The position numbers were made by a program, and so were the translations under genes. A stretch of DNA of 64,000 bases from Raillietiella orientalis (taxonomy: Eukaryota). This document shows, piece by piece, positions 1 through 64,000 of this stretch. The stretch is from contig JAYWIR010000013.1 of the NCBI GenBank assembly GCA_036172245.1, positions 2,046,001 to 2,110,000 of the forward strand, read 5' to 3'. Each line of letters starts with the position of its first letter. Position 1 is the first letter of the stretch. The notes under the pieces are model-generated. The model saw nothing but the letters and a program-made list of their open reading frames with translations. It did not search any database and was not told the origin of the DNA.

Positions 1-183
1 CGCATCTCTTTCCCCGTTTTCGTTGTCGGGATTTGGTTTCCCTTTCCTTACTTCGAGTGCTTTGCGAACAGGACGCCGATCTCCCGCGCTTCCGGCGACT
101 CTTTCGTCCCCTTCCCCTTCCGTGTCGCATCGCATTTTCGAACGCGCCGGTTTCTCCGTGCCGGTGCCCGCCTCCTGTGAGGC

Positions 184-1055
184 GTGGGGCAACAGCGCTC
201 CTTCCACGGGAAAGAAGGGGAACAAAGATGGCGTCCCTCCGGAGTCCCGGAAGGTCCTGCAACGCGCCTGCTCTCCTTCCTCCTCGCCTCCACTTTCCCG
301 CGGGTCGCCCACCTCTGGAACGAGTGGCTGCCGCTCCACCAGGCTCCAGGAAGAACTCGGGAAATCCAGGAATCCCGGATCACGCCTAAGGACCGGGGAC
401 CGGTCGTCCTCGTCTCAAGGAAAGGAGAGGGAAGGTCCACAAGAGGAGGGGGTGGACGGAGACCTCCTCTCTGCCAGAGGCTACAGGAGGTTTTCGAACA
501 TCCGGGTCGAGCAGCCTCACCCTCCTTTTAAGGGCGCGAGAGGCGGTCAGCTGCTTCATCGGCGGGGGGCTCAGCGGGCAGGTCGACAGCCTACACGGCG
601 ATAGCAGGGCGAGATGCCGCGACACCGAGGCCAATCGGTCGTTGGGCCGCCTGCCCAAGGAGGGCACGTCCTTCTTGCAGCCTGCGTCTGGGGACGATCT
701 CGTCTTTCACCTCTCTTTGGCAAGGCGGGCGAAACGGCCCGCCGTGCAGAAGGACAAGAGCAAGAAAAATGAAAATAAAAATGGCGGGTTCTGGAGTGGG
801 CGCGGAGGGTCCTCAGGCCACTCCGTGATCTCCCCCTTCTCAAGGGGAAACAAGAGAAGCGAACAGGAGAGGAGAGAGGCGCTCCCGAAGAGGCAGGATC
901 CCGAAGACGGGAACCTCCGAGTGACGCTGCGTCTCCTCGGGAGGGTTCCTGGACGAGGGAGGGGCATGCGTCCAGACTTGACCACCCCGCCTCTCTCAGA
1001 ACCACGCGAGCGTCAGCGACAAGCGTTTCGTCCCATGATGCTCGGGGAGTATTGA
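184..1055 (+). mobile_element. Decayed L1/Tx1-clade non-LTR retrotransposon, reverse transcriptase region
   Basis: Frame-hopping translation gives RT motifs in the correct order: KEGEQRWRP..RLLSFLLAS..HQAPGR (cf. WRPISL..K.L..ILA..Q..PGR), IGGGLSGQV..(RR*)QG (cf. VNG.LS..G.RQG), GDDLVF (cf. ADD), LRLLGRV (cf. LSL.GR). Many frameshifts. Confidence 0.55.
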
Positions 1056-1260
1056 GACGACCCCCGCCTTCTCCCGGGGGACTTTCGAACTTTCCCGAGA
1101 TGTCTGCTCTTCCCCACCCCCTCTTCCCTCTCCCGTCTGCCTCCTTTCCCTCCCGCCCGAGCTGCCGCCAGCCACCGACAAACCCACTGCGCGCGCCGGT
1201 GGCTTTTCTTTTGTAACCAACTTCAAGTGACCTGGTTTCTGGAGTTTCCCGATGGTCTAG

Positions 1261-1414
1261 GTCACAGGAGGAGGATCGGATTTGGTCGTTGTAACAGAAG
1301 CTGTTTTACGGTCCACCGTAGCGAAGAGATCGCTCCCACTGCGACACTGCAACTGATTCAACAGTCTTCCAGCTGTTCCACTGACGGAGACGCTTGGGTC
1401 GATCCTACAGACAG
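1261..1414 (+). CDS. Rim: RIM alternative exon A (phase 1 to phase 2, 154 nt)
   Basis: ctag|GT CAC AGG...GAC AG|gtccag. Encodes GHRRRIGFGRCNRSCFTVHRSEEIAP...QQSSSCSTDGD, resembling the RSEE/SSS.S.DG linker upstream of C2B in invertebrate RIMs. Splice sites are weak. Confidence 0.7.
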
Positions 1415-4400
1415 GTCCAGTATCTCCTCTGACACCCTAAGGCTAATTTGAAACTCGCTGTCAAAAAAAAAAAAAAAAGATAGAAAGAAAGAAAAAGAAA
1501 AAAAAAAGAGAAACACACACACGTTGAGCGGTAGTAGTGCACGTCCTTAGTGCAGCTTCCTTGACGATGTAGCTTGAACTGTCTGTGTTTGCGATTGCCT
1601 CCTTTCCCTCCCCCGCCCCCCTTTCCCCTACGGGCATCCAGAACTACCGTTCCAGAGCCACCCTGAAGTGCCTGCCGCCGTGAGTGCGCGTTCGTCATTC
1701 CCTTTACTTTGAGAGAGAGAGAGAAAGAGAGAATGACTGTGAACTAATACTGCGCCTGCTTATAGTGATTTTAGTTCCAGTTTGTAGTGCCTTTTGTTTG
1801 TCAGATAGTGGTAGAAAGCATAGCGCTAGTAGTGGTATTCAAAGAAGTCAGGAAGTCTGTCCCAGTCCGAAACACTCATGGCTCATGAAAGCGGTACCGG
1901 GAAAACCGGATGACAGTTTCGTTCCAGAAACCGCCAAGTAAGTCCAAAGCTTCGAAAAAAAAAAAAGAAAGAAAAAGTCATTTGCTTCATTCAATTCGAT
2001 GCTTTCGTCATCCAGATTTCTGAATCCTTTGTGAAGAACATTTTCACATTTTCCTTTTTACGACTAATCTCCAGCTTTCCTTTTTTTTCTTCTTCTTTTC
2101 CTTCATTTTTCACTTTTTCGTGATTTAACATTTGCTTTGATTTCGCTTCCATATTGGGCAAGCATCTTTCAATCGTTGCATGCTTTAAGGCGACGGCGGT
2201 GGGTACCCTGCCCGCGCTTCGTAAGGTAAGTACATTGTTCAGCCTGCGTTTAGTTCTGGAACGATGACGTCAGCTCGCAAGCATGGATGCCAGTCATATT
2301 GATCTGAGCAGCTTCCGCCCTCACATGCGATGAGCACGAGCATGCACTTTATCCTTCTTACTGAATGAACACATGGTAGAAATGAATCACCTCTTGATCT
2401 GTGTTGTGACTCGGAATTAGCTACTTTTTTTTTTTTGCTTTGATTAATGCTTGTGCATCATTTAAGCTTCTCCGTCACAGACGGTTTCCTTAGCATGTGA
2501 GAAAGGAAAAAAAAAACAGACGGACAACACAGTGCCCTCCTTTTCATCACGAATATTTGCGAATCCTAGAACAAGGAAATGTAAATAATCATTGGTTCGT
2601 GTTCTGGATGGATTTTGCCATTTGAGTGTTCAGCTGTGAATGATGAATTATTGCAACCCTTTCTCCATTTTCCTATTTTAAACAGAATAAATATTCATCA
2701 AAGTCATCAGATATTCCGGAAGTCCTTGGAAATATTAATGAGGGCTTGTAGAAGCTCAAGGTAACGATTTAAAATGATTTCCTCTAGATATTCGGTGATT
2801 GATGATAGCTACCTTGATGTGGAAGTGGTGGCATCTATCTCTCGAAAGGCAAGATAATCGGCAGACATCGTAACGCGTTCCATAAGAGTTCGCAGAAAAC
2901 TTGCGTCTTCGTAGCTGTAGCCAACAGCAAGGCTACTTTCAGGGACCGACGGCCTTCTCTTCTTGTTCTATCTGTTGTCAGGAGTGAAACCATGCATGCT
3001 GGTTCATACTATTCGCACGAAGAAAACAAAGAGGTCACACGCTTACTCATTTCTCTCCTTGCAGTCGGAAGTCCCTCCGACTCTGCAAAGACTTGGAATC
3101 CGGAAGCGCACCGTCCATTAAATGAATTGGACTTTTTTCCACAAGCAAAATTGCAGGTGCTGTGTTCTACGGGATAACTGCGGTGATGCTCACAGTGTGG
3201 CGATTACTTTCCGCTCGCGGTATCGTAAATAACGAACAGATAAATTACAAATTCGACTTGTTGCACTGGAATTGAGGATGATTGCATCGGATGTTTGTGG
3301 TTTTCACGTAACAGTTGTCCAGGTTTGGGTGCTTTGGTGATCAGACTGATCCCAGTATGACGGTTCTGGCAGATCGATAGTAGCCCTTTCGCCTCTATAC
3401 GCACAGTGGCGCTCCCATGTTAGAAGGTTCGGAAAAAAAACGGAGCAGAACTGCTGCGCAGGATGCTCCTCGGGCAATCTCCGCGGAAGATTCTTTCGTT
3501 TTCCAATTACTCATTTCGATCCGTGCATCTGAATGTCTGGCATGTGCCTCAAAGTGAGCTGGACTCGAACGTGTGCTCCTCCGTTCTCATGTGCTGGTTC
3601 ATGCGATCGTCTTGCGGCGGCAGGGCCCGCTTTGCATCCTCGACCTGCCCAGCTCCGTGTCTGTGCTGGAGAAGGGCCGGCCCGCGGGCAGAATGCAAGG
3701 AGTCAACGAGCGCTTGCGCCGGTCCGGGCTCGAACCCGCAGCCCTTTCTCTCGGGTTCGCGGCGTTTGCGCGCGCGCGCCGGAAGGGCACGCGCTTTGGG
3801 CCCTCTTCTGGGCAGCAGCAGCAGCAGTCCGCCACGTAGGCTCGTGCTTGGGTGGCTCAGTGGTTCGGTGCGCCCAGTCGACGGTGCCCTCTCCCCTTTC
3901 CCCTCTGTGGCGGATGTCAGGGGGCGACACCATCAGCCTGTTGGGCCGGCTGGCGTGCACTCTCTGAGCTTCTGGCTATTTCAGGGTGCCGTCGGCGCCC
4001 TGGAGACCTAATGGAACCGCGAAAGAGAAAAGCAATTTTTTTTTTGGTTCCCCTTCCTTCACGCGGCTTCTGGAATCTCTGCTGTCGGGCTTTCGAAGGG
4101 GAACAGCAGCTTGTGTCCGGTACTCGCACGCGGTTCTCGGGACGAAAAGTCAGGTCACCACAGCGACTCCATGTCGGGAGTCCCTTGGCTACAGACTGGG
4201 ATCTCCCTTCGCCCTGGCGGAGCGTTCTCGCTGCAGTCGGTCACGTCTCCGTGCAGCTCCTTATGCAGAGTTGAAGACGCCGCGCTCATTGATTTCCAAT
4301 CGTGAAGATGAAGACAACGACTGCGAAAGAAGCAGACTTCACGCAAGCGTATGAGTGGTAGGCAAGGCACCAAGGTAACAGTTGAGGACAAGATTCGCTC

Positions 4401-7400
4401 TCAAGACTGCTGCAGTCACAGGAGATGCGGAAAAAAACACCGTTACTTAGCGGGGCAGTTTCTGTAGGAGAGATTCATCGTTAGCAGAAGAGCACGGAGC
4501 TCTTCTGTTAACGACGAATCTCCCCTACAGAATCCTCAAGTGCCATGGTACACGAAACAGCCCAGGAAGACGGACCTACTTGTCCGAAGAAGGACAATGG
4601 TGGCCCTACGAGAAGCCAGCGTAGCCTGTTTGATAGGCCTATTCGAAGACATGAATCCTTAATCTGTCCGTGACCAAGCGCGTGACCACCACAGCGAAGA
4701 ATGCGCAGCTGACCCACCACATCCGCGATGAGCGTACCAGAAGTCGAAAGAAAAGATATCTTGATGGGAAGGGAGACGTCCGGCAACTGTTGTGGAGGTG
4801 CACGTCCTCTGAAGGGACATAAAATGCAGCACCATGAGCAGCAGCAAGCTCAGAGTGGATCTCCTTCATCGAGTTCCTCGCTAGAATTTTATGTTCCCTC
4901 CTGCTGCCTCCGATGTGCTGCCGCCGTTCTCGCTGACTCTTCTTGCGAAGAGTGTTGGAAGGAAGAGGGTACGAGGGCGGGGCGACCGGCGCATTCCCTA
5001 TCACCTCCTGAAGTCTTGGTGGGGTGGGAGAACCGTCCGCAACCCTTGAGCCTAATCTCTTCCCAGGACGCGTTTTTTTTTTTTTTTCTTGACTGTGGCG
5101 GAGGATTCGACTTCTTCTGGGTGTCCTGAAGTTTCTTGATTTCTGCCGGTGGGTGAACTCAAATTCAGCACCGGATGCGGGCTGCGTTCTCTCTCAAGAG
5201 CTTTGCTCACTTGCAATATCATAGCCGAGGACGGTAAGGGAGTCGTGTTGCTAAAAAGAAAACTCACGAGCGCGACGACGGTCGCGCGATGCTGCAGCGT
5301 TCGCGCCGCCCATCTGGGTTGGACCGCGCAGGCTGGACGCGGTTCTTCTCTGGAGGTTCGTGCGTTCGCCTCCGGTATCTCTCGTTTTCCAAGGTGCTCC
5401 CCTGCAACGAAGTCTGTGGGCGGGCTTCTCAGCATCCCGGAATCCGATTGGAGCCGTGGTCCGCATCTGCTCGAAATGCGACAACGCAGACGGTGGTGAT
5501 TTGCGTTCTTCTTCCCTTCGGCGCCTCTCAAGAGCACAGCCTCTTCCTTCCCTTTTGTCCTTCTTCTCTCGTTGGTGATCACTGGTTTTCTGGAGAGTTT
5601 CCCTCCTTGTGATTCCTGTGAGCCAGGATTTTTTTTAGGGTTGTCAAGATGCGTTCAGAACACGAACCAATGCGCGTTCTGCATCGGGAGAAGAAGAAGA
5701 AAAAAAAAGCGACAAGAAGAGAGAAAACTCTTCGTTCCCGAAGCTGGGGCAGGCTTGGCAAAGCCAAGGCTGCTGCTGCGAAGGCGGGCTTTTCCGTCTT
5801 CAAGGCAGACGCAAGGTCTTTCGGTCTTTGCGCGCCCTTTGCTTCCACCCCACCCTCCCCAAGTACCGTAATCATCGACGACAAATCTTTTCTGTTCCCC
5901 CCACCCCCACCCCCATTCGAATGTGCGCCCTCGACCGACGCACCTGCCACAGATCTCTCAGTCTAACAGGAAAACGTCTGCTTTCAGTTGGACTTGTCAT
6001 CACAGAATAATCACTGAAGGGCAGCTTAATGATTTCGTAGATGGCCTAGGTCCTGGTCAGTTGGTGGGACGCCAAGTACTGGCATCAGCATCTCTGGGTG
6101 ATATACAGCTCTCTCTGTGTGATCGCAAAGGGAAACTCGAAGTTGAAGTTATACGAGCACGAGGACTTCAGATGAAAAAGGGAACCAAAGTTCTTCCAGG
6201 TAAGGCGAGCGGAATGCGAATGTCGAGACGCCTGCAGCCTCTCTGGGTCACGTTCGGGTGCATCAGAGCGCCAGCAGGGAAGGATGGGCGAAGCAACAAC
6301 GACCACAGAAATTGCGCTTTCCTCTGCTTCATAAAGACGTTGCGGGTTGCCGGTCGGTTGATCTCCAACAGCGTCGGCGGTCAGCCTCCTGCGCATTGCG
6401 ACGAAATGAATACCCACCGCTGGGACCGCCGGGGTCCTCTCCCGCGGGAACGGGGGCCGCTTCGCCAGCGCAGCCGGCCCGACCACGGGCGCGAGCGAGC
6501 GGAAGAAGCAAAGGACGGTTTGTCATAACAGAAGAAGCGGCGATGCTGACTTCCAAACCCTGCGCTCGTCAAACCGACCACCTCCACGTTCCTCCGTACA
6601 GTACACGTTCGCGCCGATTCATGTTCAAAGCGGCACCGCGCGCGTTCACGGCAGACGGTGGTGCCTCGGCTCCATACCGGGAACGGGGAGAAAAAAGAAA
6701 GAAGGAAAACGCGATCGAATCGAAACGCGGCCTTCTGTACAGGCGAGCTAGTCGCGCGCATCCACGCATCCCGTACGATACCCGTCGTACACTGGCAGCC
6801 AACGGAACGCGCGTGTACGACGGGGCCTCCGTTTCGGTCTTCACGGAGGATTCCTTCCTTCCTCCGATTGCCTCCATCGCCCCACGACGAGGACCTTCGA
6901 AGCATCGGTGCGCACGGGACGGCAACGAGCGCTCCCCGTCTCCCGCGGGGAGTGCATCGTCTGGAAGGATTCGCACGGGACACGTGCAAACGGGACACCA
7001 CGTTCTGAGGACGCGCCGTGGTTCGAAGTGTTTGCCTGGACTCTCCTCGAAACGCTCGGCGGGAGACTGTCGGAGAGGGGAAAGCATCCTTTGCCCCACC
7101 GCCCTGCAGAAGCTCCTCGAAGGAAACTCGCGAGAAGAGGGACTTCAGCTTATAATTAACTTTCGTTAATGTTGGTTGATGAGAGTGACGTCAGGGACGC
7201 TCTCCGCAAGTGCCCTCCTCGTCGATTCTTACGAGCTGCGGCCCGTTGCGACAAACGAGTTGCCCTCCACCCCTGCTTCAAGGCAAGCGAAATGGAAGGT
7301 CGGATCCTCATTCGCTGTGATCATCGATTTCGTCAAAGACCATGAATCGTGCACATTTTGCTTAGAACAAGCGGAAAAGAAAAGAAAATGTCCTGGAGGC

Positions 7401-9652
7401 GTGTGACGTCAAGCGAGAAGTCCGCGCTTGGAAGGGCGGAATTGCAGACGTGGTCTCCTCTGCTTTCCCTCCTGTTTATCTGATTATAATCAGATAAACA
7501 GGAAACCGTATTTGCAGTCGGTTACTATGGCTCCTTCCTCCATGGCCACATCCTTTGTTACCACTCAGTTTCTCGCCGGTCGTCCAGAGTTTTCCTGGTT
7601 GCATTGCTGTTCCCTTCCCAGTGTTCCTGGCTATCGCTAGTTACCACCCATCCGCTGCGCACTCAAGGCCAAGATGCGCTTCCGATCCAACTTTGCCGCG
7701 GTGGACATTGGCTCGTCCTCGGAAGCGTCGCCCTTTCCCATCCCAATACCGCCCCGGTGCTTCCGATTCGGTTCGGGATGGAAGACGCGAGAGAGCTTCG
7801 ATTCCGGAAGCGATCCGAGCCCTTTCCGGAACACCTGCTCATCCGGAACTCCCACTCGACTTCCTCCTCTTACTCCAGAAACTGGACGCACGCGAAACTC
7901 CTCCTGCAGGAAGCGATCCTGATGGAAAAAGCCTCGGCGACGCCGTGTTCCCCCCGTCGACCCGCCACACCCGTCGGTCGATAAAGGGGCACTTCTCGAA
8001 TGCAGCGACTCCCCGGATCGACATTGGCCGTTTGGGGCGTTCGGTATTCCCCTCCCCTTTCCTATTTCGTTCTGCATATTTCTGAGTCACTCTGAGTGAG
8101 ACTTCCCCGGTCTATGCAGCCAGTTCAGAAGACTTGGTCGCTTCCAGCTTGCGGATCCAGCGAGCGTTCGTGCCGGATTTCGACCGGAACACTGCGAACA
8201 CCCACGCACAGGGAGCCGCGCTCCCTCGCGCGAAAACGCTACAATCGGCCGGAGGAAGCAAAAGGGTGCGCGGGAAGAGGGAAAGCTGCTGCCGCAGGAA
8301 CGACAGGAAGGGCAGGCTGTTGTTTCCCGCGCCCTCCGGAAGTCGGAAGAGGGCAGAGACGCGGCAGCAGAGAGAGGTGGCGAAGGTGAGGGGGCGGAGA
8401 GGTACGGGCCGTATCGCGGACTTGCACACCCGAGAAGCTCCCTCGCTAGATGGCAGCGCCAGCGTGGACGCGCAGCTGCCGACGCCCAGAGGACCTGTGG
8501 ACGGCGTGCCTCCGCCTCCTCCACCGACCGTCGCTTGCATCCCGTCCTCTCGCTAGCCCCCGGGGAGGTCTGGTCTTGTTCCCTTGCGTCGCACCGGCTG
8601 CGACCTCGGGCAGGATTCACTCCTCCAGGGCGCGCACTCACCACGGGTTCCTTGTTCTAGCCCCATACGTGAAGGTGTACCTCGTCGATGGTAAGAAGTG
8701 CATAGCCAAAGCGAAGACGGTGACCGCCAGGCGCACGCTCGATCCGCTGTACCAGCAGCAGCTGGTGTTCCACAACAACTACAAAGGTTGCATTCTCCAG
8801 GTTAGTGTTTGAGGGAGTGGTGAGGGATGGTGTGCCTCCTAGTGCAGATCGCGCGTGCAGGTAAGTGTTGGCCTGCCGGATCGAAGGTCGCGAGCTGCTC
8901 GTACGCTGATGCGGAACGGGCAGGCGTCTGGAAAGAGTGGAACTTTCCATTTCTCTCTCTGTTCTCTTGAGATGCTTTCTGAGTTTCCCGAGTGCTCGGG
9001 ATACGAATCCGATGACAACTCCCCCCCCCCCCGCCCCCCTCATTCTTCCGCCAAAGCATAAGACAAGCTCTTTCTTTTCCCATTCGGACCGCACTGGGGC
9101 TTACGAAGCACAGACGTGGAGATTCTTCCGTGTCGATGAGAAGAGAGAAAGATGATGTGAAAGATCGGCGTTTCGAGCATTTCACAAAAATCTTCGAAAA
9201 TGGGGGGCAAGGGGGTACGTTGCGGGCGTACCCCCTTGCCGACTGTTCTCTCTGTTCAGCTGTCTCCGTGAGCCTCTTCCTATCTTCGTCTGCATTTGCT
9301 GCCTCCCTGGCTGGCGGCTTTTCGCAGACGTCCCTCCCTTCCCTTGCGTCGTGTGTTGTTTTGAGTGCGCGTGCGTGCGTGCGTGCCTTCGATCTCTTTG
9401 GATCGAGTCCGTGTCCCCCTTTCTCTCTCTGTTCGTATGAAAAATGTCTTTTCTTACTCGTAGATCACCGTGTGGGGAGACGGAGGTAGGCTCGGCTGCA
9501 AAAAAATATTTATGGGAATTGTGCAGATCGTGCTCCAAGAATTAGATCTGTCTAATATCGTTATTGGCTGGTACAAACTGTTCGGGATGTCATCTCTCGT
9601 GAACGTTCCCTCTTCTGTGCTAAAAGAGACGCCTGGATGCCTGGAAACGTGA
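1261..9652 (+). CDS. Rim: Rab3-interacting molecule (RIM/UNC-10), 3' portion including the C2B domain; 5' exons lie upstream of the window
   Basis: Phase-compatible GT-AG exons: [1261-1414 or 1805-1937], 2190-2225, 6006-6199, 8661-8800, 9464-9652 (TGA). Translation includes EGQLNDFVDGLGPGQLVGRQVLASASLGDIQL..LEVEVIRARGL, APYVKVYL..KKCIAKAKT..ARRTLDPLYQQQLVF, ITVWGD..FMG..IGWYKLF, which are diagnostic of RIM C2B. Confidence 0.93.
1805..1937 (+). CDS. Rim: RIM alternative exon B (phase 1 to phase 2, 133 nt)
   Basis: ttttgtttgtcag|AT AGT GGT...GCC AA|gtaagt, strong splice sites. Encodes DSGRKHSASSGIQRSQEVCP..., sharing the RS.E..P motif with exon A. Confidence 0.65.
2190..2225 (+). CDS. Rim: RIM 36-nt microexon (phase 2 to phase 2)
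   Basis: tttaag|G CGA CGG CGG TGG GTA CCC...GTA AG|gtaagt. Frame-preserving; encodes RRRWVPCPRFV, which joins R-IITEGQLNDF of the next exon. Confidence 0.55.
4316..4740 (+). pseudogene. H3: Histone H3 pseudogene (orphon) in a RIM intron
   Basis: Frame-hopping translation KQTSRK..KAPR*QLRTRFALKTAAVTG..KHRY..GEIHR*QKSTELF..VHETAQ..KTDL..MVALREASVACLIGLFEDMN..KRVTTTAKNAQLTHHIRDERT aligns end to end with H3. It has stops and frameshifts and no introns. Confidence 0.88.
4460..4532. repeat. Inverted repeat with 34-bp arms and a 5-nt loop inside the H3 pseudogene
   Basis: 4460-4493 ttctgtaggagagattcatcgttagcagaagagc versus the reverse complement of 4499-4532, ttctgtaggggagattcgtcgttaacagaagagc (3 mismatches). 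Confidence 0.95.
6006..6199 (+). CDS. Rim: RIM exon, start of the C2B region
   Basis: cacag|A ATA ATC ACT GAA GGG...CCA G|gtaagg; IITEGQLNDFVDGLGPGQLVGRQVLAS...IRARGLQMKKGTKVLP. Confidence 0.93.
8090..8640 (-). mobile_element. Decayed L1/Tx1-like fragment (post-RT region) in a RIM intron
   Basis: Minus strand reads QVLWASAAAR, then after a frameshift STLALPSSEG, resembling the FLW...RV...L.LP..EGGLG motif. Heavily degenerate. Confidence 0.35.
8661..8800 (+). CDS. Rim: RIM C2B exon
   Basis: ttgttctag|CC CCA TAC GTG AAG...CTC CAG|gttagt; APYVKVYLVDGKKCIAKAKTVTARRTLDPLYQQQLVFHNNYKGCILQ. Confidence 0.95.
9464..9652 (+). CDS. Rim: RIM terminal coding exon
   Basis: ttactcgtag|ATC ACC GTG TGG GGA GAC...ACG TGA; ITVWGDGGRLGCKKIFMGIVQIVLQELDLSNIVIGWYKLFGMSSLV... 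Confidence 0.93.
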   Translation: MTVWGDGGRLGCKKIFMGIVQIVLQELDLSNIVIGWYKLFGMSSLVNVPSSVLKETPGCLET

Positions 9653-10331
9653 CAGCGAATCCAGAAAAAGGAAAAAAAAAAAATTTGCGAAAAGTGCAGA
9701 GCTTTCAAAGCTTGGGAAGCATTTTTTTTTTTTTTGTTCTTGTTGTTGTTGTTGTTTTTTGTTTTCCGAACTGCGCAAAGAGCTGCATCAAACCACCGCA
9801 AGAGATTGTTGCCTGGAGCGGAGACAGTGGTCCCCATGCAAATCACCTCATCGTGTGCTCGTGTCAGAGTCCGATTTCATTGCAGAAACCATCTGTGATA
9901 TTTTGCAGAGACAAAGTGATTTCTATTTTAGGTTGAACCTACCAGATCCTTCGACCCTCGTTGTTATTCGTGAGAATCGATTACCGATTGGGTTCATTTC
10001 CCTTGTACTTAACAAATTGGAGCAGATTCTATTTTCAACAACAACAGCAAAAACCCAGGTGCCTATTAGATTAATACGTCCCCCCCCCCTCCCCTCTCCT
10101 CCACTTTTTTTTTTTTTTTTTCCTATTTTACTTTTCCCCCCTCCGATGCAGCCACTGTGCGTGGCAAAAATAAAAAATATATTCTGTCTATTCATTTGAA
10201 TATCATCATCCGGTGGTGTGGATCCGATACGGCGGACATTCCTCGCCGAGGTTTCCTATCATTTCGTCTGCTCTCCAAAAGTTTTTTGAACTCTTTTTGA
10301 TCCTTCCATTGTTCTTGAACTTCATCCCTTG

Positions 10332-10337
10332 AATAAA
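10332..10337 (+). promoter_or_regulatory. Candidate RIM polyadenylation signal
   Basis: AATAAA followed by a GT/T-rich tract (gtgttttattttctg). A second AATAAA lies at 10169-10174. Confidence 0.35.
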
Positions 10338-11559
10338 CCATCTCATCACGTGTTTTATTTTCTGCTTCCTTTCGTTGCGGTGGCGCCGTCTATCTGGTGC
10401 TCGGACGGCGCGGCAGCCTGGGGGAAAAGCGCTGCTTCAGGTTCCCGTGCTGCCCCTGGGAACCATGGGCCTGAGGGCACGTGAAACCTGCGGGCTGAGT
10501 GGGGACCACGGTGATATCAGCGGGGCAGTTGAAGGGGGGGCATGCGAGCCCGAAGGGTGGAGCTGGTGGGCGCGGAGCTGCACGCACCGTGCAGCACCGC
10601 ATTCCACTTCGGTCTGAACGCTCGCGGTAGAAACCGGGAGGTGCGGACTTTCGGCCGACACAGATAACCCCTGCCCTGGAAGAGCGAGGCTTACGCCACG
10701 GGCACGCAACGTGTACGTCGAGGAGCTGCATCACCCTGAACTCGGACCAGAGTCCGGCGCTCAGGGTGGCCCCAGAGCCCTGGGCAGCCCTGGCAGACCG
10801 TTGCTCTCCGGTGGGACGCAACACCCTGGTCTGTTGGTCGCCGGGATCAACTCGGTCTCGTCGGGGTCGGAGTTGCTGTCCTCTCGCCCGAAAGCGACTA
10901 CGGGTCAGAGGGAAGCGAGAAGCCCCACGTCGCTCCCACGGGAGGATGACGAAAAGAAGTTGCGGTTTCCGAAAAGGCAGTCCGAGCCACCGTCTTACTC
11001 CCTTCGGGACGTGAAATGGTCGAACGGGAGAGGCTCAGGTGGCGAGCTCTCAAGGTCGCTCGCGGGTCCTCCGCACCCAAGGCCGCAGCCCGCCCTTCCG
11101 GACTGCCCGCCGTCCGGGGGACACATCGGCCAGCGAAACGGATCGGAGGACTTTGCCAGGGATTTCCTCCTCCGGAGAAATTCCCACGCGTACGCACGCA
11201 CGCCGGAAGATCCGGGGCGCAGGCGTGCTCTCGTCACCCGCTCTGCGAGCTCCTCGCTCCGTTCCCTCCTCCCACGTGCCAGGAGCCTAAGAGGAGGTGC
11301 AGTTTTCCTCATTCCGTTTTGCCAGGACATGTATTATTATTAAGAAAGAATAATAAAAGTACAACGAATTGGACTTTGTGGTGGAACACGTGGTTTACCA
11401 CGTGCGTTCGACGTGCCGATCACCGGTATGAAGGCCAGCGAGGTTCGTTTCAGTAGCGAAGGGGAGGGAAAACCACACACAAAAAATAAAAAATAAATAA
11501 AATAGGAAAAAAAGGGTGGAAAATTTTCATGGGGAGGGTGGGGACGGGGAAGGGATCAC

Positions 11560-12165
11560 CGTTTGCTATTGATCCAAACTATGCAAGGTGCAAGGAGCGG
11601 GAAGCCCTCCCACACCTCTTAGTGGACTGTATTGCTCTCCAGCCCCTCTGGGGACGCTTTGCCGCGATCCCTGGGACCCCCAACGGCAACGCCAGAGATG
11701 TTGAAAGCGCCTCTTCTCGCCGATGCCCTCACTCCGATCGCATCCCCAGCAACACTGCGCTGCCCATGCAGCGGCACCGTGGCTGCATAGAGCAACGCCA
11801 GAGGAGGCCAGAACGACAGGGCTGCCACCCATTTCGCTGTCCTCTTCATAAGAATAGCGTCAAGATGGACCCATCTGGGAGTCTTGAAACAGAAACTCGC
11901 TGGCATCCTTAAAAGGATGCATAGGACACTCTCCAGCACACAGTGATCCCTTCCCGAAACCCTCTATTTTTTTGACTGTATGTTTTTTGTTTTCCTTTTT
12001 GTTTGTCTCCCCTTCCCTTGTGCTGCCGAGGCGAACCCGCTGGCTTCCGTGCCAGTTCCCGGCAGGTTCCTTCTCGTATTTATAAGTAACATGGTAGAAT
12101 CAAACGTCCTGCCATAGACACGTAGGTTTGTTTTATAAATAAATGCTTCCTCGTGACCGGGTGTC
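11560..12165 (+). mobile_element. L1/Tx1-clade LINE 3' fragment, copy 1 (subfamily A)
   Basis: Zinc-knuckle remnant DPNYARCKEREALPHLLVDC..LW; ORF end HFAVLFIRIASRWTHLGVLKQKLAGILKRMHRTL..TGA-tccc; T-rich 3'UTR carrying the shared gctgccga..ggcaggtt motif. Confidence 0.8.
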
Positions 12166-12167
12166 AA

Positions 12168-13636
12168 TGCTGGCAAGTTGTGTTACGATGCTGCCAGGTG
12201 GGACCATCTTGAAGCGGTCTTCAAGGAGATCCGCGCCGAGTGGATGGCGCCCCTGCCATTTCGGCCTCCTCTTCTGGCCTTCCGAACCCCCTGATCCCTC
12301 GGATACAACAGAGAACTGCTAGGATGCGGCTGGTAGCAGAGCGGTACTCACGAAGAGGAATCTGAGAATGTCCCTGGGATCACCTACCGGGATCCCTAGC
12401 ATCGTCGAGAGGCTATCCTAAAGGGGTCGGAGGGCAACACAGTCTACTATTAGGTGTGGGCAGGTCTCCTCGCCGATCTGTCGCATTTCACTCCCACACT
12501 CCCCCGTGGCTAATGGTGGAGGCGACCTTTGCAAGGGATCCCTCAGTGGAACATCGGCAACTCCAACTTCTGCCACTTGAGGGGAGAATGCCACTGTTCC
12601 AACACGCGGGGGGCATCACTTTACCTCCTCTGGAGGATTGGCGAGCAGCTCGTCCCAGAGTGAAAGTCTTTTTGGCGGGACACTCGGGGTCGCAGCGTCT
12701 GCTAGCTGACGAGTTGTCCACGCACCTAGAAGTGTTTTCCTGCCTCGGATGCGGCACGACTCCTCCCACCTTGCAGGAAGGTCGCTGTCCCTTGCGTCCT
12801 TTAGGGAGGGAAGCAATGGGGGCAAGGGGGGTGAAGCAAGCCCACAGCAGCTTGCGTGGGTTGCAGATCTCCTGCAACGGCTGTCAAGAGTGTCTTCCTT
12901 CCCGGAGGCAGGAAACTCACTTCACCTCTCTCAAGTGGATCTTTCCCCGTGTAGGGACCACTCCTGGATCCAGGCAGTGCACTTTGCGGAGGCAGATCCA
13001 GGTGTTCTCTTCCATCAAGGCAACCATTCCATGCAGTTGAAGACCACACTGCCTCAAACTGGTATTGTTGGCTACCAGGACCAAAAACAGTCCATGGTAG
13101 TCGGTTGCTCTTCTGGCGAAAAGCCTTGCTGGTGAGCATCAGACCGGGGTCCATAACTTCGCTGCGGGAATGAGTCTTCTGAATTGGAGCTGACACCCTA
13201 TCTGCTCCAGCTTAAGCAGGCCCGTCCACCATCCTTACGCGAAGAACACAACTCTTTGAGTCTGGCTCTGGACCTCCCTATGCCCCACAGGGCTTTTCTC
13301 AGAAGGTCCTCGGTCTTCCTCTTGATGTCAGGTGGGGAAGGACAAACAAAAAGTAGGGAACGGAGAAAAGGAGCCGCGAACGAGTTCCACACAGCAGTTC
13401 GTCCCTGCAGGCAAAACTTATCCTCCAGGAACGGGCCAAGCTCCATCTCCACTTTTTGGAGACGACCGGTCCAGGTTGCTTCTGCTACGCAGAAGTCCCC
13501 CAACGGAACACCAACGTACTTCAAGCACCCGCCAGTGGGGGGGGGCCCCAAGAGGATCCAGTCCGATCGTTCAGCTCACGCCGCGCCTACCGGCACCAGT
13601 GATGACTTCGCTCTGTTCACCTCAAGTCCTGTCTTC
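12168..13636 (-). mobile_element. L1/Tx1-clade LINE fragment, copy 2 (subfamily B): RT domains 6-7 through the zinc knuckle
   Basis: TGLEVNRAKS; LKYVGVPLG..WTGRLQKVEMEL..FCLQGRTAVWNSFAAP..LLRKALWGIGRSRARLKELCSSRKDGG (classic L1/Tx1 post-RT signature); VKCDR..EETCPHLIVDC. Contains stops and frameshifts. Confidence 0.88.
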
Positions 13637-14150
13637 CTTCTGGGAACACTTTCCCGAGGTCCTAGGAACCCTCAGCAGCAACTCCAGGGACGCTTCGTGA
13701 CCCCTCCTCGTACACGCCGCCCTTCGGTCGGCAGCCTCGCTAGCAACCCTCTGCTGCCTACGCTGCCTGGAGCGACGCAAGAGCAGGACGGAGCGACAGG
13801 GATGCCACATCCACTTTGCCGTCCGATTCATGAGGATGGCAACGAGATGTCCCCACCTGGAAAGCATCATCCAGCAACACCTTGCCTGTATCCTGCAGAG
13901 GATGCAGAGGACCGTCCCTCGCAGGATGTGATCCCTTGCCGCCCCTCCCCACCTCCATATTTGTTTACTTATTTTTATTTTTTTTTCCCTTTCTTTTTAT
14001 TTGACCCTATTTCCCTCCGCTGCCGACGCGGACCTCACCGATCTGCGAACCGGTAACTCGGGGGCAGGTTGGATCTGAAAACGACAGGGCTGGACCACCG
14101 CCGATCCAGCCACAGAAATCCTAAATGTTCATTTAATTTATAAATGAACG
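13636..14150 (+). mobile_element. L1/Tx1-clade LINE 3' fragment, copy 3 (subfamily A)
   Basis: ORF end GCHIHFAVRFMRMATRCPHLESIIQQHLACILQRMQRTV..TGA-tccc is homologous to copies 1 and 4; same 3'UTR motif at 14019-14070. Confidence 0.8.
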
Positions 14151-14159
14151 TCTAGGTGA

Positions 14160-14470
14160 GAATGAAGTCCTGTCCCGTGGCTAAGCAACTGGAATTCCTT
14201 GAGTGCTGATGCCGGGGTGGACATGAGGAGCAGCAGCAGAAGATCGTTGAGGTGATGTCGGGATGACGATGGTGCTTCGGGTACGGCACTTGTGGAAGCC
14301 GAATGCCCCTTCTGACTGGCCAGGACTGGAGATGATGGGGTCCTTCAAGAAAACAAGGTGCACTTGCTCCCGTCGAGACTTCTTCCGGTCATGCAAATGG
14401 AGCCGCTCTCTCCTCGGAAGGACCCCATCGCGTATAATGCATGGAGCTTGTTAATACTCACCTCAGGGGG
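14160..14470 (-). mobile_element. Possible decayed APE-endonuclease N-terminus of a LINE ORF2
   Basis: Minus strand VSINK..RREQVHLVFLK resembles S.N...D.VFLQET, and it lies inside the LINE cluster. Weak. Confidence 0.3.
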
Positions 14471-14974
14471 TGGCTTCCCCAGAGTGTCAGAAGCGCGCTG
14501 CTTCCTTCGGGGAGCGCCCTTGAGAGAAATCGGGAAGCAGAAGAGGAGGAAAGAAGGGATGGTTCCCTTCCGCGTTCCCTCCAGAGAAAAAAACGAGGAG
14601 AGACCCCAACAAGCCGGGGTTCCTCCGAAGAGAATAAGGAAGAGATTCTTCCATTCGGGGTTCCCTTCGTAGACAACCAGGGAGAGGATCCCCTTAGGGG
14701 TTTCCTCCCCAGACGCAAGGGAGAAACGAATACTACGGAGCCCTTCCTAGATTCACAGAGTGGTCCCCTTCCGGGGTACCTCCAAGCTTGAACGGTGACA
14801 CGCATCCTCTGGTGGAGTGGAACGGTGTCAAAGAGCTTCGTGAGTCCTTCGTAAGGAAGCGAACAACTCTTCAGCACTCCTTGGGAACCAGGGGAAAAAA
14901 AGGAAAATGCGTGAAAGGAAGAAAAGTGGAAGGGAAACAGCAGGAAGATAAGAACCTGTACGGATCTCCATCAC

Positions 14975-16365
14975 CCTAGGTCCTCTGGGGCACGGGGAGG
15001 TCCAGAGTCAGACTTAAAGACTTGTGTGCTCCGGGTAAGGATGGCGAACTGGACCTCCTTACGCTGGAGAGGATGGAGCGTCGAACCCAGTTCAGAAGAC
15101 TCGGCCCCGCGGCGAGTTATGGACCACGCCCTAGTGCGCGCCGGTACGGCTCCTCGCGAAGAGCGCGACCGGCTGCGAGGGACTCCAGTCCCCCCTCGTC
15201 GCTCGCGAGAGATTGCTGAGGCGGTAAGGATACCAACTCCACCAGGTGCTTGCCCTGGTGGAGGAGAATACCTGGATCTCCTGCCACCCCGCGAACTGCA
15301 CTATCTGGCTTCAGGAGTTCGTCTGGGGAAAGATCCATGGCGCGAGCGAGACTGGGCACGCCTGCCTGCAGCGAGGCGTCAACACTAGCAAGTCGTTGAA
15401 GGAGATCGTCTGCAGCTCGAAGAAGATGTGATGGGCCTCATCTACCCCCTTGCCCCAGTGCTGCCCTCCCTAAGGAACGCAAGGGACAATGTAATTCCGG
15501 CAAAGTGGGAAGTGACTTGCTGCATAGCAGCAAAGAAGAAACTATTAGGGTCGTGGACAACTCGACGCTGCGATGCCAAGTATTCCATCCAAGGACTTCT
15601 ACGCTGAGGAGAGCTGCTAGACATCCTTCCGGAGGAGTTGAAGTGGCTCCCAGCATGCTGTAAGTGCAATCTCTCCTTCAAGCGGCAGACGGCGTTGCTG
15701 TTGGTACATGGGGGGAATCCCGTGCGAAGAGCGCCTTAACCACTGGACATGGAAGAGTGTGGACGCTCAGCACGACAGGTGCGGGAAGAAGAAACCCTCA
15801 CGCACCTGCTGTTAGACTGTGCCCGTGCTGTTCTCCGACCCCTTTGAGATCTCCTCGCGACGATGCTAGGAACCCCGGCGGGTGGCTCCAGGGACATTTT
15901 CAAACGCCTCTTCGCGCGTACCGCTCTGCCGCTAGCCGCGTCCTTAGCAGTTCTGTGCTGCGTCCGCGGAATCGTGGCAGCCTGGAATGCCAGGAGAAGA
16001 GGCCGAAATGGCCGGGACTGCATCCACTGGAAGAGGATATTCCTGAGGACCGCCTCGAGATGACTCCACCTGGGGGTTATCCAGACGGAACTTGACAGCA
16101 TCCTGAACAGACTACCGGAGAGGATTGGTAGCATATCGTGATCCCTCCTTCGATTCACCCCCCCCCCCCGTTTATAAATTCCCCTCCCCTGTTTTGTTTG
16201 TTTATTTGTTTGTGTTTTGTATTCCCTTCCCCCACGCTGCCGAAGCGGACCTCGCCGGTCAGCGTACGGCCCTCGGCAGGTTCACTGCGCATGGAAGAAC
16301 CAACCGTTCTACCAGAAAAATGTATTTCTATTACCAACGTAATAAATGCCCCGGCATAACCGGAT
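14975..16365 (+). mobile_element. L1/Tx1-clade LINE 3' fragment, copy 4 (subfamily B)
   Basis: VLWGTGRSRVRLKDLCAPGKDG; DRCG..EETLTHLLLDC; AAWNARR..IFLRTASR*LHLGVIQTELDSILNRL..TGA-tccc; 3'UTR motif at 16236-16282. Confidence 0.85.
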
Positions 16366-18324
16366 CACCCTAGACCAACAGCAACCCATAAGGTCGCTAC
16401 TGGCCTTTATTTTTAAATAAGAAAAGAAAAAAGAGAGAGACAGAAACGGAAAACGGGTCGGTCAAAGAGCGCCCGCTGCTGCAACCGACACCTAACCACA
16501 AACTTTCGGGGATGCGGCAGTTACGAGTCCTGGAAGGGAGAGCCCCTCCCTGAGACGCAAGAAGTCGACTTATCCACTTGGCCGTTGCGAAGCACCGACG
16601 ACAGAAGGGAAGTAGATTCGGCTCCGCTTGCCTGGAGTTGCTTCTCGGGAACGCACCGGAGGGAGCGAAGGTTGAGAGCAAAACTCGACAAAAGGAACGC
16701 AAAGATCCTGCAAGTGTTCACAAAGGTGATCAGCACCGGAAGGAATCGCGTTGTTTCAACAGCACGAGGTTTATCCCTCGCGCAGCTCGTGGGGCTCGCC
16801 GGAGGAGTCACGTGTGGTTACACACGTGACCTCTCCGAGGTCGCTGCGGCGCGTTCGTTGAACCGGTAGTGCGAGGCCTACCCGCAGAGACTGGTGGATC
16901 TGCGACGAGCTCACGAAGACGCAATAGCGCTCGAGCCGAGACGTCCCTTTCGGACTGTCTCCTCCTCCGAAAATCGAAAAGGACACTTCCTCTCACCTGC
17001 CGATGGTCAGGCGCCTCTCCAAAAGTGTTCCTTCCCTTCCCCAGTCTGCGTGCTCTCTCCTAAGGGAAGGCTTTCCTCCGTGGGATCGTACGGATATCTC
17101 CCAGGACAGGAAGAGCAGTGGATGGATGACCTTTGATGCAAGATAAATATTTAGAAGCCATCGATCGTTTATTGTTTGCCAGCCCAAGGTACCCAATAAT
17201 GCCGGAAACATGCGCGTTTTTTTTTGGGGGGGGAAGGGGGGGAGTTGCGTTTGAAAGACCTTGGCGACCACGAAGCAGTGCCCCCCGCTCATTAGCAACC
17301 TGCGTTTCTGCCACGAAACCCAGATTAATGTTTCGGAAGCAGACGCCTCCCGATGACTGAATTCACGCTGTTTTCCATTGGTCCCGCTCGGAGGACGGTT
17401 CCTCCAGCGGAGCCGAATTTACCAATCGCTCCACTCTTCGTCGGAGGTGCGGAAAAAGAAAATGCAAGAAGAAAGGCAGGGACGAATTCGAACGGCATGG
17501 ATGGAATCTTTTCGGAATGGGAATCAGAGGAGCGGATGCTGATCGATTAAAGAACCGCTTCCAGCTTTTCGGCTTATATGGTATGAACCACTCGAACGGA
17601 ACCGGACTTATGAGAGCATCGCATGTTGCTGCTATTCTTGAAGCGTGCTAGGCGTTTCTCCTAAAGAAATCCGACAGCTTCTTGGCTCACCGCGCGTTTC
17701 ATCCCTGTCCACAGTCCGGAAACGCCTGGTTCGACGTTGTACGACTTTGAAGAATCGTATCGTTGCGAAGTGTTGCCGGATTTCTTCGGATGGCCGAGTG
17801 AACAGTAACCACGGTTAAATCTCTCGATCGGGACACTTCTTTAGAGCACCGGTTTGAATTTCCTCGTGGGAAGATTTCCTGATCGTTGCCTTTGAGGCGT
17901 ACGATGTGTACAAAAGGAAATCATCCAGCGAATCTCTTGAGGGAGGTGCGATGCCGAAGCCACATGGTTCGTAACGCTGCTCAAGACCTTAGCCTTGAGA
18001 AGCGGAACGCTTCCTTTTTCGAGGTCCGTTGAGAAGAGGCAGGTTGCTTGCGAGTACGCGAGATGTGCGCGGTTCAGGTTTCCTCTTCGGTGCCATTGAA
18101 ATGGTTGTGCTGTTCCACCATCCACACCCAGGAACCCCAAGAAATAACAGCAAATGTGCTGGACAAAGGCCCACTCAGTAGATTACATAGAGAGCATTCG
18201 CGTGGACCAGCACCTTGCATCACAAATGTTGCATTTGCGGCAACCGTTTTGGAGGCGCGCTTCAAGAAAACGCGGACACGCGGCTCGTTAGCAGTGCTCT
18301 CTGTTGACCTGTCGACTGCCACCC

Positions 18325-19160
18325 AGGCTGCTCCGGGGCGTTTGTTTCATATATAAAATAAAATAAACATTTACAATCTGTGTGTTTGGACTGGTAGTTC
18401 AACCCCTTCCTTTTCAGATCCGACCTGCCCCCGAGTTACCGGTTCGCAGATCGGTGAGGTCCGCGTCGGCAGCGGAGGGAAATAGGGTCAAATAAAAAGA
18501 AAGGGAAAAAAAAATAAAAATAAGTAAACAAATATGGAGGTGGGGAGGGGCGGCAAGGGATCACATCCTGCGAGGGACGGTCCTCTGCATCCTCTGCAGG
18601 ATACAGGCAAGGTGTTGCTGGATGATGCTTTCCAGGTGGGGACATCTCGTTGCCATCCTCATGAATCGGACGGCAAAGTGGATGTGGCATCCCTGTCGCT
18701 CCGTCCTGCTCTTGCGTCGCTCCAGGCAGCGTAGGCAGCAGAGGGTTGCTAGCGAGGCTGCCGACCGAAGGGCGGCGCGTACGAGGAGGGGTCGCGAAGC
18801 GTCCCTGGAGTTGCTGATCGACGGTTCCTAGCGTTTCCAGAGGGCTCAGAGGGCAGCACAATCCACAAGCAGGTAGCGGAGGGATTCACGTTCCCTCCAC
18901 CTGACACAGTTCGGGTCCACACACCCCCATGTTCGGTGGTGCCGGCGGGCGTTGTACGGGAGGACCCAATGCAGCAGCTCAGACTGTTGACCCGTCGAGG
19001 AGCTTCTCCTTGCCTTACTCGGTTTCCCCCCTGAGAGCAGCTTTGCCTTGTTCGGTCTGGGCTAAATTTGGACCGCCGACTTCGTCTGCATCTTGGCATC
19101 ACGTGCAACACTTTCCCTAAGAGATCCCTGCTCCGACGCTACTCACCATCCTCAGCGAGG
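18325..19160 (-). mobile_element. L1/Tx1-clade LINE 3' fragment, copy 5 (subfamily A)
   Basis: Minus strand CVDPNCVRWRERESLRYLLVDCAAL*ALWKR matches the copy 1 knuckle; 18411-18816 is the near-exact reverse complement of 13676-14081. Confidence 0.85.
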
Positions 19161-20399
19161 AGAACGTCTCTGTTTTTATGCACGTGGTGTTTACAAACTT
19201 TTTAAAAACAGAAAGCTTCAGGATCGTGAGGCAGCACGGTTTTTCACAATATCCTGAGATCGAGATGAAAGTTTACGTGAATCCGCTGCTTGGAACATCT
19301 GTCCCGCCCATCGAGATGCCTTCCTTTCCTCTGTCCGTTTGCAGCCATTTTTCAAACTGTTTAAGTTCAACATACCTGTGGTATTTGAGCCTAAACGAAC
19401 AAGTACCAAATTTGTGTGTGTCTTTCTCATAATTTAAAAACACGCGTATCAGCTTGACGAAATTCCGAATTGAGACACTCACTACTGTATGAACTTGTAC
19501 TCAAATAATCAAATCAGTGTTCCCAGACTGCAGCCCCAGCAGTAGGAAAAGAATTTCTGAGTATGAAATCACCTCTGAAAGTGTTGAAACCGGAATTCCT
19601 TTCAATACAGGAACTGCGTTAGTCATTCGGAATTGCATATTTTGTGTTTTTGGCTCAACACTGCCGACGAGTTTCCGTGATCGGACGGCTGGGCTCACAA
19701 ACATGGAGCCCGACCGTTCTCATCTCATGAACACCATCTAATAACGAACGTTCCTCAGGACTTTGCTGCACTCATCGTGACTCAGTGAGTCACGGTGAAG
19801 TGAATCGGAGGTGGGTACGTAGAGATGAAGCAAACTACAAGAACAAAAACCTTGTAGCAACGATAAACCTGTTCATCATGACGCCTTAGTTCTATTCATT
19901 TCCTGGAGATCCAACCTACCCTCCCTTATGCTCAAAGAAGATCATTCTGTGAATGATGAAATCCAATACGGATACGCAATTCACACGCATAAAGACTGCT
20001 ACGTGTTAAACTACACACACACACACTTGACTTGAATTCATGCAGATTGAATCTGTAAACGTTCATGAAAAACAGCGCAGACTTCTTGTCTCAGAATAAA
20101 CGCTCATTGGATGGAATCTCACAGATTCTGAAGAACGTCTTGTGTTCTTGGTTTAAATCATTCCGAGGCAACTGTGTCTGTGCTTTCCGTTACATCGCCT
20201 TTTTGGTGTTAATTCTTGGCATAAAAAAATCGCAATAAGAGTTGTTACCTATTTACAAATGCTATTAGGGAGGCCATCTGAGAAGTGCTAAAAGTGTTCA
20301 CATACACACACACACACATATATTCCTATGAAATGTGGGGATTAGTTTACGTTCTTTTCTTCGATGTGATCTTTTGTCCAATGCACTGAGTGTTCGAAA

Positions 20400-21050
20400 T
20401 TGCTCCTGAAAAAGAGACGCTCATCGCAAACTGAGAGTTTATTCGTGATTCTTCAATGGTAAAGCGGGAGGTAGTAACCGTATTCATGAACAGAGTCTAA
20501 ATGAAGGTGCACTGTCGGCTGAAACACAACTGGACCTTGGACGAAACTCACAAAACCGTCAGAAGCAACAGGAAGCGAGGTAGCTGACTTCGGGATTTGA
20601 AAGGGGTGATTCTGGCTGCCATTTTGAAAAAGGAAAATGATAAGCAATTCTGAGATGCACGCCATCACCCTTCAGCGACTCCATGGACCGATGAAAACAG
20701 TTCGGCAAGAAATTTTCGAGCAGTGGTCTATTCGCTTATAGAGAAATCTCTCCACTTGACCTCCAGAGCATCATGCAATGCTCCTTCGAGGACAACAGGA
20801 ACCTTCACAAAGCCGTGTCGGGCTGTACTCCATGCAGTGTTCAAGAGTCCCTCGGTCAGATTTCCAGCTGTTTCGTTCGGTAAAGAGTGTCATTCATATA
20901 CGAAAATTGAGGATGGCCACGTGGTTGTTGAGGAAGTGAAGATGCGGAAGTCATGGATTGCAAACATCCTTTACCGATAAGAAGTTGCTTTACCTCGTTC
21001 GCGGTGGTGGGATGCCGTGGAAAAGAAATGGAGACCAAGTGAAGAATCGA
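20400..21050 (+). mobile_element. Decayed mariner (Tc1/mariner) transposase
   Basis: Ordered remnants DLKGVILA (cf. WD.KGVI), SNSEMHAITLQRL, NAPS (cf. HDNA.PH), SDFQLFRSVK (cf. PSDFHLFRSL), RWWDAVE..NGDQV (cf. RW.KCVE.NGDYV). Confidence 0.65.
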
Positions 21051-21879
21051 GGAGAGTTTGAATCGAGTGAGGTTTGAATGTAGTTTCAGCCTTGGACCGA
21101 ATTCCCACTTTTTGCGAGGACGAATTAGGAAAAAGCATAAGGGGAAACTTGTTGAGTGCGGTCTCCGAGCCAGACAGTTGTCTAGTTCTTGCGTGGAGCC
21201 TCACCGAGTCATCTCCTTCAGGGTGACTGCTTGGCAAGCATTGCAGATTTCTTGTAAATTCTGAATGCCGCTTGGCACAACAAAACGACTGCCCCGTCAT
21301 CAGCGGACGCGGCGGTCTCCGCTTGAAAATTCCACATTTCAATGTAATGATGTTCACTTTGTTTAATACATTTCGTTTTCCCAAAATTCCTCAGGGAGGA
21401 AGGAATATCAGAAAATTTCGCCTTAATGAAATACCTGGATTTGACAGATCTTTTTTACAGATACCATCGACGGATTGTTCTTGTTAGCTCGCAGAGCATC
21501 CCTTAAATTTTCTCAGCTTCATAACCTGCTTGCAAATTAAAATACGCCTACGATGCCCTTTATCATGTGACTACAAAAATCACTAGACTGCACCATAATT
21601 AACTGGTTACCATTCTTTTTCGTTGCTTGTTGTTGCCCGCCATCCTTATTTAAACGAGCCTTAGTAGAAAAAAAAAAAAAGAAAACTTTGCACTGTGACA
21701 TTATTCTGTGAGTTCTGGTAAGACTGTGCTGAATCTCCGAACGTGGTGAATAATGTTGAAGTTGCTATGGGTACGAACCTTATGCCGAACGCTTACATAG
21801 TATCCGGTTCCTGTTTGTGCATGCCTGCATGCTCGTTCATCTCTTTCGAAAACAGGTTTGAAAATTCTCAATCCATGCT

Positions 21880-22070
21880 AATTGGACCCGGGGATCGACC
21901 GTGTTCCAGCTGTGACCACTTCAGAGATCCGCTTGGCTCACATTAGAATGTCAAGTTCTTGCAGTCTGCCATTGACTGTTTTTCGTTCGGTCTGCCTCTT
22001 CTTCTTGAAGGCAAGGATCTCCATTTGCATTTTCATCATCTATCAAGTGGAGTATCATGATAAACCCACT
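21880..22070 (-). mobile_element. RTE-clade LINE C-terminal relic
   Basis: Minus strand MQMEIL..RRRGRP resembles the RTE C-terminal ME..G.RRRGRP..RW motif. Confidence 0.35.
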
Positions 22071-25000
22071 TGATGCTGCTGACGTCACTTCACTCGCAAT
22101 ACTGAGAAATTATCCCGTAATATGCAATGAAGCAATATACAATGAACAATCCCGTAATACACAACCCATATCAAGTAAGATACTACCTGATGGCTATTTT
22201 TTTTTTTTTTTTTATTGTTACACAATCCATACAGACATGAATTGCTATTGGCAATATCTTTTTGTACACGTTACACTCGGAACTTATTTTTCACTTTGCA
22301 TGGGCGAAAGCGTGATTTTAGTGCACTGTCAATGTTACGTGATAGAGTGGCTTAAAAATCACCTCTGGTAATAGAATTCGTTTGTGTTGAGAATATCGTG
22401 TCATTCGAGCGCTCATCTGGACCCATATCCAGGGTTCAACTAGAACGCAGAAAACAATCAATCAAAAGTTTTCTCAGCTTAATTTTTGTTAACAACCAAG
22501 AAAGTCAAAACACGACTGGGGCACTCCCACCCATGATTTTTATTGATCTGGTCGATCAATATTTCCTCCTGATATGCGCCCCCTACATCCCGTTCTCACA
22601 ACATTTTAAATGTTTTTTCTTGTTTGTTCTTTTGACATCATGCGACGAACGTGGAAACAGCGTTCGCATCTGTTTATTCTTAAATAAGCTAAAAAAAGAA
22701 AAAGAAAAAAAGGATGTTTACATCACCTTAGATATCAGTAATCGAGAATGGAGTGGATGCAATCAACCATGCTAGCAGCATGTATCATCAAAAAAGGATT
22801 GTCTGAGCTGCATCTCTATACTTATCCATATACAGCAGTTAGAGGTTCACAGCACCTTCAAATGCAAGAACTCTACATCTACTACTCGATGAACATCTTT
22901 AAGTTCTCGGAGTCTGCTTTTATGCATCTTCCTTCTGAGCCCGCACTGGTACCGACCGGCTCCGGTACCATATGGCTTCTTAAACAGAAAAGGTGTTTAT
23001 TTTTGCCACGAGTAAGCTTCGGGATCGACTGACACTGTTCCTTTCATTGATTAAGATTGCAAAAATGTCATTCATTACTTTCACGAAGAGAATTCCAGAC
23101 GATTCGATTTTGACGATGGCAAGACTTGGATGAAAAATGGGGTATCTCTATCAAGGCAGCCTCCAGCTGGCTGGTCTTGTACATGGTTCATTTCAGACAC
23201 TGTTCGGCCTTTCATGCGATCACAATGTAGTGAGATAGATAAAATATATATGTATGTATGTATGTGTGACCGTCTAGTAATCGGCCGTCCTCCAGCGGCT
23301 TATGAACTCAAGCGGGGAAATCAACGGTTACTGCCACGACACGTGACGCAGATTACTCTTCGAACTCGGCTGTTTGTCTCTCTGCATGATTCACACAAAG
23401 AAGAGAAACAGGTTCGAATTTTTGTTTACAGATTGTTTCTCTCTTCGAAAATAGGTCTTCCCTTCCTTCGGGAACCTATCCAGAAAAACAGCATATGTAT
23501 TATTCTTTCATGGAGTGCATTTTGGTGAATTTTGAAGTTGTGCAGAAAACGGCTACGTACAACTCATTTCCTATTTGGGTCTCTTGACCCCCTTCGCCAT
23601 CGGAAGTTTTCATTCAAAATGCAAAGCGCCAGTGCAATAGGGCCACTCAGGGCAAGTGGAAAAGTAATACATAGTAATACTGGGGAGGGGAGAATCCAAG
23701 AAATTACATCATTCCTTGATGGTAACGAAAATTTTTCGTAGTTGCAGTTTTTGCAATGATGCTGCATTATATTCCCATAAGATCAATCTCAATTCAAATT
23801 GATAAGTGCATTTGTGAGGAACTTTTGGTTGCTATAATGCACTTTACTGTTGACAACCAAAGATGTGGATGTTTTCTTTCACTTTGGGCAGCTATTTTGC
23901 CCTTGAAACCTTACATGGTATTTTTTTTTTTTCCCTTAACGGACTCATTCTACTAATCCTCTGCTAGTACTTTTAGATGAGCACTAGTTGTGTGTGCGTG
24001 TCTTTCTTTTAGTAAACCACAACATCATATCCCATATTTTGTATGCATCCCATGCGTGACATATCCGTTGTTTTGCGTTTGAACCACTGTATTATCGTAT
24101 CGTTAATGCTCTGAACTCTTCGTCTAATTGTCTTTGAGAACCATGTGACATCTTAGTGTACAAGCAGATGCACGTAGATGAGGAAAAATGGATTCGACGA
24201 TGAAGCATGTAAACCACGCGAGAAATGTTTAAGGTTATTATATCATCTTCTGAAACATACTGTTCCATTTATTTCGAATGTGTACTTAAAATGTTTTTCA
24301 TGCTAACTGACAACCCATTAAAAAAAACGGTCAACAGGTTTCAGGAAAGCAATTTGCCTACAATTATAAATAAGCTTACCGATAATATCAGTGGAAAATA
24401 CAGTTTCAGGAAGGCAACTGTAAACTAATTTGAAGCAAATGTATCGAAACTGCACACAATAAATTATTAAAAATCGAATGCACAAATGTAAATTACCAGG
24501 TTTGCGTTTATGTCATAGTGTTTCGTGAGAGTGTTTTATTTCAAGAGCAACATATGACAAGTTGTATTCGTGTACTAAAACATTCCAATCCATGCAAGAA
24601 AGTCTATGTTCTATGATGTGAAACGAATACATGGAAGTCACTGCATATTTCAACAGGTGTGGATGAATTTGTTTTTCCATTTTCACTTTTGGAAGGCGAT
24701 ACGCAAACCCTTAGTAACTAATGCATTATGCTTGGACAATTGTATGAGATAAAAAGTTTATTATTCAAATTCTTCCGTTGAGGATCTTACGATTGCAGAG
24801 TCCCGCAATCATTGCGCAAGCAGTCCTCACCCTTGACTGAGGGCATTTGGAATTTCGTTGTAAGATGTAGAAGACAACATGAAAACAAGCCCTAATTATC
24901 AAACAAATAGTTCAAAGCAAACAATTGGCAGCTATCTCCTCAATACAATATGGTGCATATGATTGTCAAAAACTATAAGTGAAGCTATAAATCAGTCATC

Positions 25001-25919
25001 ATCGCCCCCTTCATTTGATTTTGATAAACCCTGTTTTCATTACACTTATCATGGGACCCTTAATACGATATTACAGATTATTGTGCACTTATTAATTAAT
25101 GCTTATACATTTATGGTATTTATAAGCAGAGGCACATCTCAATTCTCTTCAAAAGATGTTCATTTTAGATTGTGATTTATAAACTGCCAGTTGCCAAATA
25201 CATATCTTTGGATAAGTAATAATTGCTTGTTCCAACCTGTAATTGTTAGATGGTGTGTATTGATGACTATTTTTTAATTCAGTTAGATGACATATGTATA
25301 TTATTCTATGTATACAAATTGAATACTGCACGAGAATACTAAAATTTCTTCCCTCCACCACATTTAATTAACTAAAATTTTAAAGTTAGCTTTCACCATT
25401 AACCCCTCCCCCCCATATATTTTTTACCATCGTTGCATACTTTACGAAAAAACACATCCTGAAAATGAAAATTTCATTTGACCCCACTAATGGTAACTAG
25501 ACCATAAGATCCTGCCATGATCCAAAATAATGTGCTTCTAGAGGTCAGAGGTTTCTTCGATAAGGATTACCATCGCTGTCAAAGACGAGCCCATTTTTTC
25601 AAGCACACTTTCCATGCTGTGTATTTCCAGAGGCGAAGCTTGTGGAAAGAAACTAACTGCCACGATGTTCATGGACAACTGGAAAACGGACAGTTCTTTG
25701 ACTGAAGGGGTCAACGGAAACAGCAGGGCCGTATGGCTGTGGTGGTGGTTGCAACCACCCAACACGAAGCCCCCCGCGCCAGAACATCAGCAGTTTGGGC
25801 AGGCTGTTCGCTAACGATTGCTTTTCCCAAAAAGGGAAAAGGGTGCCTCCTGAGAAGGGAAAAAAGGGAAAGAGTGCATCCTTACTTGGTCTGATCCGGT
25901 TTGAAAGGCACGAAGCACA

Positions 25920-26220
25920 CGATGTGGTCGGAAGCAGAAAAAGTGGCTGCTGCTGCCCATGTGGTGACTACGTAGGCTCCTAAAGAGGGTGTGCCAGCGC
26001 TTATGCTGTACAGTACATTTCACCTAGCACTCCACTGTTCCCCGTCACGGGATCATGGAAGATTTTGATCTAAGGAATGAAGTGTGTATTGCCCGGTACA
26101 TGGATGACAGATTTGCGGCCTTGGCGCTCTATGCTCGCTAAAAGATGGTATTCCCAACCACAGTTACGTACCGAAAGCATATGATAATCATCGTTAGGTA
26201 GAAGTACTTGATGGGTTCAC
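25920..26220 (+). mobile_element. Possible Penelope-like retroelement RT relic
   Basis: KQKK..LPM followed ~45 codons later by IARYMDDRF (cf. Q..G.PMG...RYVDD.F); frames are broken. Confidence 0.35.
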
Positions 26221-27130
26221 GTTTGAAGAAACTCCGCGGCATTCGCAAGGAAGTACTTTGAAGCTTCACCACGAAGAGATTTCCGAATTCACTGAACCGA
26301 CTCTATACATCTGTATTTCCGTTTTCCACCCGTTGAAATTATGTACCGTTAGGCTGTGTAGGTTTTTGTTTATCAACCCTAGCAGTAAGTAAGTCAACTA
26401 GTTTTTATTGAGATGTAGAATCAGATTGTTTTAAAGACAGAAGTTGGTTCTCAAGCGTTTTTCATGACATTTCCTTTAGCATTGAAATTGTCATTATCAA
26501 AATCATATTGACCAGCTTGATAAGCATCAATGCCTTTCAGTAATCTCACTAGGAATTTTTCAATTTCAGTGTGCAGTCAAACCACGATAAAAAATTATAG
26601 TTGACTGTAATCAAAGAATTCGGGTGTAATGTAAGATTTAAGCAAACATATTCAAGTCGAGTTCACTGTACATGTGCATCTTGTTATGACCTAGGTATTG
26701 AGTATGTGTGGATTTGAAGTTCAGCACTATATCAAAATTCTGTGCAAACTTCGCAGGATGCAATTCAGAAATAAGTTCCCATCCCTTGGCCAAAGTAAAA
26801 TTTTCATTTCTGCTAATTACAAAATATGTTCATAATGGCTTACAGAGTAAAGAATTCTCATGAAAATAACAAGCAGGGTGTTTTTATCAAGCAAAAACTC
26901 AGAATTAATTAGTGCCAGGAATTCAATAATTAATGATAAAGAATGGATGTTTACATGTATGAAAGCATCAATTTACTTAAGGCAGTCTGAGTGGTGGAAG
27001 TTTATTTTAAATCTACTAAGGCTGTTAATTTGAAATCATTTAAGGTCCTCTAACATAGGTCATAATGTTGGTTTTTATATGAGGTCTTTTTTGCTTTTAT
27101 GGCAGTTACTGGAATCCTTAGTCTTTGGTG

Positions 27131-27853
<723 letters not shown>

Positions 27854-27855
27854 TT

Positions 27856-28688
27856 TTATACATTTGGAAGACGCTTTGGATCAATTTTTTCTAGTTGTAC
27901 TAAAGGTTTGAGCTGTTCTGCAAAGTTGCGAACTTCTTCAGCTATGCTTTCTTGCCCACTTACAGCTATGACACTAGCTTCCACTAAATGTGAAGCAGAA
28001 AGAGCTTCCAGATTTTCATATGGTTTCCCAGGATTCATCTAAAGAAACATGAATACTTACGGATTTATAAATTACCTTGAAAATTTTTGAGACTGTAATT
28101 TTCATACGCCCTTTTCTGAATTGATATCCTTTAGATACATATTCATATTCCAAACGGAAACCCATTTCAGTGAGAAATTCTACTAAGTTCTGACTGCAAG
28201 CAATGTCAATACAGTTACGAACTAAGGTTGGCCTTGATTTATCTCCTGAAATTGAAAGGTTAAGTCAAATGCACAATTTCCCCCTCACATCCCCACCAAA
28301 TTCTGGACTTCCTAAATATCGCATTATCCAAGGAGCTGCAAGTGGATCATTCTGAGCATTAAGAGCCCTCCTAACAGAAATCATCAAGGGCTGCATACTA
28401 GGCCCCCCTCCTACAGCAGTTTTATTACCATTATCATAATAGAGGCAGTAACATACTGATGGAAAAAATCATTTCATGTTCATTGAAAGTATGCAGACCA
28501 TTAGTAATATTATCACACAGACCTCTTAAACGGTGTAATAGAACATCCAATGAGGTATCCAGAATACTTCCCTAAGAATCCTGAAATAACAGAGGTAACT
28601 TAATTATTTAATATGTCACCTGCAAATAATATTCTTGGTTTGGTACGACATTGCTCTGTAAAGCTGCAGTTATTACATCTGTAGTCAT
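27856..28688 (-). CDS. MED18: Mediator of RNA polymerase II transcription subunit 18
   Basis: complement(join(27856..28038,28076..28245,28297..28410,28457..28571,28620..28688)); PNQEYYLQGSILD..LLHRLRGLCDN..WIMRYLG..LVRNCIDIA..EMGFR..FRKGRMKITVSKIF..NFAEQLKPLVQLEKIDPKRL. Confidence 0.95.
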
Positions 28689-29769
28689 TGTGCAAATTTC
28701 ATCACAACTTCCAAATTTTCATTTTCTCTATGCTGTATTTGTGATGCTGTTGGGTCAACTCATTTTCTTTTGGTGTACAGAATCTTACCTGAGATATTCT
28801 AGTTCTGAAGCAAATTCAGGTGTTCAACTGATTACAAGTACTCTTTGTTACTCTTTTGTTTTCTTTGATTCGTTGATGCTAATAAATAATCATGCAGCGT
28901 TCGATCATATATATAAACTGCATTTTATCCAGTTGCATGTACATTATGATACACACATAAGCATATCCCCATTGGACTAAAGTAATCCTAAAAATGATTT
29001 TGGCATTATTCATATAACGATGACTCCACATTTTTCATGTTCCGGCATTTTCAGCAAGTCAAATATGTTTCTTAAATGACGCATTGATTCATGCAATATC
29101 TTGGGAAACGACCCACACAATTTTCTGCTGTTGGAGACCCCACAAGAATCTGAGAGTTTGAATTGTTTAAATACGTATACAGTTGCGTTAAAAGCTTTGA
29201 CGCAAGTTACCGAACTTGTGAAGTGCAAGCAGAAAACTTAAAACGTTAATCCGATACTACATTTGTCTACGCACGTTCTTTCGAGACGTCGTACAACCAG
29301 TCAGCAAGATTCAAAAATTCAAGTTTAACATTTGACCGGCATGCAACTTGAATACTGCACTGCATCTTCCCGCGCCCAATGCAATACATACACACTACAT
29401 CCAGTGGAACTGTAACTACAGACTTGAATCCATAAATCTTGAATTAAATATAGTGGTTCCCATCTAAGAAGGACCAAGTTCGCTTACCATATAAAAAATG
29501 CATACATTACATTTTCAGATTTTTTTATACGCAGTCAATATTTGCTCTCAACTTTCACGCGTTTAATTGTGCGCGCTAACCCCTACCATTACAACTTGCA
29601 AGACAGACTATAAATTAGCAATTACTAATTTGTAGCTCCTTTGAGAAACTCAAACTGCACAAAACGGAGGTTTATAAGATTGGCGATCAAAGTTTATCAA
29701 ACAGCTTCGATTCGAAATTCACAAGGGAAAAATTGAGTTCCAACTATTAGCAGATTTTAAACAAATTAA

Positions 29770-30050
29770 GGGGGATAATTAAGGGGATGTGAATGGAATA
29801 AACAAAACTGCAAGAGATAGCGAGCATGAATAGCAATCACAATGACGTTTGCCAGTTTTCTACGTGTATACAGTTTCTCCATCCATCTCTTGTAAAATGC
29901 TTGCTTATTGGTTCGTCTTTTTGATCTTTGATCTGTTGGAATACTGACAGAACTGGTAAACCAGTAAACCAAAAAAAAGGGCCTCCCTGTAATTGAAACC
30001 AAAATGTGATATTAAATCTTATCCCCATTTTGCATCGCTGCACTACTTAG
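29770..30050 (-). mobile_element. Mariner transposase C-terminal relic
   Basis: Minus strand AFYKRWMEKLYTR resembles mariner FY..GI.KL..RW; very degenerate. Confidence 0.3.
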
Positions 30051-32949
30051 TATGTACAATCGATCTTTTCCCTCTTCCCTCCAAAAAAAAACATTGACAA
30101 TACTGGAGAAATACATCCCGCAGTATGGAAAACTTGAAAAATACATCTAAAAAGTAGAATACAGTTTATTGCACAAAACTTATTATCAATCACATGTACA
30201 AGACAAATCTAAAAATTAGAACATATGATGAGATCAGTCAGCTTTATTCATCAATAATATCTCATTATCGCTGAAAGTTTTCAGAATCTACTAAAAGAAA
30301 CAATTGTGAGATAGAAGTTTTATCAAAAAATGATGGATTGGTTGAATGAGTGAAACGACGAGGCCCTTAAAAGAAGACACATTTTAAAAATTCGAAAAGA
30401 CAAAATGAAATAAGGAAATGAAGAAGTACTGGAAGACTAAAATACGATGGTTGAAACAGTAAAAAGATGTTACACAGCGTATCATAGCAGAAATCGAAAA
30501 TCAATCAGAGCGACCTCATATGCATTTTCAATGTCATGAACTTTATGCTTGTTCAGTAGGAATGAAATGTCACTGTGAAGTAACACTGAACGCTGGTTCA
30601 ACACCCGTCTTACTTAACTAAAACTTAATTAAGAAATTGATTAAGTAAAATAAACGTTGTAATAACGATCAGTGTATTGAGATATTAATTTTGCAAATAT
30701 AAATAATCTTTCAATACAGTGTTTAATATGCGAATATAACGAGGAACTTGAAGCACAATCTTGTAAGACCTTAGAACCAATGTTCATAGAACTTCCAAAT
30801 AAATATGAATTTTATCTAGTTGAAAACGAACGCATTCAAGTAGTCAAAATGGTAGTGTTGCAAGTTTCAAATGTTTTTGAATACTTAAGTTCTTTCACTT
30901 TACCACATGCTATAATGAATACTAGATTTTTAGTCGCTTTCTTCACTCGCTTGTTTATTAGTAGGCTTGATGATGAAATGAACCTATTTTCAAGTATTTA
31001 GAAAACATGGAAAAGTGCAAAAAATAAAAATATCAATCTTTGAGATTTTTTGGTTCTTACTTTGCTTCTTACTATATCTTCTGATTTGATGACAGAATTC
31101 TTTGTCAAACATTCGAAGAGCTAAAGTGATGAGAAAGCTTTCCGCGAAAGACTACAGACATGATAGAAATAACCAATCTCTCTTTCAAGGCTGTCATCAG
31201 TTACATGACATCAGTTGGTCTAATAGTTTTGTGGTATTTTCTTGAAGTTCTTTGCTGGAAAAGAAATTTCAGGTTACTATGATGAACAAAATTAACAAAA
31301 CTTCGCCAAAGTTTGACTTTATAACTCATAGAAGCATTCCTTACCAAACGATTCAAGGAAACAGTGGATTGCAATATCATTTTAAAATAAAAAAAATTAT
31401 TTTGTGCTCACTGTATAACTTTCTGCATGCAACCGCAAGAAAAAAAAAAACGTCAAATTCACATACCTGCATATAGAATAAACAATGAAAGCTAACATAA
31501 ATTTCCATAGTTTTCTGAGAAAGAAATTCACGTTTATGTCGAAAGAATGAATCGTTTTTGTTTATACATATCTGTACAAAAATAACTAATCAATGTGGAC
31601 TTTACTAATCTGTAGAAAAGATTTCATTGGATCTGTGTGCTAAAGCAATTAGACCAATAATCCGAATAGGAGTTCCTTATTTCATGGAAAAGCTCATGTT
31701 ACCTTAAAATATACTCTGCACACGCTTCGTTTGTACATATACGGAAACCTACTCTATACACACTTAGACCTGTTTGCCCATTGTAAGTTATCTTTCACCA
31801 TATAATCCCTAGTTCTTTATTAGTAAAACGATTTCATGCTATATGAATATCGACTAGAGTTTCAGGATTTGTGTGATTGAATAATTCCTTTCAAAAAGAA
31901 GTGCCTTCATATTTTCGATTTAATTTCGGTTGAAAGCTTCCCCTTTTTCGGATGTTAAAGACATGCATTTATGTAATTTTTGCACTTTTTCTCAGTCATT
32001 TTCCCAAACTCTCTTCGAACTTTACAATTAGATGCATTGATCATTCTGATTCTATTCTTATATCAGCCTATTTTCATTGGATTGGAGAATGTGATTTAGT
32101 TTTTCTCATCTAATTTCCAGGATTTATGAAATCACTAGTCTGAAACTTTCTCAGTAAATCATAATAGCCATAGACACCGTCTGGGATCACATATATAGGT
32201 TTCGTAACCGCAGATATTGCTTTCTTGCTTTTAATTTTTCCGTAATCAAATAACCAAATAGACATTTATTTTTTCCGAGACCTTGTGAGTCTGGAAATTT
32301 TAGTCGCTCCACTGAACTCGTTTCCAAACAAAGAAGCGAACACATTCGAGTGAGGAACACGTGTTCAGAATAAAAAAAAATTTTTATTTCTCGGCGAATT
32401 AGATGCTTGAATCAATTAAATACAATACACTGGAATACTCTCTGGAGTTCCAAAATAAGCATGAAAGCTTTCAGAAATATTTTAGAATCTAGTAAAATAC
32501 CTCATTTATACAGTATTAATGATTACAGCTATAATCGGAGGCTAAAGCAATGATGTGGTACAGAAAGGTATTGCGTGAGTGCGAAAAATTTATCTCGTAT
32601 ATTTAACCTCTTTTGCAAATATTGTAATAAAATCAAATTCAACCGGCTGTTACTGGGATGGCATCCGTTAATCTTAAAAACACTGATCTATGCAGAGTTC
32701 TTGTATGCTACCAACATGAGTCCCTGGTTCTTGAAGAAAAACTAGTTTTATATTCAGGTAATATCATATTAGAGCATATATGCTAATGTAAGCATTCTGG
32801 ACTCAGTTTGATTGTTTTGAATTCTAAAGTGAAAAAAACATATATTTAGGGATTATAGCAAAATCTAAATATGATCGCAAAATAATGGTTTGTGGCTTAT
32901 CAATAGATTATACTTGATTAGTTTAAATATCAGAATGATCTCCATAGAA

Positions 32950-33700
32950 AGCATCATCCTGATCTGTTACTTGACCATTAACTAATCAGAATAGCCCTCA
33001 TGGTGACACTCTTAAGTTGCCTCGTGTGTCCTTGTTCAAGTCATTTTTCTATCGTCTTATAAGAAAGAACGTCATTGAAGGATTTCCGAGAATCTGCATA
33101 CACTATCTAGCTTTAGTAGAACCACACCCCTCGTGATCTCACTCGTTTGCAAAGTAATTCTGAGGAAGGAAGATGCTCTTGAAAAGTGAGGAGTTCTGTT
33201 CTCAGTTCTTGGAGAAGACAGAATTTCCAAGAGGAAGCAGGATTCTAATTGTGGAGTGTTTATGTCTCTCAGAAAACTCTATTACTACAATCCTGTTTGC
33301 CCCAGTTGTGGCATGTTAATTTTGAAAACTTTATATGTGCTGATTAAGAGTCCTCAAGAACCAGTTGCAGAGGGTGTACTAAAAGACTTCGAGATCTGAA
33401 TGAATTTTCTAGAAGCAATATGGAAGGTCTGGAATACGACCGCATGTACTTTGTCTTTGAAGGTGTCTGTGAACGAAAGTTTCGGTACATCCTATTATTT
33501 GTCATGGATGAATAGTTTGGCACTGCTCAGTAGCTACACGTTGACGGCAAATTGTAATGGAGTGAAGGAATGAAGTGCTGTACTCCATTTCTAATAGTTC
33601 TGCGATTTCTGCTATGATTCATCATTCTCGGACAGGTACAATATCAATTATGACTGTTGGGAGCTTGATGAGGGAATATTTCTCATGCTGAGCAAGTACA
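32950..33700 (-). mobile_element. Ty3/gypsy LTR-retrotransposon RT relic
   Basis: Ordered remnants EIAELLE, RMYRNFR (cf. RMC.DFR), SKSFST..ATG (cf. KYFSTLDLA.G), LPLG (cf. MPFG); many stops. Confidence 0.35.
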
Positions 33701-35365
33701 TCCAGAGATCCTCACTGGGCCATATGGGATTGTTTGGAAAAATGAACTTTGACTGTTCACATCTTTCAGTATATAAATCACGAGGTACCATGAATTGCGA
33801 AAAGTTCATAACGCCAAGGCTAATGGTTTTTTCAATTTTGAACGTCTGCTACATGTAAACAATACTAGAAAATCATACATTATTAACCCATAATATTACA
33901 GCTCTATGTTCTCTTGTTTTGAGACATTATGAAGCCAGAAGTGGTATGAAATGGTTTGCCCGTATAATGTTAGAAACGAAATGAAATTTGTCGCCATAAG
34001 CAGCAGTTCTACATATTAAAGCCTGTACAAATTGAATAAATAAATAAACTGTTCCCGACAAATCAGGTTTTTCAAAAATCTTAGGAACTCGTGCTTTTTA
34101 ATCCAGTAAAAAAACAGTTTGAAAGTAAGACGCTAGTTGTGATTAATTTTTCTAGTAGAAGATGTAAGGTCACTTTTGAAATTCCAGAATATAAAATAGA
34201 ATAAGCAAAGCAGAGACCTAAGATTCTTGAAGCTGTTTCATGAGAATACTCCACGAAGATCTACACATCTGTTTCAAAGACTATGATTAATTTTTTTGAG
34301 CGAAGAAGCAAAAACTAAAACATAGATCATTCATAGAACTTAATACCGGATTATCCTTTATATTTACCTTGTATAGGCATATGCCTATTATGGTATAATT
34401 CTATGGTGTCATTATGGATAAAGTAATCTTAACGACGATGATCCTCAAGTTAAAGTCCAGAAAATGGGGATTCCCTGACAATGCAAATTCTTAAAGGGCA
34501 GAGGGAAATTTAATTCGGGTTTTAACTTTTGGGGATATTGGTTTAAATTCACTATTTTTTTTAGTATTTATTCTCTGCAATTCACAGGTAAAAAGCTTCG
34601 GACGCTTGAGGTTGAGAACTTAGCGTTGACAATATTACCATCAGGCATTATTATTATCACCATACTTGCAAATGAGCTAGATTGTTAAATATACGGTCAT
34701 TATGGAATCAGATCCATCAAAGAATAATTTTTATTAATGATGACCCAAATTTTCATGAAACCAATGCTATTTTACATTTTGCAATATCACAGTCAGATAA
34801 AAACATAATGTTTTCATAGTAATTTTGGAAAAAATCATCTTGCCATCACCACATTACTCTCTTAATATCACTGATTATACAACAGTGGTCCAAAACTTGC
34901 AACCTCTTTATTCTAGCGAGTACGTATTTCTTAATTTATGGCTCGATTTTACTAAACATCTGTTCTATAGTATTACCTTTTGCATTCACTTTACAACACA
35001 GAATTGGAATATCCTTTTTTAACTTGGCATTCCTATTTGTGATTATGATGAGAGAGTACAGTTGAAAACACTATTGATTGATGGTACGAAAAAGAGTACT
35101 TAAAGGTATGGTACGCTAAGTTAAAAAACTTAGAATGGTTCCTGTTGATTTAATTGACTGCTTATAAACTTGTGATTTCGTTTTTATGACTGGATAGGCT
35201 TTTTGTTGATCAGTATACGTTAAAATCTTTTTGATGATAAGGAAAAAAAGTATGAGCAAGACTATTGAAAAAATAAAAAAATCCCCATTTATATCTAGAA
35301 AGGAGGAAAATGTAAGTTACGATCCTTAATTGAAAAGAAATATTCTATTGAAATATAAATTTTAG

Positions 35366-36139
35366 ATGGACAGTAGTCATCATCCATCAGAAGTGACATT
35401 TCAGGATTCACCCAGTGTAAAACAAAAAACTCTCGAAAGTGTTCAGTGTGAAAGTCAAACAAACGAGGATTTATTTTCACAGAACTTGATAGATGTTGGA
35501 TCAGATGAAATTAGTACTTATACTATGGCTTCTGAGAACACACCCACAAAACAAACAGTTGAATACTTTCTCAAGAAAATTCACAAAGTCAAAGAGCTTC
35601 TAAAAGAAGAACAGATTATACAAAATGGTATTATTTATCGAAAATTTAATTGTGATCCAAGGAATATTAATTTATTTTATTGAAATATACCAGATAATGT
35701 AAATGAATATTTGGAGATTGCCAAAGCTGGAAACAAGCAACAAATATCAAGGCAGAGAAACGCATTCGAGAAAAAACACTTGAAAATATCACAGAACATT
35801 AGTAATTTGATGAAAAAATTGGAGGCTTATCAAAAAAAACTGAAAGAATTAGAAAACCATGGAGTAATAGCTAAACCAACCAAAGAAGTGTTTCGTGATG
35901 TTGGTCATGGAATAAAGTGAGTTATTTGTCATAACTTTGGTTTAGGTTGCTTTTCTCAGTGCATCTCTACTTTAGAAATGTTGGTGAAAACATCAAATAC
36001 GGTATTACTGGATTATCTGGGTAAGTGTTTAAGTATTCTAATCTCTTAAAAAACAAAAAGTTCTTGATTGTCATTCTCATGCAGTAATAAAGCTAAACGT
36101 ATATGTGTATGTATGTGTGTGTGTGTATGTATATGTGTA

Positions 36140-36194
<55 letters not shown>

Positions 36195-38757
36195 CTATAT
36201 GGTCATCCACTAATTCAACAAATTCCCTTAAATAATTAGATGAATTAGTAACTGATCGATCGTACACATATGTGCCAAATTTTTGACTAATTCAACAAAT
36301 ACCTTTAGTGAATTTTTTTAATTAGTGGATGATATATTGTAAGATGAGGGAAAAGAGTTCTCTGATTTTAAAATAATGTTTATGGTTCATTGTTGGAGAT
36401 TGCTCCTTTAACACTTTTGTGCCTACTATTAATCATATTGTTCATCTTATGCAATGCGAAATTTACTTATTTTGGACAATATTAGAGGTACTCAATTAGA
36501 ATCTTTGCACTGCAAGGTTGGCACCTATTTCAAGGTTCAAACAAAGCAGTTTATATTTGTATTTGTTTATAGATGTGAATCTTTAGCCTAGCTTACAAAA
36601 GTTAAATATAATAATTTCTTGTGAAGAATGAAGTAACAGATTATTTTCTTGTAAAAATGCACTGCAAGTACCTAGTGGTTCAGATTTCCACAAAATTGTA
36701 TGCATTGTTTGGCATTCATTAATTTAGTTTTTCACACATAAATAAAAGGCAAAATCACCATAGCGTGTAGTTAGCTTGAGTTTTTTCTGAACAGTTAATT
36801 ACTTCATAATTAATCTGTATTTAGTATTGCTATATCAGGTCATTTTTAATTTCAAACTAGTTTTGTAACTATTGTGGTCTTGACGTTTTTAAAATTTTTA
36901 TACTAGATTTCTCCATTAGTCAGGATATTCACAATTTGTCCTTACCCATAAAAATATGATTTTTTACAAACATATCAGTATTTTTTTACACATAATTTCG
37001 AAATGATTTGACATATTGAAAGGAAGCTTTTTTTATATGTTTCTCTTTTGATTCTAGAAGTATAAACTTCTAAAAATATAAATTTTTGTTGCCTTGAGGA
37101 AGAAGAGTTATGAGAATGTAATGGGAAATACGTCCTATTTTTTCTTTATAAATATTTATTTTAGAATTTGCAAATTATGTCTTGAGCAGATTCTTCTAAA
37201 CTAGCAATGGAAATTTGGTTGATTTGTCAAATAGGAGGTTTTTTCTCACCTTTGAAATACCGTTTTTGCAGACTGTGGCATTATTTTGTGATTGATGTGT
37301 TCTGGCTGAATTCAGCTCAATCACTACAAATGCATATTACTCTTCGAATTTTTCTTATTTTTATTTTCTTCGTGCTTTGAAAAAGTGCAGTTTAATAGAG
37401 GCATTATAAAAAGCAAGAAAATGCTTCTGCAAGTAATAGATTTGCTGAATGTTGAAATTGTTTATTTTTTGTAGTAGCATGATGACAAAACCTCGTGATT
37501 TTGCCACACTAATTAGGAATCGATTTGGAAGTGCTGATAATATTAGCAATTTGAAAAGTAAGACCACACCTATAGCAATACTACTGGAGAAGTATAATCT
37601 TTTAGGCTGTGTTTCAGAAGACAATGCAGAGTTGAGAGGTGAAAATTATTGTGGAAGTTACACTTTTCCTGGAACAATTTCACAAGTTCATCAAAAGGAG
37701 CTGGATAACAAGGAATTAAATCATTCAGATGAACCTTCAGAGTGCAGTTCCAGTATGACAAGTGGATCAGCTGGTGGTTTAGCAATGAATACACTTGCAT
37801 CAGTCAACTCACCACGCAATTTGGTTGGTGTAAGTATTTGGTTCTATTGTTGTTATAACAATTTAGAACTACTAGCTCTGTTAAATTTAAGTTGAGTCCA
37901 TGCTTTACGGGCTTCTTAATATGAAACAGATACGCAAAGTTGGTAGTTCTCTTCACAAACATGGAGTTAATAATCATGTGAAAACTAGCTCAGAACAGTT
38001 GTCACCAAATGCTGTAATTGCAACCTCCACATTCCAGCTTGGTTCACATAGCCTTGAAACTATTTTTCATGAATTGCAAGATATTCGTGATGAAATCGAG
38101 CATATCCAACAAGAAAGGAAAAAAATGCAAAGACGTTGTCAAATGGATAATGAAACTATTAACCAAGGTATACAAGAGGAACACTTTCGAGTAGAACGTT
38201 TGGAAGAGCAAGTCAATGACCTTATTGAGCTTCATCAGAATGAAATGGAAAATCTGAAAACAAGCATTAATGATATGGAAGAAAAAGTTCTCTATCAGAA
38301 TGAGGAACGTGTGCGTGACATTTGGGAAATGTTAGATGCTTGTCATACAAAGGTATGCTGAATGCATACACAGTATTAAATGTAACGACTTTTTGCCAGA
38401 TTTCTCAATTAGAACATCAGCAGCAGCAACATCAGCAGTTGGTTACTTTGGAAGGCATTCAAAATTCGAATGCAAGAGCTGTTGTTGTTAAGTTAATCAA
38501 TATTTTGTTGACCATCCTGCAAGTGATTCTTCTGTTACTAGCAACAATTATAGGAATCATTATGCCATTCTTTCGAACAAGGTATTATTCAACTGACCTA
38601 TTTCCATGGGTTCATCTTTTTATTCAGGATACGCATTCTCATCACTATGGTTATGATTGCTATATCGGTGTTTGTATATCATAACAAAGAAGAAGCATTG
38701 GATTTATGCCATATTATGTACTTATGGGTATTGCGCAAATTCTTTTCTTCCAACTGA
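35366..38757 (+). CDS. TMCC: Transmembrane and coiled-coil domain protein (TMCC/TEX28 family; Drosophila Dementin-like)
   Basis: join(35366..35627,35694..35916,35976..36020,37475..37557,37606..37829,37930..38352,38400..38581,38628..38757); DNVNEYL..FEKK, KPRDFATLIRNRFGSADNI, ERLEEQVNDLIELHQNEMENLK..MEEKV.YQ..ERVRDI, two C-terminal hydrophobic helices. The ATG follows an acceptor, so upstream exons may exist. Confidence 0.92.
36099..36197. repeat. Compound (TG)n/(TA)n/(TATG)n microsatellite in a TMCC intron
   Basis: Directly visible alternating purine-pyrimidine tract. Confidence 0.95.
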
Positions 38758-39109
38758 GTGTTTACCTGCTGACCAGCATATGCAGTTGTAAACATTGTTT
38801 GCATGGGATATTTTTTTCTACATTGATCGACCTTGCAACATCAGTAAACTTGTTTTATAAACATTGATGTGCTTGTAATAAAATTCAAGAAGACTATTTA
38901 AATTTGATAACGTTTTTTCAACCCCTTTTTTTTGTAAACATAAGGATCGAGGTGGCTTATCGTTGAGTGTTACTGTCTAAATTTTATTGCGGTTTTGTTT
39001 ACGTTTTGCTTATAATGTGATTGCTCTGAGGGATCGCAGTGTGTATTCTATAACGAACAATGAAGTGGTAATCCATTTGGTTTTAGCCATGTCGTGAGAG
39101 TCGTAAGAA

Positions 39110-39197
39110 TGTCGCGGGAATTATCACGGAATTCGAACACGGGCTTCAGTTGCGTTTTGGAAACAGGAGTACAATATCAGCCGTACCATTGAGACCA
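39110..39197 (-). mobile_element. Possible tRNA-derived SINE head
   Basis: Minus strand ggtctcaatggtacggctg (A-box-like) ... gtgttcgaattcc (B-box-like). It does not fold as a clean tRNA. Confidence 0.35.
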
Positions 39198-39293
39198 AAT
39201 ATGTGGAGACGGAAGTTTTGCAAGTACGGTGGATTCACGGTGCAGATTATTACATGCGACTCGCAGAAAGTGTCAGTAAATGGTACATGAAAC

Positions 39294-39455
39294 AGCAATA
39301 ATGATCAAACTGTTGAAATAGTCACATTTAATTTCCCCTCTAAATACTTTTGCAAGCGTTATCTCAAACTGCTCTTTTAGAGTAAAGTTGTTTATTAGCT
39401 CATCGACCCTCGACAACCCAAAATGGTGTATCCATATTCCATCGTTGATTTCTAT
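39294..39455 (-). pseudogene. Bacterial (Wolbachia-like) large NAD-glutamate dehydrogenase gene fragment
   Basis: 54 open codons IEINDGIWIHHFGLSRVDELINNFTLKEQFEITLAKVFRGEIKCDYFNSLIIIA, matching the recalled F..AL..V..G.IE.D.FN.L.L.AG motif of large bacterial NAD-GDH and especially Wolbachia versions. Not database-verified. Confidence 0.7.
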
Positions 39456-39551
39456 TATTATAATAAAACTTTTATAGCTCAGCGAATCCATTAAGTGGCA
39501 ATACAAAATATTATCTCTTTCATCATGATATTGGTTTTCATGATGTATGAA

Positions 39552-39635
39552 TTATCTGTAGCAATTGCCGATATGGCAACTGACCTGTATTCAGTTTCAC
39601 TACCGAGCATTGCCCATTATTTTGAAGTAGAAGGC
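39552..39635 (+). pseudogene. Bacterial (Wolbachia-like) Bcr/CflA MFS transporter N-terminal fragment
   Basis: LSVAIADMATDLYSVSLPSIAHYFEVEG matches the Bcr/CflA TM1 motif (D.Y.P.LP.I...F), in the form I recall from Wolbachia. Not database-verified. Confidence 0.7.
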
Positions 39636-42600
39636 CATGGCATCGGATAAGTGATGAGGGATGTCGATGAAAATTACGTATAAATGACTGATTCGTTTTA
39701 ATTATACAAACCAGTATATGAAGTGTATAATGCTGAACATGATAAAAAAAAAAAGCATAACAGAGAATGAATTGGTTATAACTGCATTATAATTCGCAAC
39801 AAAATGGTTAACATGCAGTCCAACATCAGTTCCTCGTTGTAGTTTTTACCAATGACTTCAGTGGGCCTCGTGTGCAACGTCGTGCAAGAAGAGTTTTAAA
39901 AAACTAATGAGTTACTTCGAAAATAAAATGCAAACACTCTTCGCATAGTAGATCCTTAAAACAAAATCGTTAGAAAATCGAAGGAGACAAAACAGAACAA
40001 AAACAAATAATAGGATATGCATCAGATGATAGGATTCATGTATACCTACTACAGACGAGTACCTACATAATTGAGGGAATGTTGAGAAAATTGAACATGG
40101 ACGAGAAATGTGAATCAACAAAAGTAACAGAAAAAATGGCATAACACAGAATGATCAAAAGTATGATTGTTACTTCAGTAACTCTAAAGTTATTGAATCC
40201 TGAAGTATGATTATGAATGTTTGTCTGTTGGCATTACTGCAATAAGTTTCATACGTGTCTTTGCCTGGCACATCCAAAAGATTGTCCAAATACGCGAAGG
40301 TGCAAAGTCCTCAAAGTCTTCAGAGTGCCAAAAGAAAAGCCATTTTCATTAGATGTGAAAGCAGAGGCAGCAATTTAGAATTTAATTAAGGCCTCCTTAA
40401 ATTAAATTCTAGTTCTTTGGTACCTAGTCAAAACGCTTGTTATCGCGTTTATATACGTACTAAACTCTTATATAATTGTTACTGAATTAATCCTTGAAGT
40501 GTTTTATGATGAAAACATACTCCAAACGCAAATAGTAAGATTTTTTGTAAGAATGAACACAGACTTGACGTTAACAGTGAAAATCATCTAATGGGTATTT
40601 CAATGCAAATTCACATTCGGATCATCAGTGGTACTTTGGGAAAGGGGGGGGGGGAATTGGATATCAATACAGAGAGTGAATTTCAAGAGAAGTATTACGA
40701 AGTGTTTGGTTTTCCAGTGTTTATTCAGAAATTCAGAAAATTTATGCCTGGACTATAGTCCAGGCAGAAACCATAGTAGGCGAAACTCTGCAAACGTCGC
40801 CAAAGAAGGAATGGGAACGTATCAAGGGTAAAAAAGTAGACAGGGTGAATAAATGCTTCTTGAATAAATACTGATAAAAAAAAATCCCATGCGAAGTATC
40901 TTTTTTTCTATTCCAATATTTATAATGTGAAGTGAGAACAATATGAATAAAAGTACGATTCCGCCTAAAATCTATAAAAGCTCAAGCTTTCATATAGATT
41001 GTACTATGGATTGAAAATCAGATATTTTCCACTATTTTAAGAATCCATTTATTTCATGCCAATTAATCCTAAAGAAAGGAAACATTCTTCACTAAATGAT
41101 AATCTCAATCATCATTTTGTAGCCATTTGTTTAGCAATACAGATATTATTAAGATCTTAAAGTTATCAAAAAACAAATTCAGGGTATGAGAATCGAAAGT
41201 TTCCATATTTTTTTCACACACATAAGTACGTATAAAATAGCAAACTAATTGGAATATGACTAGGTTAAAACAATGCTGAAGAATCACCGAAAACTTATTT
41301 GAGCCATTTTAGCAGTTCCTCTGCGATCAGGCTTTCAAAGAACCAAGTGATTTGTGAGTCTCTATAGATAGTGTGTGGCAATGAGGAAGTATAAGCGAAG
41401 GTGATATTGCAAATACTCTTTACAAAAGAATTCAGAGGAGATACAACCAGTTGTATCTGTAAATTGTATTTTCGGTTAGGGCGTATGAATAAATTTTCTA
41501 AGAAGGACGCAGAACGAAGGGATCTTCGGCTGCAACAATAGGATGAAAAAACAAAAATCGTGTCGAAGATACTGTGGAAATTATTCTTCAGACAACAAAC
41601 GACTCTATCCCTATATTTTTATTCTGCTTAGGAATTCGTGTGAGTGTTAAGATCATCAGAGGGCTTCTTAAGCGCCACAAAAGTAGCTATAATTTAGGAA
41701 GCTGTTTAAAAAAGTCGTTTATCTTCAATTCAATAAAGATATGTAAATCTGCTAAAAATGGGAAGCCAAATCTGCTGATAAGAAGTGTATAAGATAAGCT
41801 TTATGTTGAAAATAGCAAATAACACGGTTGTGTATTCGCTTTATTTTGACAAAAAATGTGCAAAAATTGATGCTATTTTGTAAAAGGTATATTTTGAACG
41901 AACCATTTTGATTACGGTTTGGTTGTTTTAAAATGTTAAAATGATTGGAATTCTACTCTTGTTAAGAGGAGTATTGCAAAAGCGTACCAATTTAAGTGTA
42001 ATCATGTAAATCAACTAGAAATATCTTTTCAAGATCTAGACAATGGTTTAAAAAAAGGTATTCAGGTTTTTACAGTTTTGTACACTGATTTGAATTTTTT
42101 CTACCAAAAACCTTCAATGCTTCTGTAAATGTATGTGATCTTGGTTGAAACCAAACGAATAGAATTTGGGTCTAATGATCTACAGCATTAACTTGTATGG
42201 CGGACTGTAAAATGAAATAAGGACAATTATTTCAAGAAAACTGAATAATGTAAAAACGATTCAAGCGTGGTTTCTAGGATTTCCCTGAAGAGCTAAACGA
42301 AGAAATTTGATAGAATTTTGCCTTTGAAAAGTGCTTGTTCTTTAATTTGCAAGCAATGAGCGCGATTGGCATAATAGACTTAGGTCGCTAGGTCGCGCTT
42401 AATTTTGTTGTGCATGGTTAAGTAAATTGAGATTAATTGTATGAAAATTCAGTATTTCTTTTGACCACAGAAATCGTTGGCTACTGGGTATTGATTAGTT
42501 TAAGTTAGGATCTATTTTAGAAGTAATGTGTTATTTTTCATTTAAAGTTAGAAAAGTGGTAACTTGACGATTTTGCTCCATTTTAAATAGTCTTCGTTGT

Positions 42601-42832
42601 TTTCAAAATAAGTTCGTGTCTTGTGCGTTTTTGTTGGTATTGTAATACATACCAGATCAATGAGGAACTGATCATATGCTTGAAAATTACACGGTGGTGT
42701 AGGTTTTCGGTACTTGCCTGTGTATACGTGAATTGCAACATAAATTACTGTTGTGCTTATTGTGTTGCATTGGCAGGTTGATTTTTGTTTTGTTTTTTTA
42801 AAAAAAAATGGCTTCATATTTTGAATTTTTAG

Positions 42833-45800
42833 GATAAAAATGAGTTTTCATTCAAAGTACTAGTGGTGGGTGAGCTGGGTACTGGGAAAACCAGTTTTAT
42901 TAAAAGGTATGTTCATCAGCAGTTTTCTGAATATTATAAAGCAACAATTGGTGTGGATTTTGCAACAAAAGTAATTACATGGAATTCCAATACTGTTATC
43001 AAGTTACAGTTTTGGGATATTGCTGGTGAGATGACATTTCCTTTTTTGAAAGTAAAGTGCCATCAGGTCAGGAAAGATTTGGCAACATGACCAGAGTGTT
43101 TTATAAGGAAGCCAAAGGAGCTTTTATTGTGTGCGATGTAACCAGAGTTCAAACATTTCATTCAATCCTTAATTGGAAGATTGATCTTGATGAAAAAGTT
43201 CGGCTTCCAAATGGAGCACCTATCCCATGTGTAATTCTCGCTAATAAGGTATAATTTGCAAAGCTTTATTTCTTGTAGCATTATAAAACATAGTGTGCAT
43301 GTTGGATCCAAAAGAATTTTAGGTACTGAGAGATTCATGTCATCAGTTCATCTTAAATGTCTTTAAACTATTAGGTTGATTTTTTTTCAAATATGTAATT
43401 TTTCTTTTGCTCCTGGCAGCAGTATCTTAATAATGTTATAATAATGCAAAAATGGGTTAATCAATGCTGTAATTACTGATATGGATTTCATCTTTCCGAA
43501 ATTATGAAGTTGTGTTTTATCAGATTTTCATTAAAGTCGCATCTGAGTTTAAAATCTACATTTGAATAATGTGTTTTATTGTTTCATATTTAAAACCTTT
43601 TTTGTGAATGCGCATACAAACTAACCTAATTTGAATGCCTTTTTGTATTGTATGTGTTTTAAGTATTCATAATTGTTTTCCTATTGGGCTTTTTTTTCTT
43701 TCGATTTCCTGGAGTTCAGCTCCTCAAACTTCTATAGGATGATATACACTTAGGGTTTCTCATCTTTCGTACCCTTCATTTGTCTGCAGAACCCATTTTA
43801 ACAAACTAACATTCATTTGATAGACTTTATTGGCCTATTTCAATCTGATTTCTTCTTTTTCTTAGTTTTTACCACTCTTTGCCAAGACTAGCAACATTCT
43901 AAGTCCTTATTGTGTTCTGCTCCATGTTCTTTAGCATTACTTCACAAGCATTTTCCCAGATATATTGTTGAACGTGATATTTTTTGTTGGCTGCACTTAT
44001 AAGTTTGAACAAGTTTTCTGTGACTACCATTCAAATGTGAATTAATGTTTTGTAACATAATAGTTTGATAACTGTTTAAGTTAATTTTTGTTATTGATTC
44101 TTTTTTGGAGCATTTGATTGAAAGATGCATTGAAATCGGAGGGTTGTTCAGAATATAAGTTTACAAGATCAGTTGGTGCATTATGCAAGCACAGCTGTTG
44201 ACATGTTGCTGTCTTGCTACTTTCCACAACCCATGTGAAACAAGCTCATGAGAAACATTAGTTTGCTCAAATTTATAGTGTATATCTCTGATAGCAGCAG
44301 TATATTCTACATGTTTCTTCTCTTTTCTTTTTTTTATTAATTTAAAAATATGTGCATTAGTCCAATCATTGGTAATGCAACACAATGCTGTGCAAGACCT
44401 TTAGTGTGTTTCTTCTCTGAGCTGTGCTTTTATGCTCATTTTGGATTCACGGTCCAGTAAATAGCATTCACTGGACTTCGAATTCGATTGATATACACTA
44501 TCAATCACAGATGATCATCTGACAGCAATTCCAAGCAAAGTTTTGGCAGCTTTTTGTTCAAGTTTAGCAAGAATCACTCTGTCATTTTGGTATTCTTGTG
44601 ACTACAACACGGGTGCAAACATCATTACCTTGCTGTTCTCTGTTGTGCTTTTTTCTTCCCAATTTTGTTTCAACAACTTCTAGAATGATACCATCTCCTC
44701 CAGTAACTTCTTGTTCCTCATCTAGGTTATTTCCAAGAAACCTGTGAAACTGTTCATGCCCAGTTGATAGCATCTTTGTGGAATGGCTGATTAAGCTGAT
44801 CACTCAAGAGACAGAAAGATCCAGTTACAAATCTAAAAGATGTAGGATTTCGCAGCATTTACAGATGCTATCAAAGAAGGTGAATTTTCTTTTCCTAAGC
44901 TCTTTACAGCCTGTCACTGGGTATTGGAAGGTGAAAATTTCAAATCAGTGCTGCATCTGTTGCTTGTATTTGGAAAAAACTTTGTATAGTACAACTTTGT
45001 AAGATGTATACAGAGCAGAGACTTTCTGCATGTGACTTATGGAACTTCATTTCATAAACTGTGGGAAGAGAATGTGCAAATGAAAAAATCCAACCCAATA
45101 GTTTTGTGAGGCATGCTTAGCAGCACTACAATCTAGGTCAACTATGCCTGTCAAGATCTATATTTTAAAGATGGCTGTTCCTGTAAACATATGATTCCTA
45201 CATAAATTGCAAGCTGCAATTTGCTTTTTAAACATGAAAAATATTTCCACTTCACAGAAGATGAACACCAGCACGTTGAAATTTGTGGAATTATTTTGTT
45301 TGGCAAATGTGTGAAAGTAGCCAGAGTTTCAAAAAGGAAGGCAATCAACAAACTGAACTCAGTTGCAAGCCAAGGATCTTTCAGTTTACTTGCAATCAAA
45401 GCCTTGTTCCATGATGTATATGTTAGAATTCATTAGATTATATGGAAGAACACAAACTGTCGAACTGTTTTGTATTGTCTATCTCAGAATAAATTCAGTT
45501 TTTAAAAACATTCAGTAAACTTACTGCATGAACAACCAATGTATGTTAATGCTTGGCCATTTACATTGAAATAATAAATATGATGAGAATGTACTGCAGT
45601 GTGTAAATACAGCCAACAATAATTTGTCAATTTTTTTTTTATGGAATTCGATTCTTTAAGAAATAAGATGAATTTTTGTTAATGTGTGCATTTTAAATAA
45701 GTGTACATGAGAATGTCTATTCCATTTTTCTTATAGTGTGATCAGAGCAATAAAGAAGTCATTGATAATGCTATTGTAGATCAAATTTCTAGTAGTCAAA

Positions 45801-46776
45801 ATTTTTGTGGCTGGTTTAAGACATCTGTAAAAGAAAATATAAACATTAATGAGTCTGTGGACTTTATTGTATCAAAGGTAAGAAAAATCATGTTCTGTTG
45901 GAATTTTATAATAGAACTTTATTTAATGGCGATTCCTATTTACACAGGAATGTCATACATATCATATGCAAAGTTTTTAAATTGTCATATTTGAGAAACA
46001 CCCTAACTGTACTATGAGAAATTGCTGGTAACTTGGATGAACAAACTTATGTACATGCAATTTTGTTAATGAAAAGTTTCACTAATGTAAACCTTATTAT
46101 CAATTCAGAATTTCATGAATTCCATTCTCATGAATTTCTTGTTAATTACTCATGTGAAACCCAATTTCTTTTTATCTTTGCATCAAAGTAATGTTCAGCA
46201 GGAGTTGATACCTGTGCCAATATGACAGTTTTACGTATATGACAAAGAAATCTAGCATTTGTGTTTTTTTGGAAATGTTTATGAACTGTATGTCTCTTGC
46301 CTTTCCCTGTTCTGCTGAAACATCAATGCTTAAGTATAACTTTTCGTGAAATGATTTTTTGAAATTAAAATACAAAATGAGATATATTGTTTTAGTGTAA
46401 TTCGTTGGAACTCAGAAACTTGTTAAAAATATGTGTTCAACAGCCATTGGCAGTTATTTCAACATTACATTTGCTTTAAGCAGACATAAGTCAATTGCGA
46501 GTGCTTTTCAGCTTACAGTTTTCAGCTTATTAGTTGGTTCATTTATGCACAGTAGTAAAGCATTCAAAAACTCCTTTGTGTAACATCTTTCAAAAAGTAA
46601 AAGTGATTAAAACACAAAAGAAATACATTACAAGAAATGTGTCTTTATTGGTCTTATATTTCTTTTGTGTCTTATAGATGCTGATCACTGCCATTGATTC
46701 ATCATCTGCTCCAGTTGATGATCAGAAAGTCATCATAACCCATGGAATGCATAATGACAGAAAATGCAGTTGCTAA
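42833..46776 (+). CDS. Rab32: Rab32/Rab38-family small GTPase (lightoid/glo-1-like)
   Basis: join(42833..43025,43067..43248,45737..45877,46678..46776); GELGTGKTS, YKATIGVDF, WDIAGQERFGNMTRVFYKEA (the WDIAGQE variant is typical of the Rab32/38/29 group), LANKCD, WFKTSVKEN, C-terminal CSC. The start codon is in an upstream exon, possibly ATG|gt at 42414-42416. Confidence 0.92.
43700..45400 (-). mobile_element. Old LINE (CR1/L2/jockey-like) RT relic in a Rab32 intron
   Basis: Minus-strand remnants KDPWL and AVKSL..KS..DSI in linker/RT order; highly decayed. Confidence 0.3.
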
Positions 46777-49700
46777 CATTTCTGTAATGTTTTTATTCTT
46801 GGCAGTTTCATGTGTTCCCATATGTGAATGGAATCAATATTTTCAGGAATAAAGTTTTAGACAGCTAATTGTTTAAAGATGGGGATTCTGTTTCCATTTT
46901 TTTCAGCACATATTCCAAAAACGTAATAATTCATTTAGAATCAGGCATGCATTGGTCATTGAGTGCAAATTCCCAAGTTTCACTATTGGAAAGTTTGGGT
47001 TTAGGGAGACATACTCTGAATGTTGCATAGCAATAAGTGAATTAGTATATTTAAACATGAACTCGTGAGAAAACCAGTTAAAAGTGAAAGGTGAATGCCA
47101 GTTATCAAAATACAAAATTTCCCTACTTCTAAAACAGATGAGTAAACAGTAACAGATAGGAGTATGTGTGTATTTGGGTGTTTTTTAATTTTTTCCATAG
47201 TGCCGTGATAGAAATAAAAAATTAGATGACCAAAAATAATGACGTTTACAAAATCACATTTACAAGTTCGAGATCTATTCAAATAAAAAGGCAATTACAA
47301 TGAAATCAAATTCAAATACCAGAAGCCTTTTAGAAACTTGAGGATGCACAAAGACAAACATTTTCATTATTTAGGAGTTAGGGTAGGGTAGGAGGGGATT
47401 TTGTATGGTAATATAGTTAAAGTTAAAAAACTGGATGGTCCAATTCGCAAAAATTCACAACAGAGCCCCGAAGCATTAAAACCAATTTGCAGTTTTGCGA
47501 AAGGAAAGGCCAAAGGATACCCGTATTTGGAGAATGTTCTCAAAGTAGCTTTAACAAATCAGTTGTAGCGAGCAGCTGATCATTTCCACGTCCATGATGC
47601 GATTAAATGCATGAGACCACAATAGGAACGGTAGACGTTGGACTGTCAATACATTTGCTGAGGAACAAACTGAGGAAGGTACTCGAAGGAAACTCACAAT
47701 AGGTTTGTGAATCATGGCATTACGTTGTGAAAACATAGTGACTATCAAGACAAAAATATCGTCCGACAAGTACAACCTTGTCCAGTAAACAGCAACTTAT
47801 TCATAAGCAAATAACTTATGGATACATATTACAGTTCTCATTACTGGAATATGGAAATAATGAAACCGAAATCGTCTTATACATGATGGAATTTAAACAT
47901 CTCCTATTTGTTTCCGGTTTATTGACTGTCATTGCAATGCGTAAATGTTTCGAGTCCAGTTACGACCGCAAACAAATTGATCAAGCAATTTCGAGAAAGG
48001 TAAAAACGGAGTTTCATCAAACTATTAGTTACTTCTGCTGACTGATTTAGAATTTCGTATCTCCACAAGAAGTTTTCTAGTACTATTTAACTGTTTGAAA
48101 GACTGCCAGGATTTTAGGGCAGAATGCTCAAAACACTTTTTTCTTAAATTCTCTCGAAAGGCTAAAATTCTTTTGAAACTCGGAAAAGTGCACATTTGAA
48201 GTGTATACAAATCCTTCTTGCCTAAAAAACACACACAAAAAAAACTAGCTTAAGATATAAGAAAATTATTCTTTTAAGGATTCATATAGGTTTCATGTGC
48301 AGGTTGGTAACTTTGATCTGAGCTTCTCAGCGAGTGTTTAAATTCAAATCAATTTTCAATTTCTTGGTTTGCTTTGATCAGTTTTTTTGGAGTCATGATA
48401 CTAAGCCTTGTAGACAAGGTTCGTATGATCCTCTGTTTCCTAGCAATCATTCCATCTTCAGCTTTTTGTGTTCATCTTTCTAATTTTAAATTCTTCTATT
48501 CGATAGTGAATTCGATACTCAACTGAGATTATTTGGTTAGTATCTGTTACTTTTATGTAAATATCTGAACAAATTCATGAATGAACTTGTAAGAATGATG
48601 CAATATTTTGCGATGCAATATCTTGTTGATCTTTCCTAGAAATTGTAGACCAAAAGTTTGCCCGTTTATTTTATCGTGATATTCTTTAAAAAATTGTCTG
48701 TTTTCTGCCTTCCTACGAAATAAGTGAATTATGAGATATGTTAAAAAAAGCTATTTGCACAATATTTCACAGAGATAATGTTGTTTTGCAGATTTTGATA
48801 TCGAAGAAAACTATATCTGTAGAACAAACATACATCCTGAAATGTCCATTCAGTTATTAACACATTATTTTTTTATGAAAACAAAGCAGCAAACGTATTT
48901 AAAATAAAAGATTGCATAATATACGATAATGGGATCGATATGGAAAGAATTCTCTAAAACAAAAAAGAAACAAACATACCGATAGTGAATACATTCATGT
49001 TGGAAACAAACTTAAATCGTCTAATCTTGACTCAATTCTTTCCTGTTCTTTTCCTATTTGTTTTATACCTGCATCGAAGTTATGGCTAGCGGCTAAGTAC
49101 GTGCTATATTGGCGATCAGAAAATTTGGTGTTTGAAGCCCCTTAATTTAGTCATAGGAAGTCATAACATGCTTCTAAGAAGGGAATCAAAATTTCTTGCT
49201 TCTTACATTGAAAAAGTAGCAATAATAGTATCGTGCAGTGTTTCCGTACTGATTAAATAACTCGAGTTTATGACTGTATTCGGATTGTTTTATCCTTTAT
49301 GTAAAGTATTCATACCTTGTTATATGTTTTTCTTAATATCTGAAGTCAAACATGGAGAAATGTCTATCATTTACAGTATTGGTTGTGCTTTTCCTTCAAA
49401 TAGAATTATAAGATATCAAAAACTAGGTAAACTTAGTTAAGGTGTTTTCTAATTCATTCTTTTATTTTTGATTTAATGAGTTCCAGATACTATAATAATA
49501 TTAATTAAGCGTAAAAACATTGAATGTGATTGTTAAACCATGAGTTTCAATCATTGAGGATGCACAAATCAGAAAGAGACATGCGGATCGTTCAATGAAT
49601 CTTGAAGCTACTTGTTTCAAATGATAAATAGAAATTCTTAGTATTCCTGTGTGATATCTGATACCTATACTATATTTTCGATTAAAATTCATTTATTAAT

Positions 49701-50078
49701 TTTGTCCATTTATTTTATCCATATTTATTTATTAAGTCAGTTTATTTAAAATTCGAATTGATTTAATGTCTTCCAAAGATCCGAATGATATATATTAACA
49801 GTAGATAAAATTTACGCACCTCAGTTTTCAAATGTTTGCATTCCCTTTTTACAGTAATTAAAAGTATTAACTCTCAGTTTGAATTCATCCTAATTTAATA
49901 ATTATTAATATGAATACAGTGCTTCGTTAGAATAAAAATCATCCCTATATGAGCATTTATTGGGTGTTTGGATGCAATTATCTATTGGTAGATGCTTTGA
50001 CATCCCTGCTCCTTTGTAGTGAGGCATGATTTGAACGTGTGGCTGTTGCTCTGCTATCGAGCCACCGAAGTTTGAAAG

Positions 50079-53000
50079 ATGTTGCGTACCAAAGAAGATG
50101 TTGATAGACATATGGACTCATTACAAAGAACAGTGAAAACCGATATTGAGGTAGGACTTTTCAGTTTTGAAAGAACGGCAATAACTTAAGTTTTATGATT
50201 CCGGGTTTTCTCCTGATGCCAAGAAAAATTCCTAAATAATTCAATATGTACCGAATATGCATAACGTTTTGCATCAAATTATATTTGGTTTTTATCTCAG
50301 AAAATGTATATTTGTATATCATTTTTGTTATGGTTACTGTCATATCTAAGAGTTGCATTTGCAAGTTATAGCCGGTTTACCTCATGGAACATACAAGTTC
50401 CACGTTGTGCGATGTCATTTGATCTGTGCAGTATGCTATTTGTATCTCACTATTTTTTTTTTATAGCACTTAACTTTTATTGTGTATTTTTAGTTCAATT
50501 TAAAGGAGTATTACAATAAATGTTAAAATAAGGATATGACTTTTTTTGTAAATCATCAATGTCAGTAATCTATTTCAGAAGAAGATTCGAGGTTTATATA
50601 TTGCTCGTTTATATTTTCAAGTCAAGGAATTTGAATTAGCTCAACAATATGTTCTGGATTATTTGTCAGTGAAGAGCAATGTGTCTGAGGCATATGTGCT
50701 GCTTGGGGACATATATGTAGAACTGAAAGCATATAATGAGGCGCTAAAAGAGTATGCACGGGCCTATGACTGTGAATCCAATCTTGTTTGTAACAAAAAA
50801 GTCATTCTCAAAGGTAGATTGATTGGTCATTTTTAGAATATTATGATTTTTGTACTTTCTATCATTGAATAATTAAATTTATCAAAAGAATATTGAAGAG
50901 TCAAGATATTGCTTTTCAAGAATACAATATCCAATTCTTTGTAATTGATTATTTTAGTTGATCAATTGTAATTGTTCATCTTTGAAATCGTGTTGCTCTA
51001 GAATTTATACAATTTTTGGGGGGTAATTTTTTACTAATTCTTACACTTTTGGGGGAAATATCTTTTATAAGGTATTATTATTCACGTCGTCGCTTTTAAT
51101 TTTAGTGTGCGAACTTCTTGCAAAACCAGAAATTGATCAGTGTCATATAGAGTTTTGGATGGAGCTGTGTAAAAATTTTTATCCCAATCATAAAGCAGTA
51201 CTGAATTTGACAGAAAGCCTCTTGAGAAAAAATACTACAGCTGATAATATGGAATTGGAAAATGTATTAGTTCGTAAGTCATTTGTCTTTCCTGCATGTG
51301 TTTCTTATGTTGAAGATTTTTTTGTGGAGTGACCAATTATTTGCTTATTTGAATTGTTAAATCTAGTGAAATAATGATTCTGTGAAAACATTGTTTATTC
51401 AACCTCGGTTTGCAATAAAAGTGGGACAAACTCGTGTGTTTCAAAAAATACAGTGAGGCATTCTGTTTTTATTTTAAAAATACAGTTGGAATTCTGGGCA
51501 ATGAAATATGATTGCATGTGGATCTTTAAGATTGAATTTTTTCATTTGATCAAAACTTGGATTATTTGTAGAGTTGCAGCCCTTTATTTTTAATTAATGT
51601 TTCTTTTATAAACCTAACAAGTAATAATAATTAGTTTACAATTAAATTCTTTCTTATGAATTAACATAGTATCTCTTGTGTTAACTTTTAACTCGACTTT
51701 CATTAATATCAAAATATGACTAATTAGATTTTGTTAGGAATGTTGTTAATTTTGGTATACATGCTTCCTGTCCAGAGGAATATTATGACTTGCACGAGAA
51801 ACAGTTTTATTTAACAGATATCCATTGCTTTGTTGTTTTTAGTAACTGATTTAAAGTAAAAAATTTGAATAATGATAAGGAGTTTCCAAAGTGTAATGAC
51901 AATGCCTCCAAAGGGCTATGTAAACAGTTCAAGTGAAAATACTGAATTTAGCATGATAGAGAAGAGTCCAGTATGAGAGAGAAGGAACAGTTGATGTATT
52001 TTTTGAAATGTGATTCTGAGGAGCCACCTATCCAAGCCAGAAAAGCTGTATAAGAACTGACTGAAGTGGCAGAGGGACAAGGAGGGTTACTTAGCAACAT
52101 AGCAATTGAAGCATCTCTTGGTAGTAACAAGACCAGTTTTGTTCAGAGCGAATTTCATTAGAAATCATGTGGAAGCAACCAGAATAGTGAGGATTGAAAC
52201 TAAAACATGTACATTTGAGAATAGTACATATTAAATTAAGTATAATCTGGAACTTGAGTTTTCAGTGGAACACATGTGAATGAAATGTATCTCAAACATG
52301 GAAGGTCAAACAAAAGAGTTGTTTTGCACACCTATATTACATGCAGTAGTCAAGAATGTATTCATGAAGACTCATCTTTTACCGGATTTAATACCGAATT
52401 TTTTTTCCATTCGTTGCTGCTCAATTTTTTGTGTAAATTGTTTTTATTTTTAGTGTTTTTAAAATTTTTTTAAATTCGGTGTTTATTTATTATGCAATGT
52501 TTTCCCAGAAATTGTTCACCAAAGGGTCACAAATCATGCCATTAAATCGATTCAGGAGCAAACATTGCAAAGGGGGTGATGTAAAGTTTCATGAGAAATA
52601 ATGAGGATGTTTTCATTATAATAGGGATTTTTATAGTGGTCATTAAGTGTTATAGCACTTTATGGTGATGAATAGGGATGATTGTAAACTTTTACACGGT
52701 AAGTCACTTACAATGCCATCATTCTAGAAAATAAAGTGATGACAAATAACAGTACAATTCCAGCATTTTGCTTATAAAAGTCCAATGTATGAATGAGTAA
52801 ATTTAGTGTGTAGAAAGCAACAATTTATAGTAATTACTTGTACTTTGTAGTGATAAGTACTTGTGGCCTTTATTACCTTTAATAATGAATCTGTTTTAAC
52901 ATGAATGCAAAAAAAAAGTTGGCAAAAATATAGACAAGCATTGGTTTGGTAAAGAAAATAAAGTACACAGCTAGAGTGAAGTGCTAGCGTTTTATCCCAC

Positions 53001-56000
53001 ATTGGATTCATCAAGACTTGGCAATCATTTTCATACTGAAGTGTAACATAAAAGTAAAGCAGACCTCTGAGTACAGGTGTGAAACAAAATAGGATTTTTG
53101 ATATAATTTTGTGTGTTTGGGATATTGATAAGTTCTTTTGATAATATCACTCATGGTCTTTACAATATGAATTTGAAGTTGTGATGGTAGGAGTAGAAGC
53201 TTGTAAAGATTTGGAATTGATAGCTTTATTTTTGAAAGGAAATAAACTCTCAACTTTTCAAATGATGGATGTAGTAGATTGAAATTCATAGGTTTTATGT
53301 TGTTGAGAAATATTAATCAATAGTCAAGTATAAGTGTGATTTGCTCTTTCCATGTAGTCTTTTATGTGTTAATAGAACTGTAATTTTGTTGATAGGAATA
53401 AAAATATAGTTCAGTGTTCTGTAATTGTATAATCTTTTCAACATTATTAATATTACAAATTGAAATCCCAGTGGTGAATCATACAGTATAATTAAATTCA
53501 TATTTGGCACTTAAATGGATATGTGATTTGGTTAAATATTATGTGAAACTTACAGTGTTAACATAAGATACCAGTAATCAAATATTGGCAACAGGGAAAT
53601 TTGAAAAATGCATCTTGTCTTGGTATTTAAAAGTAGTCTGTTGAATATATTCTTTCTTATGTGAAGCTTACTTAGAATACAAGAGACAGAGATGAGTATT
53701 ATTTGTTGATCCTAGTCACTGATTTCAAAAAAAGGACTCAACCTGCCACAGCAGTATGACATTTTGGCACAACAGAAAACAAACACTGGTATGAGCCATT
53801 TACTTGATAATTAGGTTACTTAGATGTTTCGAATTTCTGTTCCCTAAAATTGCATTACCCTGTAAAGCTTTACTTGACTCATTTGAAGAAATACAAGAAA
53901 ACTTTATAACTTTCTGATTCAGTTGAACATGTGAAACCTTTACCATTTGAGTGGCGAAGTTGAAAGTGTGTGTAGTATTTAATCAAACATATAAATTTTT
54001 CTTTGCAGATTTCTTAGAAGTACGTGGTTATCGATAATTTATGCAGGGAGCAATAATTCAAATTATACTATTGAACCAAATAGATAATTTTGTAATAGAC
54101 AGTAGACAATTTTGTAACTTTCTGATTTGTTTCTATAAAGTTACTATATTTCAGGGCAGTTAGCCATGAATCCACAAAATGTACCACTTCGGGTGAAACT
54201 TCTTGAATTATATAAAGATTGTGGAAAGATTTCAGAAGCTTTCAATCATGCTTATGAAGTTGAATTAAGGACACCTTATACAGATAGTTTGGAATGGTAC
54301 TTGTGTTTATTGAAAATCACTGAAGTATGTACACTTTGAAAGTTGAGCATAGATTAAAATGCTTCATTTCAGAATTACTGTTTAACACCAAAGAGTTCTT
54401 TAATGTGGAAGTTTCAGTTCCTTTATTTGAATACATTGGATCACTTAACAGAACTTACTTTGGAACAGGCAAACAAGGCCTATCTCAAAGGGACTCAGAT
54501 TATACAAGAGGTTTCTCCATATTTGCAAAAGTATGAAATGATGAACTTATAAATAACTAGTGTAGTAGAATGTAAAATTTGCTCATGGGTAGTATCCTAG
54601 TCAAGGGTGTAAACAGCTGGGATTATTGCTTTTTAAGAAATCCATTAGCTGTTGTTTCCCTTTTGTATCAGTGTTTTATTTTTTCTTAGGATGAATGATT
54701 CACTAATTATGATGAGGGAAGCTGCAGATGCACCTGAGTTTTGGGAGGATATTATGGAACACTATTTATGCCAGTTATCGTATTATATGGCCATGGTTCT
54801 TATACAGAAAGTACAAAATGTAAGAATCTTCTGTTTGGAATGAATTAGAATTTAAACGGTGAAGCATAATATGATTTGTACCGATCTTAACTAAGCAAAG
54901 TCGTTATAAAAAGACTAAACGCTACGATAAAAAAATAGGAGCACCTGATTTCCATTAAGTGATTGGTTATATTCGATGATTAATTGGTCTGATTAAAAGG
55001 TTTGTGCAAATACAGTAATTCATGTTCGCTATTTTTTTTTTTTTTTTGCCTCATTTTACTCTTTTAGAAGTCAACTTTGCAGCTGTGATGGTTTATGATT
55101 TAGATAAAGATCCATATTTACTTGTGTAATTTGAACTGTAAGGTGTTGTTGATAGTATGAAATTTATCTAAGACTGCTTCAGTACATAACGAGCTATGTT
55201 AATTGTTAAATTTTTAATTTAATTATCAGTTTTTAATCATCCGTTTACAGTAACAGGGTATATTAACCGTTTTTATTACTAGATTCATTACTGTTTTGTC
55301 AAGTTCTAGTGTCAGTTCTAAATAATTACGAAATGATAACAATTGGAAACATCAAGTTTTACTTTCCTTTAAATTTGGTATCCATGAGCAGTGTATGCAA
55401 GTGGAATTTTATGCACTAAATTGCAAAATGATATTAGTAGATGTTTATTTGATAATTGACTAACCCTCGTAATTTTAGCAAACATTTATTTGGAAAGAAG
55501 TTCATGAAATTGTTTATGCTCTTCTTATGATAGCATGTTCACATGCAACATGCCAGCTCAAGAAAAATAACATATCAAATTCTGTAGCATTCACAGATTC
55601 CGAAAAAGTTCATGTGTCTCATCTGCTTCAGAGAGAAGCATGGAGGCTGTCTCACTGTGGTAAGCTAGGAGAATTATTCTTGTATTTTTTTAAAGAAATC
55701 AATGTTGATCTTAATGGTGGTTATGTTTTTCTATGATCTCCAGGACATATATTGTATAAAGTTGACATAAATCTAGATAAGATCTTCCAAAAATATGCGA
55801 ATGCTGAAGGCTTCAAAAAGATATTTGCTAAAGTGCTCTCTTGCAAACGACCAACATCTTTCTCCTTTTTTCGTGAGAAGCTTAGTACTTTTAAATTTCA
55901 TCATGGGTTACAATTTGAAGAAAACCATTTCTATGATGAAAGTATGCATGCATCTTTGAAGAGTTATTATAATGACTGTTTTCTCTTCAAATTCACTGCA

Positions 56001-59000
56001 GGTGCTTCACAACTGTGCAATGCTGATTTGCATAAGCTACTCTGGATTTGCATCCAATATGTTGAGAAGGAATCATTGCAAGATAATTTTGGAGGAAAAC
56101 CACAAAAGGATTATCCTGTCTGTTTGTTTGGAATTTCTCCTTTGTCATCTAGTTCTTCTGTATCCACTCTTATGGAGACATTTTGTCATCTTGATGTGGA
56201 AGCATTTTTGTTAGCCAGCGGTAAGTAATTATTATTGTACTTTTCTAATGATTTGCTTTCTATAGTGTATTCTTCTCAAAAGCTAGTGGAAAAGAAGAAC
56301 ATACAAATAATGTTGAATGATACCAACTTCTTGCTTCCTGCTTGTTGCATGCATTCTTTATGCAGCCCTGCTCAGCACAAATGGTGGAAAGCTGCATATG
56401 CATTGTGCAAGAATATAGCATCTGATAAGATTGCAGAGTATTATGGTATTTTGCAACATGGTTTGGAAATAATCCGTTGTACTAGAAAGTATGGATTACC
56501 AATAGACGTGCTTGTCAATTTGGGAAGAACGTTTTCAAGAAAGGTAACTTGAAAAATTCTGTATTTGTCTCACAAAGCATAAATTTCAGGCCTTTGGGTT
56601 AGATCTTATAATCGAAATTGATAGCAATGGTAGTGCTGTAAATGAGTATGCTTTGAGAGCAGAAGTGTATTGGAATGCATTTTTACAATCATATGAGAAA
56701 CTTCAACAGGGTGTTATTTTACCTTCATCATCAGATTCACTATTTGCAGATTCAGGGTATAACGGTGATAGCACTGATAGCTAACACAGTTTATTATGAT
56801 AGGAAAGTACCATCAGTTACAACTCTTTCTCAACCTGTAACAGAAGCAAAAATGTTTCTTGGAGTTCTGGAAATGAAAAGAAAAAATTTTGAAAAAGCAA
56901 TCAGTTTTTTTAAACAAGTTCAGGAGCCCTTAGGATCTTATTATGAAGCAATAGTGAGAATTTTAGTGTTCTTTATTCTATAGTTTTTTATTAATGAACT
57001 GATATTGGATTAATATTCGTATGTATGACATGATATTATTAATGTGTGTGCCAGATAATAAAAACATATATTATTTATTTTCTATGATTTTTAAAGTTTT
57101 CTTAAAAACAGGAATTCAAGTTTTATGTAGTGTATACTTCTTCCTGTAACGTTTTTAATGAGTGTGAGTGTCAGCTATAATTTACACTAATTGGATGCAT
57201 TTTATTTGATGATCAGAGTTGGGGAGATTGGCTGGGAGAAAATGATAACTAATCATATGTTAGCACTTACGTCTGAATCTTGTAACAGACTGCAATGCTC
57301 ATTCTTAGTACTGAAATGTTTGCTTACTTAAACTGATGTTCTAGATTTATAGGTATATGGCTTCAACACACACAAGTTCAAAGCAGGAATTACCTTTGTT
57401 GATATCTGCCAAAAATAGTGTTTACAAAACTTTAGACCTCATGGGCAATTCTGGCAACAATGTTTCAAGTCTCATTTTACCAGCATTGCTTCACGAGATC
57501 GAATCAAGAATTAGGAATATAGAAGAAACCACAGGCAAATAAATTCATACTATCTCCTTATGTGTTAAGCATTTAGCAGGAAAGTTTGTGTTGAAATTTT
57601 CAACTTTATTTGGCATTTTAGCTATAAATACGTTGTTTCCTGACTGCAGAGTCATTAATGATCCATTGTTACAGAGCACTCCTCGAAAATTGAGATCATG
57701 TTCAAATAAAATTCCGGTCTATGAGGTAAATGTCAAATTTTCCATGTCTTATGTCATTACAAAAGCATCTTCAAAGATACAACCAAGTCCAGAGAGGTTG
57801 GATGCACAGATGAAGTCCTTGCAGTTTACTCAGGACAGTACTTTGAAATCGATCCTTGATGTACATACAGCACTCCTGACAACAAATCGGGCCCTTGTCC
57901 AAGAACTTTGTCAGAATACTAATGTGATCGAAGCTATGAAAGTATGGTTATTTTAATTTTCGTGTATGCTATGTGTGTTGTTAGATGAAACTGGAAGAAG
58001 TGTGCAGAGAATTGGGTACTTTGAAAATCATATCGGAAAGTACCCTGAAGCAAGTGAGTGTTCAGAAATCAATTAAAAAGTTTAAGTGTGACTTTTGCAT
58101 TTTAGGATATGGCAGCAGATTCTCATGAGCATGACAGTGATATGAAGAAAGAGCATGAGTTTTACAATTACGTCTCAAGTGATGTTTCACCTAGACAGGC
58201 AGTGTCCAATAAACATGACAATCAGGAATTGCCTCTGCAGCCAAGAGGATACCAGTCAGATGTACTTTCCACCAATTTCTTATGCAGTCAGCAAGCTGAA
58301 CTTAATGCTTCTATGTGGTAAAACATGTATTTAAAAGATCGAGTTATCTATAATAATTTCAGCATCACAAGTGTTTCCACAGTTTCATCCCAAACTATCA
58401 GTAGTAGTGTGTATTCACACATTGCAAATGATTCAGAGGCTGAATTGGACAAAAACAAAAGCTCTTTATTTAAAGATGGTGTCCATGTGAGTTTGATAAG
58501 ACATTTGCTCCAAGGTTGCATTTTATTTTCCTTAGAATGCATGTGATTCGCCCAAGGATATGTTTGCAGCTCTGCAGAGACATCCTTCCTTGATTGAGCA
58601 ATCCAATAGTAAGGTTGCACTTAAGTACTCATCCCAATTCTGTAAAGAATACATCTATATTGTGGATGTCGAAAGTTTTTGTGCAGTAGCTTTTTAGTTT
58701 CGTTGTTTGTTGTTGAATTGCCACAAAATATAGGGCATTCACAGAAAAATATTAATCACAGCATCCTTGCTTCCAATGTTTTTAAAGATAGTTTTGAATT
58801 TGCGTTTTCTGCCATTTCAATTGATTGTTTTCAATTTTTATTGTAACTTCGTTCTTCAGTTTGTTAGTTTCTGTTTGTTTTGTCAGTAGATTAGTTTTCC
58901 AAGCCTATAATCGCAGTTGACAATAAATAGACATAGTTGAAGTTTATCTGTTTACAATTAGCCGAATGTTTGAAAAATATTGAAAGATTATCATGAGTAG

Positions 59001-62000
59001 CTAGATGCTATGGCTACTCTGTAGTATTACCAGTTTATCAGGACAAGTATTGCATAAGAAAAAACCTTGTCTTCCTTTTATGAGCATCAACGTGAAGATT
59101 CAATAGAGTTAGAATAATCCTAATGAGATTTATATTGATACTTTGAGAATTTATTTCTAAACTTTATATCTTCAATTTTTTTGTGTGATTGAAAAAAATT
59201 CTAACAAAATATAACAGTAAACCTGTTACTTTATGTTGACCTGAAATATGTACATCATGTTGTGATTAGTATGACTAGCCTTTACGAAACAATGTTGTTT
59301 ATTGCAATTTTCCGTATTTTTTCCCCACTTTATCTTTTTGAAGCCTATTACTAGATCTTTCAAACTGCTATTTGGTCTGATTGCAAGTTATACAATTTCT
59401 TGTAGTGGGTGTGATGAAGCACCCACTACAAGAAATTGTACCAAAATACACTATTGTGCTTTATACTCTATATGATATAAATCTGTTTTCCGAGAAAAAT
59501 AATACTGGTCAGCAACAGATTTGTATATTAAACATCTTGGAGCAAAATGTTTTATTCATTCAGTTAATCATGTTTCAAGTAAATACATTTTTGCTTTTCT
59601 TGTGGTTGGTTGAACGTGTCTAATTGTAATTCGAATGAATGCAACACCGTATTCAAATTTGAATAAATATTTGTATCCCACGTTTCATGTTGAGTGCTCT
59701 CTGTGCATTGATCATGCATCTCAGGTTCCTAGTTATGTTTGTTATTCACCTTTAGATGTCTCAACAGTTCCAACCTGGATGCAGATCTGTGATGGGTCAG
59801 TACATACAAATCGGGACATCTGTAAATTTGATCCTATTGAGCCAGCATTTCCAACACCGTACCTTTCAGCCAATTTGAGTGATGAGGTTAAAAAAGAATT
59901 TAAAAATTAAAGTGTCAGCTAAGTGAGTTCATTTTTAGGTGCTATTTGAAGAAAGCATTGAGCATTTGCTTAATTTCCAACAGCAGTGGAGGAAAGCTGG
60001 TGATGGGACTCTGAAAATCGTGAAAAGGGAAAATGACAAATATTTGCTACTTATTTGCGATAAAGTATAACACAAACTTTGATTATTTACTTATCAACAT
60101 GTATTCCTTAGCTATCTGCAGTTGTAAGTGAACACCAGATCACTGAGAGCATGCAGTTGAAACCAATTTATGGAAAAGAAAATACATTCACTTGGATCAC
60201 ACCAATGTCATTAGATCATACGAAGTTTCATTTGGCACCTGGTGTGCACTTTGCGAACATGGACGTTTCTAATGATTTCATTGCATGCTTTGCTAATGTG
60301 AAATCTTTAATCCAAGAAAAACTGAAACAATCATCAGTCCAAATTAGTAATGTGTCAAAGTCTCCACAAACTTCACAGCCAAGTGTATCTAAAGCAAGTT
60401 TTATATTTCATGCACCACCTATTTTACAACCACCAAAAATGAATGTGCCATCAGTTTCATTGCAAAACAATACCCCTGTGATTAAACAGAGTTCTTTTGC
60501 CAATTTTTCCTTTGCTGTGAGGACTACAGAGTCTACCTCATCTCCCAATAATGCATTTTACCCTTCCATATTTGGTTCAGGTAAAAAGGGGGGAAAAAAA
60601 TTGTATTTAAAGAAGCTGTCATGTTTGTGCTCTAGGTTTACTTTCATCAAAGCCTTCAGAAAATTTGCCTTCCATTCCTGTCACCAAAGCAGATAAAATA
60701 ACTGCTCAACCTTCAGCGCTACAATCCAATTCAGGTAGTAACAATAAATAAAAAAAAGTTGTCTGATTCTTTCAGTGTTTTGTTTTAGTTGATATTGGTA
60801 TATTCGGGTCCGAATCGTTACCATCGTTCTCTAATCTCGCAGCAAAGGCATCAGAGGCACCAGCATTCAAAAGCACTGATTTTAAGGTAGTTATGTGTGT
60901 TAAATTCTTTAAAGGAAGATGATAGTAACCTTAGTCACTTTATGATCATGTGATTTGCCATTTAAAGTTGTGGACACAGTGTCTTTTTGGATATTAGGGA
61001 TGGCAAGCTAGTAATGCTCCCATCTTTGCTTCTCACCATGAAAATAGCAAAGAGATTCAACACCATGACGATTTTGAACCAAATGTGGAATTCCAACCGA
61101 TAGTCCCCTTACCAGCACTAGTGCAAACAGTAACAGGTGTGCGCTGCATTATTTTATTTTTTTTAGCGTATTGAATGAGTTTGCATGTTTTGGTGGACAT
61201 TTGTTTTATTTCATTTGAGATCGATGCACTGGTTTATGAAACCAGTTTTGTGCAAACCTGTTGATCATCATTTATGCAATAACAACACATGGAGTAGGTG
61301 CAGTTGTCAGTTACAACCTTTTGAGGATTTTCTATGTGATTGAATGAAAAAATATGTTGCTTGATAATATGTTACTTGAAATGAAGTCCATGCTGGATTG
61401 AGTGTGTTACAAACAAATTCGAAAATTTTTTTCAAAGATGTTCTTTGAGAGGATATTTTTGTATTGCCTTAAATAATGGGTGAATACTAAAATTGTATTT
61501 TATTGAGATTTATGTTGGCAAGTTATGTGTTGAATATGGTATTTAACTAAAAAGGTTTTCGAACATTCAGTAACAAGCTGTAGGCCACAGTAGCAAAGCC
61601 AATGTGTAGTGAAGAAAGAAGTATTTTGTTTGATTACTGTTAAGAACTTAGTGTATTTTAACTTTCAGGCGAAGAAGATGAAGAAAAAGTTTACTCTCAG
61701 CGGGCAAAACTTTTTAGGTATGATGATACTACAAAACAGTGGAAAGAGAGAGGAATTGGTGATATTAAAATCATGAAAAGTAAGATCGATGGAAAGCCAC
61801 GTCTGATTATGAGGAGAGATTATGTATGTAAATTCACATGTCAATTGTATTTGTCATACGTAAAGTCAGGTTTTCAAAGTTTGTGCTAATCATTTCATCT
61901 TACCTGGAATGGAGCTACAGCCTTCATCTACCTCTGATAAGGCTTGGGTCTGGTTTGCTCAAGACTTTGCAGAAGAAAAACTGTGTGCTGAAAAATTTGC

Positions 62001-64000
62001 TGTCAGATTTAAAACTGTTGAACAGGTTTTATTGCCTTTATTAAATAACATCAATTATGAGTGCTTCATTATTTTATGTACTAATTTAATGCTGCATTCT
62101 AAAGGCTGAGGGTTTCAAAGAGATATTTGAAAAAGTGAGAGATGAGCAAGTGACCAAGGAAGTAAAGGTTTCTCAACTGGTTTCTGGGAGTTTTCAAAAC
62201 GCAGGGAAAGATAAAAATGCAATGCACAGTTCGCTCTCATGCAATGCAAATTCATCCTTAAGTGATGACTCAGATTCAGGAAAAACAAACTCCAAGGTAT
62301 TGGTCATATGATTAATGATACATTTTCCCCTGACATTCATTTGTGAAGAATGTTCCTGATTCAACATCAGTGACAGAAAAACCTGTGAAAGGTTTTGGTG
62401 ACCAGTTCAAAGCAGCAGCAGGTTCATGGTCGTGTCCCAGTTGTTATGTGGTCAATGGTCCAAGTGTGGCTATCTGTGAAGCATGTCAGGAACCAGCACC
62501 TGATATCCAGGTGTTTTAAAATACCATATTTTTTGATTAAAATACGTTATTGCGAATGATGTTAAATATGCTAATGAGACTAATTCGTTAATCTGTGTCA
62601 CCAGGCTAGCAGAGACCAGCATGGTAACAAAAATTCTGAAGGCAAGAGCGACACTGGGATCTTCAGTTTGCGAGGTGCAACTGGTTTTACTGTTCCAACC
62701 ATTTCCAATCAGACAAATTCTGAAGATACTCACAATCAAGGTGATCGTATTTACATGCAAAGTATTTATTGATTTATTTCAAACCTACTGCTTCAGTATT
62801 ATGTTTATAAAAATAGGAGTGCTTTTAAAAACGTGTAGATTGTGATTCATAATGCTCAGGTAGTGAATTTGTTTTTTCCTCCGTGAAAAAGCTCAAATCA
62901 CTTTAGTTTTTGTATACAAATTTTGTCAGATGCAAACTGTTTTTCCAGAAAAAATTTTGAAAACAAGTTTCCGTTCAAAATTCATTTAAAGTCTAGCCAG
63001 CTTTTTGAAATTTCAATGTTTCACAGTGAGATTTCAAGAGTTTCTTTTTGTTATCGCAGTGAATTTCTCAAGTTGTTCTTTTATGTTCCATACATGCCCT
63101 GTAAAGTTTTGATGTTTTAGCTCCAGTTGTAGAGAAATTTGTGTTTGGTTCCAAGGAAAAATTTCAATTCAGCTTCGATGTTTGTCCAGCTCCAAGTCTG
63201 AAGTCTCAGACTCCTGATCAGAAGGAGGATGTCTTCAATGAAGCTGCTGATGGTGGTGTTCGTTTCCAGGTTGGCTTATGTGCTGTTCACAAAAAATTTT
63301 AGTATAGCTGTATAGCCTGGTCTTCCCATTCCACAAAAATTAGATATTAAAACTGGTGAAGAGGGTGCAAGTGCAGTATTGTCTGGACGTGCTAAATTTT
63401 ATCGCTTTGACATGAATGAGTGGAAAGAAAAAGGTGTTGGAGATATGAAAAATTTGCGCCACAGCACCAATATCTGTCCGACTTCAAGTCTGAAGTCTCC
63501 ATCTCCTGATCAAAAGGAAGATGGCTACAATGAAGCTGCTGATGGTGTTCATTTCCAGGTTGGTTTGCATGCTCTTCACAAAAAATTATAGTATAGTTGT
63601 ATAGCCTGTTGTGCCCCTTCCACAAAAAGTAGATATCAGAACTGGTGAAGAGGATGAAAGTGTAGTATTCTGTGAACGTGCTAGACTTTATCGCTATGAC
63701 AACAAAGAATGGAAAGAAAAAGGTGTTGGAGATGTGAAAATTTTGTGCCACAATACCAACAAGAGGAAAAGGTTAAAGAATTATTGCTGATGGTTCTGTT
63801 CCAATTTCAGTCTTACAGAATAATCATGAGAAGAGACCAGGTGCTCAAAATGTGTCTAAATCACTATTTGACTCCAGATTTAAAATTCGGAAAAAAAGAT
63901 GAAAAATCATGGTTATGGGCTGCAGTAGATTTTTCCTCAGAAGAACTTAGTAATGAAACACTAGTGTTACGATTTAGAACGGCTGAGATGGCCCGTGCTT
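50079..64000 (+). CDS. RANBP2: E3 SUMO ligase RanBP2/Nup358 (3' end outside the window)
   Basis: About 32 exons, including 50079-50150 ([11 protein letters not shown]), 50579-50813 (TPR), 51106-51273, 54155-54324, 54373-54530, 54690-54819, 55479-55659, 55744-56220, 56266-56543, 56590-56756, 56803-56953, 57345-57534, 57622-57725, 57777-57941 (PSPERLDAQ). RanBD at 61669-62150 ([56 protein letters not shown]); RanBP2-type zinc finger at 62427-62489 ([21 protein letters not shown]); further RanBD at 63605-64000. Confidence 0.95.
63183..63760 (+). repeat. Intragenic tandem duplication (~290-bp unit: exon end, intron and RanBD N-terminal half) in RanBP2
   Basis: 63183-63470 and 63475-63759 align throughout, including the 46-nt introns (gttgg...aaaaatt.tagtatag.tgtatag). 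Confidence 0.92.

Follow-up and report, generated by a model that had tools for sequence, protein, structure and literature searches.

Sections available from work on nuclear Wolbachia transfers (nuwts) in Brugia malayi describe insertions that are mostly 100-200 bp long and enriched in intergenic DNA, with one region in which two neighbouring nuwts derive from separate parts of the Wolbachia genome, and suggest an RNA route for nematode nuwts (PMC3849323). Fossil Wolbachia insertions have also been described in Dictyocaulus viviparus (PMC4046930), and a survey of 22 filarial genomes reported 483-653 NUWT regions in Dirofilaria and Onchocerca (PMC12693587); according to the available parts of both accounts, such insertions document infections of the past. 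Neither 'mosaic' nor 'chimeric' appears in the available text of PMC12693587, and no junction-level study of mosaic nuwts was found in the literature searched, coverage of which was partial. Complex numts and nupts contain several fragments of a cytoplasmic genome, from varied places and in varied orientations, joined before or during integration, and the available portion of the plant study concerned gives a blunt joint or a microhomology of 1-7 bases as hallmarks of NHEJ (PMC6215612). These four sources are cited here and below from the parts of their text that were available.

Analysis of a 64-kb stretch of DNA (the window) revealed a 347-base Wolbachia-derived insert (Table 1) that, by every feature testable in the sequence, is a nuwt. 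The insert resembles the B. malayi nuwts in its small size, its intergenic setting (here probable) and its adjacent pieces of different origin, but differs from them in having an arthropod host and an F-like donor rather than wBm, and in being present as a single copy (PMC3849323). Like the fossils of D. viviparus and filarial worms, it is fragmented, decaying, F-related and located among host genes, whereas its arthropod host and relatively young age (~3% private change) set it apart; those studies were supported by reads or PCR, and the insert is known from an assembly alone (PMC4046930, PMC12693587). Non-adjacent fragments and a blunt joint are shared with complex numts and nupts, although the donor here is an endosymbiotic bacterium, not an organelle, and the mechanism is taken by analogy from plants (PMC6215612). 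Published work already covers nuwts as small as this, F-derived fossils and neighbouring nuwts that differ in origin (PMC3849323, PMC4046930, PMC12693587). The insert alone matters little, being small, dead, of a kind already well described and one of many nuwts in this genome; the preliminary description of the locus, made from the sequence alone, overrated its singularity, given at least 70 such regions.

Table 1. Coordinates of the insert, its parts and its host context (positions in the window)
Feature	Position	Strand	Details
Whole insert	39293-39639		Contig position 2085293-2085639 (G000:C13); two abutting Wolbachia pieces
Large NAD-specific glutamate dehydrogenase (NAD-GDH) internal fragment	39293..39455	-	163 bases, 54 codons, residues ~597-651
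Joint between the two Wolbachia pieces	39455..39456	.	Blunt, head-to-head; shared bases 0, filler 0
Bcr/CflA MFS transporter 5' fragment	39456..39639	+	39 upstream bases, GTG start 39495, 41/398 codons
Private in-frame insertion inside MFS piece	39533..39553	.	21 bases
3' exons, TMCC/dementin-like gene (left context)	37449..38757	+	PF10267; stop 38755-38757; AATAAA 38877
CpG-rich host flank	39001..39292	.	Single copy, not Wolbachia
Small GTPase spliced exons (right context)	42833..43250	+	TIGR00231

The preliminary description had proposed a Wolbachia-like insertion in the nuclear genome at 39273..39645, ~540 bp from the TMCC stop. Both the origin and the distance, which measured 535 bases, were borne out, and the limits were corrected to those in Table 1. 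The best Wolbachia strains showed 94-98% identity to the pieces, the insert region was matched in all 60 Wolbachia genomes searched, and the translated pieces led to Wolbachia/Rickettsiales loci in nine of 11 and seven of seven confirmed matches, respectively. Among the matches listed, protein identity of non-Wolbachia bacteria to the donor queries was at most 62%. A phage or plasmid origin was rejected, as only chance matches of 35-38 bases were obtained. The assembly (210 Mb, 491 contigs) places host nuclear sequence around the insert, with spliced TMCC exons on one side and spliced GTPase exons on the other, and the flanks had no match to Wolbachia. A 901-base query around the insert matched only itself in the assembly, indicating a single copy, and no target-site duplication or terminal repeats were found at the insert. 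The two pieces were the only matches between the window and the complete F-like genome G001, and further Wolbachia pieces in the window, among 26 genomes searched, were limited to one 39-base match. Searching Wolbachia genomes with the window gave four additional weak matches, two of them on an AT/GT microsatellite near 36100 that is also a sub-threshold Rfam match.

The fragments themselves matched no relevant model in a Pfam and NCBIfam scan, and genes were named through the donor proteins. The GDH donor ORF has 1592 codons and matched PF05088 and seven GDH domain models, and the MFS donor (398 aa) matched TIGR00710 at 227.9 bits (cut-off 200.9), confirming the earlier identification of a 54-codon minus-strand NAD-GDH fragment (163 bases of the donor ORF) and a plus-strand Bcr/CflA MFS fragment. 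Both pieces are truncated and without introns, as had been stated. The GDH piece, in which start and stop are both absent, carries six private substitutions and is identical at 153/163 bases to locus L002 and at 155/163 to the Penenirmus auritus strain, with an E value of 1e-66 against one Wolbachia genome. The MFS piece carries three private substitutions and, apart from the 21-base insertion, is identical to locus L014 at 159 of 163 bases.

That insertion, alternatively readable as 18 bases plus a 3-base duplication, was missing in all 28 aligned Wolbachia orthologues and was not found in any of the 60 Wolbachia genomes with up to two mismatches allowed; its sequence occurs once in the host genome. 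Support for local templated copying from sequence no more than 60 bases away was not significant (p=0.07-0.08). A weak, post hoc 7-base match links the insertion to the terminal bases of the left host flank, a match reached by 0.9-2% of control 21-mers (likewise post hoc). This match is suggestive only, hinting that the left host end supplied filler, in which case the 21 bases may be a copy of the host break end, which would be a polymerase-theta-like mark.

Examination of the joint changed the picture of how the pieces are arranged. They had been described as ~100 bp apart, with a possible third fragment in the intervening ~95 bp, but the gap between them is 0 and the supposed third fragment (39456-39553) is made up of the 39 bases preceding the MFS start codon, 38 bases from the beginning of the coding sequence and the 21-base insertion. 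Neither donor runs on into the other at the joint (eight GDH and five MFS donor loci inspected), and the joint is native to none of the Wolbachia because the GDH piece is mid-gene. The claim that the donor pieces were non-adjacent held: in the closest single-contig Wolbachia genomes their sites lie 176-299 kb apart, at 187 kb in G001, ~190 kb (189-190) in G015, 176 kb in G035 and 299 kb in G004. The insert has the blunt joint between non-adjacent donor pieces that characterizes complex end-joining insertions: two stretches that lie far apart on a supergroup-F-like Wolbachia chromosome meet here head to head.

Supergroup placement, one of the checks proposed in the preliminary description, grouped the insert in a clade with a bootstrap of 96 together with the strains of Mansonella ozzardi and P. 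auritus, which are listed as supergroup F in the available part of PMC12693587. Over 287 coding bases, identity was 90-96% to seven strains versus 71-86% to 18 others, values being slightly lowered by the ungapped alignment where a strain has an indel close to the MFS start. The tree excludes strains without one of the two loci, and its F labels for MAGs were inferred from the tree itself. The Meromenopon strain fell within the F clade on a long branch, and wStur was discordant (GDH 150/163, MFS 97/124). Judged by this tree of only 287 bases, the donor groups with supergroup F.

Changes since transfer were consistent with loss of constraint. Eight of the nine private substitutions are non-synonymous (N) and one is synonymous (S), compared to 13 N and 18 S among the seven living F-like strains (Fisher p=0.021), a test based on nine changes, some of which may be donor changes since the true donor is unsampled. 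The neutral expectation is that 78% of all possible changes are non-synonymous. Neither piece contains a stop or frameshift, which is unsurprising after nine changes. On these small numbers, the insert is decaying outside the bacterium, without purifying selection, and this post-transfer decay argues against a contaminant. With 54/1592 and 41/398 codons in place of complete ORFs and no sign of purifying selection, the insert is not a functional laterally transferred gene. Because its private divergence is ~3%, it is among the younger inserts in the genome.

A genome-wide scan, likewise proposed as a check, was run with ~60 kb of Wolbachia sequence (four queries) and gave 105 match rows, which fall in 70 host regions spread over 39 contigs, with a median match of 147 bases, a longest match of 1001 bases and identities of 66-96%. 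No match in the host's own genome exceeded 1001 bases with these four queries, and so no live-Wolbachia contig was seen. Nine regions were matched at least three times, chiefly through Wolbachia repeats. By rough extrapolation, Wolbachia-derived regions may total several hundred to ~1000. Thirty loci were retrieved, which, less seven duplicates and the insert locus, left 22 other loci, a sample biased to repeat-bearing, multi-piece inserts; ten had tight joints between non-collinear pieces, four were looser mosaics, two had pieces ~300 bases apart, one was collinear and five were single pieces. The 21 tight joints, counting that of the insert, included 10 with overlaps of 1-5 bases, three blunt joints and eight with gaps of 1-7 bases, where positions are BLAST edges against a non-donor genome.

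Several individual loci showed further features. L052 (G000:C36:448308-451618), L074 (C56:22001-25045), L056 (C35) and L075 (C31) are mosaics of 5-8 pieces from all round the donor chromosome, with up to 2.9 kb of Wolbachia DNA. In L050 (C6:35856-39289), L053 (C56:11913-15125) and L074, Wolbachia pieces are split by non-Wolbachia inserts of nearly equal length (757, 758 and 761 bases), perhaps through insertion of one host mobile element into nuwts. L051 (G000:C12:2940470-2941470) is a second GDH fragment, of 1 kb at 70% identity and from another part of the gene; it is much older and points to an earlier wave or another strain. Ten of 12 unique-copy joints (L052-L078) switch strand relative to G001, a non-donor genome (p=0.04), which may reflect chance or donor rearrangement and carries no weight here.

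We consider it highly probable that the insert is a functionless nuwt, the two pieces of which were ligated and then captured in break repair, and that it has been passively inherited. A Wolbachia-infected germ-line cell would have released shredded bacterial DNA, two pieces of which would have been ligated together and captured by end joining as filler at a chromosome double-strand break; the 21-base insertion would date from that repair event or later, and the patch would thereafter have been passively inherited. Joining during break repair is proposed because the internal joint is blunt and because of the genome-wide mosaic pattern, and the 39 untranslated upstream bases and the mid-gene, antisense GDH piece are in keeping with a functionless nuwt. 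The many-piece mosaics in this genome seem to fit DNA ligation better than an RNA route. The same capture process may have run hundreds of times in the lineage over a long period. Only tentatively do we extend this to the broader and rather doubtful proposal that the lineage has long and routinely used concatenated shredded Wolbachia DNA (pieces of 50-500 bases) as break-repair filler, at several hundred to ~1000 sites of which about half are mosaics.

Other routes to a mosaic in a real nuwt, namely a larger insertion cut down by deletions, a joint pre-existing in the donor or two insertions at one spot, appear unlikely. Because the pieces are collinear in G015, loss of 189 kb there would produce this joint too, but they are not collinear in G001 or G035, and a deletion route would have to cut precisely at three points to leave just two pieces of 163 bases. 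The two genes are only ~4-20 kb apart in other Wolbachia (G034, G011, G045 and G056), yet a joint formed in the donor would have destroyed both, though they are matched in most Wolbachia genomes searched. Collinear decayed inserts do occur in the genome (L063). Against these routes, inserts of 3-8 pieces from scattered sites are common, and private divergence is similar in both pieces (6 and 3 changes).

An assembly chimera, with reads from a live Wolbachia fused into the host contig, would require three false joints within 347 bases at a point 2.08 Mb inside a contig of >4.3 Mb, and one live strain cannot yield the 66-96% range of identity spanned by the genome-wide inserts. The non-synonymous excess and the private insertion also count against a chimera, which is very unlikely despite the fairly high identity to living strains (95.5% over 287 bases). 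We attach hardly any weight to co-option of the insert, either as the MFS frame, which opens with an ATG at 39525, stops at 39650 and encodes 41 hydrophobic residues, or through altered regulation of TMCC or the GTPase. The ATG-started 41-codon ORF amounts to a tenth of the transporter and shows no sign of splicing, and the in-frame length of the 21-base insertion, which would suit a retained frame, has a one in three chance of arising. A CpG-rich stretch does lie directly upstream, but the changes look neutral, the TMCC polyadenylation signal precedes the insert and the insert is single copy.

The insert records infection of this arthropod lineage by an F-like Wolbachia and can make a PCR or read screen falsely positive for Wolbachia. 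Of more value is the genome-level pattern of high insert density, wide age range and frequent tight mosaics, which could help to put dates on repeated infections and to distinguish end joining from deletion or RNA-mediated routes. If the filler reading is true, the genome would be a natural junction library for the entry of symbiont DNA into the germ line, and could document supergroup F in a group of hosts from which it is not known.

The insert is probably intergenic rather than within the TMCC 3' UTR, because the TMCC AATAAA precedes it. TMCC introns are GT-AG and short (47-49 bases), and those TMCC relatives that bear species names (six of the ten looked up) are crustaceans and chelicerates with ~45-50% identity, which places the host among the arthropods; best identity exon by exon was 57-73%, and by TMCC there is no close sequenced relative. 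Positions 39001-39300, adjoining the left end of the insert, have a GC content of 0.43 and a CpG o/e of 1.32, versus 0.1-0.7 in gene bodies, and are possibly a promoter-like stretch; no protein, Rfam or Wolbachia match was found for this stretch. That a host exon might be split by the insert (open frame 39107-39292, resuming after 39639) was unsupported, as a weak search gave no protein relatives and no Pfam match. From its motifs, we take the GTPase to be Rab32/38-like.

Across the window, GC drops sharply from ~55% (1-19000) to ~32% (27000-64000), marking a compositional domain boundary. The former part contains sparse exons with a C2 domain near 8660-8810, presumably RIM-like from their motifs, and the latter is gene-dense with short introns. 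Two inverted repeat pairs, 13662-14148/18346-18831 (489 bases, 95%) and 12167-13291/14982-16101 (1150 bases, 69%), are possibly transposon copies or terminal repeats. Exons at 50552-60696 include a weak RanBP1 domain match near 60112, and we assume this gene to be RanBP2/Nup358-like. Finally, a tandem duplication of ~290-310 bases with 82% identity lies at 63156-63759.
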